Shown here: positions 1 to 64,000 of the stretch, one piece after another | How the letters are laid out: each line of letters begins with the position of its first letter | Numbering within the stretch: the stretch's first letter is position 1 | Assembly: GCA_045595785.1 (NCBI GenBank) | Contig: JAZOBE010000034.1 | Span: forward strand, 5,067 to 69,066 | Direction of reading: 5' to 3' | DNA length: 64,000 nucleotides | From: Eubacteriales bacterium | GTDB taxonomy: Bacteria; Bacillota; Clostridia; Oscillospirales; CAG-382 | Notes under the pieces: model-generated | Told to the model about the DNA's origin: nothing | Seen by the model: only the letters and a program-made list of their open reading frames with translations | The model's database searches: none | Program-made: the position numbers and the translations under genes

Positions 1-2196
1 TGCGTTTGCAAGCTCTTCGTTTGCAACGGCAACAACGGTCTTCTTAACGTAAGCAAGCTCTTTTACGTCGCCTACGAGAGGAATCATAATTTCGGGAACG
101 ATAGTCCATTCGGGATGACGGGACTGAACGTTAAGTGCAGCGCGGATAACCGCTCTGGTCTGCATTGCTGCGATTTCGGGGTAGGTTACTGCAAGACGGC
201 ATCCTCTGTGGCCCATCATGGGGTTGAACTCGTGGAGAGATGCGATAATATCTTTAATCTGCTTAACCGTCTTGCCCTGAGTAGCCGCAAGCTCTTCAAT
301 ATCCTTTTCCTCGGTGGGAACGAACTCGTGGAGGGGAGGATCCAAGTAACGGATGGTTACGGGGTTGCCCTGCATAGCCTCGTAAAGGCTTTCAAAGTCT
401 GCCTGCTGGAGGGGAAGTATCTTTTCAAGTGCCTTTTCTCTCTGCTCAACAGTATCAGAACAGATCATTTCACGGATAGCACCGATCTTATCAAAGAACA
501 TGTGCTCGGTACGGCAGAGACCGATACCTTCTGCACCAAGCTCGTATGCCTTTTCTGCATCCTTCTTGGTGTCTGCATTGGTACGGATCTGAAGCTTTCT
601 GAATTTGTCAGCCCAATCCATTATTCTGCCCAGCTCGCCAACGATCTTAGCGTCAACAGTGGGGATGATACCGTCATAAATATTACCGGTAGAACCGTCA
701 ATGGATATCTCGTCGCCCTCGTTAAAGGTCTTGCCGGCAAGAACAAAGCGCTTGTTCTCTTCATCCATAGCGATTGCGGAGCAACCGGATACACAGCAGG
801 TACCCATACCGCGCGCTACAACTGCTGCATGGCTGGTCATACCGCCGCGAACGGTCAGTATACCCTGAGCTGCCTTCATACCTTCAATATCTTCAGGAGA
901 GGTCTCGAGTCTTACGAGAATTACCTTCTCACCGCGCTCATTCCATTCCTTTGCGTCTTCGGCAGTGAAAACTATCTTACCGCAAGCTGCACCGGGAGAA
1001 GCTGCAAGAGCTTTTGCCATAGGAACAGCCTTCTTCAGTGCGTCGGCACTGAACTGAGGATGGAGAAGAGTATCGAGGTTACGGGGATCTATCATAAGAA
1101 CAGCTTTTTCTTCAGTGATCATGCCTTCGTCAACGAGGTCGCAAGCGATCTTGAGAGCTGCCTGTGCGGTTCTCTTACCGTTTCTGGTCTGAAGCATATA
1201 AAGCTTTTTGTTTTCAATAGTGAATTCCATGTCCTGCATGTCGCGGTAATGGTTTTCAAGAATATTACAAATGTTGGTGAACTGTTCAAAGCACTCAGGC
1301 ATAACTTCTGCCATCTTTGCTATGGGAAGAGGAGTACGAACACCGGCAACAACGTCTTCACCCTGGGCATTCATAAGGAATTCGCCCATAAGACGCTTTT
1401 CACCGGTTGCAGGATCACGTGTAAATGCAACGCCGGTACCGGAGGTATCACCCATATTACCGAATGCCATCATCTGTACGTTAACAGCGGTGCCCCAGCT
1501 GTAGGGAATATCGTTGTCTCTTCTGTAAATGTTTGCTCTGGGGTTGTCCCAGCTTCTGAATACTGCGGTGATGGCGCCGAAAAGCTGTTCGATAGGATCG
1601 GTGGGGAAGTCAGTGCCGATCTTATCCTTGTATTCCTGCTTAAACTGTGTTGCAAGATACTTAAGATCGTCTGCGGTAAGGTCAACGTCCTGGGTTACGC
1701 CCTTTTCTTCCTTGAGCTTATCGATGAGCACCTCGAAATACTTTTTGCCGACTTCCATAACAACGTCGGAATACATTTGAATAAATCTGCGATAGCAATC
1801 CCAAGCCCAACGAGGATTGCCGGATTTTTCAGCAATAACGTTAACAACGTCTTCGTTAAGACCAAGGTTAAGGATGGTATCCATCATACCGGGCATAGAA
1901 GCTCTTGCGCCGGATCTTACGGAAACCAGAAGGGGATTTTCCTTATCACCGAACTTTTTGCCGGTAACCTGTTCCATCTTTCCGATATATTCAAGAATTT
2001 GAGCCTTTATATCCTCGCCGATCTTGCGATCGTCATCATAATAACGAGTACAAGCCTCAGTAGAAATTGTAAAGCCTTGGGGGACGGGAAGACCGAGATT
2101 TGTCATCTCTGCCAGGTTCGCGCCTTTGCCGCCAAGCAATTCACGCATCGAACCGTTACCCTCTGAAAACATATAGACATACTTTTTTTCTGCCAT
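1..2196 (-). CDS. ppdK: pyruvate, phosphate dikinase (N-terminal ~732 aa; C-terminus runs off the left edge of the window)
   Basis: Absent from the ORF track because it is open at the window edge. The reverse complement from ATG at 2196 reads MAEKKYVYMFSEGNGSMRELLGGKGANLAEMTNLGLPVPQGFTIS...LVSVRSGARASMPGMMDTILNLGLN...TGVAFTRDPATGEK. This is the canonical PPDK N-terminus. GGAGG lies just upstream. Confidence 0.9.
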   Translation of the reverse strand, partial: MAEKKYVYMFSEGNGSMRELLGGKGANLAEMTNLGLPVPQGFTISTEACTRYYDDDRKIGEDIKAQILEYIGKMEQVTGKKFGDKENPLLVSVRSGARASMPGMMDTILNLGLNEDVVNVIAEKSGNPRWAWDCYRRFIQMYSDVVMEVGKKYFEVLIDKLKEEKGVTQDVDLTADDLKYLATQFKQEYKDKIGTDFPTDPIEQLFGAITAVFRSWDNPRANIYRRDNDIPYSWGTAVNVQMMAFGNMGDTSGTGVAFTRDPATGEKRLMGEFLMNAQGEDVVAGVRTPLPIAKMAEVMPECFEQFTNICNILENHYRDMQDMEFTIENKKLYMLQTRNGKRTAQAALKIACDLVDEGMITEEKAVLMIDPRNLDTLLHPQFSADALKKAVPMAKALAASPGAACGKIVFTAEDAKEWNERGEKVILVRLETSPEDIEGMKAAQGILTVRGGMTSHAAVVARGMGTCCVSGCSAIAMDEENKRFVLAGKTFNEGDEISIDGSTGNIYDGIIPTVDAKIVGELGRIMDWADKFRKLQIRTNADTKKDAEKAYELGAEGIGLCRTEHMFFDKIGAIREMICSDTVEQREKALEKILPLQQADFESLYEAMQGNPVTIRYLDPPLHEFVPTEEKDIEELAATQGKTVKQIKDIIASLHEFNPMMGHRGCRLAVTYPEIAAMQTRAVIRAALNVQSRHPEWTIVPEIMIPLVGDVKELAYVKKTVVAVANEELANA

Positions 2197-2228
2197 GTGT
2201 AACCTCCATAATTTTATTTATCCGATAT

Positions 2229-2256
2229 ATTATAACACAAAAATCCGTTTTGTCTA
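2229..2256 (-). promoter_or_regulatory. putative sigmaA promoter of ppdK (TAGACA-16 nt-TATAAT with extended TG)
   Basis: The minus strand reads tagacaaaacggatttttgTGtTATAAT, about 30 nt upstream of the ppdK RBS. Confidence 0.45.
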
Positions 2257-2297
2257 TACTTTTTTTGAACTTTATTACATATTATTTATTTTATGCC

Positions 2298-2326
2298 TTG
2301 ACAAATTCGTTCAAAAGATATAAACT
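2298..2326 (+). promoter_or_regulatory. putative sigmaA promoter of pth-mfd (TTGACA-17 nt-TAAACT)
   Basis: TTGACA at 2298-2303 and TAAACT at 2321-2326. AAGGAGG RBS at 2336-2342 precedes the ATG at 2351. Confidence 0.45.
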
Positions 2327-2350
2327 TACTGACCGAAGGAGGAATGCGTT

Positions 2351-2938
2351 ATGGGTCTTTTCTCGACCGGAGGAGTCGAATATATTATCGTGGGCCTTGG
2401 AAATCCCGAGCCGCGTTATGATAACACAAGGCATAATGCCGGATTCAGAGCTATTGACAGAGTTGCTGAGAAATGCGGTTGCAAGATAAAGTCTCTGAAA
2501 CACATGGCTCTTTGCGGTAAAGCTGAACTTTGCGGTAAAAAGGTGCTTTTGATGAAGCCGCAAACATATATGAATCATTCCGGAGAGGCAGTTGCCGCCG
2601 CCTCAAAGTTTTATAAGGTTCCTCCCAAAAACATAATTGTCTTGTTTGATGATTGTGCTATAGAAGTTGGCGCTTTGCGTATCCGAAGAAAAGGAAGCGC
2701 GGGAGGTCACAACGGAATTAAATCTTTGATCGAACATCTTGGTACTCAGGACTTTCCGAGAGTTAAGATAGGTGTTGGTGAAAAGCCGCATCCCGATTAC
2801 GATATGGCAGATTGGGTGCTTTCGTCCTTTTCGTCAGCTGAATTCAAAAGGGTAAGCGATAGGTTTGATGACGTTTGTAAGGCTGTTGAGCTTATTATTT
2901 CCGGTGATACCGACAAGGCAATGAATCTTTTTAACTGA
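2351..2938 (+). CDS. pth: peptidyl-tRNA hydrolase
   Basis: 195 aa. Contains GLGNPEPRYDNTRHNAGF and GGHNGIKS signature motifs. The pth-mfd order is conserved in Firmicutes. Confidence 0.95.
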   Translation: MGLFSTGGVEYIIVGLGNPEPRYDNTRHNAGFRAIDRVAEKCGCKIKSLKHMALCGKAELCGKKVLLMKPQTYMNHSGEAVAAASKFYKVPPKNIIVLFDDCAIEVGALRIRRKGSAGGHNGIKSLIEHLGTQDFPRVKIGVGEKPHPDYDMADWVLSSFSSAEFKRVSDRFDDVCKAVELIISGDTDKAMNLFN

Positions 2939-2940
2939 AT

Positions 2941-5900
2941 ATGAATACCATTTTATCACAATTTTTACTTGATAACGAATTTTGCGCCCTCGTTGAGGGC
3001 TATGAAAAGGGACGGGTTCCGTGCGTTGCGACAGGGGTATGCGACGCCGCCCGCCCCCTTTTCTGCACGGCTTTTTCCCGTGAGATAAATAAAAAGCTGC
3101 TTATTATTATGCCCGATGAGAGGGAAGCACAGCGTCTCCGCTCTGAACTTGAATGTTATATGGACAAGGTTCTTTTTCTCCCTGCACGAGACTTTGTCTT
3201 CGACAATGTAAAAGGATATTCAAGAGAATTTGAGCAGCAGCGTATCGGCGTTTTATCTGCGCTCCTTGAAGGTGGCGTTGATGCAGTGGTTACGGTTCCC
3301 GATGCTGTTATGCAGTATACGATTCCGCCTGAAATATTGCAGGATATAACTTTACAGATCAATGCCGGTGAAAGAATGTCGGTTTCCCAACTGGGGTCCT
3401 GGCTTTCTCTTCTGGGTTACAGCCGTACAGAGCAGGTTGAGGGTGAAGGCCAGTTCGCCGTCCGAGGCGGAATTGTTGACGTGTTTTCCCCTTCTTACCC
3501 AAATCCTTTCAGAGTCGATTTTTTTGGTGATGAGATCGATCTTATCGGCTTTTTTGATATTACTTCACAGCGCAGATATGAAAATGCGGATACTGTGAAT
3601 ATTCTTCCGGTATACGAACTTTTGCCCGATAATCTTGCATATGAGAGTATTGCGGAGCATATCGGCAAACAGATTAAAAAGTTTAACGGAAGTGAAAAAC
3701 TGCGCGACCTTTTGGTTAAAGAAAAAGACAACTGTGAAAACCATATCCGTATCACAGCCCTTGATAAATATGCATCCTTTGTATATGAGCAGAAAGCCAC
3801 GGTACTTGATTATCTTTCAGATTTCGCAGTTATTGCGGTAAACACTCCGCGTATAAAAGACCGTGCTTTGGCGTTTTGTTGGCAGACTGAGCAGACCTTT
3901 TCATCTCTTGCAGAAAGCGGATTGCTTCCTGCAGGCAGTGATATTCCTCATATGGATACAGATTCACTTATTGGTTGCATTTCAAATAGGACACTTGCTC
4001 TAGACTATTTTTCGTCTGCCAATAAGCTGTTTGATTACCGTGAGGAATACACGGTTTTAACCAAAGCAGTTAATTCTTATCTTTCCAATTTGGAATTGCT
4101 TGCCGACGATCTTAAAAATTCAGTTGAGCTTAAGCGAAATGTGCTAATATTAACTGTAAGTGACCGTGCGGCAGATAATATGCTTTCAGCGCTGAATGAA
4201 CGTAGCATCGGATGTTACCGCTTTGTCGGTGAGCTTCACAAGGGACTGGCAGGAGTAGGAACCCTTAATAAGAATCAGACTTTATGCGGTTTTGAGCTTC
4301 CTAAAGCTAATTTTATCCTTTATACCGATACAGACACCCTGCAAAACGTTTCTGCACGCAGAAAAGAGCGTGTAAAGAAAAAGGTTACCAAAAGTGAGCG
4401 TATTACGTCTTATGCCGATCTCACCGTCGGAGATCTTGTGGTACATGCAAATCACGGCATTGGAAGATACGAGGGACTAACAAATCTCACTGTTGAAGGT
4501 GTTTCTAAAGACTATATAAAGATACGTTATCACGGAACTGATACGTTGTACGTTCCCTGTAACCAGCTTGACTTGGTTTCAAAATACATCGGTAACGAAA
4601 ACACTAAGCTTTCCAAGATGGGTACGTCCGAATGGCAACGTACCAAGGCGCGTGCAAAATCTGCGGCTAAAGATATTGCAAAAGAGCTTATCGAGCTGTA
4701 TGCCGCCCGTCAGATGAAAGAAGGCTATGCATATCCGCCCGATGAAGAGATGCAAGAAGAATTCGAGTCTATGTTTGATTACGACGAGACTGACGATCAG
4801 CTTCGTGCGGCAGAAGAAATCAAAAAAGATATGGAAAGCACTGTTCCTATGGACAGGCTTCTTTGCGGTGATGTTGGATTCGGTAAAACCGAGGTTGCTC
4901 TTCGTGCGGCGTTCAAGGCCGTTGTGTCCGGAAAGCAGGTTGCCGTTCTTGTGCCGACAACCATTCTTGCTATGCAACATTATCAGACCATGCTGTCCCG
5001 TTTCCGAGCGTTTCCCGTAAAGGTAGCTATGATGTCCCGTTTCCGTACTAAAGCGGAGCAGGCACAGACTATTGAGGATCTTCGTATCGGAAAAACGGAC
5101 ATTGTGGTAGGAACGCACAGAATACTTCAGCAGGATATCAAGTTCAAGGATCTTGGACTTCTTATAATTGACGAAGAACAGCGCTTTGGTGTTACTCACA
5201 AGGAAAAACTTAAGCATCTTGCTGAAAACGTGGACGTTCTTACTCTTACGGCGACACCCATTCCACGTACTCTCAATATGGCACTGTCCGGAATAAGGGA
5301 TATGTCTGTGTTGGAGGAAGCTCCTTCAGATCGTATTCCCGTTCAGACGTTTGTACTCGAGCACGATGAGGCGGTTATTCACGAGGCTGTCCGACGCGAA
5401 TTGCGCAGAGGTGGACAAGTCTTCTATCTGCACAATGTTGTGGAGACGATCCATTCTTGCGCCAAGAAGTTAAATGACGCTTTTCCTGATGCAGTCATTG
5501 CAGTTGCTCACGGAAAAATGAGCAAGGAAGAGTTAGGCGAGATATGGGAAAATATGGTGAGAGGGGAAATAGACGTTCTTGTCTGTACTACCATTATCGA
5601 AACCGGTATAGACGTTCCCAACGCCAACACGCTTGTTATTGAAAATGCTGACCATATGGGGCTTTCTCAGCTTCATCAGCTCAGAGGACGTGTCGGAAGA
5701 TCCGCAAGAAAGGCTTATGCGTATTTCACATACCGTACAGGCTCTATTCTTAAAGAAATTGCAGAAAAGCGTCTTGAAGCAATACGCGAATTTACTGAAT
5801 TCGGAAGCGGATTCAAGATAGCCATGCGTGACCTTGAACTGCGCGGTGCCGGCAATGTACTGGGAGCCGAACAAAGCGGTCAGATGGAAGCTATCGGTTA

Positions 5901-6429
5901 CGATCTGTACGTTAAGATATTGGAAGAGGCGGTCGATGAACTGAAGGGCAGACCTAAAATGCCTAAACGCGAATGTACAGTCGATATGGCGGTCAACGCG
6001 TTTATTCCCGAGGATTATATTTCTTCTTCACAGATGCGTATAGACGTGTATCGTAAGATCGCGTGTATTGAATCGGAGGAGGAGAGGGATGACCTTTTGG
6101 ACGAGCTTTTGGACAGATTCGGAGATATCCCGCCTTCTTTATGGAATCTTGTGCGTATCTCGCTTATAAGAAACAGTGCATGCTCTTGCGGAATTAGCTT
6201 GATTGAGCAAAAACGCGGACTTATAGCATTTTTCCAGGAGAATATTGATGTCCGTGCCTGCACTATTCTTGCATCGGAGCCTAAATACAGAGGTCGTATG
6301 CTTTTGTCTTTGGGCGGTAAGCCTCATTTTGCATACCGTCCCAATCCAAACGAAGATGTTTTGGATACCGTTTCGGGAATACTTGAAAACTTTAAAAATT
6401 TACTTCAAAACGGTGTAGACAACGGGTGA
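2941..6429 (+). CDS. mfd: transcription-repair coupling factor
   Basis: 1162 aa. TRCF/CarD-like motif GDLVVHANHGIGRYEG. Helicase motifs LLCGDVGFGKTEVA, DEEQRFGV and QLRGRVGRS. Confidence 0.95.
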   Translation: MNTILSQFLLDNEFCALVEGYEKGRVPCVATGVCDAARPLFCTAFSREINKKLLIIMPDEREAQRLRSELECYMDKVLFLPARDFVFDNVKGYSREFEQQRIGVLSALLEGGVDAVVTVPDAVMQYTIPPEILQDITLQINAGERMSVSQLGSWLSLLGYSRTEQVEGEGQFAVRGGIVDVFSPSYPNPFRVDFFGDEIDLIGFFDITSQRRYENADTVNILPVYELLPDNLAYESIAEHIGKQIKKFNGSEKLRDLLVKEKDNCENHIRITALDKYASFVYEQKATVLDYLSDFAVIAVNTPRIKDRALAFCWQTEQTFSSLAESGLLPAGSDIPHMDTDSLIGCISNRTLALDYFSSANKLFDYREEYTVLTKAVNSYLSNLELLADDLKNSVELKRNVLILTVSDRAADNMLSALNERSIGCYRFVGELHKGLAGVGTLNKNQTLCGFELPKANFILYTDTDTLQNVSARRKERVKKKVTKSERITSYADLTVGDLVVHANHGIGRYEGLTNLTVEGVSKDYIKIRYHGTDTLYVPCNQLDLVSKYIGNENTKLSKMGTSEWQRTKARAKSAAKDIAKELIELYAARQMKEGYAYPPDEEMQEEFESMFDYDETDDQLRAAEEIKKDMESTVPMDRLLCGDVGFGKTEVALRAAFKAVVSGKQVAVLVPTTILAMQHYQTMLSRFRAFPVKVAMMSRFRTKAEQAQTIEDLRIGKTDIVVGTHRILQQDIKFKDLGLLIIDEEQRFGVTHKEKLKHLAENVDVLTLTATPIPRTLNMALSGIRDMSVLEEAPSDRIPVQTFVLEHDEAVIHEAVRRELRRGGQVFYLHNVVETIHSCAKKLNDAFPDAVIAVAHGKMSKEELGEIWENMVRGEIDVLVCTTIIETGIDVPNANTLVIENADHMGLSQLHQLRGRVGRSARKAYAYFTYRTGSILKEIAEKRLEAIREFTEFGSGFKIAMRDLELRGAGNVLGAEQSGQMEAIGYDLYVKILEEAVDELKGRPKMPKRECTVDMAVNAFIPEDYISSSQMRIDVYRKIACIESEEERDDLLDELLDRFGDIPPSLWNLVRISLIRNSACSCGISLIEQKRGLIAFFQENIDVRACTILASEPKYRGRMLLSLGGKPHFAYRPNPNEDVLDTVSGILENFKNLLQNGVDNG

Positions 6430-6472
6430 ATTTTGTAATATAATATAGTCATATCTATTGGAGGAACAAATA

Positions 6473-7876
6473 ATGACAAAAAAAGTATTATGTGCGCTTC
6501 TTTGTGTGCTCATGGTGTTATCACTGTGTGCTTGTTCAAAGAGCCCTGTAATTGCAACTTATGAAGGACAGTCACTTGACAGCTCTATGTATGCATTGCA
6601 CCTTGCAATTGAAAAGAGAGCCATCGAAGAGTATTACTATTATTCGGGCGGCGTAGATATCTCTTCTACTCCCGCGTTTTGGGATGAGATCTACGATGAG
6701 AAAAGCGGTCTTACTTGGGCCGGTTACGTTGAGGCGGAATTTTGTAATATGCTTATTGCAATGCAGTTCTGCAAGGAACACGGTCTTAACGTTACAGATG
6801 AAAGTCTTTCCGCTGAAATAGATGCGCTTATCGAAACCTATATCAAAACCGCAGGCAGTAAGGATCTTCTTAATCTTGAACTTGCCGAGTACGGTGCTGA
6901 TTACGATATGTTTGTTGAATATCTTAATTGCTATCAGTACATTAACGTAATGCGCGATTATCTGGCAGAAGACGGAACGCTTGCAGTGAGCGATGACGAT
7001 GTTGTTGAATATCTTTCCGACTATCACAATTATGACTATATCTTCTTCAACTCTTTGGACGAGAATAATAAGCCTATAGTTTACGATGATATTACCACCG
7101 AACAGGCAAATGAGTATTTTCTTTCCAATTACGTTACTGTTAAACATGTTTTGTATATGACTTCTAAGCTGTCTGATGAAAAGAAGGCGGAAAAGAAGGC
7201 TCAGGCTGAAGCTAATCTTGCCGCTATCCAGGCAGGAACTGCAGAATTTTCCGATTTCGAGAAAGATAACGAGGACAGTAATATCGAATATACTTTCACC
7301 TACGACACTATGGTAAGTGAGTTTGAAGAAGCTGCTTATGATATGGAAGTTGGCGAAGTAAGACTTGTTGAGACGGTTTACGGATATCATCTCATGGTCA
7401 AGGAAGAACTTGATACTGAAAGATTTGAGAAGATCGAATCCGAGGTTAAGGCGGCTATGTCTTCCCAGCGTATCAAGGAGCAGGCTCAAAAGCTTCTTGA
7501 TGATATCAAGAGCGGAGACGCGAAGTTTGAAAAGCCTGCAAATAAGGAATATGAGTACTATGAAGGCTTTGTTGTCAGTAAGACGGATACGTCTCTCCCT
7601 GCCGACATGATAAAGCAAATGGGCGAGACAGCTATCGGTGATTATTTCTTGTATACCTATGGCTCTTACGGTTACTTTATTTTTAAGCATGTTGAATTCG
7701 ATGAGAAGGATATCGAGTCATATCATGATACTGTAAGCACCATTCTTATCGATGAGAAGTTTACCGAATACATGAACGAGCTTGCCAAGAGCGTTGTTGT
7801 CAATACCGAAGAAATGTCAAAGTTTGATATCAAGACCGTGCGTTCCTTCTTTTCTGAGGAAGCTCAAACCAAATAA
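6473..7876 (+). CDS. PrsA/SurA-like lipoprotein with a parvulin (PpiC-type) peptidyl-prolyl isomerase domain
   Basis: The track ORF begins at a TTG inside the RBS. ATG at 6473 follows GGAGG. Signal peptide plus lipobox (LSLCAC). Parvulin-like stretch VKHVLY...FEEAAYDMEVGEVRLVETVYGYHLMV. Confidence 0.75.
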   Translation: MTKKVLCALLCVLMVLSLCACSKSPVIATYEGQSLDSSMYALHLAIEKRAIEEYYYYSGGVDISSTPAFWDEIYDEKSGLTWAGYVEAEFCNMLIAMQFCKEHGLNVTDESLSAEIDALIETYIKTAGSKDLLNLELAEYGADYDMFVEYLNCYQYINVMRDYLAEDGTLAVSDDDVVEYLSDYHNYDYIFFNSLDENNKPIVYDDITTEQANEYFLSNYVTVKHVLYMTSKLSDEKKAEKKAQAEANLAAIQAGTAEFSDFEKDNEDSNIEYTFTYDTMVSEFEEAAYDMEVGEVRLVETVYGYHLMVKEELDTERFEKIESEVKAAMSSQRIKEQAQKLLDDIKSGDAKFEKPANKEYEYYEGFVVSKTDTSLPADMIKQMGETAIGDYFLYTYGSYGYFIFKHVEFDEKDIESYHDTVSTILIDEKFTEYMNELAKSVVVNTEEMSKFDIKTVRSFFSEEAQTK

Positions 7877-7885
7877 CCAATAAGA

Positions 7886-7912
7886 AAGGCGGCTTAACAG
7901 CCGCCTTAATTA
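7886..7912 (+). terminator. stem-loop terminator after the PPIase gene
   Basis: aaggcggct-taac-agccgcctt, a 9-bp GC-rich stem. The U-tract is weak (ttaattaaaa). Confidence 0.55.
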
Positions 7913-7924
7913 AAAGGTGTATAT

Positions 7925-8701
7925 ATGATTTTACAGGATTTTCACGTTCATACAACGTATTGTGACGGCAAAAGCCCTGCCGAAGAAACAGTTCTTTCCG
8001 CTATAGCTTTGGGTATGAAGCGTATCGGTTTTTCGGGGCATTCTTATACTTCTTTCGATACTGACTATTGTATGTCTCCGGAAGATACCGAAAAATATAT
8101 TTGCGAGATAAGAGCATTAAAAGAAAAATATGCTGATAAAATCGAAATATTATGCGGCATCGAGCTCGATGCATTTTCGGATATTGATGTAAGCGCTTTT
8201 GATTACGTCATCGGCTCTGCACACTATATGAAGTGCGGTGAAGAGTACGTTCCGGTTGATTTTTCTGCGCAGACGCTTATCGACGCTGCCGAAAAGTATT
8301 ATGGAGGCGATATGCTTTCTCTTGTTGAGAAGTATTACGAAACTGTTGTGACGGTAGCAAATCTTAACCCGGATATTATTGGTCACATTGATCTTATAAC
8401 CAAGTTTAACGAGAGTGGCGCTTTGTTTGACGAAAAGCATCCTCGGTATGTTTCGGCTTCCCGAAAGGCGGTCGATGAATTGCTTAAAATCGGCGTGCCG
8501 TTTGAAATCAATACGGGCGTAATAATCCGCGGTTATAAAACTGTTCCGTATCCTGCTGCAGATTTGCTTGAATATATCACTCAAAGCGGGGGCAAAGTAA
8601 TTCTTGACAGTGATTCTCATAAAAGTAATATGCTTTGCTTTGAATTTGAAAAATGGCGTTCTTGGGCAGATGGCATTGGCGTAAAATGGTATAACGAATA
8701 A
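7925..8701 (+). CDS. PHP-domain histidinol-phosphatase family protein (HisJ/HisK type)
   Basis: 258 aa. N-terminal DFHVHTTYCDGK metal-binding motif. GHSYT, GSAH, GHIDL and DSDSH are typical PHP histidines/aspartates. Confidence 0.75.
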   Translation: MILQDFHVHTTYCDGKSPAEETVLSAIALGMKRIGFSGHSYTSFDTDYCMSPEDTEKYICEIRALKEKYADKIEILCGIELDAFSDIDVSAFDYVIGSAHYMKCGEEYVPVDFSAQTLIDAAEKYYGGDMLSLVEKYYETVVTVANLNPDIIGHIDLITKFNESGALFDEKHPRYVSASRKAVDELLKIGVPFEINTGVIIRGYKTVPYPAADLLEYITQSGGKVILDSDSHKSNMLCFEFEKWRSWADGIGVKWYNE

Positions 8702-8718
8702 AAATCAATATAAGCGCA

Positions 8719-8745
8719 ACAAAGGACGGCATAGCCGTCCTTTGT
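8719..8745. terminator. bidirectional stem-loop between convergent genes
   Basis: acaaaggacggc-ata-gccgtcctttgt, a perfect 12-bp stem. Confidence 0.7.
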
Positions 8746-8751
8746 CAATTA

Positions 8752-9441
8752 TTACTTTTTACTTTCCGCGGCACGCATAATTTTCGTTACCGCCTCATCA
8801 GTCACAGCATCGTTGTGAACCAGAAAAGCGTAGTCGTCGCTTTCTGTTCTGATATGCATTTTGAAGCATTCACAATACTTGCTTTTTCCTTTAATCGGTT
8901 TTGTAAAGCTGTTGTCAGCGGATTCAACGGATATTATCTCATTCAGCGGTATTGTTATCGTTTCGGTTTGTGTGTCTCCGTTTATTAGATCCAATATGCC
9001 CGATACTGCATATAGCCTTTCCGTGCTGTAAAGCAACGCTACACAACTGTACTTTTCACAACGTATATTCTGGTCTCCGCCAACGACGGTTTTTGTTGCC
9101 GTGGTATTGTCAAGCGCATATCCGCCCGAAGTGAAATTGAATACTTTTACCGGTCGCTTTTCAGCTTCCTTGAAGAAGTCTTCAAGCTCATTCTCTATTT
9201 CGCTATGAAAAGTATGTGCATATTCGTCAACAGCACCGTCTCTTATTCTTATAGAAAAGTGACATATTACCGTTACGATGCCTACAATGGCAATTATCCA
9301 TGAACTTTGATACAGAACCCACTCGTGTACAAAAAAGTAGTTTATTCCATATAAAAGAAGTCCGGCTGCAACGATTCCTATACCGATGTAAAAAAGTATT
9401 TTGCTTTGCGTGAAATATTTCTTAAAACTTTTCTTTTCCAA
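8752..9441 (-). CDS. hypothetical membrane protein (two N-terminal TM helices plus a ~150-aa cytoplasmic beta-rich domain)
   Basis: 229 aa. TTG start 7 nt after AGGAG. TM segments ILFYIGIGIVAAGLLLYGINYFF and WIIAIVGIVTVICHF. No catalytic motif recognised. Confidence 0.6.
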   Translation of the reverse strand: MEKKSFKKYFTQSKILFYIGIGIVAAGLLLYGINYFFVHEWVLYQSSWIIAIVGIVTVICHFSIRIRDGAVDEYAHTFHSEIENELEDFFKEAEKRPVKVFNFTSGGYALDNTTATKTVVGGDQNIRCEKYSCVALLYSTERLYAVSGILDLINGDTQTETITIPLNEIISVESADNSFTKPIKGKSKYCECFKMHIRTESDDYAFLVHNDAVTDEAVTKIMRAAESKK

Positions 9442-9555
9442 ATGATTTTCTCCTTTTGAGTCTTGTAGTATCCGTGTATAAATTATAACGCTGATACCTA
9501 CGTAAAATCAATAAACTGTTATTTGAATTGATGCAATTGTTAGTTGAATATACTG

Positions 9556-12225
9556 TCAATCATACAGTTTATCTTTATTTTCATCATCTGCTTCATAATC
9601 TTTTCTGTCGCGGGTTCCGAGAACATTCACTATGATTATCGTTCCGTTTTCGTCGGTATCATAAGTGTGCTCAACACTTGCATGCCAACCGTCCCCAATG
9701 GTTGTAGGAGCGTATTTGCGGTACGCACCGTCAAAAACAGGGAAGTGGCTTTCACCTTTTCCTCGGTATTCCTTCAGTTCCCAATCACAAGTGAGAGTTC
9801 TGTCATACCAATAATCGGTTCTGAATTTCACAATGCCTACTCCGTCGGCATACCATATATCCTTCTTTCCGCCTTGGAATTGAGTGCCGCTTCGTACCAT
9901 TCCCGAAAGCTCGTAGGTAACGTGTCTGCAGTTTTCAAATACACCGCACGGAGTTTCTACGGTTTCATCTTCCAGCACGTCAAGCACGTATTTTGCGCCG
10001 TCCTGAGCGTGCGATCTTGCTTCTGCATGATATCCCGGTATCCATTTTTCGGACCAAACACAGCCAACTGCATCCTTTATCTCGTGTAAAAAGTTTCCGT
10101 ATAATACCTTGTAGCCCTCGTTGCCGATATTCCACATGTTTGCTTTCCACATAAAATTGTATTTAGACGCGCGTCTGTGAGCGCGGAAAAACTTCTTTCC
10201 ATTACCTTCAAGCATATTGTATACGGTAAAAAAATTCCATTTTCCTTTCTCTTTGTAATTGGGATTAATATGCGGATAGCAATTCTGTATTCTGCACATA
10301 ACGTCAGACGCGATATCCGTAAGCAGCTTTTCGCGTTTTGTGGATGCCAGCTTTTTGACTTCGTTTGTAAAATCGCGTACGTCTGTCATTATTTCGTTTC
10401 CGTCATCATCTGTTTCGGAATATGCGTTGGTAAGGTAAGACATAGCTCCGTTCCACGTTTCGATATTATATCTTTTCAAAAGGCTTAAATGACCTGCGGA
10501 AACCACGGCAGTTTCTTTTTCGAAGCTTATTACCTCGAAATAACTGTTTGTTTCATACTCAATGCCGCTATCTGTCTCGCAAACGTAATCCCATCTGTTA
10601 CCTTTTTCAAAGGGAATAACACCATTTCCGCCGATAATGCTATATGAATTCAGCAGCCATGTGTTAAAAACTCCGAATCTTACCGTGTCTTGCTTTACAA
10701 TACCTATTCCGGGGCAAATATACGTTTCACAGCTGTCCAGTCCGTACCTCGTACCGTTATGTACCCATAATTCACAGTTTTCAAATATTCCTGCCGAAGT
10801 TTTCACCTTAATGCCGTTTTCCTTATATGTGAGTGTACAAAAACCATCTGAAGAAGTATAAACGTCTCCCGGACTCATATTCGTATCGTAAATAATACTG
10901 TCACTCTGGCTCGTATTCCAGAATATGCTTTCACCTTGTACGTCCGAACTGCCGAAGGAATATCCCGGCTGCGTCCAGAGCAAAAGCTGTCCGTTTATCC
11001 ATTTGTACACCTCTCCTGTTGCACCGCCGCGATATCTGCTTGTTCGTTTACGGTTAGTTAATTTCGTGTTGCGGTTTTCGATTTCAATAGTTTTTCTAAA
11101 TTCTTCTGCCTTTATTGCGGATAAAGCGTTTGCGTAATATACGTCACAGGGACTTAATACTTCAAGCACTTTGTTATAGCATTGTATGGCGGTATCTCGG
11201 TCTGCTTTATTTGAATATAGCCATCCTGCCCAAAACCAAGTGTATCCGAGAGACTTTACAAAGCCGTGCTTTTCAAGAAAAGGTACTTGCTTTTTCAGCA
11301 TAAATTCAATTCGCTCGTTACCTTCCAATTTATGTGCATCTCGGGATACAACGCTTTGCATAACATCGTCGTTATGCCCTGCAATGGCTTCTTTCTTTAT
11401 TCTCTCATAGACCTCATCATTTCTCTCTCCCTCTATCCACCAGGAACCATGTAAGAGCACGTCAGCTAATGCGTGGGATTTGTCCTTGGAATCCTTAAGA
11501 CTTTCAACGTCCGCGAGAACCCGACGGTACTCAGCTTCAAATCCTTTAGTATCGTTTTTTCTGCTCCACATTTTCAACTGCTCTACTTGACGCATTACAC
11601 GTTGAACAATGGTTTCATTTTCATCATAAGTTTTATCCATAACACCGTATTCCTTTCTTAACAATCTTCGCCCTTCGGAAAGACGCCATTTAACAGTTCC
11701 TACCGGTACGGAAAGCTTTTTGGCTATTTCGGCAACAGATAACTCCTCGAAGTAATGTGCTTTTACAGTTTCGCGTATTTTTTCACTTAAAGCTTCTACA
11801 GCCTCATGCAGGTTTTCGTTTTGTTCCTGCCGATTATTAAAAGCGAGATTAAGTACGTTTTGCAGTTCATCATCTTCGTCGTTCTCTGCGGCAGAGAATT
11901 GAAGTAAATCAAAGCTGATATCTGCAGCTGCACTGCTGTAATGTGTAACTATACTTTTTGCACGATTTTTTGCAATACTGCACACCCAGGATCCGAACTT
12001 TTCTCTTTCACGCAAAGAGTCAAGTTTCATCCAAGCGGAAACAAATGCATCCTGCGAAGCGTCCTCCGCTGAGTATTTGTTGCCGGTCACCTTGTATGCG
12101 GTTCCTTGTACGCTTTTTTGATGACGTGAAACCAGCTCTTCGTATGCGTTTGCGTTTCCAAGCAGTGTCATTTCTACCAAGGTGCTGTCTACGGTATCTT
12201 TGTAGCCGTTTTTGTAATCGTTCAT
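9556..12225 (-). CDS. ECF-type sigma-70 family domain fused to a ~700-aa soluble C-terminal extension
   Basis: 889 aa. Region 2 motif AEDASQDAFVSAWMKL. Region 4.2 HTH LSVAEIAKKLSVPVGTVKWRLSEGRRLLRKE (within aa ~1-195). This is followed by a helical segment and two related beta-rich modules (G[IV]FENC...G[IV]GIVK). No TM segment seen. Confidence 0.8.
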   Translation of the reverse strand: MNDYKNGYKDTVDSTLVEMTLLGNANAYEELVSRHQKSVQGTAYKVTGNKYSAEDASQDAFVSAWMKLDSLREREKFGSWVCSIAKNRAKSIVTHYSSAAADISFDLLQFSAAENDEDDELQNVLNLAFNNRQEQNENLHEAVEALSEKIRETVKAHYFEELSVAEIAKKLSVPVGTVKWRLSEGRRLLRKEYGVMDKTYDENETIVQRVMRQVEQLKMWSRKNDTKGFEAEYRRVLADVESLKDSKDKSHALADVLLHGSWWIEGERNDEVYERIKKEAIAGHNDDVMQSVVSRDAHKLEGNERIEFMLKKQVPFLEKHGFVKSLGYTWFWAGWLYSNKADRDTAIQCYNKVLEVLSPCDVYYANALSAIKAEEFRKTIEIENRNTKLTNRKRTSRYRGGATGEVYKWINGQLLLWTQPGYSFGSSDVQGESIFWNTSQSDSIIYDTNMSPGDVYTSSDGFCTLTYKENGIKVKTSAGIFENCELWVHNGTRYGLDSCETYICPGIGIVKQDTVRFGVFNTWLLNSYSIIGGNGVIPFEKGNRWDYVCETDSGIEYETNSYFEVISFEKETAVVSAGHLSLLKRYNIETWNGAMSYLTNAYSETDDDGNEIMTDVRDFTNEVKKLASTKREKLLTDIASDVMCRIQNCYPHINPNYKEKGKWNFFTVYNMLEGNGKKFFRAHRRASKYNFMWKANMWNIGNEGYKVLYGNFLHEIKDAVGCVWSEKWIPGYHAEARSHAQDGAKYVLDVLEDETVETPCGVFENCRHVTYELSGMVRSGTQFQGGKKDIWYADGVGIVKFRTDYWYDRTLTCDWELKEYRGKGESHFPVFDGAYRKYAPTTIGDGWHASVEHTYDTDENGTIIIVNVLGTRDRKDYEADDENKDKLYD

Positions 12226-12326
12226 TACTTTTCCTCTGTTTGTTTTTTGTTGCCGTTTTCTGGGCTTTCATTTATAAGAGTGTAAAAATCGGCAAAAAGG
12301 TTGGGTGTTAAATAAAAAATATAAGA

Positions 12327-12352
12327 AAAGGAAAGCAAAAACGCTTTCCTTT
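12327..12352 (-). terminator. terminator of the comM operon (minus strand)
   Basis: aaaggaaagc-aaaaac-gctttccttt. The minus strand shows a T-rich tail after the stem. Confidence 0.6.
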
Positions 12353-12362
12353 AATAGAACTG

Positions 12363-13298
12363 TTATTTTTCGTCTCCTATAGAGAGCATTGCAAGAAGAT
12401 CGTCTATAGACGTGGCTTTTGAATAATCTTCGGATTTTTTTTGCGGATTATTCTTCGGTGCGGTGTTTTCAGAAGTCTCAACTCTATTCGAGTCGGGGAG
12501 GGGAGGTACTTCGGACGCCTTTTCATCTTCGGATTCATCTGACTTGAATTCGGAAATGAAAAGCTCGTCCTTGTCGTCATCGGGTAAGTCGATAGGTCCG
12601 GTCTTTTCAAAATCGGTGTGTATAAATAAGTCTTTTTTAGGCGTTTCGCTATCGGTGGATAATTCTTGTTCGAAACTTTCTTCAACTTTTGTCGTTTCTT
12701 CGACGGGCTCGGTAATAGAAGCACTATCAAGCATATAAGTTTCACTTTCATTAAACAGATCCGCGTTTGTGCCAAGATGTATCTGAAGGAGAGCCTTGAT
12801 AATACTCCCGATAGGCTCTTTTACCTCGGCCTGCCGTATCATAATAGCAGGCATATTATTGGAAATATTCTCGTCAATTGATTTTTTTTGTTTTTTATTT
12901 ATGTTCTTGTATGCTAACTCCAGATTGACAATATCAATACCGATATATGCAGAATCGTCTTTTCCGCATACTTTGGCATCCTTCACGTTAGACCATTCGA
13001 TAAACAGACCGTTTTTGTTCTTCCCGGTAAAGTCGTATAGACCGTCTTCGGTAAAAACAATTGCATACGGGCGTACCAGCCACTGTGTCATACCTGAAAC
13101 CAGTAAGCAGAACCCGATAACCAAAGAAACACCGCCAACAGACAGAAAGACAATGTTTTTTGTAAAATCCTCAATTCCGGATGAAACAGCCAGCGGAAGG
13201 ATGAGAAGTACTATTCCGGAAACAGTCATTAAGCCGCCTAAAATAGCACTAAGCAGACCTTTTCGCTTAGTTTTGTTATAAAAAATAGGTTTTTGCAC
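12363..13298 (-). CDS. hypothetical membrane protein (2 TM helices, a PH-like domain and a long acidic disordered tail)
   Basis: 311 aa. TM segments LLSAILGGLMTVSGIVLLILPLAV and IVFLSVGGVSLVIGFCLLVSG. The C-terminal ~130 aa are D/E/S/K-rich and end in SIDDLLAMLSIGDEK. Confidence 0.6.
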   Translation of the reverse strand: MQKPIFYNKTKRKGLLSAILGGLMTVSGIVLLILPLAVSSGIEDFTKNIVFLSVGGVSLVIGFCLLVSGMTQWLVRPYAIVFTEDGLYDFTGKNKNGLFIEWSNVKDAKVCGKDDSAYIGIDIVNLELAYKNINKKQKKSIDENISNNMPAIMIRQAEVKEPIGSIIKALLQIHLGTNADLFNESETYMLDSASITEPVEETTKVEESFEQELSTDSETPKKDLFIHTDFEKTGPIDLPDDDKDELFISEFKSDESEDEKASEVPPLPDSNRVETSENTAPKNNPQKKSEDYSKATSIDDLLAMLSIGDEK

Positions 13299-13303
13299 AG
13301 TAG

Positions 13304-14011
13304 TTACCTGCCTTGCTTGTACTTTGCTTCGTCAAGAATAGCGAAATCATGGTAGACCTGAAGATTTGCAACCTCTTCATCGCCGTAATAAACTGTAAGA
13401 TATAATGCGGTACGAGTGTTAAGTACCTGACCGTTATCCTCGTTTATATCGGGCTCTCCGTGGGAGAAATCTCCGTCATCAAAAAAGTATTGGTTCGTGG
13501 TTTTATCTATTTCTACTCCGCCAAAGGAAACGCGGGCAAATCCGTAATCGTTTTTCGAAGTGAATTCCACGTTACATACTTGGTATTCTTTTCCATTTTT
13601 ATCGGTAAGCTTCACCGTGAAGGGAAGTGACTTATCCTTTTCACCGGTAAATCTTTTCATACGGTAACGCAGTCCGATTTCAAACTCTTTGGCATCTTCT
13701 GCGTAATAGTTGTTGCGAATCTGTATGGTGCCATCTTCATTCATGGTAGAAGCGGTCTGCACAGAATAAACAGTAAAATCATCACCAAGCTTTTGTGCGA
13801 TAATTACGGCATCGTCAGAAAAATACATTTCCTTTAAAAGCCTTGCGTCGGTACTGGTGAATATTCTGAAAAGAATTATTCCCCAGACGAGTGCGCAAAT
13901 CCCCCAAAATGTATATCTGAATATCTGCTTGATTATCCATCCTGCTTTGGATGATCTTTCTTTTTCTAATTTTCTTTCTTCTTCCGGAAAATGCTTGCCT
14001 TCGTAATCCAT
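13304..14011 (-). CDS. hypothetical single-pass membrane protein
   Basis: 235 aa. One TM segment (FWGICALVWGIILFRIF) followed by a ~170-aa beta-rich domain. Lies 15 nt downstream of comM and 5 nt upstream of the next gene. Confidence 0.55.
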   Translation of the reverse strand: MDYEGKHFPEEERKLEKERSSKAGWIIKQIFRYTFWGICALVWGIILFRIFTSTDARLLKEMYFSDDAVIIAQKLGDDFTVYSVQTASTMNEDGTIQIRNNYYAEDAKEFEIGLRYRMKRFTGEKDKSLPFTVKLTDKNGKEYQVCNVEFTSKNDYGFARVSFGGVEIDKTTNQYFFDDGDFSHGEPDINEDNGQVLNTRTALYLTVYYGDEEVANLQVYHDFAILDEAKYKQGR

Positions 14012-14026
14012 TGAGTTACCTCGTTA

Positions 14027-15556
14027 TTATGACCAATATTTTCTGTCAAGCGATCTCAAATGCATCGCTTGTGCTATGTGTGCTCTTTCAATTTTTTCGC
14101 TTTCTTTTAAGTCCGCGATAGTTCTTGCAACTTTAAGAAGTCTATCGTGTCCGCGAGCAGAAAGAGAAAGCACCTTGTACGCTTTCTCCAGCGTTTGTTC
14201 TGCATCCGATGTCATACTGCAATACTTACGCATCTGCGATGATGACAAAGCGGAATTGGGTACAAATTCATTCTTGTCTGAAAAACGTCTGGAAGCGAAC
14301 TCGCGTGATGCGATAACACGTTCTCTGATCTGTGCACTGGTTTCTTCTTCGGAATCTCCGTGAAGATCTCTGTAATCCAGTTGCGGAACTTCAGTCTGAA
14401 TATCAATTCTGTCAAGCAGGGGACCGGATATTCTTGAAATATAATCGTGCCTTGAAGCGGGAGAGCAAGTGCACTCTCTGGTGGGATGTCCGAAATATCC
14501 GCATTTACAAGGGTTCATTGCACAGACAAGCATAAAACTCGCCGGGTATGTAATCGTGTTGTTAACCCTTGATACAGTAACGCTTCGACTTTCCAACGGT
14601 TGGCGCAACGCTTCTCTGGTTACCTTGGAAAATTCGGTGAATTCGTCTAGGAAAAGCACACCGTTGTTTGCGAGCGAGATCTCGCCGGGGCGCGGTATGA
14701 TGCCTCCACCTATAAGAGCGTTAGGAGAAGCCGAATGATGAGGATTTCTGTATGGGCGCTTTGTAATAAGCCCACCGGTATGTAAGCCTGCTACGGAATA
14801 AATCTCAGTACATTCTATGGCTTCTTTAAGTGAAAGCGGAGGAAGAATCGACGGAATTCTTGATGCGATCATACTTTTTCCTGAACCGGGAGGCCCGATG
14901 AGCAGCAAATTGTGTCCGCCGGCAGCTGCAATTTCTGCAGCAAATTTTGCGGCAGACTGACCTTTAACGTCGCAAAAATCAAGCGGGTGGCTGTTGGTGT
15001 ATTTCAAGAAATCATCTTCATCAAATACTGTTTTGCTGATTAATTCTTTCCCGGTCAAATGGTCAAGCAGCTGACGGATATTTTTAACGGGATAAACGTC
15101 AATGCCTATAGCAGCAGACGCTTCTGCAGCATTGATCTCGGGAACATAGATCTCTTTCAATCCGTTGTCTCGTGCGGCGGTCGCCATAGCTAGGCAGCCG
15201 TTTATACCGCGTAGATCTCCTGTAAGCGACAGTTCTCCTACAAAGCATTTTTCAGATAAGTTACAAAGATTCAAGCTTACCTCGTCGATAATGGAAAGTA
15301 GTATAGGGAGGTCGTATATAGAGCCCTCTTTTTTGAAGTCTGCAGGGGCAAGGTTTACGGTAAGCACGCCTTTTTTGATGTTAAAGCAATTGGATTTTGC
15401 GGCAGAATAAACACGTCCCGATGCTTCTTTTACAGCAGCGTCAGGCAAACCGATTATATCAAGACGCGGCTTCGAGGAATTCGAAGCACCGGCTTCAACA
15501 GAAACAGTTATTCCGTCAATCCCGGAAAGTGCAACCGAATTAACAACGGTGATCAT
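14027..15556 (-). CDS. comM: YifB/ComM family Mg-chelatase-like AAA+ ATPase
   Basis: 509 aa. Lon-like N-domain. Walker A LLLIGPPGSGKSM, Walker B VLFLDEF. Cys-rich CKCGYFGHPTRECTC insert typical of this family. Confidence 0.9.
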   Translation of the reverse strand: MITVVNSVALSGIDGITVSVEAGASNSSKPRLDIIGLPDAAVKEASGRVYSAAKSNCFNIKKGVLTVNLAPADFKKEGSIYDLPILLSIIDEVSLNLCNLSEKCFVGELSLTGDLRGINGCLAMATAARDNGLKEIYVPEINAAEASAAIGIDVYPVKNIRQLLDHLTGKELISKTVFDEDDFLKYTNSHPLDFCDVKGQSAAKFAAEIAAAGGHNLLLIGPPGSGKSMIASRIPSILPPLSLKEAIECTEIYSVAGLHTGGLITKRPYRNPHHSASPNALIGGGIIPRPGEISLANNGVLFLDEFTEFSKVTREALRQPLESRSVTVSRVNNTITYPASFMLVCAMNPCKCGYFGHPTRECTCSPASRHDYISRISGPLLDRIDIQTEVPQLDYRDLHGDSEEETSAQIRERVIASREFASRRFSDKNEFVPNSALSSSQMRKYCSMTSDAEQTLEKAYKVLSLSARGHDRLLKVARTIADLKESEKIERAHIAQAMHLRSLDRKYWS

Positions 15557-15703
15557 ATACTACCTCCATACTTTTCTAAAATAAATATAACATATTTATT
15601 TCTCATAATCAAGCGCGAGTACATATTTTTAACCAATAAAATGATGAAAATTCACAGAAAAGAAAACTAAAAAATATTTTTTGTGGAAAAAAGAAAAATT
15701 GTC

Positions 15704-15732
15704 TTTACATGTCGGCAAAAAAATGTTATTAT
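15704..15732 (+). promoter_or_regulatory. putative sigmaA promoter of the PFOR gene (TTTACA-17 nt-TATTAT)
   Basis: Hexamers at 15704-15709 and 15727-15732, about 30 nt upstream of ATG 15764. Confidence 0.4.
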
Positions 15733-15763
15733 ATACTGAATGAAAATAGGAGGTATAATAATT

Positions 15764-18700
15764 ATGTCCAGAAACAAAAGGTCAATGGATGGTAATACAG
15801 CTGCCGCTCACGTAGCGTATGCGTTTACCGAAGTTGCCGCAATTTACCCTATCACACCTTCCAGCGTAATGGCTGAGCTTACTGACTCCTGGTCCGCTTC
15901 AGGTCAGAAGAATGTTTTCGGCGACGAAGTAAAAGTTGTTGAAATGCAGTCTGAAGCAGGCGCAGCAGGTACCGTTCACGGCTCTCTTGCAGCCGGTGCG
16001 CTTACTACTACATTTACCGCTTCCCAGGGTCTTCTCCTTATGATCCCTAACATGTACAAGATTGCAGGTGAGTTGCTACCTTGCGTAATTCACTGTGCGG
16101 CGCGTTGCGTAGCATCTCACGCTCTTAACATTTTCGGTGATCATTGTGACGTTTACGCATGCCGCCAGACCGGCTTTGCTATGATGGCAGAATCCAACCC
16201 TCAGGAAGTTATGGACCTTGCCGCAGTAGCACACCTTTCCGCTATCAAGGGCAGAGTTCCCGTTCTTAACTATTTCGACGGCTTCAGAACCTCTCACGAG
16301 ATTCAGAAGATCGAAGAGTGGGATTATGCCGATCTTGCAGATATGCTTGATAAAGATGCTGTTGCAGCTTTCCGTGCAAGATCTCTCAACCCCGCTCATC
16401 CCGTTCTCCGCGGCTCTGCAGAAAACGGTGATATTTTCTTCCAGCACAGAGAAGCTTGCAATACTTATTATGACGCGTTCCCCGCAATTGTTGAAGAATA
16501 TATGAATAAGGTAAACGAGAAGATCGGTACCGATTATAAGCTCTTTAACTATTACGGTGCTCCTGATGCTGAAAAGGTTATCGTTGCAATGGGCTCTGTA
16601 TGCGATGTTGCAGAAGAGGTTATTGACTACCTTACCGCAAAGGGTGAGAAGGTTGGTCTTATCAAGGTAAGACTTTACAGACCTTTCTCTCCTAAACATC
16701 TTATTGACGCTATTCCCGCAACTGCAAAGAAGATCGCCGTTCTTGACCGTACCAAGGAACCCGGCTCTCTCGGCGAACCTCTTTATCTTGATGTTGTTAC
16801 CGCTCTTCGTCAGAACGGTTATACCGGTACTATCGTTGGTGGTAGATACGGTCTGGGAAGCAAGGATACTCCTCCTTCCGTTATTTTCGCTACATTTAAG
16901 AATCTTGACGCTGAGGAACCTAAGAACGGCTTTACCCTCGGCATCGTAGATGACGTTACCGGTCGCTCTCTTCCTGAAGAAGTTTGCCCTGACACAGCTC
17001 CCGAAGGAACTATTTCCTGCAAGTTCTGGGGCTTGGGCGGTGACGGTACCGTTGGTGCAAACAAGAACTCTATTAAGATCATCGGCGACCATACCGATAA
17101 GTTTATTCAGGCATACTTCCAGTATGACTCCAAGAAGACCGGCGGTGTTACTATTTCTCACCTCCGCTTCGGCGATAAGCCTATCAAGTCTCCTTATTAT
17201 ATTACTAAGGCAAACTTTGTTGCATGTCATAATCCCAGCTATATAAACAAGGGCTATAAGATTGTTAATGATGTTAAACCCGGCGGAACCTTCCTTCTCA
17301 ATTGCCAGTGGAGCCCCGAGGAGCTTAACGAGCACCTTCCTGCAGAGGTTAAACGTTATATTGCCGATAATGACATTAATTTCTATACCGTTAACGCTAT
17401 CGATAAAGCGCGCGAGATCGGTATGGGTAAGAGAACCAATACCATACTTCAGGCGGCATTCTTTGCTCTCGCAAATATTATGCCTATCGAGAACGCTGTT
17501 GAGTACATGAAGTACATGGCTAAGAAGTCCTACATGAAGAAGGGCGAAGCCGTTGTTGAAATGAACTACAAGGCTATCGATGCCGGCGTAGACGCTATTG
17601 TTAAGATTGACGTTCCCGCTGAATGGAAGACCGCTTCCGCTTGCGGTGCAGCTGCTTCCGTTTCCGGCGACAGACCTGAAGTTGTTAAGTTTGTAGAAAA
17701 CATAGTTCTCCCCGTTGCAAAGATGAACGGCGATTCACTTCCCGTAAGTGCGTTCGTTGATTACGTTGACGGTACCTTCCCTCAGGGTGCTGCGGCTTAC
17801 GAAAAGCGCGGTGTTGCAGTTGACGTTCCTCAGTGGATTCCCGAAAACTGTATCCAGTGTAACCAGTGCGCTTATGTTTGTCCTCATGCTACCATCCGTC
17901 CTTATGCTCTTAACGAAGAAGAAGTTGCTTCCGCACCTGCTTCTCTTAAGTCCAAGAAGATGGTGGGCAAGGGCTGCGAAAACTTTATGTTTACTATGGC
18001 GGTAAGTCCTCTTGACTGCATGGGTTGTACTCTCTGCGTTTCTGCTTGTCCCGCAAAGGAAAAAGCACTTGTTATGAAGAGCCAGGAATCTCAGTCCGAG
18101 CAGGCTGAAGCTTGGAACTACTGTGTTGATAAGGTCAGCAAGAAGGATCTGCCTTTTGCACCCAACACTCTCAAGGGAAGCCAGTTCCAGCAGCCTCTGC
18201 TTGAGTTCTCCGGTTCTTGTGCAGGCTGTGCCGAAACATCTTATGCGCGTCTTATCACCCAGCTTTTTGGTGAAAGAATGTACATCTCCAATGCTACCGG
18301 ATGTTCTTCCATCTGGGGCGGCTCCGCACCTGCTACTCCTTACACCGTAAACAGAGATAGCGGCCGTGGTCCTGCTTGGGCTAACAGCTTGTTTGAGGAT
18401 AATGCAGAGCACGGTCTCGGTATCCATCTCGGTCAGAAGGCTATTCGTGAGCGTCTTATCGGTTACGTTAAGTCTCTTGATTATTCCGAATGTCCCGAAT
18501 GTCAGGCTAAACTTGATGCATACCTCAACACTCTCGACGACGGTCAGGCAAACGCTGTTGCTACCGAAGCAATGGTTAAGATGCTTGAAGAATGTGTATG
18601 CAAAGAAGCTTGTGATTGCTGCGAGACTGAACGTAAGATCCTTGCCGAAAAGGATTACCTTGCCAAGAAGTCTGTTTGGATCTTCGGCGGCGACGGTTGG

Positions 18701-19318
18701 GCATATGATATCGGCTTCGGCGGTCTTGATCATGTTATCGCTTCCGGCGAAAACGTTAATATAATGGTATTTGATACCGAAGTTTATTCCAACACCGGTG
18801 GTCAGGCTTCCAAGGCTTCTCAGATCGGTCAGGTTGCACAGTTTGCTGCTGCAGGTAAGGCTATCGGCAAGAAGAATCTTGCTGCTATTGCTATGTCCTA
18901 TGGCTACGTTTATGTTGCACAGATCGCTATGGGCGCAGATAAGAACCAGACTCTCAAGGCGCTGCTTGAGGCTGAGGCTTATCCCGGACCTTCTCTTGTC
19001 ATTGGCTATGCTCCTTGTGAAATGCACGGTGTTAAGGGCGGTATGGCTAACTGCCAGAACGAAATGAAGCGTGCTGTTGATGCAGGCTACTGGCAGATGT
19101 TCCGCTACAATCCTCTCCTTAAAGCAGAGGGCAAGAATCCCTTTGTTCTTGATTCCAAGGAACCTACTGCTGATTATATCGACTTTATCAGCAGCGAGAC
19201 CAGATACAGCCGTCTCGTACAGGCGTTCCCCGAAAGAGCGAAGGAACTGTTTGAAAAAGCAAAAGAGCAGGCTGCTGCGAAGTACGAATCCTATAAAGAA
19301 CTTGCAGAACAGAAATAA
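15764..19318 (+). CDS. nifJ: pyruvate:ferredoxin (flavodoxin) oxidoreductase, single-polypeptide type
   Basis: ~1184 aa from the ATG at 15764, which is preceded by AGGAGG (the track ORF starts 8 codons earlier). Two ferredoxin motifs CIQCNQCAYVCP and CMGCTLCVSACP. TPP motif GGDGWAYDIG. Confidence 0.95.
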   Translation: MSRNKRSMDGNTAAAHVAYAFTEVAAIYPITPSSVMAELTDSWSASGQKNVFGDEVKVVEMQSEAGAAGTVHGSLAAGALTTTFTASQGLLLMIPNMYKIAGELLPCVIHCAARCVASHALNIFGDHCDVYACRQTGFAMMAESNPQEVMDLAAVAHLSAIKGRVPVLNYFDGFRTSHEIQKIEEWDYADLADMLDKDAVAAFRARSLNPAHPVLRGSAENGDIFFQHREACNTYYDAFPAIVEEYMNKVNEKIGTDYKLFNYYGAPDAEKVIVAMGSVCDVAEEVIDYLTAKGEKVGLIKVRLYRPFSPKHLIDAIPATAKKIAVLDRTKEPGSLGEPLYLDVVTALRQNGYTGTIVGGRYGLGSKDTPPSVIFATFKNLDAEEPKNGFTLGIVDDVTGRSLPEEVCPDTAPEGTISCKFWGLGGDGTVGANKNSIKIIGDHTDKFIQAYFQYDSKKTGGVTISHLRFGDKPIKSPYYITKANFVACHNPSYINKGYKIVNDVKPGGTFLLNCQWSPEELNEHLPAEVKRYIADNDINFYTVNAIDKAREIGMGKRTNTILQAAFFALANIMPIENAVEYMKYMAKKSYMKKGEAVVEMNYKAIDAGVDAIVKIDVPAEWKTASACGAAASVSGDRPEVVKFVENIVLPVAKMNGDSLPVSAFVDYVDGTFPQGAAAYEKRGVAVDVPQWIPENCIQCNQCAYVCPHATIRPYALNEEEVASAPASLKSKKMVGKGCENFMFTMAVSPLDCMGCTLCVSACPAKEKALVMKSQESQSEQAEAWNYCVDKVSKKDLPFAPNTLKGSQFQQPLLEFSGSCAGCAETSYARLITQLFGERMYISNATGCSSIWGGSAPATPYTVNRDSGRGPAWANSLFEDNAEHGLGIHLGQKAIRERLIGYVKSLDYSECPECQAKLDAYLNTLDDGQANAVATEAMVKMLEECVCKEACDCCETERKILAEKDYLAKKSVWIFGGDGWAYDIGFGGLDHVIASGENVNIMVFDTEVYSNTGGQASKASQIGQVAQFAAAGKAIGKKNLAAIAMSYGYVYVAQIAMGADKNQTLKALLEAEAYPGPSLVIGYAPCEMHGVKGGMANCQNEMKRAVDAGYWQMFRYNPLLKAEGKNPFVLDSKEPTADYIDFISSETRYSRLVQAFPERAKELFEKAKEQAAAKYESYKELAEQK

Positions 19319-19353
19319 GCTCTTTTCATCCAAAATAATCATGGAGGTAAATT

Positions 19354-20331
19354 ATGTCTAAAGATAAATACTCATCAGGTGACGGTTACATGTATGTGTA
19401 TCTTCTCTCGATAGTCGCTTGCGTCGTTGTAGCTTTAGTTGTGGCACTTATGGTGTTCGGTTCCGGACTTTTTAAGAAAAATAACGAATCCAACCCCGTG
19501 ATCGGAGACACTTCTGAAACTTCAAGCACAGTGTCTGAAGACAATACCTCTTATTCCGATAGTGACGTGAGTGAATCTTCCAGATTCACTCAGGGCTCTG
19601 TCGATAACGCCGTTGTAAACACAGGGTTATTAGTATTGGTTGATTCGAATCACAAATACGTTTTTCCGGAAGAAGACGACCGCGTAAATCTTTTTGCGGC
19701 TTTGAAGGGAAGTAACATTTCCTTCAGTGGTTCCGGTATTACAATGAACACCACTGCTGCAAAAGCACTCAAAGCAATGTGCGAAGCCTTCTACGCTGAA
19801 TCGGGAATGGACTCGGGCGTGTTGGTGTATAACGCCTATCGTTCTTACGATAAGGTCGCAGAGACTGATGGAGCGGACGCTGCCGGCACCAGTGATTTTC
19901 ATACCGGCAATTCGGTTACACTTATGTCTTGGCCCGCATCGCTGGGCGAGATAGGAGAGGGAAGATTTGCTTGGTTTACCGAAAATTGCTATTCTTACGG
20001 CTTTATTCAACGTTTTCCTGCCGATAAAGAGTCTGTCACCGGATATCCTCCCAACGGCACCATAAACCGTGGCGTTGTGTATAGATATGTTGGTGTTTGC
20101 CATGCATATTATATGTATAAGAACAACCTTTGCTTGGAGGAATATCTTGAACTGCTTAAGCAGTATACTCCTGATGCACCGTTGATTATCGACGTCCAGA
20201 ATAAATCCTATGAAGTGTATTACCAGCCTATGGAAGATGGGTTGACTTCTAACATCTATATTCCGGTGGAAGATGCGTATCTCATTTCAGGTAATAACTC
20301 TGATGGATTTATTATAACGATCACCGGTTGA
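19354..20331 (+). CDS. membrane-anchored VanY/M15-family D-alanyl-D-alanine carboxypeptidase-like protein
   Basis: 325 aa. N-terminal TM segment, S/T/E-rich linker, then YNAYRSY...SDFHTGNSV...GFIQRFP, which resembles the M15B SxHxxGxAxD / W..E..GF core. Confidence 0.6.
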   Translation: MSKDKYSSGDGYMYVYLLSIVACVVVALVVALMVFGSGLFKKNNESNPVIGDTSETSSTVSEDNTSYSDSDVSESSRFTQGSVDNAVVNTGLLVLVDSNHKYVFPEEDDRVNLFAALKGSNISFSGSGITMNTTAAKALKAMCEAFYAESGMDSGVLVYNAYRSYDKVAETDGADAAGTSDFHTGNSVTLMSWPASLGEIGEGRFAWFTENCYSYGFIQRFPADKESVTGYPPNGTINRGVVYRYVGVCHAYYMYKNNLCLEEYLELLKQYTPDAPLIIDVQNKSYEVYYQPMEDGLTSNIYIPVEDAYLISGNNSDGFIITITG

Positions 20332-20344
20332 TCAATGTTATTTT

Positions 20345-20372
20345 AGGAAGGCCTTGTGCCTTCCTTTTTTTA
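20345..20372 (+). terminator. rho-independent terminator after the PFOR/VanY-like unit
   Basis: aggaaggc-cttgt-gccttcct followed by T7. Confidence 0.85.
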
Positions 20373-20885
20373 TTAACGAGATCCGGCTGCAGTTGAAATC
20401 GGCTTTTACAGTCTGTGTTCGGAAGGATTAAGAATGCTTTCTGGCTAAAATGGCCCAAAAAAGGCAAGCAAATGCGTAGAACAAATGTTTTGTGCGCGTG
20501 AGCACAATGACGAAAATGCTATCGAGTTTTTGTGCAAAGTGTACATTGAAATCGGCTGCTGTGAGACGGTTTTTTTAACAATGCGTGATTGGCGGTCGTG
20601 AATGCGCGGCTGTGTATAATTTTGTTTAATAAATACGTCGTCCATAATTATATATGTTCATTGTTTTAAGTCGTTGGAATGTTCAAAAAACCTTAATATT
20701 TCAAAGATTTTTTTCGGATACGTTTTAATATTGAATGAATGGTGAATGTTTTGTAATTTTTGTATTAATTTTAATTATATGATAGATGTTTATAATCGGC
20801 AAATAATGGAACGTGCTTAAAAAAACGATTGTTAGTACAAATAGGTAAAAAGCGCACAAAAAGAAAGCAACATATATATACACTA

Positions 20886-20914
20886 TTGACAAAAATGGGC
20901 GTTAGTGGTAATAT
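20886..20914 (+). promoter_or_regulatory. putative sigmaA promoter of the seven-gene ABC-type operon (TTGACA-17 nt-TAATAT)
   Basis: Perfect -35 hexamer at 20886-20891 and -10 at 20909-20914, 70 nt upstream of ATG 20984. Confidence 0.5.
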
Positions 20915-20940
20915 TCATAATAACCAATATAATGTGTATT

Positions 20941-20954
20941 AAAATGCGCATTTT
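20941..20954. promoter_or_regulatory. perfect 14-bp palindrome in the operon 5' UTR (candidate operator)
   Basis: AAAATGC|GCATTTT lies between the predicted -10 and the GGGAGG RBS. Confidence 0.3.
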
Positions 20955-20983
20955 CTCAGAAATCATTTGGGAGGAACTATTTC

Positions 20984-23900
20984 ATGACCAAGTTTAAGAA
21001 CTGCTTTTCCAAGTTAATGGCGGTCTTGCTCGTTTGTCTTATGCTGCTGGGCGATTTTGCTCTTGTCGGCGTTCAGGCAAAGGTTGAGTCTGTTGACGGT
21101 TCTGATTCTTTGGTTCGTACATCCCTTGCCGAAATTGAGAAGTTGCTTACTTCCGTTTCGTATTCCGAGTATCTTCGTGATCACTGGAATGTAAAGGATG
21201 CGACCCAGGAGATCGTTATAGATCTTTCTGCCGATCTTTCGGAAGATTCTACCGCTACAGTCGATATGCGAGCAGACGGCTACGAGAATTCAGGCTGCCC
21301 CGTGCTCCTTATGGGTGATGACGGCAAGCTTGTATTTAATATCGACGTTCCTGAAACAGCGATGTATTCAGTTTACATCGAATACTGGACCGGAGATATC
21401 GAAGTTCTCGCTGCAGACGGTTCTGTTGCAGCTATCGGTAAATCTGCGGACATCGAGCGTGTAATTTATTTTGATGATGCTGTTTCCTATAAGGAAACCA
21501 GATCTCTTTCCTTTACCCGCGCTTGGAAAGATGTTTACACAAAGATTGAAGATGGCAATAAAAAGACATATTTTGATTCTGTAAGTGATTATTTCCTTGA
21601 TTTTGTTCGTAATCAGGAAAATATGTTTGCTGACAGTGATCGTTTGTTCCCGTACGACAGTAATGGCAATGAAGCTAAGCCTACCAAAGAAATCTATGGT
21701 ATGTGGGCTTCTACTTACGTGTACGATACCAGCGGATATTCTTACGTAACTGAATATAAGCGTGATGAAAATGACGATCTGGTTCCTGCAAACGAAGAAG
21801 ATCCTTATTACTATGGTCCTCTCAAGTATTATTTGACAGAAGGTGCCCATACCTTTAATATCGAGGCTATCACCGAGCCTATGGCTATTAAGAGCATCGT
21901 TATTAAGGCTGCTGAAAAAACTCTTTCTTACGAGGAGTATATTGCTAAGCATGAAGCAGCAGGTGCAAAGGATTATACCGGTGAAGCTGTTAAGATTCAG
22001 GCTGAATATCCTGTTCTTACTTCTGACCGTACCTTGTACCAGATTAATGACAGAAAGTCTTCTATCTCTGAGCCTCAGGATTCCACTCTTATCCGTTACA
22101 ACAGTATCGGCTCTAACAAGTGGCAGTATGTTGGTCAGTGGATCGAATACACTGTTGTTGTTGAAGAATCCGGCTTCTATAACATAATTCCTCGTTCCAA
22201 GCAGGAAGATGTTATGGGCTCGTTCGTTTCAAGAATGATTTATATTGACGATGAGATTCCTTTCGAAGAGGCAAAGGATCTTCGTTTCAATTATTCTACC
22301 AGTTGGAAGACAGACGTACTTAACAACGGAAAACAGAACTTTAAGTTCTATCTTGAAGAGGGCGAACACACGATCCGTTTCCAGGTTGTTCTTGGTGACA
22401 TGTCCGGTGTTCTCGGCCGCGTTTCCGACTCTCTTTCCAACCTTAATGAGTACTATAAGAAGATACTTATGATCACCGGTGCAGAACCCGATGAAAACCG
22501 TGACTATAAGTTCCATAAACTTATTCCCGATGTTATTAAGGGCTTGGCCGAAGAAGCTGTAAATCTTAATAATATTGCAAATGACATTATTGCTATTTCC
22601 GGTAGTGCTGGTGACCAGACCGGTACTCTTCTCAAGGTTGCCGTAATAGTTGAGAGAATGGGTAAGGATCCCACCCAGATAGCAGGTTATATGGATACTC
22701 TTAAGGAGTACACTGCAACTCTTGGTACCTGGCTTTCCGACAACACTTCTCAGCCTCTGCTTTTGGACTACATCTCCATTCAGGCAGTAGATGCTGACGC
22801 TCCTAAGGCGGAAGCAGGCTTCTTTGCTTCCATGTGGGCAGAGATTCTTAAGTTTATTGGTTCCTTCTCCGCTGATTATAACTCTATCGGTTCTCTTATT
22901 GAAAGAGACTATTCCAGCGAAGAGCTTCAGAAGTGCGCTATCGACGTATGGACCGCAAGTTCACGTGAAGACGCAACCATTATTCGTAACCTGGTAGATG
23001 ATTCCTTCAACGAAAAGTATAACATTCCCGTTAACGTTAAGCTCGTTGTTGGTTCTACCTTGCTTCCCGCAACACTCGCACGTACCGGCCCTGACGTATA
23101 TATGGGTGCGGGACAGAGCGACCCCGTTAACTACGCTATCCGTTCTGCTGTTTACTCTCTTAACAGCGATGCTCATGGTTACAACTTTAACGATCTTTCT
23201 AAGTGGGAGGACCATCCCGTATATGGCGAATTTATCGATGAAATTGCTACATTTGACGAAGTGACTGAAAGATTTGCACCTGCTGCTATGGTTCCTTTCA
23301 CACTTTATGGTGAAGCATACGGTATTGCTGATACAATGTCCTTCTCTATGATGTTCTACAGAAAAGACCTTTTTGTTGAACTCGGCCTTGAAGTTCCCAA
23401 TACTTGGGATGATTTCTATGATCTCATTTATACCATGCAGTCCAACTCTCTGGACATCGGCTTCCCTCAGGGTACAGGCGGTTCCTTCATATGGGCTTAT
23501 CAGCAGAATGATGATTTGTTTGTAACTTATACTGACGAAGAATACGATTATTATCTTGATCAGCTTCTTACCCAGTACTCTATGGATGAGCTTAAAGAAA
23601 TGGGATGGGTTTATACCGATTCCGAAGGAAAAGTTCGTCCTAAGATCGATGGTATGGAAATTAACATAGGTAGTAACGTAATGCTCGAGACCTTCAAGAA
23701 GGTTTGCGAACTGTTTACTGACTACGACTTCCCGTACTCCTACAGTATTGCAACTCGTTTCCGTCAGGGTATTATGCCTCTCGCAATTGCTGATTATACT
23801 TCTACTTATAATACTATGGTAATATTTGCACCTGAAATTGCCGGTCTTTGGGAGTTCACTCCGCTGCCCGGTACCTATGATGCAGAGACTGAAACCATTA

Positions 23901-24361
23901 ACAACAGTACTATTGCAGGCGTTTCTTCCCTTATAATGATGAACGGTGTAACCGATGAGAATGCTCTTGCTGCTTGGACCTTCATGCAGTGGTGGTCCAG
24001 TGCTGACGTACAGTCCGAATTCGGTAACGAAAAGATCGCTCTGCTCGGTCCTTCCGCTAAATATGCTACTGCTAACGTTGAAGCTCTTCAGAAGATGAGC
24101 TGGTCTAAGGACGAGCTTGATAATCTGGTTGCTCAGTTTAACGCAGTTGAATGTACACCCGAATATCCCGGTTCTTACATTATCGGACGTTTCACAAGCT
24201 TCGCTTTCTTGGGCGCATATAACAACGGCGATAACCCTGTAGAAAAAATGCGTTCATACATTGATGATATTAATAACGAGCTTACACGTAAACGCGGTGA
24301 GTTCAACCTTCCCACTACGGGAACATTTAACGACATAGCGTCTTCAAACGCTAAATCTTAA
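20984..24361 (+). CDS. giant extracellular solute-binding protein (two N-terminal CBM-like beta-sandwich modules, a helical linker and a family-1-type ABC SBP domain)
   Basis: 1125 aa. Has a signal/anchor peptide. Duplicated module: YSVYIEYW..VIYFDDAVSYKE..LSFTRAWKD..YYLTEGAHTF versus WIEYTVVV..MIYIDDEIPFEE..LRFNYSTSWKTD..FYLEEGEHTI. The C-terminal ~480 aa resemble sugar SBPs. Directly followed by permease genes. Confidence 0.75.
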   Translation: MTKFKNCFSKLMAVLLVCLMLLGDFALVGVQAKVESVDGSDSLVRTSLAEIEKLLTSVSYSEYLRDHWNVKDATQEIVIDLSADLSEDSTATVDMRADGYENSGCPVLLMGDDGKLVFNIDVPETAMYSVYIEYWTGDIEVLAADGSVAAIGKSADIERVIYFDDAVSYKETRSLSFTRAWKDVYTKIEDGNKKTYFDSVSDYFLDFVRNQENMFADSDRLFPYDSNGNEAKPTKEIYGMWASTYVYDTSGYSYVTEYKRDENDDLVPANEEDPYYYGPLKYYLTEGAHTFNIEAITEPMAIKSIVIKAAEKTLSYEEYIAKHEAAGAKDYTGEAVKIQAEYPVLTSDRTLYQINDRKSSISEPQDSTLIRYNSIGSNKWQYVGQWIEYTVVVEESGFYNIIPRSKQEDVMGSFVSRMIYIDDEIPFEEAKDLRFNYSTSWKTDVLNNGKQNFKFYLEEGEHTIRFQVVLGDMSGVLGRVSDSLSNLNEYYKKILMITGAEPDENRDYKFHKLIPDVIKGLAEEAVNLNNIANDIIAISGSAGDQTGTLLKVAVIVERMGKDPTQIAGYMDTLKEYTATLGTWLSDNTSQPLLLDYISIQAVDADAPKAEAGFFASMWAEILKFIGSFSADYNSIGSLIERDYSSEELQKCAIDVWTASSREDATIIRNLVDDSFNEKYNIPVNVKLVVGSTLLPATLARTGPDVYMGAGQSDPVNYAIRSAVYSLNSDAHGYNFNDLSKWEDHPVYGEFIDEIATFDEVTERFAPAAMVPFTLYGEAYGIADTMSFSMMFYRKDLFVELGLEVPNTWDDFYDLIYTMQSNSLDIGFPQGTGGSFIWAYQQNDDLFVTYTDEEYDYYLDQLLTQYSMDELKEMGWVYTDSEGKVRPKIDGMEINIGSNVMLETFKKVCELFTDYDFPYSYSIATRFRQGIMPLAIADYTSTYNTMVIFAPEIAGLWEFTPLPGTYDAETETINNSTIAGVSSLIMMNGVTDENALAAWTFMQWWSSADVQSEFGNEKIALLGPSAKYATANVEALQKMSWSKDELDNLVAQFNAVECTPEYPGSYIIGRFTSFAFLGAYNNGDNPVEKMRSYIDDINNELTRKRGEFNLPTTGTFNDIASSNAKS

Positions 24362-24380
24362 CGAGGAGGAGGAAAATCTA

Positions 24381-25316
24381 ATGGCTAAAGAAAAAGCTGT
24401 CGTCAGAAAAGACATTTCCAGATTCAGATGGACTTTAGGTGAGATAAGAAAACACAAGGTTGCTTATCTTATGGTAGCTCCTTTCTTCATTCTCTTCCTT
24501 ATGTTCTATGTAGTACCCGTTGTACTGTCAGTAGTTCTCAGCTTTACCATATTTAATATGCTTGAGTTTCCTACTTTCGTATTTCTTGATAACTACATTC
24601 GTCTTCTGTTTGATGATGAAGTGTTCATTACCGCTATTAAGAACACTTTGATATTTGCAGTTATCACCGGTCCTGCATCTTATTTGCTCTCTTTGTTCTT
24701 CGCATGGTTCATTAATGAGCTGCGTCCGAAGATCCGTGCGTTCCTTACTTTGGTATTCTACGCTCCTTCTATTTCCGGTGCGGTTTACCTCATTTGGTCT
24801 GTATTCTTCTCCAGTGACCAGTACGGTTTCGTTAATGCATATCTTATCGAATACGGTATCATAACAAAGCCCGTTCTTTGGTTCCAGGATACTGATACTA
24901 TTTTCCCGCTTATTATCGTAGTTGCTCTTTGGACTTCTTTGGGTACCAGCTTCCTTACCTTTATAGCTGGTTTCCAAGTAGTTAATAAAGACCTCTATGA
25001 GGCTGGTGCTATCGACGGTATTAAAAACCGTTGGCAGGAACTTTGGTATATAACCCTTCCTTCCATGCGTCCTCAGATGATGCTTTCCGCAATTCTGGCT
25101 ATTACAGGTGCATTCGGCTTCGGTGGTGTTATTACCGCACTCGTTGGCTTCCCGTCTCCCGACTATTGTGTTCACACCATAATGCATCACCTTGATGACT
25201 ATGGCGGAGCACGTTATGAAATGGGTTACGCTTCCGCAATCGCTACGATTCTGTTCTTTATGATGATCGGATGTAACCTCTTAATTACTCGAATTCTCAG
25301 AAAGGTAGGTTCATAA
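24381..25316 (+). CDS. ABC transporter permease (MalF/LplB-type sugar permease)
   Basis: 311 aa with 6 predicted TM helices. EAA loop YEAGAIDGIKNRWQELWYITLP. Confidence 0.9.
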   Translation: MAKEKAVVRKDISRFRWTLGEIRKHKVAYLMVAPFFILFLMFYVVPVVLSVVLSFTIFNMLEFPTFVFLDNYIRLLFDDEVFITAIKNTLIFAVITGPASYLLSLFFAWFINELRPKIRAFLTLVFYAPSISGAVYLIWSVFFSSDQYGFVNAYLIEYGIITKPVLWFQDTDTIFPLIIVVALWTSLGTSFLTFIAGFQVVNKDLYEAGAIDGIKNRWQELWYITLPSMRPQMMLSAILAITGAFGFGGVITALVGFPSPDYCVHTIMHHLDDYGGARYEMGYASAIATILFFMMIGCNLLITRILRKVGS

Positions 25317-25317
25317 T

Positions 25318-26235
25318 ATGTTTAAGAAACTTTCCGAGAAAATCGACCAACGCAGAGTTGCTAGAGGCAAGCAGCCCAAAGAGCAGTTCAAGCGTTCGAT
25401 CAACCGTTCTGCCGGCGGTGACTTCGGCGTTCTGTTCTTCCTCTGCTTGTGTGCTTTGGCAATGTCTCTTCCCGTAATTTATGCTATTGGTCAGTCCTTC
25501 AAGCCTCTTGATGAGCTTTGGCTGTTCCCGCCTCACTTTTTCCCCAACAGATGGGTTATCGATAACTTCGTTGACCTGTTTAAGTTAATGGGCGACTCTT
25601 GGGTACCTTTCTCCAGATACATATTCAATACTGTTTTGATATCTTTTGCAGGTACCTTTGGTAACGTTATTCTTTCTTCCTTTGCTGCTTATGCAATTGC
25701 AAAGATTCCTTTCCCCGGAAGAAATATAATGTTCCAGACAATCGTATATTCTTTGATGTTTAACTCTACTGTAACCGGTATTACCAACTTCTTGCTTATG
25801 AGCTGGCTCAAGATGATCGATACCTATTGGGCAGTAATCGTTCCCGCTTGCTGTACTACCTTCGGTCTCTACCTCATGAAGCAGTTTATGGAATCCTCCG
25901 TTACCGATGCGGTTCTTGAATCCGCTCGTATCGACGGTGCAGGGGAATTCAGAATCTTCTGGAAGATAGCAATGCCTATGGTTAAGCCCGCTTGGATCAC
26001 ACTTATCATCTTTGCATTTAAGGATCTGTGGAACTCCGGCGCCAGCACCTATATTTACAGTGAAGAACTCAAAACCTTTAACTATGCAATCAGCCAGCTG
26101 GTAACCAGTGGTGTTGCACGTACCGGTGTGTCTGCCGCTTCTACCGTTGTAATGATGGTTGTTCCTTGTGCGGTATTCTACATCACTCAGAGTAACGTAA
26201 TTCAGACAATGTCCACCTCGGGCATGAAAGACTAA
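25318..26235 (+). CDS. ABC transporter permease (MalG/LplC-type sugar permease)
   Basis: 305 aa. EAA loop LESARIDGAGEFRIFWKIAMP. Starts 1 nt after the preceding stop. Confidence 0.9.
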   Translation: MFKKLSEKIDQRRVARGKQPKEQFKRSINRSAGGDFGVLFFLCLCALAMSLPVIYAIGQSFKPLDELWLFPPHFFPNRWVIDNFVDLFKLMGDSWVPFSRYIFNTVLISFAGTFGNVILSSFAAYAIAKIPFPGRNIMFQTIVYSLMFNSTVTGITNFLLMSWLKMIDTYWAVIVPACCTTFGLYLMKQFMESSVTDAVLESARIDGAGEFRIFWKIAMPMVKPAWITLIIFAFKDLWNSGASTYIYSEELKTFNYAISQLVTSGVARTGVSAASTVVMMVVPCAVFYITQSNVIQTMSTSGMKD

Positions 26236-26252
26236 GAGAGGAGATATTAATA

Positions 26253-28427
26253 ATGAAAAAAATACTTGCAAAATCTCTCCTCTTTTGTGTCTGCTTTATG
26301 CTTATCGGTATGTTTGTGGTTTCCGAATTCGCTTTAACTGCCGATGCTCGCGTTCCTTACACGACCTATACTTATGATATCGAAGCTTTCATGCAGGAAA
26401 GCCCTCACGTTTACGTGCCCCATGTTCAGATTACTTCTGCCAGCATCAAGAAGTCTCTTCTTGATCCCAGCAACCCTGCTTCTGCAAAGTATAATCACGA
26501 TGAGTTCGTAGATCTGTCCTCTCCTAAGGATGTGTTTGTTGATGATCTGGAGTATGTATATATTGCTGATACCGGCAATAGCCGTATCCTTGTTCTTGAC
26601 GAACAGTACAGACTCCATCTCATAATCAAAGAATTTGTTAACGATCAGGGCGTACCCGATTCTCTCGCTTCTCCTGAAGGCGTATTCGCTACCGAGACTG
26701 AGATCTACGTAGCTGATACTGAGAAATCTCGTATCGTTATATTCGATAAGCTGGGTAACTTCCTGGATATCGTTCATGAACCTGTATCAGAGGTTATGCC
26801 TGAGAACTCCGTATATAAGCCTTCTGCAGTTGCAGTTGACTCTGCCGGACGTATCTATGTTGTTGGTAAAGCTACCAACTACGGTATTATTTCTCTTAAC
26901 CGTGACGGTTCCTTTAACGGATTCGTTGGTGCTATTACTCAGCAGGCAAACGCTTGGCAGTTGTTCTGGAGAAAGATCCAGAGCGCTCAGCAGAGAGAGT
27001 CCAGCGAAGCAATCGTTTCCATTGAGTACAACAATGTTACTATCGATGCTGACGGATTCCTTTACGCTACACAGAACGCAGATACCACTCAGGTTCCTGT
27101 TAAAAAGCTTAATCCTAAGGGAAGTGACGTTCTTAACAGAAACGGTTTCCAGCCTCCCTCCGGTGAAGCTCGTGTAACTTCTACTAACAGTACAGACTAT
27201 ACCATTAGCGGCGCTTCTTCTATTGTTGACGTTGCTCTTGGTGAGGCAAACACTTGGTCTATAATCGACCAGAAGCGTAGCCGTGTGTTTACTTATGATA
27301 GTGACGGTAACCTTCTGTTTGCTTTTGGTGATATGGGTGATCAGTTCGGTAATATCCAGCGTCTTTCCGCTATGGATTACCAGGGTTCATTCATGCTTCT
27401 CCTTGACGAGAGCACCAGCAATATCACTGTTTTTAAGCGTACCGAATATGGTGATCTGCTTATTTCCGCTGTACAGTCTATTGAAGATGGTGACTATTCT
27501 GCATCCGTTGAATATTACACCGCAGTTCTTCAGAGAAATAACAACTTTGACCAGGCTTATATCGCAATCGGTGATGCTAAGTACCGTGAAGGTGACTATG
27601 TAACAGCAATGCAGTATTACAAATACGCATATGACCAGGCAAGCTATTCCGAGGCTTATCGTATTTACCGTAAAGACTGGATGGAGACCAACCTTTGGAT
27701 CGTTGCTCTCGTTCTGGTAGTTGTTCTCGTTGCTGTTCTCCTCTTCTTCAAGTGGGTCAACAAGGTTAATAAGCGTGGTATTAAGTATTCCGAAAAACGT
27801 AAGTGGTACGAAGAAGTTTGCTATGGCTTCCACGTTATTTTCCACCCGTTTGACGGTTTCTGGGATCTTAAGCATGAAAAACGCGGATCCGTTCGCGGTG
27901 CGACTATCATCCTTATTCTTACCATTCTCACCTTTGTATACCAGTCTATTGGTAGAGGTTTCCTTTACAATATGTACGAAGGTACCGGCGTTAACTACGT
28001 AATGCAGATTTCTTCTATTCTGCTTCCCGTAGCACTTTGGACCATCTCTAACTGGTGTCTTACCACCTTGTTTGATGGCGAAGGCAGCCTTACTGACGTT
28101 TATATCACAACCTGTTATTCTTTGCTTCCCGTAGTTATGTTGGTTCTTCCTACCGTTATGGTATCTAACTTCGTAACTCTCAGCGAGCAGGGAATACTCA
28201 CCATGATCGAGACCATCGCTTGGGGATGGACAGCGCTTCTGTTGTTCTTCGGTATGATGGTTATTCACGATTACGGTCTTTTCAAGAATATTATCATTAC
28301 TTTTGCAACCATCATCTTTATGATGTTTGTAATGTTCGTAGCTATTCTGTTCACCAGCTTGATCGGTAGAGTATTTACCTTCTTCTACAACATCTACACC
28401 GAGCTGTCCTACAGATGGTCACTATAA
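26253..28427 (+). CDS. NHL-repeat beta-propeller / TPR / Yip1-like polytopic membrane fusion protein
   Basis: 724 aa. Signal/anchor peptide. NHL-type blades (VYIADTGNSRILVLD, IYVADTEKSRIVIFD, GRIYVVGKA). TPR-like YYTAVLQRNNNFDQAYIAIGDAKYREGDYVTAMQYYKYAY. Then about 6 TM helices in the last ~245 aa. Confidence 0.65.
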   Translation: MKKILAKSLLFCVCFMLIGMFVVSEFALTADARVPYTTYTYDIEAFMQESPHVYVPHVQITSASIKKSLLDPSNPASAKYNHDEFVDLSSPKDVFVDDLEYVYIADTGNSRILVLDEQYRLHLIIKEFVNDQGVPDSLASPEGVFATETEIYVADTEKSRIVIFDKLGNFLDIVHEPVSEVMPENSVYKPSAVAVDSAGRIYVVGKATNYGIISLNRDGSFNGFVGAITQQANAWQLFWRKIQSAQQRESSEAIVSIEYNNVTIDADGFLYATQNADTTQVPVKKLNPKGSDVLNRNGFQPPSGEARVTSTNSTDYTISGASSIVDVALGEANTWSIIDQKRSRVFTYDSDGNLLFAFGDMGDQFGNIQRLSAMDYQGSFMLLLDESTSNITVFKRTEYGDLLISAVQSIEDGDYSASVEYYTAVLQRNNNFDQAYIAIGDAKYREGDYVTAMQYYKYAYDQASYSEAYRIYRKDWMETNLWIVALVLVVVLVAVLLFFKWVNKVNKRGIKYSEKRKWYEEVCYGFHVIFHPFDGFWDLKHEKRGSVRGATIILILTILTFVYQSIGRGFLYNMYEGTGVNYVMQISSILLPVALWTISNWCLTTLFDGEGSLTDVYITTCYSLLPVVMLVLPTVMVSNFVTLSEQGILTMIETIAWGWTALLLFFGMMVIHDYGLFKNIIITFATIIFMMFVMFVAILFTSLIGRVFTFFYNIYTELSYRWSL

Positions 28428-28442
28428 GAAAGGAGTAGCAAT

Positions 28443-31337
28443 ATGAGTAAATATTTTAAATCAATTCTGGCATTAGCACTCTGCCTGCTGCTCTGTCTGC
28501 CTGTTCTTTCTTCAATGTCTGGCATCCTCGCTTTTGCTGCTGAGGATGCTTCCGAGGAAGAGAGTGCTGACGAAAACATTTGGGATACTAAGGGACCTGC
28601 ATATATGTCCGTTAGCTTCTCCAGTGTTAAGTCTCGTATTTTAGGTAACACTTCTTTGGATGCGCTTGAGCTTTATCTTGAGCCTACCGCTGCTATTCCT
28701 TACGCAATGTATGTGGATAAGCTGACCGGTGAAGTTATTGTTCTTCGCTGTAAAGCGCCTAACGCTGACGGTAAGTTTGAAACCAGTGCAGATGGTGTTT
28801 ACCTTTATCAGTCTTACTGGTGCTCCAATCCTTACAACGCAGGTGCAAGTACCAGCCCTTCCAAGTCTGCTTCTACAGACTCTATAAAGCGTCAGCTTTA
28901 TTCTCAGATAATTATTAAGTATGTTGATAAGAGTTCCAGCAATACCGAAAATGAAATGAACTCTTACAAGGATTCTGCAGTTAACAATCAGATTACTGTT
29001 AAAAAGATCGCTAATGGTATTCGTGTTGAATACAAGCTTGGTCGTGCAGAGAACACATATATGGTTCCTCGTGTTATTAAGCTTGAGAAATTCGAAGCGC
29101 TCCTTGCTCAGATCGTAGCTAACTGTACTGAAACTAGACCTGCAAAACGTTTTGAATCCTTTTATACTATCAAGAATATTCACGATGAGTCTATTTCTGA
29201 TAAGAGTAAAGAAGAATATTTAAAGAAGTATCCTATATGCGAGAAGTTCCCCATCGCTGTATGTGAGCCCGCTATTTCTGTTCAGGAGCTTAAGACTCTT
29301 GAAGGCTGGCTTAAGATGTACACCGATTACTCTCTTGAGCAGTTGGAAATCGACCATGACGAAGTTGAATATGTAAACACAGACGAAGCACCCGCACAGT
29401 TCAAGCTTGCTCTTGAGTATAAGCTTGATGCTAACGGTCTGTCTATTCGTTGTAACATGGGCAACGTTCGTTTTGACGCTTCTACTTATTCTCTTAAGAA
29501 CATTATGGTTCTTCCTTACGCCGGTACCGGTAACGTTGTTTCTAACGAGGGCTTTGTATTTACTGCAGATGGCTCCGGTAGCATTATCAACTTTTCTGAT
29601 ATAATCGGTACTCAGTTTAAGAATACCCATAAGATCTATGGTCAGGACTACGCTTATCAGGAAATCAGCGGTTCCAACAAGCAGGCAATGAGATTCCCTG
29701 TTTTCGGCATCGTTGAAACCAAGAACAGCTCCTACACTGAAAAGATCACTTCTACTGAATATGATGAAGACGGAAATGAGGTAGAGGTAGTTACTACCAA
29801 GTACCTTAAGAACGGTTATTTCGCAATAATCGAAGAGGGCGAATCTTTGGTTAACCTCACCATTGATAACGGTGGTGCAACCCACATGTTCGTTTCTTGC
29901 TATGGTACTATTAACCCTCGTCCTTCTGATAACATCAAACTTGATGCAGGTCTTTCTGCAGGTGCCGCTTCTTCTTGGAGCGTTGAGTGTGACCGTAAAT
30001 ACACTAAGGATTATAAATTAAGAGTATTCCTTCTTAACGATGAGGAATCTACAGTTTCCGGTATGGCAAATCTTTACCGTAAGTATCTTGACGATAAGGA
30101 TATCCTGTCTGCCGAAACCGTACCTACTGTTGAAGATATTCCTTTGTATATCGAAACTCTTTGTGCACTTGAGACCAGCACTACCTTCCTCGGTGTTCCC
30201 GTACTTGAAATGATGTCTATGTCCAGCTTTGACAAGATCATCGAAATGCTGGAACTCCTTGGTGACGAAGCTGATATCTCCAATGTTAAGCTCAGACTTA
30301 TGGGTTGGCAGGACGGCGGTATTGGTTATACTGTTCCTAACGGCGTAAACGTTGAAGACGTTATCGGCGGCGAAGAGGGACTTAAGAAACTCCTTGAGTA
30401 CGCTAAGTCCAGCGGTGCTACCGTATATCCCGATTTCGACTTTGTTTATGCTCATCACGATAAGTGGTTCGATGGCTTCTCTCAGTCCAAAGACCTTGCA
30501 AAGACTATTAATGACCGTTTCGCAAGACATCAGTTCTACAGCGCGCTGTACCAGGGTTATTCCAGATCCGGTATGGGTATCATTTCTGCCAGCGTGATGG
30601 ATAAGTTCTATACCAACTGCTGGAAAGAATATGAAGAATTTGGTATTGGTAGTATCTCTATCGGTACTCTCGGCGAGTCTCTTTCTTCTGACTTTGATGA
30701 AGACGAACCTTTTAACCGCGAAGATAACAAGATTATCATTACTAAGTTGCTTTCCAAGATCAAGGGTGACAACGGTAAGGTAATGGTAAGCGGCGGTAAC
30801 GCATATACTCTTCCTTACGTTAGTGATATCGTTAATATCGCACTTGACGACTCCGGTTACAAGTATTCCGCAACCAGCGTACCTTTTGTTGGAATGGTAC
30901 TCCACGGTTACGTTGAATATGCAGGCGAGCCTATCAACCTTGCAGGTGACTATCGTTACACCGTACTTAAGACTATTGAAAACGGCGCTAACCCTTACTT
31001 CGTTCTTGCAATTGAGAACACTTCCGAACTTAAGAAGTATAACACTTGGTACGAAGTTTCTGGTTACTATTCTGTTCGTTACAATATCTGGCTTAACGAT
31101 ATGGTTACCACTTACAGAGAACTTAACGAAGCTCTTGCGGACGTTAAGACTTCCAACATCATCAATCATGAGTTCCTTGATGACGAATATAAAGTTGTTA
31201 AGGTAACCTACAGCAATGGTATTTCTTACATCATCAACTACAACCTTACTGCTGTAACCGTTGAGGTTGACGGTACGGAATACACTGTCGGCGGCGAAGA
31301 TTTTATAAAGCTCGATGCTGACGGCAAGAAAATTTAA
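28443..31337 (+). CDS. large secreted protein of unknown function (possibly a DUF5696-type, TIM-barrel-like C-terminal half)
   Basis: 964 aa. Signal peptide ALALCLLLCLPVLSSMSGILAFAAED. Alternating beta/alpha pattern in aa ~600-900 (VKLRLMGWQDGG..ATVYPDFDF..GSISIGTLGE..KVMVSGGNAY..VPFVGMVLHGYVEY). No catalytic signature that I can name. Confidence 0.55.
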   Translation: MSKYFKSILALALCLLLCLPVLSSMSGILAFAAEDASEEESADENIWDTKGPAYMSVSFSSVKSRILGNTSLDALELYLEPTAAIPYAMYVDKLTGEVIVLRCKAPNADGKFETSADGVYLYQSYWCSNPYNAGASTSPSKSASTDSIKRQLYSQIIIKYVDKSSSNTENEMNSYKDSAVNNQITVKKIANGIRVEYKLGRAENTYMVPRVIKLEKFEALLAQIVANCTETRPAKRFESFYTIKNIHDESISDKSKEEYLKKYPICEKFPIAVCEPAISVQELKTLEGWLKMYTDYSLEQLEIDHDEVEYVNTDEAPAQFKLALEYKLDANGLSIRCNMGNVRFDASTYSLKNIMVLPYAGTGNVVSNEGFVFTADGSGSIINFSDIIGTQFKNTHKIYGQDYAYQEISGSNKQAMRFPVFGIVETKNSSYTEKITSTEYDEDGNEVEVVTTKYLKNGYFAIIEEGESLVNLTIDNGGATHMFVSCYGTINPRPSDNIKLDAGLSAGAASSWSVECDRKYTKDYKLRVFLLNDEESTVSGMANLYRKYLDDKDILSAETVPTVEDIPLYIETLCALETSTTFLGVPVLEMMSMSSFDKIIEMLELLGDEADISNVKLRLMGWQDGGIGYTVPNGVNVEDVIGGEEGLKKLLEYAKSSGATVYPDFDFVYAHHDKWFDGFSQSKDLAKTINDRFARHQFYSALYQGYSRSGMGIISASVMDKFYTNCWKEYEEFGIGSISIGTLGESLSSDFDEDEPFNREDNKIIITKLLSKIKGDNGKVMVSGGNAYTLPYVSDIVNIALDDSGYKYSATSVPFVGMVLHGYVEYAGEPINLAGDYRYTVLKTIENGANPYFVLAIENTSELKKYNTWYEVSGYYSVRYNIWLNDMVTTYRELNEALADVKTSNIINHEFLDDEYKVVKVTYSNGISYIINYNLTAVTVEVDGTEYTVGGEDFIKLDADGKKI

Positions 31338-31351
31338 GAGGAGGGAATAAA

Positions 31352-32371
31352 ATGGATAAGGCACTTAAAAAAGACCAGGTTCTTACCAACGATACCACAG
31401 CGGTAGACGTGCAGTCTTTGAAGGTCAAAAAGAAGAAGAAAAAAGCCAAGTCTCTTGAAAAGCAGAAGTCTATCTTCGGTTGGCTGTTCATTCTTCCGTT
31501 CCTTCTCGGTTTTGTTCTCATCTACTTGCCGATGATAATTTCTTCTCTCCAGATCTCTTTCAGCTCTATTGAGTACGAAAAAGTAGGTCAGGTTCTGAAG
31601 TGGGTTGGCATTGACAACTACTCTTCTGCGCTTGGTGATTCTTCTAATTTCGTCCAGACACTCGTTGAGTGTCTGGGTGGAATGGCGTTCGATATTCCCG
31701 CAATCATCATATTCTCTCTGTTTATGGCAATTTTGCTTAACCAGGATATGAAGGGAAGAGCGGCATTCCGTGCAATCTTCTTCGTTCCCGTTATCGTTTC
31801 TACCGGTATTATTGAAGCGATTGACCTTAGCAACCAGCTGGCACAGTTGGGTGAAAACGTTACTCAGCTTGGTCAGGACGGTGTTGATGGCACTGTCAGC
31901 GCCGGTGTAGAGATTATTAACGCTATTGATGTTGAGCGCTTCTTCGGTAACATGAAGATCGGTGCTGAGCTTGCAGGCATCGTTAGTGGATGGGCAAACA
32001 ACGTTTATAACATCGTAAACCGTTCCGGTGTTCAGATGCTTATATTCCTTGCGGCGCTTCAGTCTATTTCTCCTTCCATTTACGAATCTTGCCGTGTTGA
32101 GGGCGCTACTGCTTGGGAGACCTTCTGGAAGATTACCTTCCCGATGATCAGCCCCATGATCCTTGTTAACCTTGTTTATACGGTAATTGACTCTTTTACT
32201 ACCAAGTCCAACGTAATGATGTCATTCATTGCAGGCGAGCTTACTAAGCCTAACGGAAAGCCTGCTGGTACTGCAATGGCTTGGATGTACTTCCTCATAG
32301 TTATCGTTATTCTGGCAGCATTGTCAGGCATAGCCTCGATGTTTGTATTCTATCAGCGTCGAGAGAAATAG
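31352..32371 (+). CDS. ABC transporter permease (MalF-type), second pair
   Basis: 339 aa. Lys-rich N-terminal tail (KVKKKKKKAKSLEKQK). EAA loop YESCRVEGATAWETFWKITFP. Confidence 0.85.
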   Translation: MDKALKKDQVLTNDTTAVDVQSLKVKKKKKKAKSLEKQKSIFGWLFILPFLLGFVLIYLPMIISSLQISFSSIEYEKVGQVLKWVGIDNYSSALGDSSNFVQTLVECLGGMAFDIPAIIIFSLFMAILLNQDMKGRAAFRAIFFVPVIVSTGIIEAIDLSNQLAQLGENVTQLGQDGVDGTVSAGVEIINAIDVERFFGNMKIGAELAGIVSGWANNVYNIVNRSGVQMLIFLAALQSISPSIYESCRVEGATAWETFWKITFPMISPMILVNLVYTVIDSFTTKSNVMMSFIAGELTKPNGKPAGTAMAWMYFLIVIVILAALSGIASMFVFYQRREK

Positions 32372-32381
32372 GAGGTGCGGT

Positions 32382-33587
32382 ATGAGCTTTATCGAAAAAA
32401 TTAAAGGACTTTTCTCTCGCAAACCTAAGTTTGAAAAGGTTGCAACCGGTAACGCAAAAATTGATACCGAAACCACGTTTTGGGAGCGCGTTAAGGCTAA
32501 GTACATCAATCTGTACTTCCTTAAGAAAGTTGCTTGGATGATCTTCAGATTAGTACTTCTTGTAGGTATTTCTTACGTTATTATCTACCCGTACTTCTCT
32601 AAGGTTACCACCTCTCTTATGGCTCCTGAAGACTTTGTTGATACCACAGTAGTTATGATCCCTCGTAACTGGACTTTGGATACATACAAGGCTATTATTA
32701 ACGATAATAAGTATTTCACTGCTATGTTTAATACTGCACTGCTTTCTTTGCTTTGCGGTGTTATCCAGACTTTGATCTGCTCCATCGTTGGCTACGGCTT
32801 TGCAAAGTTCAAATTCAAGTTTAAGGGTATCCTCTTCCTGTTGGTTATCTTTACCATGGTCGTTCCTCATGAGACCATTCGTCAGGCACTTATCTTGCGA
32901 TTCAGGTATTTCGATTTATTTGGTTATATCCCGCAGATAAATAGCTGGCTGTTCAATTTCTTTGAGGGAACCGGTATGGAAGGCTTGAAGGAATCACTTA
33001 TTTCTTTTGCTGATTCTGCTTGGCTGAAAGGCTTTATCAAGTATTCCAAGGAAGTAACTGATGGCACAGGATTTATGGAAGTTTATTCCAAGGTTGTTGA
33101 TAAGTTGATTCCCAACCTTTTGAATACTTACTGGCCTATGGCTGTTCTGTCTCTCACCGGTCTTGCATTTAAGAACGGTTTGTACATCTTTATGATGCGT
33201 CAGTATTATAACGGTGTCCCCGATGAGCTTGAAGAAGCAGCATACGTTGACGGCGCAGGCGTAATTAAGACCTTTGTTCGTATCATTCTTCCTATGTCTT
33301 TGACAATGATGGTAACAATATTTATGTTCTCCTTCTCTTGGCAGTGGATGGATACGTTCTATACCGAGGTATTTATGCCCGGCGGAACCAGCGGAAACGT
33401 TCTGCTCAGCCATATTTACTCAACCATTCCTACTTCTTTGGATACAGACTATGCAGGTCAGGCGGCTTATACAACCGCTATCAGAAACGCATCCGGTATT
33501 CTTATACTGATCCCGCTTCTTATCATGTACCTCTTCGGTCAGCGTACCCTTATCGAAGGCGTTGAGCGTTCCGGTATTACCGGCTAA
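32382..33587 (+). CDS. ABC transporter permease (MalG-type) with a ~90-aa insertion, second pair
   Basis: ~401 aa from the ATG at 32382, which is preceded by AGGAGG (the track ORF starts at an upstream TTG). EAA loop LEEAAYVDGAGVIKTFVRIILP. An extra segment RYFDLFGYIPQINSWLFNFFEGTGMEGLKESL...KLIPNLLNTYWP is not expected in ~280-aa MalG-type permeases. Confidence 0.8.
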   Translation: MSFIEKIKGLFSRKPKFEKVATGNAKIDTETTFWERVKAKYINLYFLKKVAWMIFRLVLLVGISYVIIYPYFSKVTTSLMAPEDFVDTTVVMIPRNWTLDTYKAIINDNKYFTAMFNTALLSLLCGVIQTLICSIVGYGFAKFKFKFKGILFLLVIFTMVVPHETIRQALILRFRYFDLFGYIPQINSWLFNFFEGTGMEGLKESLISFADSAWLKGFIKYSKEVTDGTGFMEVYSKVVDKLIPNLLNTYWPMAVLSLTGLAFKNGLYIFMMRQYYNGVPDELEEAAYVDGAGVIKTFVRIILPMSLTMMVTIFMFSFSWQWMDTFYTEVFMPGGTSGNVLLSHIYSTIPTSLDTDYAGQAAYTTAIRNASGILILIPLLIMYLFGQRTLIEGVERSGITG

Positions 33588-33596
33588 TAAAAGTAT

Positions 33597-33628
33597 TAAA
33601 AGAGTTGCCGAGTTCGGCAACTCTTTTT
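33597..33628 (+). terminator. rho-independent terminator ending the seven-gene operon
   Basis: aaaagagttgccg-agtt-cggcaactctttt plus T: a 13-bp stem with a U-tract. Confidence 0.85.
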
Positions 33629-33714
33629 GATTATGTAAGTATTTCTTTTTATTGCAATATAATGCGTGTTGTGATAGAATATTATAAAGTTGAGTGCTGG
33701 TCAGAGGTGAAAAA

Positions 33715-34572
33715 ATGAGTAAATTATATTTTACGAATATACGTGAAATATCCGCATTGTATTATGCCTTGCATTGTAATGGATATGAATATTCTGTTTA
33801 CGAACGCGATACATCTCTTATCAATCGGCTCGAATCTTTTCGCAGTCAAGAAAAATCAACTTTTTTTGGTTTTGTAAAACAAACGTATTGTGAAACATAT
33901 CCATATTGGCCGCGTGCTTCAATGCTTGAAAACGCTTCTTTGTTTTTGAATAAGGAAATAAGTTCTTTTAATAATTTCGAAAAACTAAAAAAGAAAATAA
34001 TGTCTGCATCCAATATTGATGCTGAACAGAAAAACGATGAGTTTTGGGATTGGTTAGCTCAATATCCTAACGCCTTGGCGAAAATTATTAATAGTGAAGA
34101 ATTTGGTACGTATTTCGCTTGGGAAAGTAATTGGATCGCCAAACAAAACGAGGCTTATGAAAATGAGATCCAAGCCGTTCTAACTGCGCTGGAGTTTTGC
34201 ACTAATAATTACGGCGATCATATTAAAAGCATAAAACTAATACTTAACCCAATAAAATGTGTCTATTCTGCAGATTACTATTTGTATGATGACATTTTTG
34301 TTTTCTGTTCCGGCGGTTTTAAAGCTGAAAGTGTAATTCATGAGTTTTTGCATGTATATGTTCACTCGTTTATGGAGATGTTCGATTTTGATAACCACAC
34401 TTGCAAATTTCCGGGAATCGATGGTTCGTATTACCTTAATGGTGACGAATCCGGTATTAAAAATGCGTTTGAAGAATATATTGTGAGAAAACTTACTGAC
34501 GCTTTTGTAAATTATGAGCCTCCTTATGATATAAACAGCTTTATTTCAAACATTTATAACGACTTATTGTGA
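33715..34572 (+). CDS. hypothetical protein with an HExxH motif (possible zinc-dependent hydrolase)
   Basis: ~285 aa from the ATG at 33715, after AGAGGTGA. The only recognisable element is VIHEFLHVYVH (HExxH). The gene looks A/T-rich by eye. Confidence 0.5.
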   Translation: MSKLYFTNIREISALYYALHCNGYEYSVYERDTSLINRLESFRSQEKSTFFGFVKQTYCETYPYWPRASMLENASLFLNKEISSFNNFEKLKKKIMSASNIDAEQKNDEFWDWLAQYPNALAKIINSEEFGTYFAWESNWIAKQNEAYENEIQAVLTALEFCTNNYGDHIKSIKLILNPIKCVYSADYYLYDDIFVFCSGGFKAESVIHEFLHVYVHSFMEMFDFDNHTCKFPGIDGSYYLNGDESGIKNAFEEYIVRKLTDAFVNYEPPYDINSFISNIYNDLL

Positions 34573-34579
34573 GGTTTTT

Positions 34580-35014
34580 ATGGATTTTTCTATTAGAATG
34601 GCAGAAACAAAAGATAGCAAAGCCATATGTATTCTTAATACTGAAGAACTTGGCTATAACTATCCCATTGATAATACAGCAATAAATTTGTCTGACATTA
34701 TTAATGACAGCAAACAATGTGTCTATGTAGCTGAATTCGATAATACGGTTATCGGATATATCCACGCTACTGTGTACCAATTGATATATTTGCCAAAATT
34801 AGTGAATATATTAGGTCTTTCTGTTGCCGAAGAGTATCATCACCGTGGAGTAGGTTCTGCGCTTCTTAACGCAATCGAGAAATGGGCGCATAACATCGGA
34901 GCACAAGGTATAAGATTAAACTCTGGAGAAGAAAGAACCGATGCACATTTGTTCTATAAAAAGTGCGGATATGAGCTTTCAAAAAAACAATTCAGTTTTA
35001 AGAAAACATTATAA
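34580..35014 (+). CDS. GNAT family N-acetyltransferase
   Basis: 144 aa. Acetyl-CoA binding motif HHRGVGSALLNAIEKWA (Q/RxxGxG/A) and a C-terminal FYKKCGY. Confidence 0.85.
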   Translation: MDFSIRMAETKDSKAICILNTEELGYNYPIDNTAINLSDIINDSKQCVYVAEFDNTVIGYIHATVYQLIYLPKLVNILGLSVAEEYHHRGVGSALLNAIEKWAHNIGAQGIRLNSGEERTDAHLFYKKCGYELSKKQFSFKKTL

Positions 35015-35038
35015 TATTTAATTGGGTGTCAATCAACA

Positions 35039-35077
35039 TAAAAAAAGCACTTGCGTTATCTGCAAGTGCTTTTTTTA
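35039..35077. terminator. bidirectional rho-independent terminator between convergent genes
   Basis: A-run, then gcacttgc-gttatct-gcaagtgc, then T7. Confidence 0.8.
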
Positions 35078-35083
35078 TGTTGA

Positions 35084-36262
35084 TTATTTCACATAAGAAT
35101 TATCAATATTAAAAACAGGGTAATAATTTCCATCAATTGTAGAAATTAAACTATTAACCTTTTCGGTAACGGCTTTATTATCCAACTTTAGATTATAAGG
35201 GATCACAACATCAAATATCAGGTTTGTATGTGTAGGGCCTGATACTACTCGGAAATCATGAATACTCACACCTTCACCGATAGTAGATAACAATTCTGCC
35301 ACTATCTCTTTAAGTTGATTGGTCAGCTCGTCGTTTTCGAGAATAGGGTCCATGTGAATAACCGCTTCACAGTTTAATTCATGCTTTAACTGTCGCTCTA
35401 TGTTGTCAATCGCATCGTGAGTTTCCATTATATCTGCGTTTCCGGAAACTTCAGCATGAAGAGATATCATAATTCTTCCGGGTCCGTAATCATGTACTAT
35501 AAGGTCATGAATGCCAAGCACACAATCCTCGGACATAACGATATTATTTATCTTTTCAACAAATTCTTTTTCGGGAGGCTGGCCCAGTAGCGGCGAAACG
35601 GTTTCCTTCGCTGCCTTTATACCATTTATTAAAATAAAAACAGAAACCGCAAGACCGCACCAAGCATCAATGTTTATATTCCATATTTTGAAGATAATCA
35701 TCGAAATGAGTATGACGGCTGTTGCAACGCAATCTGACAAAGAATCTGCGGCGGTAGCAGAAAGAGAAGGGGAGCTGATTTTTTTGTGTACAGCGCGATT
35801 ATACAGCGCCATATAACACTTTGCAATGATAGAAACGACGAGAATTGCAACAGTCAAGTAAGAAAACTCAATTTCAGCAGGAGATACGATCTTTTTTACA
35901 GATTCCATGCCCAGTTCAAAACCCATCAGAATGATGATAATTGCAACGATAAGACCTGTAATATACTCAAATCTTCCGTGACCAAACGGGTGGTCGGAAT
36001 CAGGTTTTGTACCGGAAAGCTTAAATCCGATGAGGGTGATTATGGATGTGCCTGCGTCTGACAGATTGTTAAACGCATCTGCCAAAATGGAAATAGAACC
36101 AGAGAGCATACCTGCAACAAGCTTTATAGCAAAAAGCAAGATATTGAAGAATATTCCTACGATTCCGCACATCATTCCATAAGCACGACGTACGGCAGGA
36201 CTGTTATAATTCTTACGATCTTTAATAAATAAAGCGGATAGCAACCTAATCACAGATAACAC
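35084..36262 (-). CDS. cation diffusion facilitator (CDF) family metal efflux transporter
   Basis: 392 aa with 6 TM helices. Motifs ILADAFNNLSD and DSDHPFGHGRFE. C-terminal cytoplasmic domain typical of the CzcD/FieF family. Confidence 0.85.
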   Translation of the reverse strand: MLSVIRLLSALFIKDRKNYNSPAVRRAYGMMCGIVGIFFNILLFAIKLVAGMLSGSISILADAFNNLSDAGTSIITLIGFKLSGTKPDSDHPFGHGRFEYITGLIVAIIIILMGFELGMESVKKIVSPAEIEFSYLTVAILVVSIIAKCYMALYNRAVHKKISSPSLSATAADSLSDCVATAVILISMIIFKIWNINIDAWCGLAVSVFILINGIKAAKETVSPLLGQPPEKEFVEKINNIVMSEDCVLGIHDLIVHDYGPGRIMISLHAEVSGNADIMETHDAIDNIERQLKHELNCEAVIHMDPILENDELTNQLKEIVAELLSTIGEGVSIHDFRVVSGPTHTNLIFDVVIPYNLKLDNKAVTEKVNSLISTIDGNYYPVFNIDNSYVK

Positions 36263-36313
36263 CTCACAATATGATATGCAAATTATATCATATTACGGCA
36301 TTAATTTCAATTG

Positions 36314-36682
36314 CTATTTATTTTTACTCCTGAATAATATTGACCAAATAAGTGCAAATAGTATTGCAGCGGAGATTCCAGCTGCTGTTGATTTTATCCC
36401 ACCGTATAATATTCCGAATATACCATCGGTATTTATTGCTTCCTTTACGCCCTCGGCAAGTGTGTTTCCAAAACCCGTAAGCGGAATTGCTGCACCTGCG
36501 CCCGCCCATTTAATAAGCTTAGGATAAATACCCAATGCGTTAAGCAGTACACCACCGCATACATAGCCAACAAGAATGTATGCGGGCGTCAGTTTTGTTT
36601 TATCTATTAATATTTGCGCAATGAGACATAGCGTACCGCCAACAATAAAAGCTTTCAATAATAACAAAAAATCCATTTTCAA
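36314..36682 (-). CDS. spoVAE: stage V sporulation protein AE (SpoVAEB type)
   Basis: 122 aa polytopic protein. Third gene of a spoVAC-AD-AE unit. 4-nt overlap with spoVAD. Confidence 0.8.
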   Translation of the reverse strand: MKMDFLLLLKAFIVGGTLCLIAQILIDKTKLTPAYILVGYVCGGVLLNALGIYPKLIKWAGAGAAIPLTGFGNTLAEGVKEAINTDGIFGILYGGIKSTAAGISAAILFALIWSILFRSKNK

Positions 36683-37665
36683 TACCTTTCAAAGCATACC
36701 AGATGAGCAACACTGGGAATTATTTTATTCTGTATAATGCTTTTGGGAGAAAGTAATGCTCCGGTCCCTATAAGAAGCGCGTTCTTTAATTCACCTGAGA
36801 TTAACATAGGGCATACGTGTGCGGCAAACACAGATGCGGAACATCCGCACCCGCTTCCACCTGCGCAAACGTCCTGCTTTTTCAAATCGTAGATCATTAT
36901 GCCGCAATCTGTATAGTTATCACCCAGTATAAGACCTCTGCTTTTTGCATATTCTTTTGCGAGTTCAAAACCTTCGTTGCCCAGGTCTCCGGTTGCTATA
37001 ATATCAAAATCTTTATCGCTTTTATCTGAATAGTCAAAATATCTCATTAAAGTGTCAACTGCCGCCGTCGCCATTGCCGCCCCCATATTGTTGGCGTCAG
37101 AAATGCCGTTGTCTTGGATTTTTCCGATGACCCCTTCAGTTATACGAACCGGAGAAGAATTTGTGTTCAGCAGGAAACTACCGCATCCTGTCACGGTGTT
37201 TTGGGCAGTGGGTGTGCGTTGACTGCCATATTCAAGAGGAAAACGGTATTGCCTTTCTGCAGAACAAAAATGTGAAGATGCAACCGTGCCAACAGTTAAG
37301 CCTTTTTCAGCAAACAGTGAACCGATCAATAATCCTTCTGCCGCTGTAGAACATGCACCATATAACCCGAGATAGGGAATTCCACTGTTATTCATTGCGT
37401 GGGATGTGGCGATACATTGGTCAAGCAGATCGCCTCCTGCATACAAGTCGATATCATCATATTCTAATCCGCTTTTTGTTAACAGGGATTCGATTGTGCG
37501 CCTTACCATTTCGGATTCTGATTTTTCCCAGGTGTCCTGATCAAAACGATCGTCCTTGCTGAAAGAATCGAATTTATTACCTAAGGGGCCGTTTTTTTCT
37601 TTGTTTCCTACAACGCTTGCTGTTTGCTGAAGAAATACGTTTTTATATTTGATGATATTTTTCAT
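36679..37665 (-). CDS. spoVAD: stage V sporulation protein AD (thiolase-fold)
   Basis: 328 aa. The size, the GLYGACST / GGSGCGCSA Cys-containing thiolase-like motifs and the operon context fit SpoVAD. Confidence 0.85.
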   Translation of the reverse strand: MKNIIKYKNVFLQQTASVVGNKEKNGPLGNKFDSFSKDDRFDQDTWEKSESEMVRRTIESLLTKSGLEYDDIDLYAGGDLLDQCIATSHAMNNSGIPYLGLYGACSTAAEGLLIGSLFAEKGLTVGTVASSHFCSAERQYRFPLEYGSQRTPTAQNTVTGCGSFLLNTNSSPVRITEGVIGKIQDNGISDANNMGAAMATAAVDTLMRYFDYSDKSDKDFDIIATGDLGNEGFELAKEYAKSRGLILGDNYTDCGIMIYDLKKQDVCAGGSGCGCSASVFAAHVCPMLISGELKNALLIGTGALLSPKSIIQNKIIPSVAHLVCFERY

Positions 37666-38120
37666 AACTTAATTCCCAGTCTCATAACAATATAATATAT
37701 TATTCCGTATATTACACTTGCCGCGGAACCATAAACTATTACCGGACCGGCAATTACAAACATTTGCGCCGCTACACCCTTAATATATCCCTCGCTTTTT
37801 GCTTCGATGGCAGGGGAGGCGACTGCATTTGCAAAACCGGTTATTGGAACAAGCGTACCTGCACCTGCATATTTTGCCAGCTTATCAAACCAACCGATAC
37901 CCGTAAATAAGCCGGAAAGAAATACCAAGGTTACTGAAGCCAGAGTCGCCGCTACCTTTTCATCGCTCAAAAATGCGTTATAAAGCATTGTTAACAGCTG
38001 TCCTATTACGCATATCAATCCTCCGGTTAAAAAAGCGAAAAAGCAGTTCTTAACAGAAGGCGTTCGTTTTGCACGGCTTTCCGCTAAATTAATATATTCT
38101 TGTCTATTCACAACAACCAC
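37662..38120 (-). CDS. spoVAC: stage V sporulation protein AC
   Basis: ~150 aa polytopic protein (GTLVPITGFANAVASPAIE). Paralogous to the SpoVAE-type protein. The GTG start may instead be at 38111. Confidence 0.85.
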   Translation of the reverse strand: MVVVNRQEYINLAESRAKRTPSVKNCFFAFLTGGLICVIGQLLTMLYNAFLSDEKVAATLASVTLVFLSGLFTGIGWFDKLAKYAGAGTLVPITGFANAVASPAIEAKSEGYIKGVAAQMFVIAGPVIVYGSAASVIYGIIYYIVMRLGIKL

Positions 38121-38136
38121 CTCTTTTTAATGGTTT

Positions 38137-38166
38137 TAATTTGTGCTAAAACACAAAATTTATTCA
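38137..38166 (-). promoter_or_regulatory. possible forespore sigmaG/sigmaF-type promoter of spoVA genes
   Basis: The minus strand reads tGAATAaattttgtgttttagcaCAAATTA, which approximates GHATR-N17-CATxxTA. It sits ~20 nt upstream of the RBS. Confidence 0.3.
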
Positions 38167-38172
38167 ATTCTC

Positions 38173-38200
38173 TTGACAAGTCGGTACTTTAGGGTATAAT
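38173..38200 (+). promoter_or_regulatory. putative sigmaA promoter of the acyl-AMP ligase/ACP pair (TTGACA-16 nt-TATAAT)
   Basis: Consensus hexamers at 38173-38178 and 38195-38200. Confidence 0.5.
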
Positions 38201-38215
38201 ATAAGATGAAAATTA

Positions 38216-39949
38216 ATGTGGAAGGGTATGTTTATGAATTTGAAAAAAGGCAAAGAAGTAAAAGTACGTTATCCTCTCTTTCCTTCAATGCATGATATTG
38301 TTGACTATGTAGCTGAGACTTACGGCGATAGCATATTATACAAGTATTACGTTGGTAAAGACATTCGTGAGGTTAGCTTTAATCAATATCGTAGCTGGTT
38401 TATTGGTTTTGGTACTATGCTGTTCAATCGCAACCTCAACGGTAAGCGTTTTGCCATCGTTGGTGAGAGCAAGCCTGAGTGGATGTGTGCTTATCTTTCC
38501 GTTATGTCTGCAGGCGGCGTAATAGTTCCTCTTGATAAGGAACTTTTTCCTGAGCAGATCTGCAATTTTGTTGAGTATGCGGAGTGTGACGGTGTTATCT
38601 ATACCGAATCTCACTATGAGAAAGTAAAGGGAGCTAAGCCTGCGCAGGGTATTTTCATTAATTTGGATGATTGTGCTCTTACTGCAGAACGCGGACATCT
38701 TACTTTTTCTGAGCTTGTTGCTGAAGGTAATGCTGCTTATGAATCCGGTGACAAGACCTTTGAGAGCTATCGTCCTGATACTACCGTTATGGCGGCACTT
38801 GTATTTACTTCCGGCACCACCGGCACCAGCAAAGGTGTAATGCTTTCTCAGAACAATCTTTTGTTCAACGTATACCAGTGCGTTAACGAGGTTGACTTTA
38901 CTTCTGACGACGTAAATATTTCTGCACTTCCTCTTCATCATACATACGAGTGTACTGCAGGTAATATTGCCGCAATGGTTTGCGGTGTTACCATCTGCTT
39001 TAATAACAGCCTTAAGTATTTTATGAAGAACGTTGCTATCTTTAAGCCCACCGGCTTGGTTCTCGTTCCTTTATTTGTTAATACTGTATACAGACGTATT
39101 ACTGATGAAATTGATAAAAAAGGCAAATCCGGTACTGTAAAGACAGGTATGGCTATTACCGGCGCTGCACGTAAGGTTGGTCTTGATCTCCGTAGAAGTA
39201 TGTTTAAAGAGATAATTGATAACCTTGGCGGAAACATCACAAAGATAGTTTGTGGTGGCGCAGCTGTAAATCCCGATGTAGTTAAGTGGTTTGATTCTGT
39301 TGGTATTAAGATAGAGCAGGGATACGGTATTACCGAATGTTCTCCTCTCGTTTCAGTAAATCCTTCTTCCACTCATAAACTTGGTTCTGTAGGTCGTGCA
39401 GCCATCGGTTCCAGTGTTAAGATAATCGTTGATAATAACTACGGCGTTATTTATGAGGCCGAGACTAACGAAATCGGTGAGATTTGTGTTAAGGGTCCCA
39501 ACGTAATGCTTGGTTACTACAATAATCCCGAAGCAACTAAGGAAGCTTTTACTGCAGATGGATATTTCCGCACCGGTGACTACGGATATATAGATAAGGA
39601 CGGATATATTTTCATCAGCGGAAGAAAGAAGAACATCATTGTACTCACTAACGGCAAGAACGTATATCCCGAAGAAATTGAAGAATATCTTGAAAATATT
39701 GATATTATCAAGGAATGTGTTGTTGTCGGCAGAGAAAAAGAGGATGATGTTGTCCTTACTGCAGTTCTGTTCCCTGATTATGACAAGTTCAAGGATGCGA
39801 CCGAAGAAGAGATTTCTGCTGCATTAAAGGCACAGATAATGAACGTAAACCGTCGTTTACCTTCATTTAAGCAAATCCGCGGAATTGAGATCAGACGTGT
39901 TGAGTTTGAAAAGACTCCCACTAAGAAGATCATCCGCAGTAAAATATAA
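38216..39949 (+). CDS. AMP-dependent acyl-CoA/acyl-ACP synthetase (long-chain fatty acid ligase family)
   Basis: ~571-577 aa. AMP-binding motif FTSGTTGTSKGVMLS, plus YGITE, TGDYGYIDKDGYIFISGRKKN and KIIRSKI. The likely start is ATG 38234 (the track ORF starts at 38216). Confidence 0.85.
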   Translation: MWKGMFMNLKKGKEVKVRYPLFPSMHDIVDYVAETYGDSILYKYYVGKDIREVSFNQYRSWFIGFGTMLFNRNLNGKRFAIVGESKPEWMCAYLSVMSAGGVIVPLDKELFPEQICNFVEYAECDGVIYTESHYEKVKGAKPAQGIFINLDDCALTAERGHLTFSELVAEGNAAYESGDKTFESYRPDTTVMAALVFTSGTTGTSKGVMLSQNNLLFNVYQCVNEVDFTSDDVNISALPLHHTYECTAGNIAAMVCGVTICFNNSLKYFMKNVAIFKPTGLVLVPLFVNTVYRRITDEIDKKGKSGTVKTGMAITGAARKVGLDLRRSMFKEIIDNLGGNITKIVCGGAAVNPDVVKWFDSVGIKIEQGYGITECSPLVSVNPSSTHKLGSVGRAAIGSSVKIIVDNNYGVIYEAETNEIGEICVKGPNVMLGYYNNPEATKEAFTADGYFRTGDYGYIDKDGYIFISGRKKNIIVLTNGKNVYPEEIEEYLENIDIIKECVVVGREKEDDVVLTAVLFPDYDKFKDATEEEISAALKAQIMNVNRRLPSFKQIRGIEIRRVEFEKTPTKKIIRSKI

Positions 39950-39961
39950 GAGGTACAAACA

Positions 39962-40183
39962 ATGTTTGAAAAACTTAAATCCATCCTCGTTGAGGAAATG
40001 AACATCAATGGTGACGAGATTACTCTCGAATCCGAACTTACTAACGATCTCGGCTTCAACTCTCTTGAGCTCGCAGACCTTGTTCTTCTTTGCGAAGAAA
40101 AGTTTGACATCACTTTCGATGACGAAGATCTGCCTAAGCTTATCACCGTCGGTGACGTTGTAAATTATCTGGAGAACAGATAA
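39962..40183 (+). CDS. acyl carrier protein
   Basis: 73 aa, acidic. Phosphopantetheine attachment context DLGFNSLELADLV. Lies 12 nt after the ligase gene. Confidence 0.8.
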   Translation: MFEKLKSILVEEMNINGDEITLESELTNDLGFNSLELADLVLLCEEKFDITFDDEDLPKLITVGDVVNYLENR

Positions 40184-40194
40184 AAGACAAACAT

Positions 40195-40228
40195 AAAACG
40201 CACTCCGCGAGGGGTGCGTTTTGTTTTG
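40195..40228 (+). terminator. rho-independent terminator after the ACP gene
   Basis: aaaacgcactcc-gcga-ggggtgcgtttt followed by gttttg. Confidence 0.75.
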
Positions 40229-40367
40229 ATGAAAAATTTTATAACAAAAAGTCTCTTTTGAGGCGAGTTTTTCTCGACGATGAGGGTGTTGTGTGACATA
40301 ATGTTTTTGTGCTATACTTCGTATGGAAGCAAGAGCTCGGCTTACTAATACAAATGAGGTATTAACT

Positions 40368-41420
40368 ATGAACAATATAGGAAAAAGAATAAAAGAATTG
40401 CGAAAGAAAAACGATCTTACACAAGAAAAGTTGGCGGATTATCTTGGCGTAACATATAAGGCTGTCTCAAAGTGGGAGTGTGGAGTTACTGTGCCCGACA
40501 TTTCTTTGATAATCTCGCTTGCAAAGTTATTGCACGTTACAACAGATGACTTGCTGGGCGTTAATTCTGCCAATGAAAACGAACGACGTGCCGAGATTGA
40601 AAACATGTATAAGAAGACTTGGGAGACGGGTGACTTAGAGGAACGCCACCGTGTTGCAAAGATTGGAGTTGCTGAATTTCCCGGTGAAATGAAGTATATG
40701 AGTTGGCTTGGCTGGACAACGGCAATGCTCTCTTTCTCATATGAGGATGATGAAACGTATAGAGCAGAACAAGAAAAAGCTATTAAAATATTTGAGTGTG
40801 TAATTGAGAATGCTACGGATGAACGTATCAAAGCAAGCGCTATTCAAGGGATCGTACAGTATTTGTCTTTCAGAGGACGAGACGACGATGCGCTCGAATA
40901 TGCAAAACAGTATCCGGAAAACTATTCCATGAGCAGAGAAGATGTTATTTTGACTTGTCTGCATGGCGAAGAAAAAAGGCTTCTTACTCAAAAAATGATT
41001 GATAGACATCTATCAGATATGCTTAATCTCATTGAGAGTAATTCTATGGAGGCTTGCATTGCGCAAGAGCAGATTATTAATGCAATAATTCCTGACGGTA
41101 ACTATCTGTATTATAACACCTTTCTTGTTGACAACTATGTTTCTCGTGCTGTATTCCATATGAGAGATAACGAAACGGAAAAAGCAATGGAGGCTTTGAA
41201 GAAAGCACGGAAGTTTGCTATCGACTACGATTCTTTCTTAAATGATCATGAGACATATCGTTTTACAAGTCCGTTCCTTAGTGCTGAAGAACGCAATACT
41301 GCGGATATCTGCCGTTCAGGAACCTCTACGCATAAGGAAGATTTTATCGAACGTGTGAAACGCTCGGGTTTTGACGTACTCAAAGACCGTGAAGATTTTC
41401 AAGAATTGTTAAAACAATAA
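40368..41420 (+). CDS. XRE-family HTH transcriptional regulator with a ~280-aa helical (TPR-like) C-terminal domain
   Basis: ~350 aa from the ATG at 40368. Cro/C1-type HTH IKELRKKNDLTQEKLADYLGVTYKAVSKWECG. The remainder is helical repeats, an RNPP/Rgg-like architecture. Confidence 0.75.
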   Translation: MNNIGKRIKELRKKNDLTQEKLADYLGVTYKAVSKWECGVTVPDISLIISLAKLLHVTTDDLLGVNSANENERRAEIENMYKKTWETGDLEERHRVAKIGVAEFPGEMKYMSWLGWTTAMLSFSYEDDETYRAEQEKAIKIFECVIENATDERIKASAIQGIVQYLSFRGRDDDALEYAKQYPENYSMSREDVILTCLHGEEKRLLTQKMIDRHLSDMLNLIESNSMEACIAQEQIINAIIPDGNYLYYNTFLVDNYVSRAVFHMRDNETEKAMEALKKARKFAIDYDSFLNDHETYRFTSPFLSAEERNTADICRSGTSTHKEDFIERVKRSGFDVLKDREDFQELLKQ

Positions 41421-41426
41421 ATAATC

Positions 41427-41455
41427 AAGCGGTTGCTGTAAATGCAACCGCTTTG
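41427..41455. terminator. bidirectional stem-loop between convergent genes
   Basis: aagcggttgc-tgtaaat-gcaaccgctt, a 10-bp stem. Confidence 0.7.
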
Positions 41456-41463
41456 ATAATTGT

Positions 41464-42873
41464 TTATATATGGCTGAACTTTTTATAGGCTTCGAGGTCT
41501 GCGTGCATAAGCATCCACTCAAGCTCAGCGTCACCCATTACGGTGGTTCTGCCATCGGCATAAAGCTTGTCTATTTCTTCCTTCATCGTCTGTATAAAAG
41601 GTGCATGCTTATCAACGGTAATGCCGCGTTCCTCAAGACGATAGAATCTCGTTATCCAATGTGCGATTCCCGCAAGTCCGCTATGTACGTCAACAGCAAC
41701 GGACGCAGGACGGTTAAGTATTTTTGCTGTGTTGAAAATGTTGTAAATCTCCTCGTTTTTAAGGAGACCGTCTGCATGGATACCGGCGCGGGTAACGTTA
41801 AAGTCTCTTCCGACAAAAGGAGTGCGAGGAGGTATTTCGTAAGAAAGAGCATCTTCAAAATAGCGGGCAATTTCTGTAATGACAGAAAGGTCCATGCCGC
41901 CGTCATCACCGCGAAGGGATGCGTATTCGATAGCCATCGCCTCCAACGGGCAGTTACCTGTTCGTTCACCAATACCAAGCAACGAGCAGTTAACGCCGGA
42001 TGCTCCGTAAAGCCAAGCGGTAGAAGCGTTGGTAACGACCTTGTAAAAGTCGTTATGACCGTGCCATTCTATCATATCAGATGTGATACCTGAATAATGC
42101 TGCAGGCCGTAAATAATGCCCTGAACACTTCTGGGAAGTGCGGCACCGGGGTAAGAAACACCGTATCCCATCGTATCGCAGGCACGAATCTTTATGGGAA
42201 CACCGTATTCATCGCCAAGCTCTTTCAGTGCGGAAGCGAAAGGTACAACAAAGCCATAAAAATCCGCACGGGTTATATCTTCAAAATGGCAACGGGGACG
42301 GATACCGTGTTCAAGAACTGAACGTACTATTCCGAGGTATTTATCCAAAGCACTTTGGCGTGTCATACCCATCTTTTTATATATATGATAATCCGAGCAG
42401 GAGACAAGCACGCCGGTCTCTTTAAGTCCAAGATCCTTTATAATTTGGAAATCCTTTTCGTTAGCACGGATCCAACTGGTAACTTCGGGAAATTCGTATC
42501 CCAACTCCAAGCATTTTTCAACAGCCTTGCGGTCTTTTTCTGTATAAACAAAAAATTCGCTCTGACGTACAATTCCGTTCTTGCCGCCTAATCGATGAAG
42601 CATTTTATAAAGATCAACGATCTGTTCGACAGAGAAAGGCGAAGTGGACTGCTGACCGTCACGGAATGTAGTGTCAGTGATCCAAATTTCTTCGGGCATA
42701 TTTATAGGCACATTTCTGTGGTTAAACGATACCTTTGGTATAGAATCGTATTCAAACAAATTACGATATAATTGAGGTTCAGCACGCTCCTGCAAGCGGT
42801 ATCTGTACGCGGATTGCTCTAACAGATTTGTATTTTCCGAAAAGAACAATTCGCCGGCGTGATCCTTGTGCAT
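41464..42873 (-). CDS. homocitrate synthase / 2-isopropylmalate synthase family (HMGL-like) enzyme; candidate Re-citrate synthase
   Basis: 469 aa. DRE-TIM metallolyase motif ITDTTFRDGQQS and HGHNDF. Stand-alone, with no leu or nif neighbours. Confidence 0.7.
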   Translation of the reverse strand: MHKDHAGELFFSENTNLLEQSAYRYRLQERAEPQLYRNLFEYDSIPKVSFNHRNVPINMPEEIWITDTTFRDGQQSTSPFSVEQIVDLYKMLHRLGGKNGIVRQSEFFVYTEKDRKAVEKCLELGYEFPEVTSWIRANEKDFQIIKDLGLKETGVLVSCSDYHIYKKMGMTRQSALDKYLGIVRSVLEHGIRPRCHFEDITRADFYGFVVPFASALKELGDEYGVPIKIRACDTMGYGVSYPGAALPRSVQGIIYGLQHYSGITSDMIEWHGHNDFYKVVTNASTAWLYGASGVNCSLLGIGERTGNCPLEAMAIEYASLRGDDGGMDLSVITEIARYFEDALSYEIPPRTPFVGRDFNVTRAGIHADGLLKNEEIYNIFNTAKILNRPASVAVDVHSGLAGIAHWITRFYRLEERGITVDKHAPFIQTMKEEIDKLYADGRTTVMGDAELEWMLMHADLEAYKKFSHI

Positions 42874-43031
42874 GATGTAACTCCTTTGCTTGCATTTTTA
42901 TGTATTAATGAAGAATATTATACACAAAAAGTAAAAAAAATCAACTGTCTTGGGATTATTTATTAGAATTTTGGTAACTTGGTGCGATAATTCTCTGCGT
43001 ATAGTATATTAATAGTGCAATTTGCCGTAAC

Positions 43032-43072
43032 AAAAACAAACATCACGATTAAGTGAAATAATCGTGATGTTT
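43032..43072 (-). terminator. rho-independent terminator after recR
   Basis: The minus strand reads aaacatcacgatt-atttcactt-aatcgtgatgttt followed by gtttttg. Confidence 0.75.
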
Positions 43073-43076
43073 CTTA

Positions 43077-43664
43077 TTAAAATTCAGTTCTGCCTTCGAT
43101 AGCTTTGAGAAGCGTTACACTATCTGCGTATTCAAGTGTTGCGCCGACGGGCAGACCGTAAGCGAGTCGTGTGACCTTGATACCCAAAGGTTTTATCAAT
43201 CGACTCAAATACATTGCAGTAGCTTCACCCTCTACGCTTGGATTGGTAGCGATAATTACTTCTTTGATATCTTCGTTAAGACGGGCGAGCAGTTCTTTTA
43301 TCTTAAGCTTGTCTGGACCGATGCCGTCAATAGGCGAAATAACACCGTGAAGGATATGGTATGTTCCGTGAAATTCGTGCAGCTCCTCAACTGCTTCGGC
43401 GGCGCGAGTATCCTCTACAACGCATATAACGCTTTTATCGCGGCTTTCGTTGGAGCACACAACACACAGACCGTCCTCGGAAAAAGTCATACAGCGGGGG
43501 CATAAAGTAACGTGCTTTTTTGCGCCGAGAATCGCCGCGGCGAAGTCCTCAGCTTCTGTTTCGGGTAATGATAAAACGTGATATGCCAAACGTATTGCAG
43601 ACTTTTTTCCTATTCCCGGAAGGGATGCAAATTTACTTATAAGCTTTTCAAGACTTGGCGTCAT
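43077..43664 (-). CDS. recR: recombination protein RecR
   Basis: 195 aa. HhH motif LPGIGKKSA, zinc finger CPRC...CVVC, Toprim domain. Confidence 0.95.
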   Translation of the reverse strand: MTPSLEKLISKFASLPGIGKKSAIRLAYHVLSLPETEAEDFAAAILGAKKHVTLCPRCMTFSEDGLCVVCSNESRDKSVICVVEDTRAAEAVEELHEFHGTYHILHGVISPIDGIGPDKLKIKELLARLNEDIKEVIIATNPSVEGEATAMYLSRLIKPLGIKVTRLAYGLPVGATLEYADSVTLLKAIEGRTEF

Positions 43665-43665
43665 A

Positions 43666-44004
43666 TCAGAACATACCAGGCATACCGAGAGAGCCGGTTA
43701 TTTTCTCCATCTCAGCAGCATTTGTGCTTTCAACAGTCTTTATAGCTTCGTTAACAGCGGCAACGAGGATATCCTGCAGTGTTTCAACATCGTCGGGGTC
43801 AACGATTTCAGGCTTTACTTCTATAGAAAGAATTTCCTTCTTTCCGTTAATCTTTACGGTCGCCATTCCGCCGCCTGCGTTGACGGTATACTCTTTAGCA
43901 TCAAGTTCTTCTTGAAGTGCAGTCATATCTTCCTGCATCTTCTGAGCCTGTCTGATCATTTGGTTCATGTTTCCGGGACCTTGGTTGGGAATTCTTACTT
44001 TCAT
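43666..44004 (-). CDS. ybaB: YbaB/EbfC family nucleoid-associated protein
   Basis: 112 aa. Motif MIRQAQKMQEDM...GGGMATVKINGKKE. Conserved dnaX-ybaB-recR order. Confidence 0.9.
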   Translation of the reverse strand: MKVRIPNQGPGNMNQMIRQAQKMQEDMTALQEELDAKEYTVNAGGGMATVKINGKKEILSIEVKPEIVDPDDVETLQDILVAAVNEAIKTVESTNAAEMEKITGSLGMPGMF

Positions 44005-44014
44005 ATTTCCTCCG

Positions 44015-45580
44015 TTATTCGCCTAAAGAATCCAGCAGGGAAGTCTGCATATCATCTTTGACGCTGTTATTTTGTTTAATTTCTATTTTCATTGGCTTTC
44101 CTGTAGCAGAAAAAGCCGCTTGGTTAAGTATACCTGCCGCTTCGGGATTGCTAAGCATCGTATATCCGATAAAATCAGTATAAATCCGTAATACGTTACC
44201 GCGTACTTTTATATTTGACTTTGCGGCGAAGGAAGCGATATCGCTTCTTGAAGAAAGCGCTTCAAGAAATTCACCGAAAAACTCAAATTCAGCTTCACTT
44301 GGCTTTGCTTCAGCGGGAGTAGGTTCGATTATTTCTGTCTTTGCGGCGGGCTTTTCTTCTGGAATTATCATTGGAATAACTTCGGGTTCATTTGCAGACG
44401 CTTCGAATTGTGCGCTCGGCGCAATTATAGGTCTTTTTTCCAGCTCAGCTATTCTTGCCAGCAATGCGCGGTTCGTATCGTCAAGCTTGAGGTCACACAT
44501 TCGGATAACCGCCATCTCCAAAAGTACCTTTTTGTTAAGCGCGTATCTTGACATACGGGATTGAGTATCTTCCAGAACAGAGGAAAAATACAAAATTTTT
44601 TCCATATTGCAATCGTTGGCAATTCTTCTAAGCGTTTGCTCAGCTTCGCCCGAATAGTAAGTGCCGGTTTTTGCAAAATTCGAAGGTGCGTATTTTAGCA
44701 TGAGCAAATCGCGGGTCATGCCGATCAGCTCGTCCAAAAGAGAGGACAGGTTCTTTGCACTTCTATGTAAGGTATCAATTAATCCCAAAGAAGCGGGAAT
44801 GTTGCCCTTGGAGATTAACTCGTATAGATTAGCCACAGAGTCGTTGTTTGCAACGCCTAATTGAGCTGCTACGTATTCAAGAGTAATGCGTCCGTTATTG
44901 TTGCCTGTTGTACATGATTCCAACAGCGATAGCGCATCACGCATACCACCGTCTGCCAACTTAGCAATGAGCGAAGCGGCAGCCTCGTCAAGCGGGATAT
45001 TTTCTGCTTGCGCAACCTTGTTTATATGAGATTCAATACTTGAATCATCTATGCGGCGAAACTCATAACGCTGGCATCTGGAAAGTATTGTCGGCGGTAT
45101 TTCGTTAAGTTCGGTTGTTGCTAAAATGAAAACAACGTATTCCGGAGGTTCTTCAAGCGTTTTAAGCAAAGCATTGAATGCACTGCCGGAAAGCATATGT
45201 ACCTCGTCAATAATGTAAACACGTTTTTTCAGCAGGGAAGGGGGATACAATAATTCCTCGCGCAAATCGCGAATATTATCAACACCATTATTGGAGGCAG
45301 CGTCAATTTCAAGCACATCTGTAGCGCTGCCGCTGTCGATAGAACGACATGCCTCACACTCACAACAGGGATTGCCGTTTATCGGAGAAAGGCAGTTTAC
45401 CGATTTTGCAAGAATTTTTGCACAGGAGGTTTTGCCGGTACCACGTGTTCCGCAAAACAGATATGCATGCGATACTTTGTTTTCTGCACATTGATTTCTC
45501 AGTATAGTGGTAATATGCTCTTGACCTACAACTTCATCAAAGGTTTTAGAACGCCACTTTCTATATAGAGCCTGATACAC
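44015..45580 (-). CDS. dnaX: DNA polymerase III subunit gamma/tau
   Basis: 521 aa. Walker A FCGTRGTGKTS, zinc module CCECEACRS, and IIDEVHMLS. Confidence 0.95.
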   Translation of the reverse strand: MYQALYRKWRSKTFDEVVGQEHITTILRNQCAENKVSHAYLFCGTRGTGKTSCAKILAKSVNCLSPINGNPCCECEACRSIDSGSATDVLEIDAASNNGVDNIRDLREELLYPPSLLKKRVYIIDEVHMLSGSAFNALLKTLEEPPEYVVFILATTELNEIPPTILSRCQRYEFRRIDDSSIESHINKVAQAENIPLDEAAASLIAKLADGGMRDALSLLESCTTGNNNGRITLEYVAAQLGVANNDSVANLYELISKGNIPASLGLIDTLHRSAKNLSSLLDELIGMTRDLLMLKYAPSNFAKTGTYYSGEAEQTLRRIANDCNMEKILYFSSVLEDTQSRMSRYALNKKVLLEMAVIRMCDLKLDDTNRALLARIAELEKRPIIAPSAQFEASANEPEVIPMIIPEEKPAAKTEIIEPTPAEAKPSEAEFEFFGEFLEALSSRSDIASFAAKSNIKVRGNVLRIYTDFIGYTMLSNPEAAGILNQAAFSATGKPMKIEIKQNNSVKDDMQTSLLDSLGE

Positions 45581-45604
45581 GTTATACCTCCTATAAAAAT
45601 AACA

Positions 45605-45907
45605 AATGGATACAGAGTACGGTCATACAGCTAAAGTCGAACGCCTGCTACACCCGACAACGGAGACTTTACCCTCCGGACAGGCACTCCCACAACACAT
45701 TTGCTCTTCCGCTTAATGCTGCTTGGTTCCCCACCTGACATGGTTCACAGACGCAAATTGTGCAGGACCCATCCTTCAACGAGTTCTTTCTCCGCCCGGC
45801 GGCACAGCAAACGGCCTCGTAAAGCCATTCACCCCTGCTGTAGCGGATCTCAGGTTCAGGGCACCGCTAACTCCCCAGTTAGTATGACCGTACCCCATAT
45901 CCATTCT
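45605..45907 (-). ncRNA. ffs: signal recognition particle RNA (large Bacillus/Clostridium type, ~300 nt)
   Basis: Lies immediately upstream of dnaX, as in Bacillus (scr-dnaX-yaaK-recR). 5' ggatatggggtacggtcatac pairs with 3' gtatgaccgtactctgtatcc (terminal helix). Internal tgtcaggtggggaaccaagcagc resembles the conserved domain IV GUCAGGUCCGGAAGGAAGCAGC. Has its own TTGAAA-17-TATAAT promoter. The ends are approximate. Confidence 0.75.
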
Positions 45908-45913
45908 CTTTTT

Positions 45914-45942
45914 ATTATAACAGAAATAAATAATATTTTCAA
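45914..45942 (-). promoter_or_regulatory. putative sigmaA promoter of the SRP RNA (TTGAAA-17 nt-TATAAT)
   Basis: The minus strand reads TTGAAAatattatttatttctgtTATAAT. Confidence 0.5.
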
Positions 45943-45977
45943 TAGTTTTACTCAAAAAGATATTGTTATTGTTTGTC

Positions 45978-46014
45978 AAAAAACAGCCTGTTGTAGCATT
46001 GAAACAACAGGCTG
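45978..46014 (-). terminator. rho-independent terminator after the histidine kinase gene
   Basis: The minus strand reads cagcctgttg-tttcaatgcta-caacaggctg followed by T6. Confidence 0.8.
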
Positions 46015-46020
46015 AGGTTA

Positions 46021-47262
46021 TTATTTTTGGAGCTTTCTGAAAGTACACTTGAAAATGGTTCCTTCTTGCACTGAGCTGGTTACAGTTATCTTTGAATCGT
46101 GTGCTTTAACAATATTTTTTGCGATAGACAATCCCAGCCCATATCCGCCTTCACTGCGAGACCGTGCTTTGTTTACTCGATAAAAACGCTCGAATATTCT
46201 GTCTATTTCATCCTTGGGAATCGGTTCACCGGAATTTCGTATAACTATTGAAGCTCTGTCTCCTTCTGAAAACAGGTGTACTTCGATATGTCCGTTTTCT
46301 TCAGAATATTTGCATGCGTTATCCAATAGAATGCCTATTAACTGACGCAATGCCGAATCGTCTCCTTTTATAAAAATGTCCGGTTGAATATTAACGAGGA
46401 GATTCTTGTTCTTTTCAAAGCAAACGCTTTCGAAGGGGAGTACCATTTCGGTAGTTAGATTGCTGAAATTCACCTCTTTTTTAATGACAACGGCATTATC
46501 CTCACTTTTTGCGAGATACAGCATATTATTAACCAAATTTGCCATTCTAACAGTTTCGGTTTTAATGTATCCGAGCCATTTTTCTTGATCTTTTATTGTT
46601 GATTCCGGATTGCTCAGTATAAGATCTGTGTTCGCGGAAATTACCGTTATCGGTGTTTTTAATTCGTGAGAAGCGTCTGCCACCAGCTGCTTTTGCTGAC
46701 GCCACGCTCGTGCGGCAGGTGCAACTGCAATATGCGCAATAAACATCGTTACAAGCAGAAAAGCGATAAACAATAACGTCCCTATAAGTATCAGTGATAT
46801 CCTTAGCGCGCGTAACGTCTGGCTTTCGTAGCTTTTATCTAACAGCACTATTCTTGTCAATGTTTTTCCCTGCTTTGTAAGGAATCTGAAACTACTTTCA
46901 CCGGTCTTTATTATTCCGCTTCCAGTGTTTTGCGATTTAACTTCAGAGATAAGCTTGTTTATATATTCGATGTCACTGTCAACAAGCTCTAACACCGAGA
47001 CACCGTATCCGTCGATAGTAAATGTCTTATCATGCTCGTTAAGATCAATTGTTATTATTGAAAAATCTCCTCCGCGCTCAGAATCATTCGGAGGAAAGAA
47101 TCCCGAATGCGGTTTTTTTACTGCATTTTCCATGGCAATATGGCTTTTATGAGCAATATCGTTTGCTGTGAGTGCGTATATACCTGAAAATGCAACTGCC
47201 AGCAACAAGGTAATTATTATCATCATTGCGGCTACTACTTTTACTTTTAATTTTCTTATCAC
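46021..47262 (-). CDS. two-component sensor histidine kinase
   Basis: 413 aa with two TM helices. H-box ADASHELKTPITVI. G-box GGYGLGLSIAKNIV. 4-nt overlap with the regulator gene. Confidence 0.9.
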   Translation of the reverse strand: MIRKLKVKVVAAMMIIITLLLAVAFSGIYALTANDIAHKSHIAMENAVKKPHSGFFPPNDSERGGDFSIITIDLNEHDKTFTIDGYGVSVLELVDSDIEYINKLISEVKSQNTGSGIIKTGESSFRFLTKQGKTLTRIVLLDKSYESQTLRALRISLILIGTLLFIAFLLVTMFIAHIAVAPAARAWRQQKQLVADASHELKTPITVISANTDLILSNPESTIKDQEKWLGYIKTETVRMANLVNNMLYLAKSEDNAVVIKKEVNFSNLTTEMVLPFESVCFEKNKNLLVNIQPDIFIKGDDSALRQLIGILLDNACKYSEENGHIEVHLFSEGDRASIVIRNSGEPIPKDEIDRIFERFYRVNKARSRSEGGYGLGLSIAKNIVKAHDSKITVTSSVQEGTIFKCTFRKLQK

Positions 47263-47936
47263 TTTGAGTTTACCTCCAAATGATATCCAACTCGTCTTAT
47301 TGTGCTTATTGATACGTTTGATTCAAGATACGCAAGCTTTTTTCTGATAAAAGAAATGTACACTTCAACGTTGTTGTCCTCTGCGTCGGAATCATATCCC
47401 CAAACCTTTGTTAAAAGCTCTTCTTTTTGCACTATACTTTTTGAGGCTGACAACAGTATTCTGAGAATTTCAAACTCCTTGAATCCCAAATGAATTGATT
47501 TGCCGTTTGCATAAAGAATATAGTTGCTAAGGTTAAGCGTAAGATCCCCCAGCTTTAATTCATCAAGGATGATATCGCCTTGTCTTCTTGTAACAGCACG
47601 TATTCTTGCCAGTAATTCTTCGGCGAAAAACGGCTTTGTAAGATAATCGTCAGCACCCACATCAAGACCTTTGATCTTATACTCAAGATCATCTCTTGCA
47701 GTAAGTAATATTACCGGCGTTTTTACTCCACTTTTTCTTATGCCCTTCAAAACCTCGAATCCATCGAGTTTTGGAAGCATGATATCAAGTATTATAACAT
47801 CATATATTCCTGACAATCCATAATCAAGTCCGTTTTGACCGTCATGAACAACGTCACATCCGTATTTTTGATTTTTCATTATTTGCTTCAAAGAATCTGC
47901 AAGTCTTACTTCATCTTCTACAATAAGAACATTCAT
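47259..47936 (-). CDS. OmpR-family response regulator
   Basis: ~225 aa from MNVLIVEDE (the track ORF is 22 codons longer). Receiver Asp in VIILDIMLPKLDG. Winged-helix C-terminus ending RRVGYHLE. Confidence 0.9.
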   Translation of the reverse strand: MNVLIVEDEVRLADSLKQIMKNQKYGCDVVHDGQNGLDYGLSGIYDVIILDIMLPKLDGFEVLKGIRKSGVKTPVILLTARDDLEYKIKGLDVGADDYLTKPFFAEELLARIRAVTRRQGDIILDELKLGDLTLNLSNYILYANGKSIHLGFKEFEILRILLSASKSIVQKEELLTKVWGYDSDAEDNNVEVYISFIRKKLAYLESNVSISTIRRVGYHLEVNSK

Positions 47937-47985
47937 TAAAAAACACCTCTTTGCAAATTTAAACTTTTGTGCTGAAAGCAGACTT

Positions 47986-48011
47986 AAAAAGGCAGTCACC
48001 AAGACTGCCTT
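47986..48011 (-). terminator. stem-loop between the membrane protein gene and the two-component operon
   Basis: The minus strand reads aaggcagtc-ttggt-gactgcctt followed by ttttaag. Confidence 0.55.
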
Positions 48012-48017
48012 AAAAGA

Positions 48018-49010
48018 TTATTTTACAAATTGTTCAATAGTCACGTTGCTCTTTTTAGAAGATGAGAACAAGCCGAACGCAAAAATTGCAAGAGCTACCA
48101 AACCGAAAAGCAGGTCAATAATCAGTCCTTGGTAGAAGTCGACGCCGTCTGCGGTGGTAGTGAAGGGGAGACGCAGGAAGGTACCGAAGGACTTCATTGC
48201 TGTCGAAATAGAATATCCGTATGCGGTGAGTATCTGATATGCGGTGATTAGAAGTCTTGCACCGGCATTAAACAATAGTGAAAATACTCCAACAGAAACG
48301 GTTACCGGAACATCCTTTGCCTTGCAAAACAGTTTTGAGCAAAAATACGTCAACGTAGCGGTTCCGAAGCAGAGCGCCGATATTCCGTATGACAAAGATA
48401 CGTTGGCTGAAATGATCTTATCAACAATATAAGAAAGACCCAATATTAAAATAAAACCGATAAGCGCGCCTATAAGGGCACCGCCGATGCCTTTAATACG
48501 CTGTGTGTTGGTGGCTTTTGCTTTTGATTTTTTTTGGTTATTCTCTAAACTCGCTTTTAGCGCACAACTTTCGCAGACCAGATTTAACGCACCGCCGTTG
48601 TTGATAACCATTGTTTTTCCGTCAAGCTTACAGCCGCACTTAGTGCAACTATCCGCAGTAGGAATTTCGTTTGCAGTAAGCAATTCAACGGTTGCATCAA
48701 TTATGTCTCTGAATGCAGATAAATCACATGTAGAAATAATAGTTATACCGCTATTGTCAACAGAGCACACTGACTTTGCGATTTCATTTACAGTTTCATT
48801 CAAAGCCTGAGAGAACTCGAAAGTAAAAACAGAGTCTTCATCAGTATTGAAAGGACAACCGAAAAAAGCATGCTTTTTATTGTCTTTTTCTCCGACAGAA
48901 ATAAGATATTTCTTATAAATACCGTACGCTCGCTCGTCTTTTGTTCCGCCGCTTGCGATATTTTTAAGCCCCAAATCCTTTGCCAATACCTCTATGGATT
49001 TCGTAAGCAT
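48018..49010 (-). CDS. hypothetical membrane protein with a cytoplasmic N-domain, a CxxC...CxxC zinc ribbon and ~5 C-terminal TM helices
   Basis: ~330 aa from the ATG at 49010, after GAGAGG. Zinc-ribbon-like CTKCGCKLDG...LVCESCA. Then a hydrophobic C-terminal half. Confidence 0.55.
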   Translation of the reverse strand: MLTKSIEVLAKDLGLKNIASGGTKDERAYGIYKKYLISVGEKDNKKHAFFGCPFNTDEDSVFTFEFSQALNETVNEIAKSVCSVDNSGITIISTCDLSAFRDIIDATVELLTANEIPTADSCTKCGCKLDGKTMVINNGGALNLVCESCALKASLENNQKKSKAKATNTQRIKGIGGALIGALIGFILILGLSYIVDKIISANVSLSYGISALCFGTATLTYFCSKLFCKAKDVPVTVSVGVFSLLFNAGARLLITAYQILTAYGYSISTAMKSFGTFLRLPFTTTADGVDFYQGLIIDLLFGLVALAIFAFGLFSSSKKSNVTIEQFVK

Positions 49011-49175
49011 AGTATACCTCTCAAAAATAAATATTGATATTTGTATTTTATCAATATATGACACCGAATTTGTTAACAAATTGTTAATATTTTCGTTCGC
49101 TTTTCAACATTTTTTTATTTTAGATAATTTAACAGAAATTGAGTCTGCCAAATTTGATTTTTTTCGTCATAATCA

Positions 49176-49204
49176 TTGACAAAACCGCAAAAAAACTGTA
49201 TATT
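49176..49204 (+). promoter_or_regulatory. putative sigmaA promoter of potABCD (TTGACA-17 nt-TATATT)
   Basis: Hexamers at 49176-49181 and 49199-49204, ~40 nt upstream of ATG 49243. Confidence 0.5.
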
Positions 49205-49242
49205 TATCTTGTTATATTTTGTGCATTTTCGGAGGACAAACG

Positions 49243-50358
49243 ATGAGTAATAAATTACTTGATCTTAAAAACATTTCTGTTCGTTTTGATGACAACGTTA
49301 TTCTTAACAACATTAATTTATATATTTGCGACGGCGAGTTTATTACGCTTTTGGGTCCTTCCGGTTGTGGCAAAACCACCACTCTGCGTATCATCGGAGG
49401 ATTCATAAACCCCGATTCAGGTGACGTTTATTTCGAGGGAAAGCGTATTAACGATATACCTTCTTATAAGCGAGAAATAAACACCATTTTCCAGAAATAT
49501 GCTTTGTTTCCTCACTTGAACGTTTATGAAAACGTTGCGTTCGGTCTCAGATTAAAAAAGCTGAGCGAAAAGGAAATAAAGGATACCGTTGAAGAAATGC
49601 TTGCGCTTGTAAACCTTAAAGGCTTTGGAAAGCGTAACATAAATTCACTTTCCGGTGGTCAGCAGCAGAGAGTGGCAATTGCACGTGCTCTTGCTGTACG
49701 TCCTCGTGTTTTACTTCTTGACGAACCTTTGGGTGCTCTTGACCTTAAGCTTCGCAAGGATATGCAGAACGAGCTTAAATCTATCCAGCAGCGTTTGGGT
49801 ATAACCTTTATTTATGTTACTCATGATCAGGAAGAAGCATTATCTATGTCCGATACTGTCGTTGTTATGGATAACGGCGCTATTCAGCAGATAGGCACTC
49901 CTCTTGATATCTATAATGAGCCTAAGAATGCATTCGTCGCTGATTTTATTGGCGAGAGTAATATTCTTGACGGCAGAATGATTGATGATTACCGTTGCTA
50001 TTTCTCCGGTAAGGAGTTCAAGTGTCTTGATACCGGATTTGAAAAGAATGAATCTGTAGACGTTGTAGTTCGTCCCGAGGACGTAGACGTTGTTCCCGCA
50101 GAAGAGGGAATGGTCTGCGGTACTGTAACTAACCTTACCTTTAAGGGTGTACACTACGAAATTATTGTTGATATCGGAAACTTCAAATGGATGATCCAGA
50201 CTACCGATTTTCAATCTGTGGGCTCTCGAATCGGTCTGAAAATCGATCCTGACGCTATTCACGTTATGAAAAAGAGCGAATATTCCGGTAAATTTGGTGA
50301 TTACAGTACGTTCTCCGATGAGATTGAGGAAATGTCGATCAATGATGAGGAAGAGTGA
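49243..50358 (+). CDS. potA: spermidine/putrescine ABC transporter ATP-binding protein
   Basis: ~371 aa from [10 protein letters not shown] after GGAGG. Walker [10 protein letters not shown], signature [15 protein letters not shown], Walker B LLLDEPL. TOBE-like C-terminal domain. Confidence 0.9.
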
Positions 50359-50359
50359 A

Positions 50360-51202
50360 ATGGTTAAAAAAAGATCTGTTTTACAGCGCCTTCTTTCGGC
50401 GCCTCACATTGTATGGTCGGTGCTGTTTATAGTTGCACCGCTTGCCATCGTTGTATTCTATGCTTTTACCGATTCGTCATTCGGCTTTTCTCTTGATAAT
50501 TTTTCAAGATTGTTTGATGACGGTACAGTAGAGGTATTTACTCTGTCCTTGGCATTTGCTTTTTGTGCGACTTGCATTTGCCTTGTTATAGCATATCCGT
50601 TGGCATATTTTATTTCACGCACCAACAGAAAAACTCAAAACACATTGGTAATGCTTTCAATGCTGCCTATGTGGATGAATTTCTTGCTTCGTACTTACGC
50701 GCTGTCCTTCCTTTTTGAGGATACAGGCTTTGTAAACAACATTCTTAATGCGTTGGGATTGAGCGAGGTAACCCTTATTAACACGCCCGGTGCAGTTATA
50801 TTCGGTATGGTTTATAACTTTTTGCCGTATATGATCTTGCCTATTCATTCGGTTATCTCCAAGATTGACAAAAACGTTATCGAAGCCGCTGAGGATCTGG
50901 GGTGTAACCGTATGCAGGTTATTTCCAGAGTCATTATGCCACTCAGTGTTCCCGGCATAGTGTCAGGTATTACTATGGTATTCGTTCCCTCGGTTAGTAC
51001 CTTCTATATTTCTCAGCAATTGGGTCCCACGGATTTTGTACTTATCGGCGACGTAATTGAAACTTATTTCAAATCCTCTGCGGCGTTTTCCTATCACCTT
51101 GGTTCTGCCATTTCTTTGGTACTGATGATACTTATCTTTATCTGTATGGCAGTAATGAACCGCTTCTCAGATGATGATGCTACGGGAGGTATAATGGTAT
51201 GA
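50360..51202 (+). CDS. potB: spermidine/putrescine ABC transporter permease
   Basis: ~280 aa from the ATG at 50360, 1 nt after the potA stop. EAA loop IEAAEDLGCNRMQVISRVIMP. Confidence 0.85.
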   Translation: MVKKRSVLQRLLSAPHIVWSVLFIVAPLAIVVFYAFTDSSFGFSLDNFSRLFDDGTVEVFTLSLAFAFCATCICLVIAYPLAYFISRTNRKTQNTLVMLSMLPMWMNFLLRTYALSFLFEDTGFVNNILNALGLSEVTLINTPGAVIFGMVYNFLPYMILPIHSVISKIDKNVIEAAEDLGCNRMQVISRVIMPLSVPGIVSGITMVFVPSVSTFYISQQLGPTDFVLIGDVIETYFKSSAAFSYHLGSAISLVLMILIFICMAVMNRFSDDDATGGIMV

Positions 51203-51996
51203 AGATAGGCTCTAAGCTTTATATGGCACTTGTTTTCGCGCTTTTATATGCGCCTATAATAGTGCTCATCGTATTCTCATTTAATTCCTCCAACAGTATG
51301 GCTGTTTTTGAGGGATTTTCGTTGAAGTGGTATAAGGAGTTGTTCAGTAACGAAGCTGCCATTTCCGCGTTGGGTAACTCTTTGATTTTAGCACTGTCAT
51401 CAGCTCTTATATCTACGGTTTTTGGTACGATCGCTGCTGTAGGAATTCATAAAATGCGTTCCCGCTACATTAAGTCGGCGGTGATGAACGTTACCAATAT
51501 TCCTATGATGAACCCTGATATCGTTACCGGCATTTCTATGATGCTGTTGTTCGCACTTTGCGGTACCCTTATCGGAAACGGTATTCTCGGTTTTTGGACC
51601 TTGCTTATAGCTCACATTACATTTAACCTGCCTTACGTAATTCTTTCGGTAATGCCTAAGCTTAAGCAGATGGACGTGCGTCTTCCCGAGGCTGCTATGG
51701 ACCTTGGCTGTACGCCTATGCAGGCTTTTTTCAAGGTCGAACTTCATGAAATTCTTCCCGGTATATTTTCCGGACTACTCATGGCATTCACCTTGTCGCT
51801 TGATGACTTTGTAATTAGTTATTTCTGCGCAGGTAATACTTTCCAGACGTTACCTATTTATATTTATTCGCAAACCAAAAAGCGAGTAACTCCTGATATG
51901 AATGCTCTGTGCGCAATTATTTTTGTAACGATTCTTATTCTTTTGCTCGTTCGAAATTTTGCTACAGACCGACAAGTCAAGAAAAACACAAAATAG
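51199..51996 (+). CDS. potC: spermidine/putrescine ABC transporter permease
   Basis: 265 aa. 4-nt overlap with potB. EAA loop PEAAMDLGCTPMQAFFKVELHEILP. Confidence 0.85.
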   Translation: MKIGSKLYMALVFALLYAPIIVLIVFSFNSSNSMAVFEGFSLKWYKELFSNEAAISALGNSLILALSSALISTVFGTIAAVGIHKMRSRYIKSAVMNVTNIPMMNPDIVTGISMMLLFALCGTLIGNGILGFWTLLIAHITFNLPYVILSVMPKLKQMDVRLPEAAMDLGCTPMQAFFKVELHEILPGIFSGLLMAFTLSLDDFVISYFCAGNTFQTLPIYIYSQTKKRVTPDMNALCAIIFVTILILLLVRNFATDRQVKKNTK

Positions 51997-52033
51997 CACT
52001 TACATTTTGATTATCTAAAGGAGAAAAACGGAA

Positions 52034-53323
52034 TTGTCAAAGAGAATTGTTTCTGTTTTTATCGTAGTGTTGGCCGTACTTTGTCCGGCTCTCTGTTCTT
52101 GCGCTTCGCAGGAAAACACCGATTTTTCCGTTACGGAAGCTACTGCTTCCATAGATTATTCAGCATACGAGGGTGTTACCCTGAACGTATACAACTGGGG
52201 CGAATATATTTCCGACGGAAGCGACGGCTCGGTTGATATAAACGCTGAGTTTACCAAGCTCACCGGTATTAACATTAGTTATACTAACTTTACAAGTAAT
52301 GAAGATATGTATAACAAGATTGTTAACGGCGGCGTTTCTTACGATATTATTATACCTTCTGATTATATGATCGAGAAGCTTATCAAAGAAGATCTTGTCG
52401 TAAAGTTGGATTTTAATAATATCCCCAATTATAAGTATATTTCGGACGAATACAAGAATCTGTATTTTGATCCTGCCAACGAGTACAGCGTTCCGTATAG
52501 TGTTGGAATGGTTGGACTTATTTACAATACTGCCATTGTTTCGGAGCATCCTGACAGTTGGTCGGCGTTGTGGGATCCAAAATATGATGGCGAAATACTT
52601 ATGTTCAACAATCCGCGTGATGCTTTCGGTATCGCACAGTTCCTTCTTTCTGCTACTGACAGTAATGTGAATATCAATTCCGAAGATCCTGCAGTTTGGG
52701 ATGCAGCGAAGGAAAAACTTTCGCAGCAAAAGCCTCTCGTTAAATCTTACGTTATGGATGAAATATTCAATAAGATGGAAAGCGGTGCCGCTGCACTTGC
52801 TCCGTATTATGCGGGTGACTATTTCAGCATGTATGAAAACAACCCTGATCTTGCGTTTGTTTATCCCAAGGAAGGCACCAATATTTTTGTTGACTCGGTC
52901 TGTATTCCTTCCAGTACCAAGAACAAGGCTGCTGCTGAATTGTACATTAACTTTCTTATGGATCCAAACGTTGCCTTGCAAAACGCATATATGATATGCT
53001 ACGCTTCTCCCAATACAGAAGTTGTGGAAAATGAAGAGTATTTAGCATTTCTCGACGAACTTCACCCTGATGCATATGATATCCTGTATATGGATATGGC
53101 GGCATACTATGAGGGCGCGGACATAAAAAACTATTATTTCCGTGATCTTTCCGACGAAACGCTTAATAACATGAATGCGTTGTGGAACAGCTTAAAAATC
53201 GAATCCACCGATGGAAGCTCTACTGCTTTTGTATATTATTTTTGCGCAGTGGTTATAGCAATGCTGGCTGTATTCTTTGTGTTTTCCAAGATAAGAAAAT
53301 ATAAACGTGAACACGTACAATGA
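52034..53323 (+). CDS. potD: spermidine/putrescine-binding protein (PotD-like) with an extra C-terminal TM helix
   Basis: 429 aa with a TTG start. N-terminal signal with Cys-containing lipobox-like ALCSCAS. PotD-like core (YNWGEYI...IIIPSDYMIEKL...VDSVCIP). C-terminal FVYYFCAVVIAMLAVFFVFSKIRKYKRE. Confidence 0.8.
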   Translation: MSKRIVSVFIVVLAVLCPALCSCASQENTDFSVTEATASIDYSAYEGVTLNVYNWGEYISDGSDGSVDINAEFTKLTGINISYTNFTSNEDMYNKIVNGGVSYDIIIPSDYMIEKLIKEDLVVKLDFNNIPNYKYISDEYKNLYFDPANEYSVPYSVGMVGLIYNTAIVSEHPDSWSALWDPKYDGEILMFNNPRDAFGIAQFLLSATDSNVNINSEDPAVWDAAKEKLSQQKPLVKSYVMDEIFNKMESGAAALAPYYAGDYFSMYENNPDLAFVYPKEGTNIFVDSVCIPSSTKNKAAAELYINFLMDPNVALQNAYMICYASPNTEVVENEEYLAFLDELHPDAYDILYMDMAAYYEGADIKNYYFRDLSDETLNNMNALWNSLKIESTDGSSTAFVYYFCAVVIAMLAVFFVFSKIRKYKREHVQ

Positions 53324-53340
53324 TTTATAAGGAGTCGGAT

Positions 53341-56300
53341 ATGAAAAAGAGAGCCTTGTCACTGTTTCTTTCTGTACTTATGCTTCTTTCTTCGCTTTCC
53401 ATTTTAGCGGGATGCAAGGACGAGAACGTTGATTACAGTGGTGAAAAAGCCAATATGGTTGTTGAGCTCGATAAAGTTGAATTTGAGGTCAACACCATCA
53501 ATAAGCCCGTCACAAATCAGGAGGTTGCTGTATTTACACGCGGTTATTCTGTTGATGGCAGCACCACCGCTTATATCGGCGGCGACCATACGGATAGAGT
53601 TGTGGTTACCGTACGTTATACCGCTTCTCACAACGAGTACAGCATAATCGCTGTTGATGAGTCTGAGGGCGATAAAGCACAAACTCTTATTCCGGTAAAC
53701 GGTATTGTTATAAGTGTTTTATCTTCGCTCGTTACTGATCTTCGTATACGTGAGGGTCAGGTAATCGATGTCTTTGGGTTTGACGTTTCAAACTATGAGT
53801 ATCTTGATCTGGCCTCCTTTATTCCTACGAAATCCAATCTTGCCAGAAGAATTTATTATGTAAATCCTGCTGAAACCATTGTTGAAGAATTGATTTATCT
53901 CGTTAATGAAGAGTATGAAAAGGATATTACTCTCGGTGCAAACGAGCTTGCGGTTGTTCTTAAATTCAAATCCGGCAGTAATTACGGTGTTGAATCAATA
54001 CTCGAAAGCGGTACTGTTACTGCAGGTACTACAGCCATTATTTTCAAGGGTAAATATAACTGCGAATATGCTCTTGCGGTTATTGAAGAGGGAAATAATA
54101 TTATGCTTTCTAAGCTTGAAGAAGCGAACTCTGTGTCCCACGAATCTGCAGTTGTAATTAATGACGTTGTTTATAAGATCGGTTCTGTAAATACTAACGT
54201 TACAACTCTGGACGACGGCATTTATCTTTTTGATTCTGCCCACGTTTCCGGTACGACGCCTTCATCCGATAAAGGCTTTGTGGCTATTGCCGTTGATAAC
54301 GGTTCTGTAATGTACAAGGGTGAGGAGAATGAGCGCCTTGTTATTCCTACAAATTCCGGCTATGTGCTTGTGTTCAGCGGTGAACTTAAAAGCTTGGCTG
54401 CCAATTATACTTTGGGCGGCAAGGTAAACGAACTTTTAATATTCCCCGAAAATACTCCTGAACAGTTTGTAAAAATCAACGGTTATTGTTATTCCTTTAA
54501 CAACATCGATATATTCGTTGAAAATGAAGCTGTACTTTATACCTATGGATTTGGTGAAACTACCGGTACTCGCGGCGCCGTTGCGGAAATCGCTATAAAA
54601 GACGGAAAAGTTGTCTCCGTAACTACCTCCGGCGGAAATACCGCTATTCCCGAAAACGGTTTCGTTCTTTCTTTCCCTGCCAAGGGCGATAATTTGGTTA
54701 ACTGCAAAAACGTTAAATCCGGTGATAGTGTGCGACTAGCGCTTTCGGCTTGTGACTATTCTCTTGATTCGCTCGACATCACCGCTTTCAATGATGTTCG
54801 TTATACCGATTATCTTGTTATTTATGATAAGGGCAATACCCGTACCGGAACAAATCAGTACGGTTATGAGATAGGCGTCGATAAAAACGGCGTAATGGTT
54901 TCTGCTTCTAACGCCGGTAATATGCTTGTTCCCGACGGCGGCTTTGTTATCTCAGGTCACGGTGTGATGGCAGAAGCTATAAGCGACCTGTATATCTACG
55001 GCGGTACCGTAAAGTGTCTTAAAGACGAAAAGCAGCTTGTGTTTTTCTCCACCCCCGTTTCTGCAAAGACAGACGTTTCTGCTACTCTAGAATCTGTGAA
55101 GCAGTCTTTTGCTCTGGCAGAAAGCGCACTTTACGATATCGATTATGAGTATATTTCTTCTAAGCTTGATGCTTGTAAAACTCTGATTGATTCAGCGGAT
55201 TCTTCTATCAGCGATGGAGATCCCATTGATGCGATAAACAATTTGTATCTTATTCAGCTTATGCTTGGTGATCTTGAGGGTGCTATGATTACTGATAAAG
55301 CAGTTGAAGAACGTTCCGTATGGTATCGTTCAAACGTTAAGAGCGACGAGGACGTACTTGCTGTTATTCAAAAGTGCGTTGAATATAATATTAATGCAAT
55401 CTATCTTGAGACTTGGTATAACGGTAAGACTGTCGGTATGACAGAGAATCCTTTAATCCAGCATTATACCGCACAGCATGGTGATTACGATGCGTTGGAA
55501 GGCTTTATACGCATCGGTCATGAACATGGTATACAGATACACGCTTGGGTAGAAAACTTCTTTATCGGTACTACCAGCCAGCAGGAAAGCGATCCTGAGC
55601 ATATAAGTAACCATAATGATAGTTGGATACTGCTGGATAAAGACGGTAAGGGCTATTACGTTTCTCCCGAATACGGAAACTTTATTTTCCTTAATCCTCA
55701 GAACCGTGAGTGCCGTGATTTTGTACTGTCGGTTTATCGTGAGTTGCTTGAGAATTATGACATTGACGGCATTCACCTTGACTATATCCGTTATCCCGAA
55801 CACAACGGAAAAGCCGATTTCGGTTATAACGCAGATACAATCAAGGCTTTCCAGGACGAATATGGCCATAAAGGAAATCCTAAGACCTATGTATCCGGTA
55901 CTCAGCAGTACAGAGATTGGATACAGTTCAGACGTGATGTAATTACTTCTTTTGTAAAAGAAGTAAACGATCTTGTTAAGGAAATTCGTCCCGAGGTTTG
56001 GATCACTGCAGCTTGTTATCCTTCTCTTAGCGATTCTCCCAATAACATTTATCAGCACGCTGCCGAATGGGTCAAGCTTGGATATATTGATCAGGTATTC
56101 TCTATGACCTATTCTAACGGTACCGAATACGTTTCAAGCAATGCACAGTCATTCATTAACGCTTGTAAGGATAAAGCGCTTTACTCTACCGGTCTTACGT
56201 TGTTCTCCGGAAACTCCGGTGAAGAACTGCTCAGCCAGATAAACGCAACCCGTGAAGTCGGCGCAACCGGTCAGGCTCTGTTCTCTCTCAGCTCTTTGCT

Positions 56301-56700
56301 TGGCTTTGAGGAATATGAAAACATTATCATCAACCATGCATACCGCACAAAGGCTGTTTCGCTCTTTGATGTGGATGCCGCAATTGCCGCTTATGCAGAA
56401 GATATCATTACTAAATGCGACGGAGTATATTCCGAGCACACAACCGGACAGGATGCTTCTATTTCCGCTGTAAAAAAACTTTTGGAAGAAGTTAAGGCAG
56501 AGGCCGGTAAGAAAGAATACGTCACTGTAGAAGAGCAGAATGCCCTTCTTGAGTATGCTCTTGAAAGAACCGAGTCTATCCTTGCAGAAGCCGCAAAGGC
56601 TGACGGCGCACTCAAAACCGCACTTGAGCGCGAGGTAGGGGAGATGGATTATAATCTTTCTATCCTTTACAGCCGTATGCAGGCAAGACTTGCACAGTAA
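53341..56700 (+). CDS. large lipoprotein: four repeated beta-rich modules, a helical linker and a glycoside-hydrolase-like family 10 (GHL10/YngK-type) TIM-barrel domain
   Basis: ~1119 aa from MKKRALSLF. Lipobox LAGC. Recurring module ending in P.NG[IFY]V[IL]S (PVNGIVISV, PTNSGYVLVFSG, PENGFVLSFPA, PDGGFVISGHG). C-terminal AIYLETWYNGKT...GIHLDYIRYPE is typical of GHL10. Confidence 0.7.
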   Translation: MKKRALSLFLSVLMLLSSLSILAGCKDENVDYSGEKANMVVELDKVEFEVNTINKPVTNQEVAVFTRGYSVDGSTTAYIGGDHTDRVVVTVRYTASHNEYSIIAVDESEGDKAQTLIPVNGIVISVLSSLVTDLRIREGQVIDVFGFDVSNYEYLDLASFIPTKSNLARRIYYVNPAETIVEELIYLVNEEYEKDITLGANELAVVLKFKSGSNYGVESILESGTVTAGTTAIIFKGKYNCEYALAVIEEGNNIMLSKLEEANSVSHESAVVINDVVYKIGSVNTNVTTLDDGIYLFDSAHVSGTTPSSDKGFVAIAVDNGSVMYKGEENERLVIPTNSGYVLVFSGELKSLAANYTLGGKVNELLIFPENTPEQFVKINGYCYSFNNIDIFVENEAVLYTYGFGETTGTRGAVAEIAIKDGKVVSVTTSGGNTAIPENGFVLSFPAKGDNLVNCKNVKSGDSVRLALSACDYSLDSLDITAFNDVRYTDYLVIYDKGNTRTGTNQYGYEIGVDKNGVMVSASNAGNMLVPDGGFVISGHGVMAEAISDLYIYGGTVKCLKDEKQLVFFSTPVSAKTDVSATLESVKQSFALAESALYDIDYEYISSKLDACKTLIDSADSSISDGDPIDAINNLYLIQLMLGDLEGAMITDKAVEERSVWYRSNVKSDEDVLAVIQKCVEYNINAIYLETWYNGKTVGMTENPLIQHYTAQHGDYDALEGFIRIGHEHGIQIHAWVENFFIGTTSQQESDPEHISNHNDSWILLDKDGKGYYVSPEYGNFIFLNPQNRECRDFVLSVYRELLENYDIDGIHLDYIRYPEHNGKADFGYNADTIKAFQDEYGHKGNPKTYVSGTQQYRDWIQFRRDVITSFVKEVNDLVKEIRPEVWITAACYPSLSDSPNNIYQHAAEWVKLGYIDQVFSMTYSNGTEYVSSNAQSFINACKDKALYSTGLTLFSGNSGEELLSQINATREVGATGQALFSLSSLLGFEEYENIIINHAYRTKAVSLFDVDAAIAAYAEDIITKCDGVYSEHTTGQDASISAVKKLLEEVKAEAGKKEYVTVEEQNALLEYALERTESILAEAAKADGALKTALEREVGEMDYNLSILYSRMQARLAQ

Positions 56701-56708
56701 GTAATTAT

Positions 56709-56734
56709 GAACGCCTGATTTTATTCAGGCGTTC
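56709..56734 (+). terminator. stem-loop terminator after the GHL10 lipoprotein gene
   Basis: gaacgcctga-ttttat-tcaggcgttc, a 10-bp stem with a poor U-tract. Confidence 0.55.
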
Positions 56735-56753
56735 AATTAATAAATGTGGAAAT

Positions 56754-57020
56754 ATGAAATTAACTTTTAACGATAATATAATAAAACATTACCTGCAAAA
56801 CGTGTATTTTATTAACGGACACAGTTGTGCAGGAAAATCGACAATGGTAAAAATGATGTCTGAACGGTTTGATATGGTCTTTTGCGGAGAAAATTATCAC
56901 GATGTTTTTCCGCGTGAAAAGCTGTCTCACTGGAAACAACCCGCTTTGTGTTATTTTGACACTATGTGCGGTTGGAAGGTAATCTTATTGAAATCGGATC
57001 GTTTAATGTTGAATAGTTGA
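56754..57020 (+). pseudogene. probable remnant of a P-loop NTPase/kinase gene
   Basis: 88-aa ORF with Walker A INGHSCAGKST near its N-terminus. It ends after ~60 further residues. Only ~10 nt separate its stop from the pck terminator stem (57032-57059), so no room remains for the rest of a typical ~180-aa P-loop kinase. Confidence 0.35.
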
Positions 57021-57031
57021 TATATAGTAAC

Positions 57032-57059
57032 AAAAAGGCGTCCCGTTTTGGGACGCCTT
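57032..57059 (-). terminator. rho-independent terminator after pck
   Basis: The minus strand reads aaggcgtccc-aaaac-gggacgcctt followed by tttgtt. Confidence 0.8.
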
Positions 57060-57080
57060 AAAATATTTACTTTTAGTAAA

Positions 57081-58880
57081 TTACATTGCGGAAAGTCTTG
57101 CGAGCTGATCTTCGTACTGCTTAAGAAGCTCTGCGGGAACGGTATCACCGATCTTTGCATAGAATTCTTTGATGTTTTCGAAGTCTGCAAGCCAGTAATC
57201 CTTCTCAACGGTAAGAATGTTCTTAAGCTCGTTGACATCGAACTTTCTGCCTTCTTCGATCTCGTAATCAAGACCTTCGAGGTTGATATCTTCAGCGTTG
57301 GGAACGTAACCGATAGCGGTTTCAACAGCGTCAACCTTGCCTTCGCATCTCTTGAGGATCCACTCAAGAACGCGGAAGTTGTCACCGAAACCGGGCCACA
57401 TGAACTTGCCTTCATCAGTAAGTCTGAACCAGTTAACGTGGAAGATCTTGGGAAGGTTGGGGGTAACTTCGCCCATCTTGAGCCAGTGTGCCCAGTAATC
57501 GCCCATGTTGTAGCCGCAGAAGGGAAGCATAGCCATAGGATCTCTTCTTACTACGCCAACAGCTCCGGATGCAGCAGCGGTAGTCCCGGAAGCCATGATA
57601 GAGCCAACGAAGGTACCGTGTTTCCAGTCAAAGGACTGGTAAACCAGAGGAGCGGTCTTTGCACGACGGCCGCCGAAGATAATAGCGGAAAGGGGAACAC
57701 CGTCAGGATTGTCAAATTCGCCGGAAATGCAGGGGCAGTTCTTTGCGGGAGCGGTGAAACGAGAGTTGGGATGTGCACCCTTCTCAGTGGATTCTTTGCC
57801 GTTCCAGGGTTCGCCCTTCCAGTTAACTGCATCAACGGGAGGATTCTTGTCAAGGCCTTCCCACCAAACGGTGTTATCAGCATTGTTAAGAACTACGTTG
57901 GTGAAGATGGTGCCGCTCATGGTAGAAGCAAGAGCGTTGGGGTTGGACTTAACATTAGTACCGGGAGCTACGCCGAAGAAGCCGTTCTCGGGGTTGCATG
58001 CCCAAAGTCTGCCGTCCTTGCCAACTCTGATCCAAGCAATATCGTCACCTACGCAGGTAACCTTGTAACCCTTGTCAGTGTAGGACTTGGGAGGAATAAG
58101 CATTGCCAAGTTGGTCTTACCGCAAGCAGAGGGGAAAGCAGCTGCAACGTACTTGGTTTCTCCTTCGGGAGTCTCAATACCGAGGATGAGCATGTGTTCT
58201 GCCATCCAGCCTTCGTTTCTGCCGAGGTAAGAAGCGATTCTGAGAGCGAAGCACTTTTTGCCGAGGAGAACGTTTCCGCCGTAACCGGAGTTAATGGACA
58301 TAATGGTGTTGTCCTGAGGGAAGTGAACGATATACTTGTTGTTTTCGTCCATGTTTGCTCTTGCGTGGAGACCCTTGATGAAGTCGCCGTTTTCGCCCAT
58401 AGCATCAAGAACCTGAGTACCAACTCTGGTCATGATGATCATGTTGAGTACAACGTAGATAGAGTCGGTAAGTTCGATACCGTTCTTTGCAAAGTCACTG
58501 CCTACAACGCTCATGGAGTAGGGGATAACATACATGGTTCTGCCTTTGTAAGAATCCTTGTAAAGAGCGAGAAGCTTTGCTTTCATTTCATCGGGATCCA
58601 TCCAGTTATTGGTAGGACCAGCTTCGTGCTTGGTAGGAGTGCAGATGAAGGTACGGCCTTCTACACGAGCAACGTCGTTAACTGCAGTTCTGTGAAGGTA
58701 GCAACCGGGAAGCTTTTCCTGGTTAAGCTTGAACATTTCGCCGGTCTTGCAAGCTTCTTCGCGAAGCTGCTCAGCCTGTGCTTCGGAACCGTCAATAATA
58801 ACAACATTGTCGGGATTGCAAAGCGCGATCATTTCGTCGAGCCATGCATTGAGTTTAGCATTCTTGGTGTAAGTGCTCAT
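57081..58880 (-). CDS. pck: phosphoenolpyruvate carboxykinase (GTP)
   Basis: 599 aa. Kinase-1a P-loop FPSACGKTNLAM. Also GDDIAWIR, NWMDPDEMK and FHVNWFR motifs of GTP-dependent PEPCK. Confidence 0.95.
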   Translation of the reverse strand: MSTYTKNAKLNAWLDEMIALCNPDNVVIIDGSEAQAEQLREEACKTGEMFKLNQEKLPGCYLHRTAVNDVARVEGRTFICTPTKHEAGPTNNWMDPDEMKAKLLALYKDSYKGRTMYVIPYSMSVVGSDFAKNGIELTDSIYVVLNMIIMTRVGTQVLDAMGENGDFIKGLHARANMDENNKYIVHFPQDNTIMSINSGYGGNVLLGKKCFALRIASYLGRNEGWMAEHMLILGIETPEGETKYVAAAFPSACGKTNLAMLIPPKSYTDKGYKVTCVGDDIAWIRVGKDGRLWACNPENGFFGVAPGTNVKSNPNALASTMSGTIFTNVVLNNADNTVWWEGLDKNPPVDAVNWKGEPWNGKESTEKGAHPNSRFTAPAKNCPCISGEFDNPDGVPLSAIIFGGRRAKTAPLVYQSFDWKHGTFVGSIMASGTTAAASGAVGVVRRDPMAMLPFCGYNMGDYWAHWLKMGEVTPNLPKIFHVNWFRLTDEGKFMWPGFGDNFRVLEWILKRCEGKVDAVETAIGYVPNAEDINLEGLDYEIEEGRKFDVNELKNILTVEKDYWLADFENIKEFYAKIGDTVPAELLKQYEDQLARLSAM

Positions 58881-59716
58881 TTTTGTTTTCCTCCGTTTAT
58901 GTTAAAAAATATTTTATCTGAAATAAAACACAGCGTTTTATTATCTGTTTTTTCTCCTCTTACATCTTGCTGAAGTCCGGCTTCCGCGATAATTTCGGAA
59001 ATAGTATCTCTGGAAAGTCTATCGGAAAAAGCGGCAGACAATGCATTTAACAGTGTCTTCCTTCGTTGCGCAAATGCTGCGCGTATTACTGCGAAGAAAG
59101 TGTTTTCATCGGCAGGTGTTATAGGTGGTGTATCATAAAGATCAAATCTAATAACAGCAGAATCAACCTTTGGCGGTGGAGAGAAACTACCTGCTTTTAC
59201 AGGGAAGAGACGTTTTACCGAAGCGTAATAGTTAACCGATGCGGTAATTGCTCCGTATTCACTGTCTCCACATTTACTGCAAAGCCGTTGTGCAACCTCT
59301 TTTTGAACCATTACCGTGATTGTTCGGAATCCGTGTTTGCCTTCCAAAAGCTTCATCAAAATCGGAGTAGTGATATAATAGGGCAGGTTCGCACACACGC
59401 ATACCGGCATTCCGGGAAAGTGATCTTCAATAAGCTTGTTTAGATCAACGTTAAGAATATCCTCGTTGATAAGACCGAAGTTCGGGTTGTCGGAAAATTT
59501 TTCGGTTAGTATTGGAATCAGTTCCGAATCTATCTCAACAGCAACAACTTTTTTTGCAACTGCAAGAAGTTGTTTTGTAAGAACACCCAGCCCGGGTCCG
59601 ATCTCTATAACGCCGCAATCCTCGGTAATGCCGCTTTCTGCGGCGATACGAGCGGGTATTCTGTCGGATGTGAGAAAGTTTTGTCCGTATTTTTTCTTTT
59701 TAACAAAATCGGACAT
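58877..59716 (-). CDS. rsmA: 16S rRNA (adenine1518/1519-N6)-dimethyltransferase
   Basis: 279 aa. KKKYGQNFL N-terminus. SAM motif VIEIGPGLGVLT. NLPYYITTPI motif. Confidence 0.9.
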   Translation of the reverse strand: MSDFVKKKKYGQNFLTSDRIPARIAAESGITEDCGVIEIGPGLGVLTKQLLAVAKKVVAVEIDSELIPILTEKFSDNPNFGLINEDILNVDLNKLIEDHFPGMPVCVCANLPYYITTPILMKLLEGKHGFRTITVMVQKEVAQRLCSKCGDSEYGAITASVNYYASVKRLFPVKAGSFSPPPKVDSAVIRFDLYDTPPITPADENTFFAVIRAAFAQRRKTLLNALSAAFSDRLSRDTISEIIAEAGLQQDVRGEKTDNKTLCFISDKIFFNINGGKQK

Positions 59717-59829
59717 ATTTGTTCCTCCGGGTCAATAATACAATTCCAAACATCTGCAATTTAATAATAGCAGATTTGTACCGTTTTGTCAACAAAAATA
59801 CAAAATATTGTATTAATATTACTGACGAA

Positions 59830-60633
59830 TTATTGATTGTTTTTTGCATCAAAAGCATACATATTGCGTAATATGACTTCTTTTTTTCTCCAAGAAAATG
59901 CATAGAGCTTATATTCGGCTTCCGTCATGCCTTCAATAAGCTGTGGTGACAGCGTTTCCAAAAAGGTTTCCGAAAAGTATGGAATGGTACTGAAAAGCGC
60001 GCTTTGGTTCATTGGACATACGTTTTGACATGTATCGCATCCCCAGCAAAGATTAGCGTTTGTGACGAGTTCTTGTTCCTCGTTTGTAAGGTGCTTCTTT
60101 TGGGATAGACCGGATAAGCATTTTTCACTTAAGATTATACCGTCTCCAATGGCGTTACCGGGACACGCTTTTTCGCACTTGCCGCAATTGATACATTGTT
60201 CGATTACCGAGGGCGGTGTTTCCGGGTTCAAAGCAGAAAGACAAATACCGATAAACACGAAGCTGCCGTAAGTTTTGTTTATTAAGAGAGAGTTCTTGCC
60301 AATAACTCCGAGCCCGCCGAGCGCAGCACAAAGCTTTTCATTAAGCGGAGAATGATCTGAAAACCCATAAAATTGCGTTCCGAATTTTTCGGTAAGTTGG
60401 GGGACGATTCGATCAAAAAGCCCTTTCATATATCCGTGATAATCTTTAACACGCGCGTATGCAGAGACTCCATAGTTGTCTTTTGGGGTAACTGCAGAAC
60501 GATATGGCACGAGAAATACGAGTATACTGTTTATTTCAGCATCCGGCAATAATCTTTCGTTTATAACGAGATTATTGTCAAACGGAATAATGGCATATTC
60601 GGTTATATTTTCTTTTTCAAATATTTCTTTCAA
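59830..60633 (-). CDS. queG: tRNA epoxyqueuosine(34) reductase (short form)
   Basis: 267 aa. Two 4Fe-4S motifs CINCGKCEKACPGNAI and CWGCDTCQNVCPMN, preceded by a DUF1730-like N-domain. Confidence 0.7.
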   Translation of the reverse strand: MKEIFEKENITEYAIIPFDNNLVINERLLPDAEINSILVFLVPYRSAVTPKDNYGVSAYARVKDYHGYMKGLFDRIVPQLTEKFGTQFYGFSDHSPLNEKLCAALGGLGVIGKNSLLINKTYGSFVFIGICLSALNPETPPSVIEQCINCGKCEKACPGNAIGDGIILSEKCLSGLSQKKHLTNEEQELVTNANLCWGCDTCQNVCPMNQSALFSTIPYFSETFLETLSPQLIEGMTEAEYKLYAFSWRKKEVILRNMYAFDAKNNQ

Positions 60634-60643
60634 AATAAAACTC

Positions 60644-60676
60644 CAAAAAACGCCGCCGTTATTGTTAAACGGCGGC
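60644..60676 (-). terminator. rho-independent terminator after rpsR
   Basis: The minus strand reads cgccgccgtt-taacaat-aacggcggcg followed by T6. Confidence 0.85.
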
Positions 60677-60687
60677 GCAAAATATCT

Positions 60688-60978
60688 TTAGTCAGATACG
60701 TAGGGAATAAGAGCAAGAGTTCTTGCGCGCTTAACAGCAACGGTGAGCTGTCTCTGATGCTTTGCGCAGGTACCGGTAACTCTTCTGGGAAGGATCTTGC
60801 TTCTTTCAGAAAGGTTCTTTCTGAACTTGCTAACATCCTTGTAATCAATGTTTTCTATCTTCTCTGCACAGAAAACACATACCTTCTTTTTTCTGCGGGG
60901 GCGGAAAGTCTTCTGGTTCTCTCTAACCTCAGCAGGAGCGGCAGTGTTTGCAGGAGCGTTTACATTTGCGTTATCCAT
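60688..60978 (-). CDS. rpsR: 30S ribosomal protein S18
   Basis: 96 aa. Motifs [16 protein letters not shown]...[16 protein letters not shown]. Part of the rpsF-ssb-rpsR operon. Confidence 0.95.
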
Positions 60979-61003
60979 GGATAAATTCCTCCTTTTTCAG
61001 ATT

Positions 61004-61435
61004 TCAGAACGGCAGTTCATCATCGGCAGAAAGCTCTTCGAAAGAAGAATCAGCGCGAGGAGAACTGTAAGAGGGTACGCTTCTGGTGAAATCTCTTGAA
61101 CCGTCTGCAGCAGACTTGCGTTCTACAAAAGAAACTTCATCGGCAACAACCTCTGTGGCATAGCGCTTATTGTTGTCTTTATCAGTCCAGGTTCTGGTCT
61201 GAATAGAACCGCAAACAAGCATAGGCATGCCTTTTGTGAAATAACGGGAAACAAATTCGGCGGTCTGACGCCAGCAAACGATATTGATAAAGTCGGTCTG
61301 AGGCTGCTCTCCTGCACGGGTAAACTTTCTGGCTACCGCAAGAGAGAATGTAGTGACCATAACTCCGTTAGGCGTTTGCTTGAGTTCGGGGTCGGCGGTC
61401 AAGTTGCCGACGAGGATGACTTTGTTAAAAGACAT
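61004..61435 (-). CDS. ssb: single-stranded DNA-binding protein
   Basis: 143 aa. OB-fold start MSFNKVILVGNLTADPE. Acidic tail ending DDELPF. Confidence 0.95.
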   Translation of the reverse strand: MSFNKVILVGNLTADPELKQTPNGVMVTTFSLAVARKFTRAGEQPQTDFINIVCWRQTAEFVSRYFTKGMPMLVCGSIQTRTWTDKDNNKRYATEVVADEVSFVERKSAADGSRDFTRSVPSYSSPRADSSFEELSADDELPF

Positions 61436-61448
61436 AATAGACCTCCGA

Positions 61449-61745
61449 TTACTGTTCGCACTTTATAGTGAGCGAACGAAGAATGCCGTCTGTGATGTTG
61501 TAGATACGATCAAGCTCAGCAGGAAAATCGTGAGCAGAAGTAAACTTAACAAGCACATAGTAACCTTCTGTAAGATCCTCGATGGGGTAAGCGAATCTTC
61601 TTACACCCCACTCGTTTACAGTTTCGATCTCACCATTTTCTGCGATAAGACCGGTGAACTTTTCTACGAGGGACTTTACTGCTTCTTCACCGAGAGTGTT
61701 ATTAACGATGAAGACGGTTTCGTACAGCGATTTGTTCTGTTCCAT
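61449..61745 (-). CDS. rpsF: 30S ribosomal protein S6
   Basis: ~98 aa from MEQNKSLYETVFIV, after AAGGAGG (the track ORF is 16 codons longer). Confidence 0.9.
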   Translation of the reverse strand: MEQNKSLYETVFIVNNTLGEEAVKSLVEKFTGLIAENGEIETVNEWGVRRFAYPIEDLTEGYYVLVKFTSAHDFPAELDRIYNITDGILRSLTIKCEQ

Positions 61746-61829
61746 TTTTTGCACCTCCTTTTGGACTTTAAGGCTCCGGAATTGCCGGAGCAAGGAGAAA
61801 ATCGGTTGTCGATTTTCTGAAACCGAGTA
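61746..61829 (-). promoter_or_regulatory. structured 5' leader of rpsF (candidate S6:S18 autoregulatory element)
   Basis: Two hairpins between the predicted -10 and the RBS: gaaaatcg-acaac-cgattttc and ctccgg-caatt-ccggag. Confidence 0.35.
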
Positions 61830-61858
61830 ATTTTATCACATTATTGACAGTTTGTCAA
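61830..61858 (-). promoter_or_regulatory. putative sigmaA promoter of rpsF-ssb-rpsR (TTGACA-17 nt-TAAAAT)
   Basis: The minus strand reads TTGACAaactgtcaataatgtgaTAAAAT. The -35 is part of the palindrome TTGACAgttTGTCAA (61844-61858). Confidence 0.5.
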
Positions 61859-61865
61859 CACTGTT

Positions 61866-62975
61866 TTACATGTTTTTTTTCAAAAGACGCTTAATTCTCT
61901 GGGTAGAATCCAACAGAGGAGAGATAGAATCGTCATGATTAAGGGTATTAATGATCTTTGCCATGAACTTGGAAAGGTCAACCTCAACAAACCAAGGACG
62001 CTGCTTGATGCTCTCAGGCACGTAAGAAAGGTTGGTGGAATAGATCTTGGTAAGCTTTCCTTCTTCGTACAGTCTATCAAATTTTTCGGGTCCTTCGGTG
62101 AAGAACGCAAAAGTAGCGGCAACATAAGTAGCGGATACGTTCTTGCCGGAGGTTGCTTTAATAACGTCAACAATAGATTCGCCGGAAGCAATCATATCGT
62201 CTACGATGAGAACCTTTTTGCCGTTGAGGTCGCCGCCGATGTATTCGTGCTGAACGATGGGATTCTTGCCGTTTACTATGCGGGTATGGTCGCGTCTCTT
62301 ATAGAACATACCAACGTCAACTCCGAGAATTCCGGCGTGATAAATAGCTCTATCCATAGCGCCGGTATCGGGAGAAATAACCACCATATTGTCTTTGTCA
62401 ATACTGTTTCCTTCGTTGGTTATAAACGCTTTAAGCATAGAATAACTTGCATAAACGTTTTCAAATGAAGTGTTGGGAATGGAATTGTAAATAGTGGGGT
62501 CGTGTGCGTCAAAAGTAATGATGGTGGAAACACCGAGTCTCTCTAACTCCTCAAGTGCCATAGCACAGTCAAGAGATTCGCGTCCCTTTCTCTTGTGCTG
62601 GCGAGAAGAATAGAGAAGGGGCATAACCAGAGTAATACGGTTTGCTTTACCGCCGATTGCGCTTATAACGCGCTTGATATCCTGAAAATGTTCATCGGGG
62701 CCCATGTTGTGCTGCATACCGAACATATTGTAGCAACAGCTGTAATTACCTACATCGGTAAGAATATAAATATCTTTGCTGCGCACAGAATCGTTGATAC
62801 GGATCTTTCCTTCGCCGTTGTTAAAGCGCACTTCCTCAATAGGGATAATATAGCTTTCAGAAGAAGGCTCCTCTCCGCGTAATTGTTTGATTCGCTCGTC
62901 GACAAGCGTACCCTGCTCTCTGCAATTGCTGAGTACTATTAAACCAAGTTTGCCGTGGTTTGCTGTTTCGGACAT
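61866..62975 (-). CDS. prs: ribose-phosphate pyrophosphokinase (long form)
   Basis: ~369 aa from MSETANHGKLG. Contains FDAHD and the PRPP-binding loop VLIVDDMIASGES. Confidence 0.85.
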   Translation of the reverse strand: MSETANHGKLGLIVLSNCREQGTLVDERIKQLRGEEPSSESYIIPIEEVRFNNGEGKIRINDSVRSKDIYILTDVGNYSCCYNMFGMQHNMGPDEHFQDIKRVISAIGGKANRITLVMPLLYSSRQHKRKGRESLDCAMALEELERLGVSTIITFDAHDPTIYNSIPNTSFENVYASYSMLKAFITNEGNSIDKDNMVVISPDTGAMDRAIYHAGILGVDVGMFYKRRDHTRIVNGKNPIVQHEYIGGDLNGKKVLIVDDMIASGESIVDVIKATSGKNVSATYVAATFAFFTEGPEKFDRLYEEGKLTKIYSTNLSYVPESIKQRPWFVEVDLSKFMAKIINTLNHDDSISPLLDSTQRIKRLLKKNM

Positions 62976-63141
62976 ACTTAACAATTCCTTTCAAGTTGAT
63001 TTGTGTTGATTTGGCATTTGCCGACACTATTCTACAATATTTTTTTACAAATGTATATAGTATTTATTAACAAAATCTTCAAATAGTTAAAATTTTTTTC
63101 AATCTAATCAACAATTAGTGTTAAAACAGCGCCGTTGTTTA

Positions 63142-63170
63142 TTGACAAACGGTATATATTGTGGTACAAT
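63142..63170 (+). promoter_or_regulatory. putative sigmaA promoter of recA (TTGACA-17 nt-TACAAT)
   Basis: Hexamers at 63142-63147 and 63165-63170. Confidence 0.55.
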
Positions 63171-63177
63171 GACGGCG

Positions 63178-63191
63178 AGAACATTTGTTTG
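63178..63191. promoter_or_regulatory. LexA (DinR) SOS box
   Basis: aGAACatttGTTTg lies immediately downstream of the -10. It matches the Firmicute GAAC-N4-GTTC/T consensus. Confidence 0.6.
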
Positions 63192-63207
63192 GAAAGAAGG
63201 AAGATAA

Positions 63208-64000
63208 ATGGCAACGAATGATAAGAATCTGGATAGTAAAAAACAGGCGTTGGCAACCGCTCTTGCACAGATAGAAAAGCAGTGCGGTAAAGGCTCTATT
63301 ATGCGCCTTGGCGATAATATTGGTATGGAAGTGAAGGCTGTTCCCACCGGCTCTTTGTCTTTGGATATGGCTTTGGGAATCGGCGGCGTTCCTAAGGGAC
63401 GCATTGTTGAGATCTTCGGTCCGGAATCTTCCGGTAAGACGACCGTTGCTTTGCATATAATTTCCGAGGTGCAGAAAGCTGGCGGTGAAGCTGCGTTTAT
63501 TGATGCGGAGCATGCGCTTGATCCCGTTTATGCAAAAGCTTTGGGCGTCGACATTAACTCTCTGCTGGTTTCTCAGCCCGACAATGGCGAGCAAGCTTTG
63601 GAAATTACAGAAGCTCTCGTACGAAGCGGTGCTATTGAAGTTGTTGTTGTTGACTCTGTTGCCGCACTTGTACCCAAAAGTGAAATTGATGGTGATATGG
63701 GTGCCGCTCACGTTGGTCTTCATGCAAGACTTATGTCTCAGGCTCTTAGAAAACTTTCCGGAGCTATCGCTAAGTCTAACTGTATCGTAGTTTTTATTAA
63801 CCAGCTTCGTGAGAAAGTTGGCGTTATTTACGGAAATCCCGAAACAACCACCGGCGGACGTGCGCTTAAGTTCTATGCTTCCGTTCGTATCGACATCAGA
63901 AAGGCAGAGGCCATCAAGTCCGGAGCCGATATTGTCGGTAACCACGTAAAATGTAAGGTTGTTAAAAATAAGGTCGCTCCTCCGTTCAGAACAGCGGAAT
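63208..64000 (+). CDS. recA: recombinase RecA (N-terminal ~264 aa; continues past the right edge)
   Basis: Absent from the ORF track because it is open at the edge. The ATG at 63208 after GGAAAGAAGGAAG gives [36 protein letters not shown]...[14 protein letters not shown]...[11 protein letters not shown]. Confidence 0.95.

Follow-up and report, generated by a model that had tools for sequence, protein, structure and literature searches.

A gene on the reverse strand of the 64-kb stretch of DNA analysed here (the window) codes for an 889-residue protein in which an ECF-type σ factor is fused to a long C-terminal extension. The fusion is a genuine gene of uncultured gut Clostridia, it is ancient and under selection, and its extension is soluble and folded. 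On balance, we favour the view that the gene product is a working group-4 (ECF) σ factor with its regulator built into the polypeptide chain.

The fused gene, its σ domains and its family

The first-pass annotation, which was made by reading the sequence, had placed an 889-aa open reading frame at 9556..12225 of the minus strand and described it as an ECF-type σ factor fused to a large extension that lacks membrane-spanning helices. The frame was reproduced in the ORF list, all the sequence motifs quoted were found where they had been located, and Pfam matches, the AF2 model and the architecture of homologues agree on the fusion. The extension after σ region 4 comprises ~690 residues and is soluble; the highest 19-residue Kyte-Doolittle mean is 1.06, compared with the usual 1.6 for a membrane-spanning helix. 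The mean pLDDT of the full-length AF2 model is 85.5. The GC content of the gene (0.424) matches that of the window (0.423), and Rfam and tRNA scans returned nothing near the gene. The gene and its σ part are laid out as follows.

9556..12225, minus strand: whole gene, ECF σ factor with C-terminal extension; 889 aa, ATG start, stop codon at 9556-9558
11944..12189, minus strand: σ region 2, aa 13-94; PF04542 and AF2 helices 13-99
11830..11943, minus strand: acidic, disordered linker between σ2 and σ4, with no region 3, aa 95-132; pLDDT <50
11647..11829, minus strand: σ region 4 with helix-turn-helix, aa 133-193; PF08281

Regions 2 and 4 of σ70, which had been assigned by eye to aa 1-195, are both matched by Pfam above the gathering score: Sigma70_r2 (PF04542) on aa 31-91 (E=1.5e-13, 50.7 bits) and Sigma70_r4_2 (PF08281) on aa 137-189 (E=3.8e-11, 42.9 bits). 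No Pfam match to Sigma70_r3 or Sigma70_r1 was obtained in the 889-aa protein; the presence of regions 2 and 4 together with the lack of a region 3 match is what defines a group 4 (ECF) member of the σ70 family. The NCBIfam model TIGR02937 (sigma70-ECF) reaches 80.9 bits, above its cutoff of 42.9. Motif DASQDAFVSAWMKL is found at aa 55 and LSVAEIAKKL... at aa 162. Conservation within the protein is highest in the σ domains, with a mean majority fraction of 0.77 in region 2 and 0.76 in region 4; the 38-residue linker that separates them, disordered in the AF2 model, has a conservation of 0.44, the second lowest value after that of the short C-tail. The closest solved relative of aa 10-193 is SigW (5WUQ, E=3.7e-17).

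This architecture recurs, down to ~35% identity, in no fewer than 245 representative clusters and in 80 or more species-level genomes, and all members come from uncultured gut or rumen Clostridia. Homologues are 830-900 aa long; the 148 clusters formed at 90% identity are all ~840-895 aa and contain both σ domains. In the 245 representatives, retrieved by exhaustive search, the β part begins near residue 375. Species-representative genomes contributed 80 full-length loci, and an extension of ~690 aa is kept in every homologue.

The first-pass annotation had itself pointed out that two separate genes might have been joined by a frameshift or an assembly error near 11600-11700. We found no evidence supporting such an artefact. 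The frame runs on without interruption in separate assemblies of many samples and hosts, at identities from 95% to ~35%, and the junction is strongly conserved, which excludes an artefactual joining for practical purposes. Natural splits, with the σ part and the extension encoded by two genes, would have pointed to action in trans, and we searched for them as well. Three of the ~670-aa "extension-only" candidates were followed up (P0069, P0121 and P0159), and all were traced to gene-call artefacts: P0069 is a frameshifted copy on a contig with only 2.6x coverage, while P0121 and P0159 are contig-edge truncations that begin ~30 nt from contig ends.

A conserved predicted promoter and the genomic neighbourhood

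An autoregulated ECF-type promoter had been sought in the first-pass annotation at 12226-12326. A candidate is present there, at 12306-12272, and it is conserved throughout the family.

12272..12306, minus strand: predicted promoter of the σ gene; -35 element ACCCAACCTTTT (12306-12295), 14-nt spacer, -10 element CTCTTATAA (12280-12272)
12231..12237, minus strand: putative ribosome-binding site AGAGGAA, ~7 nt before the ATG at 12225, read from the sequence
12327..12352, minus strand: predicted intrinsic terminator of the upstream gene, 11-bp stem followed by a T-run, from a terminator scan of the sequence

An ECF-type element, aCCCAACCTTTt-N13/14-GTCTTATA, is located upstream of 81 of the 82 family genes in a fixed geometry, ~76 nt before the start codon. 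The copy at 12306-12272 scores 29.3 bits, compared with a maximum of 19.3 for shuffled sequences, and is the only one within the 64-kb window. It fits the ECF pattern of an AAC-type -35 element and a GTC/CGT-type -10 element spaced ~16-18 nt apart, and on the grounds of conservation and geometry we assign it as the predicted promoter of the σ gene. At the place equivalent to that of the ribosome-binding site, family upstream regions carry AAAGGA or GGAG. Since the terminator of the upstream gene lies just upstream, the σ gene appears to form a transcription unit of its own.

Scanned with a PWM, the 64-kb window and 800 kb from related loci yielded only the genes' own promoters, plus a near-identical duplicate in one locus (L080). 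Neither in the window nor in the flanking DNA of 80 loci was a further promoter copy identified that could mark a regulon member. When metagenomes were scanned for ACCCAACCTTTT-N12-14-GTCTTAT, 58 matches were obtained; ~12 of them are own promoters of family members, and most of the remainder lie on marine or sediment contigs and are probably unrelated. In one locus (L137), a copy of the motif precedes the gene of a two-TM protein with some resemblance to the product of the window's downstream 229-aa gene. Homology between these two proteins (BLASTP E=0.002) is not supported, since the hhalign probability is only 23%.

The earlier statement that no anti-σ gene adjoins the σ gene also held: neither flanking gene has an anti-σ domain by Pfam or NCBIfam. 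In the product of the downstream gene, which has no such domain, only ~15 residues lie in the cytoplasm ahead of the first TM helix. Around distant homologues, the neighbours are unrelated housekeeping genes, and any one flanking family is shared by at most 7 of ~80 related loci. This lack of a conserved flanking family argues that the σ factor has no anti-σ partner.

The helical arm and the tandem β modules

The extension consists of a helical arm followed by two β modules.

11332..11646, minus strand: junction and the four helices that open the extension, aa 194-298; candidate contact surface for the σ domains
11056..11331, minus strand: distal TPR-like helices, aa 299-390; Pfam TPR_8/TPR_2
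10456..11043, minus strand: β module 1, aa 395-590; motifs TSAGIFENC (484), CPGIGIVKQ and GGNGVIPFEKGNRWDY
10261..10455, minus strand: helical insert between the β modules, aa 591-655; AF2 helices 591-600, 617-626 and 630-648
9601..10260, minus strand: β module 2, putatively DUF3108-like, aa 656-875; motifs ETPCGVFENC (766), ADGVGIVKF and GKGESHFPVFDGAYRKY

The arm spans aa 194-390, with nine AF2 helices over aa 206-387, and it corresponds to the TPR-like stretch with which the extension had been proposed to open. In the 889-aa protein, TPR_8/TPR_2 give a weak single-repeat Pfam match at aa 329-355; at the family level, TPR models match 27 of 52 members (best 2e-7), and Foldseek gave weak matches to TPR proteins. 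No anti-σ domain signature, zf-HC2 and RskA-like included, was detected in aa 194-390 with Pfam or NCBIfam.

The proximal segment of the arm (aa 194-298, AF2 helices within 206-298) stands out by its conservation, which is 0.71 compared with 0.51-0.57 in the remaining extension, and by its identity to distant members, 57% compared with 35-43%. Residues V210, V214, L217, L243, W262, W263, A280 and N285 of these helices are invariant. Right after σ4, the junction (aa 193-200) has a pLDDT <50 and a conserved G-x-M-E/D-K-T-Y motif is present. Judged by this conservation, aa 194-298 are a candidate interface with the σ domains.

The claim that the β module is duplicated was substantiated by a BLASTP comparison of one copy with the other (E=1e-4) and by hhalign of the two family profiles (98.8% probability, E=7e-17, 115 columns), the latter being far beyond chance. 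The motifs are located at 10585-10800 of the window in module 1 and at 9712-9957 in module 2. The β part is modelled with a mean pLDDT of 94.2, and values exceed 90 in module 1, where G479, C484, G508, N543, W545 and Y547 are invariant. When Pfam was searched at the family level (52 members), PF21347 matched all 52 at E<=0.1 (best 1.6e-12) and PF11306 matched 21 of 52. In the window's own protein, PF21347 reaches 24.2 bits on aa 750-800 against a gathering threshold of 27, and only positions 136-183 of the 199 in the profile are aligned.

A search of the PDB with the family profile retrieved 4FVS (1.5e-6) and 3FZX (7.6e-6). Both were found by the family profile only; phmmer with the β part gave no match among PDB sequences. 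Foldseek against the PDB returned only σ chains for the full model and, for the β part alone, only generic β-barrel or Bet v1-like structures at low TM (~0.1), with 4FVS and 3FZX outside the top 50. A BFVD search for the fold of the extension gave nothing. By profile comparison, the β modules appear to be distant DUF3108-like domains whose nearest solved relatives, 4FVS and 3FZX, have no assigned function. The two relatives, annotated as "putative lipoprotein" (4FVS) and "putative exported protein" (3FZX), come from other bacteria and are exported as stand-alone proteins of ~215 aa, whereas the module described here is duplicated, cytoplasmic, interrupted by helical inserts and fused to a σ factor. 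A TPAG-F-x-C ... W-x-AP-x-VG-x-V hairpin and the strands around it are common to 3FZX, 4FVS and module 2; module 1 is connected to them by internal homology.

No known enzyme or transposon domain was revealed in the extension by Pfam, Foldseek or profile searches. Nor does the extension show signs of a ligand-binding family, a cofactor motif or an enzymatic signature. By analogy with ECF41 and ECF42, and given that there is no partner gene and that the segment adjoining σ4 is conserved, the duplicated domain may bind a ligand and the extension may be a sensor.

Proposed control in cis and the alternatives

A conserved extension of more than 50 aa after σ4 and the absence of a cognate anti-σ gene, both found here, are the general features of ECF σ factors with regulatory extensions. 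Control by a C-terminal extension without an anti-σ factor has been described for ECF41, ECF42 and ECF238 (PMC7826278, PMC8999054). A similar layout is seen in ECF42 (Sven_0747 of Streptomyces venezuelae, ECF-10 of Pseudomonas putida), where TPR-type helices also directly follow the ECF core, there is no anti-σ factor and the proximal extension is thought to act in cis (PMC8999054, PMC7826278). ECF42 depends on its TPR extension for activity, and contact with σ4 is predicted for the proximal part of that extension only (PMC8999054). However, that extension is ~200 aa long and all-helical, whereas the ~690 aa described here are mostly two DUF3108-like β modules and only aa 194-390 are helical and TPR-like. 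ECF42 also has a conserved YCII-related (DGPF) neighbour, which has no equivalent among ~80 loci of the present family, and it occurs in Actinobacteria and Proteobacteria rather than in gut Clostridia. The σ core of the present family is closest to SigW-type models.

Members of ECF41, ECF56, ECF294, ECF295 and ECF205 (e.g., SigJ of M. tuberculosis) share the one-polypeptide design without an anti-σ factor, and the fused domain of ECF41-like proteins both restrains and enables σ activity. Their extension is a SnoaL-like domain of 100-150 aa, and SnoaL is absent from the Pfam matches of the 52 family members. In Planctomycetes, ECF extensions reach ~10 times the size of the σ part (PMC7671368), so the size of the extension alone is not unprecedented. 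Planctomycete ECFs and ECF57 (WD40-like repeats) resemble the present family in having an extension that is very large relative to the σ core, and their β-rich repeats have been proposed to be interaction modules. The planctomycete extensions are, however, poorly conserved and of multiple origins, in contrast to the single architecture kept across hundreds of clusters here, and WD40 gave no Pfam matches among the 52 family members. The fused class I anti-σ domains of ECF48, ECF52 and ECF53 (zf-HC2 or RskA-like, with transmembrane helices) have no counterpart in our protein, which contains no TM segment.

Among named σ models, SigW of Bacillus subtilis (ECF30, anti-σ factor RsiW), also from Firmicutes, scores best, though its equivalog cutoffs are missed (91.6 and 85.2 bits against 209 and 243) and its RsiW-type membrane anti-σ factor has no counterpart here. 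SigW is autoregulated from an AAC...CGT-type promoter, a logic that the present family appears to share, but the consensus here, CCAACCTTT...GTCTTA, differs from that of SigW. Table 2 of PMC8999054 classes one Clostridia group, ECF262 (model protein SFB89493.1 of Ruminococcus albus), under "with regulatory extension, other"; no Ruminococcus albus record is among the 80 best loci of the present family. In the 2021 ECF classification and the 2022 review, neither the main text nor the tables describe an extension of the present type; as regards ECF262, this covers its table entry.

We give somewhat better than an even chance to an autoregulated one-polypeptide ECF σ factor that is controlled in cis by its extension. 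Such a σ factor would recognise its own promoter (AAC-type -35, GTC-type -10) and thereby create positive feedback, which would have to be gated after translation, with the extension as the gate. Helices of aa 194-298 would pack on the σ domains and set whether σ2 and σ4 are open to bind the RNA polymerase core. The distal TPR-like helices and the tandem DUF3108-like modules would form the input part, and binding of a cytoplasmic ligand or a partner protein would be relayed to the proximal helices, switching σ on or off. The direction of control may be either one: the extension may be mainly inhibitory, as a built-in anti-σ factor, or mainly required for activity, as in ECF42. When the modelled σ part was superimposed on anti-σ-bound ECFs (5WUR, 1OR7, 6DXO), TM was 0.47-0.51 and rmsd 11-16 A; most RNAP-bound ECFs gave TM of 0.31-0.46 and rmsd of ~21 A, with 9m9e_F, at 15.3 A, as the exception. 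The somewhat better fit of the model to the anti-σ-bound state is a weak hint, rmsd being large in all cases. More tentatively, the tandem modules could be a hitherto unrecognised cytoplasmic ligand-sensing unit that directly gates the ECF σ factor via the conserved helical arm, a proposal that we regard as possible rather than probable.

Instead of sensing a small molecule, the extension might serve, in the manner of ECF42, as a protein-interaction platform that is needed for activity and whose partner is encoded elsewhere in the genome. The TPR-type helices directly after σ4 and the lack of a ligand-binding signature in the extension are consistent with this, as is the precedent of ECF42, with its essential TPR extension of which just the proximal part is predicted to lie on σ4 (PMC8999054). 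We nevertheless consider a platform rather unlikely, because no conserved neighbour comparable to the YCII-type neighbour of ECF42 offers itself as the partner, the extension is ~3.5 times as long as that of ECF42 and mostly β, and its invariant pocket-like motifs (FENC, PGVGIVK, GxGxxP) would be more usual in a binding site than in a scaffold. Proteolysis, one of three mechanisms described for extended ECFs (PMC8999054), would make the extension a tethered inhibitor, cleavage at aa 193-200 freeing an active σ factor of ~195 aa, much as has been proposed for ECF52 and IutY but without a membrane step. Such a cleavage site could be accommodated by the short low-confidence junction (pLDDT <50) with its conserved G-x-M-E/D-K-T-Y motif, but conservation of the junction is equally expected of a docking segment. 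There are, moreover, no transmembrane segments, no associated protease gene and no recognisable anti-σ domain, and the three 670-aa "extension-only" database proteins that were traced to their contigs are artefacts of gene calling rather than natural products; we hold activation by cleavage to be improbable.

The extension might also do a job unrelated to σ control, such as localisation, binding of a cell component or an enzymatic activity, or the protein might no longer be a σ factor. DUF3108-like domains otherwise occur in exported proteins or lipoproteins, no fold match points to a regulatory domain, and no regulon was found in the window or in related loci. Yet the σ domains surpass the rest of the protein in conservation, the segment adjoining σ4 is nearly as conserved as they are, and a matching ECF-type promoter is maintained before the gene throughout the family. 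Conserved σ domains and a conserved promoter would not persist if σ function had been lost, and we see little chance that the extension or the protein has such an unrelated role.

Returning to control in cis, ECF σ factors that come with their own regulator are attractive as minimal signalling devices and, as no partner protein is required, as orthogonal parts for synthetic biology. The present family adds to them a type of extension that is long, soluble and confidently folded and that combines a TPR-like arm with a tandem DUF3108-like domain. The sharp promoter consensus, CCCAACCTTT-N13/14-GTCTTATA, makes the regulon directly predictable by scanning complete genomes, and with domains so cleanly delimited, truncations are easy to design. 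Few regulators have been characterised in the gut and rumen Clostridia, among which the family is widespread. If the ligand-gating reading is true, it would provide the first functional context for the DUF3108 superfamily, and the protein would be a true one-component σ factor whose input domain belongs to a new class and which is widespread among uncultured Oscillospirales of gut and rumen.

The fusion protein and its modular extension

The sigma gene runs from 9556 to 12225 on the minus strand and, according to the ORF listing of the window, comprises 889 codons with an ATG start; gene and window have the same GC content. The first-pass annotation described an ECF-type σ factor fused to a large extension with a TPR-like helical stretch and a duplicated beta module, and every motif it quoted was found at its position. 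Pfam matches to regions 2 and 4 at the N-terminus agree with the ECF assignment, the ECF superfamily model TIGR02937 is exceeded (80.9 bits against a cutoff of 42.9), and no region 3 was detected by Pfam and NCBIfam profile searches. For the σ part, both the best-matching named models and the closest solved structure are SigW-like, with scores far under the equivalog cutoffs. Since no 19-residue Kyte-Doolittle mean exceeds 1.06, a membrane helix is absent, as had been proposed.

An alignment of 58 family sequences yielded a confident full-length AlphaFold2 model (mean pLDDT 85.5, pTM 0.71), and a separate model of residues 390-889 scores higher still (pLDDT 94.2, pTM 0.89).

Features of the 889-aa protein (boundaries from the AlphaFold2 model unless stated; conservation is the column majority fraction, by region)
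aa 13-99: σ2 helices, conservation 0.77
aa 31-91: Sigma70_r2, Pfam E=1.5e-13
aa 95-132: acidic disordered linker between σ2 and σ4, conservation 0.44
aa 133-193: σ4, conservation 0.76
aa 137-189: Sigma70_r4_2, Pfam E=3.8e-11
aa 193-200: flexible short junction
aa 194-298: junction and first four helices, conservation 0.71
aa 206-387: nine helices, single recognisable TPR repeat at 329-355
aa 398-586: beta module 1
aa 591-648: helical insert
aa 659-873: beta module 2
distal helices, insert and both beta modules: conservation 0.51-0.57

The TPR-like character of the helical stretch is supported by the single recognisable repeat and by TPR model matches in 27 of 52 family members. The duplication holds as well: the two beta modules are homologous by pairwise BLASTP (E=1e-4) and by profile-profile comparison (98.8% probability, E=7e-17, 115 columns). 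They share the motifs V-TPAG-FENC, PGVGIVK and W-L--Y-G-GEG--P--G, and each contains one invariant cysteine (C484, C766). Members of a subgroup of 1040-1130 aa (L080 3185-6430, plus strand; P0135, P0136, P0143, P0152 and others) carry about 200 additional, mostly helical residues beyond beta module 2; the extension is thus built from modules, and some lineages have lengthened it further.

The Pfam model DUF3108_like matches the window protein at 24.2 bits, slightly under its 27-bit threshold, and matches all 52 scanned members (best 1.6e-12), 21 of which also match DUF3108. Two proteins solved by structural genomics were retrieved with a profile of the beta part, at 1.5e-6 for 4FVS ('putative lipoprotein') and 7.6e-6 for 3FZX ('putative exported protein'); the same hairpin aligns in both. 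Foldseek found no convincing neighbour of the model in PDB or BFVD (TM-scores about 0.1), and the few papers naming DUF3108 assign it no function. From these profile matches the beta module is putatively assigned, and only as a divergent, duplicated, cytoplasmic DUF3108-like module.

Family breadth and genomic context

A query restricted to the extension retrieved 148 clusters, essentially all of 840-895 aa with both σ domains, from uncultured Clostridia and annotated solely as 'RNA polymerase sigma factor'. An exhaustive phmmer search with residues 390-889 against 1.84 billion representatives gave 245 matches, usually starting near residue 375 in proteins of 830-900 aa. The best 80 loci among species-representative genomes, all full-length, belong to MAGs from the gut or rumen that carry the labels Oscillospiraceae, Acutalibacteraceae, Eubacteriales or Clostridia. 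By this recurrence the fusion is real and old, and not the product of a frameshift or assembly error.

Three apparent 'extension-only' proteins, each about 670 aa long, were rejected as natural splits, their contigs being one frameshifted low-coverage sequence and two contig-edge truncations. Two independent assemblies (L087 and L088) both break about 30 nt upstream of a conserved internal Met after σ4; assemblies seem to break repeatedly in the conserved σ-coding part, which yields spurious 'extension-only' proteins in databases.

Features around the sigma gene and elsewhere in the window
12363-13298, minus: upstream neighbour, STM3941-family (NCBIfam, 43.5 against a 40-bit cutoff)
12352-12327: terminator between upstream gene and sigma gene
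12306-12272: predicted promoter, ACCCAACCTTTTTGCCGATTTTTACACTCTTATAA, 29.3 bits (maximum in shuffled sequence 19.3)
8752-9441, minus: downstream neighbour, 229 aa, faint SunI-like bacterial PH match
8747-8717: next terminator
45623-45887, minus: bacterial large SRP RNA (Rfam RF01854, 169 bits)

Each neighbour is a small membrane protein in which two TM helices at the N-terminus precede a soluble tail, and neither contains an anti-sigma domain detectable by Pfam or NCBIfam, as anticipated. Retention of both is limited to the six closest loci, which have at least 62% identity and are syntenic across the entire neighbourhood; around more distant homologs the flanking genes are unrelated. Since the most recurrent flanking family occurs in at most 7 of about 80 loci, neither a conserved partner nor an anti-sigma gene is present. 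The terminator scan found none between the sigma gene and the 229-aa gene, so that in the window's clade they may share a transcript. In the closest relative (L006, fusion protein 92% identical), an additional gene (7884-9299, plus strand), which codes for about 450 aa with a σ4-like N-terminus and is absent from the window, is inserted between the 229-aa gene and a PHP gene; similar genes lie near the fusion gene in seven loci. No tRNA genes were found across the 64-kb window.

A conserved, predicted promoter upstream of the fusion gene

When the 150 nt preceding the start codon were aligned for 82 family loci, a bipartite element emerged in 81. Its consensus is aCCCAACCTTTt, a 13-nt gap (14 nt for the clade of the window) and GTCTTATA(G), at a median of 76 nt from the ATG. 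The AAC-to-GTC distance of 17-18 nt is the geometry of ECF promoters. The window copy, which the first-pass annotation had sought by eye, is the only one in the 64 kb and is predicted to be an autoregulatory promoter. Retention of the element before the fusion gene across the family argues that the protein still acts as a σ factor with conserved promoter specificity.

Conservation runs on past the -10 element (window 12272-12226, minus strand, and equivalents in L001-L085), reaching the presumed start site and 5′ UTR, with the consensus TATAGGTGAA-CCCC-AAAA in most clades and GTCTTAAAGACAAGCGCTTAAAAA in one distant clade. This stretch, unmatched in Rfam, may reflect a preference in the discriminator or initial transcript, or form a regulatory element in its own right.

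Motif scans of the window and of 800 kb of related loci found no regulon members, with essentially one copy per locus, ahead of the fusion gene. The exception, L080, has a second near-identical copy including the spacer (1173-1206, plus strand), 2 kb upstream of the sigma gene's own and preceding a small membrane ORF and a gene for a 503-aa MutS-like ATPase (1625-3136). The copy may have arisen by local duplication of the promoter, or it may mark a real target; a few other loci likewise have MutS-like genes close to the fusion gene, in variable arrangement. A metagenome scan with a 19-base motif version gave 58 matches, about 12 of them the family's own promoters; most of the others, on marine or sediment contigs, are probably unrelated. 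One match, before a two-TM protein resembling the 229-aa gene (L137), was dropped as a regulon lead after profile comparison. Exact ACCCAACCTTTT-N12-GTCTTAT occurs on low-GC estuarine/marine contigs (L094, L095, L102, L111, L113-L115, L122, L138), 4 nt upstream of a small lipoprotein gene (MKYILNNILVLAIATSFGFASCKK...), and some of these also carry a sigma-like gene; this may be a look-alike ECF promoter of an unrelated lineage.

A possible regulatory role of the extension

Positive autoregulation without a partner gene requires a post-translational gate, for which the extension is the sole candidate. Residues 194-298 are constrained almost like the σ core, the pattern expected of a surface that would dock onto it. 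The σ part of the full-length model superposes slightly better on anti-sigma-bound ECFs than on most RNAP-bound ones, a mere hint because every rmsd is large. We consider it somewhat probable that the extension is a cis-regulatory gate, either inhibiting or enabling: the proximal helices would control the σ2/σ4 conformation, and the distal TPR-like helices and tandem DUF3108-like modules would receive an input, metabolite or protein. The same cis-extension logic is established for ECF41, ECF42 and ECF238 (PMC7826278, PMC8999054).

An obligatory interaction platform, as in ECF42, is a less likely, second-ranked reading of the same extension. Proteolytic release of σ, for which the flexible junction would offer the cleavage site, seems improbable, and we give as little credence to a function of the extension unrelated to regulation. 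That the 889-aa ORF is an artefact is hardly conceivable given its recurrence.

C-terminal extensions mark a known class of ECFs: the 2021 classification has 19 such groups, and the 2022 review 26 once N-terminal extensions are included (PMC8999054); very long extensions are known in Planctomycetes ECFs (PMC7671368). The types described in the available parts of the classification and the review (SnoaL-like, TPR of about 200 aa, Cys-rich, WD40-like, DUF1835, multi-TM, fused anti-sigma) do not include the architecture of the window family. Compared by features with ECF42, ECF41 and ECF30, the family lacks the testable defining traits of each; the review also lists a Clostridia group, ECF262, without description (PMC8999054). 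The extended-ECF concept is established; what appears new relative to the types described is the input module, a soluble extension of this scale in Firmicutes, the family's breadth across uncultured gut taxa and a very clean promoter signature, and these features are open to experiment.

Follow-up and report, generated by a model that had tools for sequence, protein, structure and literature searches.

A conserved seven-gene operon of Clostridia encoding an ATPase-less sugar ABC importer of the CUT1 type and a probable GH129-like glycosidase

Seven co-directional genes (g1–g7, positions 20984–33587, + strand) in the window, by which we mean the whole 64,000-nt stretch of DNA analysed here, form one conserved transcription unit. 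Its transport parts are a CUT1-type sugar ABC importer without an ATPase of its own, encoded together with a member of DUF5696, which is a remote (beta/alpha)8 family of the GH129/GH101 clan, so that the locus contains a probable glycosidase, as judged from a predicted structure and remote alignments. Most likely the operon products capture, trim and import a sugar polymer, and the locus is an unusual form of a known kind of importer rather than a wholly new one.

Operon structure and conservation

The operon consists of g1 (20984–24361, 1125 aa), g2 (24381–25316, 311 aa), g3 (25318–26235, 305 aa), g4 (26253–28427, 724 aa), g5 (28443–31337, 964 aa), g6 (31352–32371, 339 aa) and g7 (32382–33587, 401 aa), all on the + strand, separated by gaps of 19, 1, 17, 15, 14 and 10 nt and each preceded by its own Shine-Dalgarno sequence. 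The start of g7 was set at the ATG at 32382, which has AGGAGG upstream, in place of the TTG at 32343 given by the ORF lister. Ahead of g1 lies an apparently strong, constitutive-looking sigmaA-type promoter (20886–20914, + strand; TTGACA, 17-nt spacer and a TG-extended TAATAT, i.e. TGgTAATAT), base-for-base identical in the relatives L002–L006. Of 66 orthologous loci, 42 have a TTGACAAA -35 element about 100 nt 5' of g1 (median -103 from the g1 ATG); the promoter scan as a whole returned 35 promoter-like sites against 34 expected from shuffled sequence, i.e. no excess. Directly 5' of the promoter, a conserved non-coding element, TTAGTACAAATAGGTAAAAAGCGCACAAAAAG (20832–20863, + strand), is near-identical in L002–L006, the sequence farther upstream having diverged; compared with the cre consensus it gave no match, and it may be an operator. 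Downstream of g7 is an intrinsic terminator hairpin (33598–33627) with a 13-bp stem, AAAAGAGTTGCC / GGCAACTCTTTT, followed by T's on the + strand and also readable as a terminator on the - strand; relatives keep a GAGTTGC/GCAACTC stem with differing loops. The original prediction, made from the sequence of this DNA, had described seven + strand ORFs 1–19 nt apart, between a sigmaA-like promoter and a strong terminator, as a single transcript. The gene coordinates and spacing hold on re-derivation, and the transcript is borne out as a conserved unit, the promoter and terminator of which are kept in relatives.

Gene order and strand were identical in all 80 related loci, down to about 31–40% protein identity, and partial cassettes occurred among them solely where a contig ends; the adjacency of the seven genes is far beyond chance. 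Co-occurrence in this order across genomes is what the original prediction had proposed for telling an operon from a fortuitous neighbourhood, and fortuity is decisively dismissed. A relative of g5 is encoded in at least 573 species genomes, and in one locus (L163) a 4-nt overlap joins g5 to g6. The hosts are uncultured Clostridia from the guts of livestock and other animals, the rumen, groundwater, aquifer sediment and subsurface sites. Around the cassette lies a core chromosomal block (PFOR, spoVA, recR, dnaX), preserved between genomes whose g5 proteins share only 40% identity, a synteny that argues for vertical inheritance.

One binding protein and two permease pairs

The product of g1 is secreted by an SPase-I signal peptide and has no lipobox, a motif present in only four of 66 g1 orthologues. 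It comprises two CBM35-like beta-sandwiches (aa 77–310 and 336–470), a helical bundle (aa 473–588) and a CUT1 oligosaccharide-binding protein fold (aa 593–1125), within which Pfam SBP_bac_8 spans aa 673–1030. The AF2 model (pLDDT 82) matched 5ysb, 9xf5 and MalE in Foldseek with target TM-scores of 0.72–0.81, oligosaccharide binders being nearest to the SBP fold; together with the SBP_bac_8 match, this gives the locus the MalE-like extracytoplasmic SBP of a CUT1 system. Across 44 g1 orthologues, CBM_35 was matched in 14 and Golvesin_C in 10.

Two pairs of permeases accompany this single binding protein, each with a MalF/UgpA-type (g2, g6) and a MalG/UgpE-type (g3, g7) subunit. All four contain BPD_transp_1 (Pfam) and an EAA loop (EAGAIDGIKNRW in g2, ESARIDGAGEFR in g3, ESCRVEGATAWE in g6 and EAAYVDGAGVIK in g7), and their UgpA/UgpE/MalF/MalG NCBIfam matches fall below equivalog cut-offs; the two MalF/MalG-type subunits of a CUT1 importer are thus present twice over. 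EAA loops and such profiles mark type I importers, and we infer import as the direction of transport and a sugar polymer or alpha-glycan as the class of substrate. At about 23% identity the pairs are ancient paralogues, not a recent duplication. The second pair carries extracellular insertions, of about 55 aa in g6 and about 85 aa, variable and poorly conserved among orthologues, in g7; g6 has 83 of 339 residues invariant across 72 sequences, more than g2 or g3.

Within the seven-gene operon there is no ABC ATPase, second SBP or regulator. The flanks of related loci gave the same picture: ABC ATPase motifs occur in only three of 699 flank ORFs, none of them MsmX-sized, and no ABC ATPase recurs within 6 kb of the cassette; no second SBP lies in or beside any of the related loci examined, and no regulator gene recurs in the flanks of the relatives examined. 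The window has just one ATPase, which is part of a separate Pot-like system. Sharing of one ATPase among Firmicute CUT1 importers is established (PMC7658222, PMC5730181), and by analogy the importer described here would be powered in trans by an ATPase encoded elsewhere.

These features recall the CUT1 importers that share MsmX/MsmK (AraNPQ, GanSPQ and YesOPQ of B. subtilis, with E. coli MalEFGK2 as structural paradigm), which have the same MalE-like cluster-B fold and MalF/MalG-type permeases with EAA loops and likewise no ATPase gene in the operon (PMC7658222). Unlike them, the cassette has two permease pairs for one binding protein, and g1 is 1125 aa long, with two CBM35-like modules, a helical bundle and an SPase-I signal peptide in place of a lipobox. 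A further difference is that an NHL/TPR/Yip1 protein (g4) and a GH129-like protein (g5) are embedded between the permease pairs.

A DUF5696 protein related to GH129

The product of g5 is also secreted (SPase-I signal peptide, no lipobox) and matches Pfam DUF5696 with E 2e-141. In its AF2 model (pLDDT 84, pTM 0.81) the signal peptide is followed by a lineage-specific N-terminal domain (aa 46–310), a beta-sandwich (aa ~319–531), a (beta/alpha)8 barrel (aa ~538–901) and a C-terminal beta-sandwich (aa 906–957), the last three making up the GH129 architecture as a prediction; that of DagB has been described (PMC5698469). The structural neighbours found by Foldseek are all retaining alpha-glycosidases, namely GH129-like DagB (5opq, E 1e-30), GH129 NagBb (5wzn, E 1e-21), GH101 (about 1e-13), GH31 and GH36, with target TM-scores of 0.69–0.72 to 5opq and 5wzn. 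An hhalign comparison with NagBb was collinear over 515 columns (probability 84.5%, E 7e-6, ~19% identity over aligned columns), and NagBb itself reaches 50.9 bits with the DUF5696 model (cut-off 25.6), a better score than with Pfam's own GH129 model. Searched against PDB sequences, a profile of g5 orthologues gave weak matches (E 0.15–0.5), and Pfam Glyco_hydro_129 and Glyco_hydro_101 were matched by neither g5 nor any of its orthologues.

The original prediction had found no recognisable glycoside hydrolase, had seen no catalytic signature in the 964-aa protein and had taken the processing parts to be novel. This is not borne out, as g5 has a predicted GH129/GH101-type fold, matches GH129-like and GH129 enzymes in Foldseek and hhalign, and belongs to a Pfam family that it shares with characterised NagBb. 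This counts in part against the original prediction, the family being a characterised one; identity to NagBb is only ~19%.

The candidate catalytic nucleophile is Asp750 (codon 30690–30692, + strand), by alignment the equivalent of NagBb Asp435 and ZgDagB Asp486. In the hhalign alignment, to which anchors were added by hand (F751~F437 beside it, then P791~P485, D802~D496 and H821~H519), it falls beside D435, offset by a one-residue indel. At this position Asp is found in at least 97% of 76 orthologue sequences; among 150 family-representative sequences 142 have Asp and the other eight Asn or Ser. Carboxylates D376, D496, D761 and D802 are also conserved. The NagBb acid/base, Glu478, aligns to Ser-Gly-Gly-Asn (aa 783–786) of g5, of which N786 is invariant; the acid/base would be displaced, as in ZgDagB, which shows the same pattern, also lacks this residue and is nevertheless an active enzyme (PMC5698469). 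Because the acid/base position is an invariant Gly-Gly-Asn and D750 is replaced in eight of 150 sequences, hydrolysis by g5 is not assured. In predicted architecture and nucleophile, g5 resembles NagBb (a GH129 alpha-N-acetylgalactosaminidase, 5WZN) and ZgDagB (a GH129-like 3,6-anhydro-D-galactosidase, 5OPQ), GH101, GH31 and GH36 being more distantly alike; it differs from both in its extra N-terminal domain of ~265 aa and in sequence (identity about 10–19%), and from NagBb in that neither Glu478 nor His320/Asp322 (changed to Ala in the 5WZQ variant) is conserved. An alpha-glycosidase activity of g5 seems plausible.

A Yip1-domain membrane protein

The only membrane anchor among the extracytoplasmic components is that of g4. 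A signal peptide is followed by an extracellular NHL beta-propeller (aa ~36–400), TPRs (aa ~404–470) and a TM helix (aa 481–499); then come a conserved cytoplasmic motif, HPFDGFWDLKHEKRG (aa 531–545), and a polytopic Yip1 domain (aa 526–697). Membership in the Yip1 family is borne out by the match to Pfam PF04893 (E 5e-14, 52.9 bits with the cut-off at 28.6, aa 526–697, profile positions 1–172 of 173) and by four hydropathy peaks within that span. Other Pfam matches are NHL, SBBP and TPR_16, matches among PDB sequences are NHL propellers and TPR proteins, and 111 positions do not vary among 66 orthologues. This protein may act as a scaffold for the other components.

A partial parallel is YknW of Bacillus YknWXYZ, a Yip1-domain membrane protein that serves an ABC transporter as accessory subunit (PMC4887032). 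Like g4 it is a bacterial Yip1-domain protein encoded with ABC membrane subunits; that g4 works together with its neighbours is presumed, and the likeness, drawn for the Yip1 domain, is an analogy only. YknYZ belongs to the MacB-type exporters, and YknW is not known to carry a large extracellular propeller/TPR domain; the partners of g4 are type I importer permeases.

For most of the individual parts, then, the original prediction holds. Pfam recovers its 1125-aa solute-binding protein (SBP_bac_8), both MalF/MalG pairs (four BPD_transp_1, with all four EAA loops legible in the translations as quoted), the NHL-propeller/TPR/Yip1-like 724-aa protein and DUF5696; the annotation it gave for Clostridia (solute-binding protein, YIP1, DUF5696) matches Pfam and source names; and operon content and relatives' flanks agree that ATPase, second SBP and regulator are missing.

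Function of the cassette

On balance we lean towards an apparatus for glycan capture, trimming and import, encoded in one transcription unit behind a constitutive-looking promoter. In such an apparatus g1 would hold a polymer or long oligosaccharide by its two CBM35-like modules and hand an oligosaccharide to its own MalE-like domain, secreted g5 would cut alpha-glycosidic bonds with Asp750 as nucleophile, and g2/g3 and g6/g7, as two distinct MalFG-type translocators, would import the products, both driven by an MsmX/MsmK-type ATPase that they share and whose gene lies elsewhere. Both g1 and g5, with SPase-I signal peptides and no lipobox, need a tether, and the propeller/TPR arm and Yip1 domain of g4 could keep them at the translocators. 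Against this reading, we found no precedent for one SBP serving two permease pairs. The original prediction of a dedicated capture, processing and import machine survives as to the conserved unit and CUT1-type importer and is not borne out as to the novelty of its processing parts, g5 being GH129-like. A more elaborate version, which we consider improbable, is a composite ABC importer of an undescribed class in which g4 tethers g1 and g5 over both translocators, so that alpha-glycan depolymerisation is physically coupled to uptake, and which is core, vertically inherited and constitutive in a large clade of Clostridia.

The Gram-positive polysaccharide utilisation loci (gpPULs) of gut Firmicutes combine a degrading enzyme, a transporter and a regulator. 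The likeness to them that had been predicted holds in so far as a probable glycosidase, carbohydrate-binding modules and an ABC sugar transporter are co-transcribed. It breaks down in that the relatives examined have no regulator within or next to the locus and there is no cre site, and in that the promoter looks constitutive and the setting is a vertically inherited housekeeping block, not the accessory, inducible one that a gpPUL leads one to expect. Cre sites and riboswitches were both looked for at the locus and neither was found; a locus for the use of one particular nutrient would not typically lack these and a regulator or lie in a housekeeping region.

These same features would suit housekeeping turnover or recycling of a glycopolymer of the cell's own envelope (for instance a peptidoglycan-linked glycan or a secondary cell-wall polysaccharide), constitutively trimmed by g5, captured by g1 and recovered through the translocators, a reading we consider unlikely. 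It would explain a strong, conserved promoter without dedicated regulator or cre site, the vertically inherited core location, a VanY-type D-Ala-D-Ala carboxypeptidase gene immediately 5' of the cassette in 40 loci and a glutamate/aspartate racemase gene upstream of it in L163, and a single dietary or host glycan fits poorly with hosts that range from the rumen to aquifer sediment. However, a terminator of its own and 650 nt of spacer set the VanY gene apart, and PFOR, plainly unrelated, is equally syntenic, so that adjacency may be no more than ancestral gene order; foraging for exogenous glycans is where CBM35-type modules and oligosaccharide SBPs are typically met, and the cassette contains no envelope-synthesis genes.

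The divergence of the permease pairs raises the further alternative, to our minds quite unlikely, of two importers merely co-transcribed: an SBP-dependent g1-g2-g3, for which the classic module order speaks, and g6-g7 with its SBP elsewhere or none, g4 and g5 acting independently (e.g. as surface sensor and free secreted enzyme) and no super-complex being formed. The poorly conserved g7 insertion also argues against a fixed docking surface there. Yet the strict order found in 80 of 80 loci across deep divergence, with tight or overlapping junctions, is hard to maintain without functional coupling; g6 exceeds g2 and g3 in invariant residues, g1 and g5 lack a membrane anchor, and a second SBP is absent in or beside every locus.

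We hold it very improbable that g5 has a glycosidase fold without catalysis and acts as substrate receptor of g6/g7, the translocator lacking an SBP, in a system of two receptors in which g1 serves g2/g3. In favour of this, an invariant Gly-Gly-Asn of g5 stands at the NagBb acid/base position, g5 lies immediately 5' of g6/g7 and overlaps g6 in some loci, and g6 and g7 have extra extracellular loops. Against it, the nucleophile Asp and the other four carboxylates stay conserved, ZgDagB is active without that acid/base, and to our knowledge no glycosidase fold serves as an ABC receptor.

Significance

The same seven-gene cassette occurs in all 80 loci, from animal guts and the subsurface, and relatives of g5 in at least 573 species-level genomes. 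Linking DUF5696, of which we found no mention in the literature searched, to GH129/GH101 makes a candidate alpha-glycosidase family out of what was a domain of unknown function with over 5,600 representative clusters, and exposes an annotation gap, as characterised NagBb scores better on DUF5696 than on the Pfam GH129 model. One SBP with two permease pairs and a Yip1/NHL/TPR protein does not fit the standard picture of one receptor and one translocator, and the cassette offers a tractable way into the function of bacterial Yip1 proteins, to which a composite importer, if true, would give their first defined importer role. Its place in the core genome and a promoter that looks constitutive suggest that the cassette has a basic physiological role in these poorly known gut Clostridia.

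Conservation and distribution of the cassette

Seven plus-strand genes (g1–g7; 1125, 311, 305, 724, 964, 339 and 401 aa in the ORF listing and translations) occupy positions 20984–33587: a binding protein (g1), two MalF/MalG-type permease pairs (g2/g3 and g6/g7), a Yip1-type membrane protein (g4) and a secreted DUF5696 protein (g5). With each species represented by a single genome, a scan found relatives of g5 encoded in at least 573 genomes. When the seven window proteins were compared by tblastn with the best 80 loci, gene order and strand were identical in all 80, down to 31–40% identity, and partial sets occurred only at contig ends. Thus the genes are conserved as a unit, and the possibility that their adjacency is fortuitous, which the original prediction had named as fatal to it, fails. 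Independent gene calls and precomputed Pfam assignments recovered all seven genes from JGI metagenome contigs and from a Clostridiales genome of aquifer sediment, and one comparison locus (L163) has a 4-nt overlap between g5 and g6. The carriers are named as members of the class Clostridia (Eubacteriales, Oscillospiraceae, ‘Ruminococcus’, a few Lachnospiraceae, Candidatus Flemingiibacterium and Coliplasma).

The surrounding window is of housekeeping character (pth, mfd, PFOR, spoVA, dnaX, PEPCK, ksgA, prs). A block running from PFOR and a VanY-like carboxypeptidase gene through the cassette to spoVAC/AD/AE, an AMP-binding enzyme (AMP-ligase) and recR/ybaB/dnaX, the flanking parts of which lie at 15740–20331 and 36679–45580 here, is also found in Clostridiales bacterium GWF2_38_85 (L161, 1–21925), whose g5 is only 40% identical. 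Upstream of the cassette, the VanY-like gene recurs in 40 related loci and PFOR in 37. Given this block kept at 40% g5 identity and the recurrent upstream genes, the cassette is a vertically inherited, core-like locus, not a mobile accessory one.

Transcription and regulatory elements

The genes are separated, from g1 to g7, by 19, 1, 17, 15, 14 and 10 nt, and Shine–Dalgarno sequences are present at all seven starts. The last gap depends on the start chosen for g7: the ORF lister gives TTG at 32343, while AGGAGG precedes an ATG at 32382, which yields the 10 nt originally implied. A 650-nt AT-rich spacer separates the cassette from the terminator of the VanY-like gene upstream. The promoter (TTGACA-17-TAATAT with an extended −10 TG; 20886–20914, plus strand) was identified by a promoter scan and by conservation. 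The scan by itself proves nothing, since its 35 sites are no excess over the 34 expected from shuffled sequence; this site is identical base for base in relatives with ~83% identical proteins, with the sequence farther upstream diverged, and 42 of the 66 orthologous loci have a −35 of TTGACAAA, whose median position is −103 from the g1 ATG. At the other end, a 13-bp terminator hairpin followed by T's (33598–33627) keeps its GAGTTGC/GCAACTC stem in relatives while its loops vary. Because both promoter and terminator are conserved, the proposal of a single transcript across the tightly spaced g1–g7, still a prediction, is well supported.

A 32-nt non-coding element, TTAGTACAAATAGGTAAAAAGCGCACAAAAAG (20832–20863), sits ~25 nt before the −35 and is conserved in related loci L002–L006, although the spacer around it diverges. 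It bears no resemblance to cre and may be an operator. A cre (CcpA) search gave no matches in 66 upstream regions, against a background of 1.4% per 400-nt window, and neither riboswitch nor leader turned up in an Rfam search of 19000–35000 (E up to 1), whose sole match, to an sRNA across the terminator, is put down to chance.

The binding protein, permeases and membrane protein

The Pfam SBP_bac_8 match in g1 is limited to aa 673–1030. An AF2 model (pLDDT 82) places a signal peptide and beta-sandwiches (aa 77–310 and 336–470) before a helical bundle (aa 473–588) and a binding-protein fold (aa 593–1125). Structure comparison of the model puts the latter nearest to oligosaccharide-binding proteins (target TM-scores 0.72–0.81), with ligands that include beta-1,2-glucooligosaccharide, cycloisomaltooligosaccharide and maltodextrin. 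Since CBM_35 and Golvesin_C are matched in 14 and 10 of 44 orthologues, respectively, we regard the sandwiches as carbohydrate-binding-module-like.

Just past the signal-peptide cleavage site, the mature N-terminus of g1, VESVxGSDSLVRTSL (aa ~31–49; 21074–21130), is strongly conserved, as is that of g4, VPYTTYTYD. Such conservation hints at N-terminal peptides with a function, e.g. docking strands.

Among the permeases, g2 and g6 resemble UgpA/MalF and g3 and g7 resemble UgpE/MalG, and the four EAA loops quoted in the original prediction are present verbatim. The two pairs are only ~23% identical and hence old paralogues, ruling out a recent duplication as the source of the second pair. Hydropathy shows extracellular insertions of ~55 aa in g6 and ~85 aa in g7, the latter variable; 83 of the 339 residues of g6 are invariant.

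In g4, Pfam assigns NHL, SBBP and TPR_16 as well as a Yip1 domain over its full length (aa 526–697), and the sequence matches of g4 in the PDB are NHL propellers and TPR proteins. Hydropathy suggests the order signal peptide, ~460 extracellular residues, one transmembrane helix, a basic cytoplasmic segment and the Yip1 helices. Across 66 sequences 111 residues are invariant, including HPFDGFWDLKHEKRG (aa 531–545) and NW..TTL..GEG...D (aa 600–615). The signal peptides of g1 and g5 are of the SPase-I type and a lipobox is rare (4 of 66 g1 and 1 of 76 g5 orthologues), leaving g4 as the sole extracytoplasmic component with a membrane anchor; on this basis we infer that it is a scaffold for the secreted parts. 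In the literature searched, no paper couples ‘YIP1 family protein’ and ‘sugar ABC transporter permease’, while one brings Yip1 together with binding-protein or ABC-transporter terms.

As originally noted, the cassette contains no ATPase, second binding protein or regulator. In the flanks of related loci, ABC ATPase motifs occur in only 3 of 699 ORFs (484–1188 aa), none of them MsmX-like or recurrent, and the sole ATPase within the window is part of a separate Pot-like system.

Other genes in the window

That system (49219–56700) is a PotABCD-like importer (TOBE_2 ATPase, two permeases and a binding protein) followed by a 1126-aa gene, which overlaps the binding-protein gene by 4 nt and encodes a GHL10/DUF4015 glycoside-hydrolase-like domain: the second case in the window of an ABC importer accompanied by a giant GH-like protein. 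An 889-aa protein (9556–12225, minus strand) is an unusually long sigma-factor fusion, with N-terminal ECF-type sigma-70 regions 2 and 4 and a long C-terminal portion whose matches, TPR and DUF3108-like, are weak. Two ORFs without a Pfam match lie at 115–2166 (683 aa) and 33694–34572 (292 aa). The latter lies directly downstream of the cassette terminator with its own promoter-like site, and related loci have no counterpart of it downstream of their cassettes.

A predicted GH129-like fold in g5

The g5 protein belongs to DUF5696 (Pfam E 2e-141), a family for which a literature search (DUF5696/PF18952) found no paper. Its AF2 model, built from a 45-sequence alignment (pLDDT 84, pTM 0.81), has as best PDB neighbour the 3,6-anhydro-D-galactosidase ZgDagB (5opq; E 1e-30, target TM 0.69) and also matches the alpha-N-acetylgalactosaminidase NagBb (5wzn; E 1e-21, target TM 0.71); GH101, GH31 and GH36 alpha-glycosidases follow. 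The g5 sequence gave no significant match in the PDB, a profile of its orthologues found GH129 chains only (non-significant, E 0.15–0.5), and a Pfam scan of 45 orthologues at E up to 10 gave no GH129 or GH101 match. In hhalign, the g5 alignment pairs with NagBb at 84.5% probability (E 7e-6; g5 aa 334–945 with NagBb aa 3–633).

With NagBb numbering verified against the published Trp398, D750 of g5 aligns with the nucleophile Asp435, and P791, D802 and H821 align with P485, D496 and H519. The acid/base Glu478 aligns to a Ser-Gly-Gly-Asn stretch of g5, in which N786 is invariant. This missing Glu is no argument against activity, since in DagB, an active enzyme, only the Asp435 equivalent is conserved (PMC5698469); E760, D761 and D802 are candidate alternative acids. 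We suggest that g5 works like an alpha-glycosidase of the GH129/GH101 clan, and regard it as a candidate, not an established, member of CAZy GH129. The processing parts, originally taken to be novel, thus resolve, for g5, into a known glycosidase superfamily by fold and NagBb homology.

Proposed function and implications

On balance, the most likely reading is that the module-bearing g1 captures an alpha-glycan, which g5 would trim, and that the two translocators would import the products, energised by a shared ATPase, for which there is precedent (PMC7658222; PMC5730181), while g4 would keep the secreted components tethered to the membrane. The locus would then work like a CUT1 ABC importer and a Gram-positive polysaccharide-utilisation locus combined, but without the ATPase of the former or the regulator of the latter; further departures from the usual scheme are its two permease pairs for one binding protein, the giant, non-lipidated nature of that protein and an embedded Yip1/NHL/TPR protein.

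Recycling of the cell's own envelope glycan is an unlikely alternative source of substrate. That g2/g3 and g6/g7 are two independent importers, forming no super-complex, seems rather less probable still, and we consider it very improbable that g5, with its aligned nucleophile, is a non-catalytic receptor for g6/g7. An exporter is ruled out by the MalFG-type subunits with EAA loops, which to our knowledge are known from importers only. Host mucin as the sole substrate of the favoured capture and import scheme is unlikely, since carriers include aquifer and groundwater genomes.

The comparison with NagBb also bears on the DUF5696 family, which at E up to 1e-3 numbers 5,690 representative clusters. 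On the Pfam DUF5696 model, a fragment of NagBb reaches 37 bits; the full-length protein, taken from gut-metagenome loci (L090, human gut), scores 50.9 bits (cut-off 25.6), with 34.2 bits on GH101 and 23.5 bits, below the cut-off, on Glyco_hydro_129. Some family members are long (1,400–2,500 aa; P0292, P0305, P0334, P0275, P0261), and a Pfam scan found no extra domains in their extensions or insertions. With NagBb above the cut-off, a characterised enzyme already lies inside ‘DUF5696’, and its scoring exposes an annotation gap in these families that touches thousands of ‘DUF5696’ proteins.
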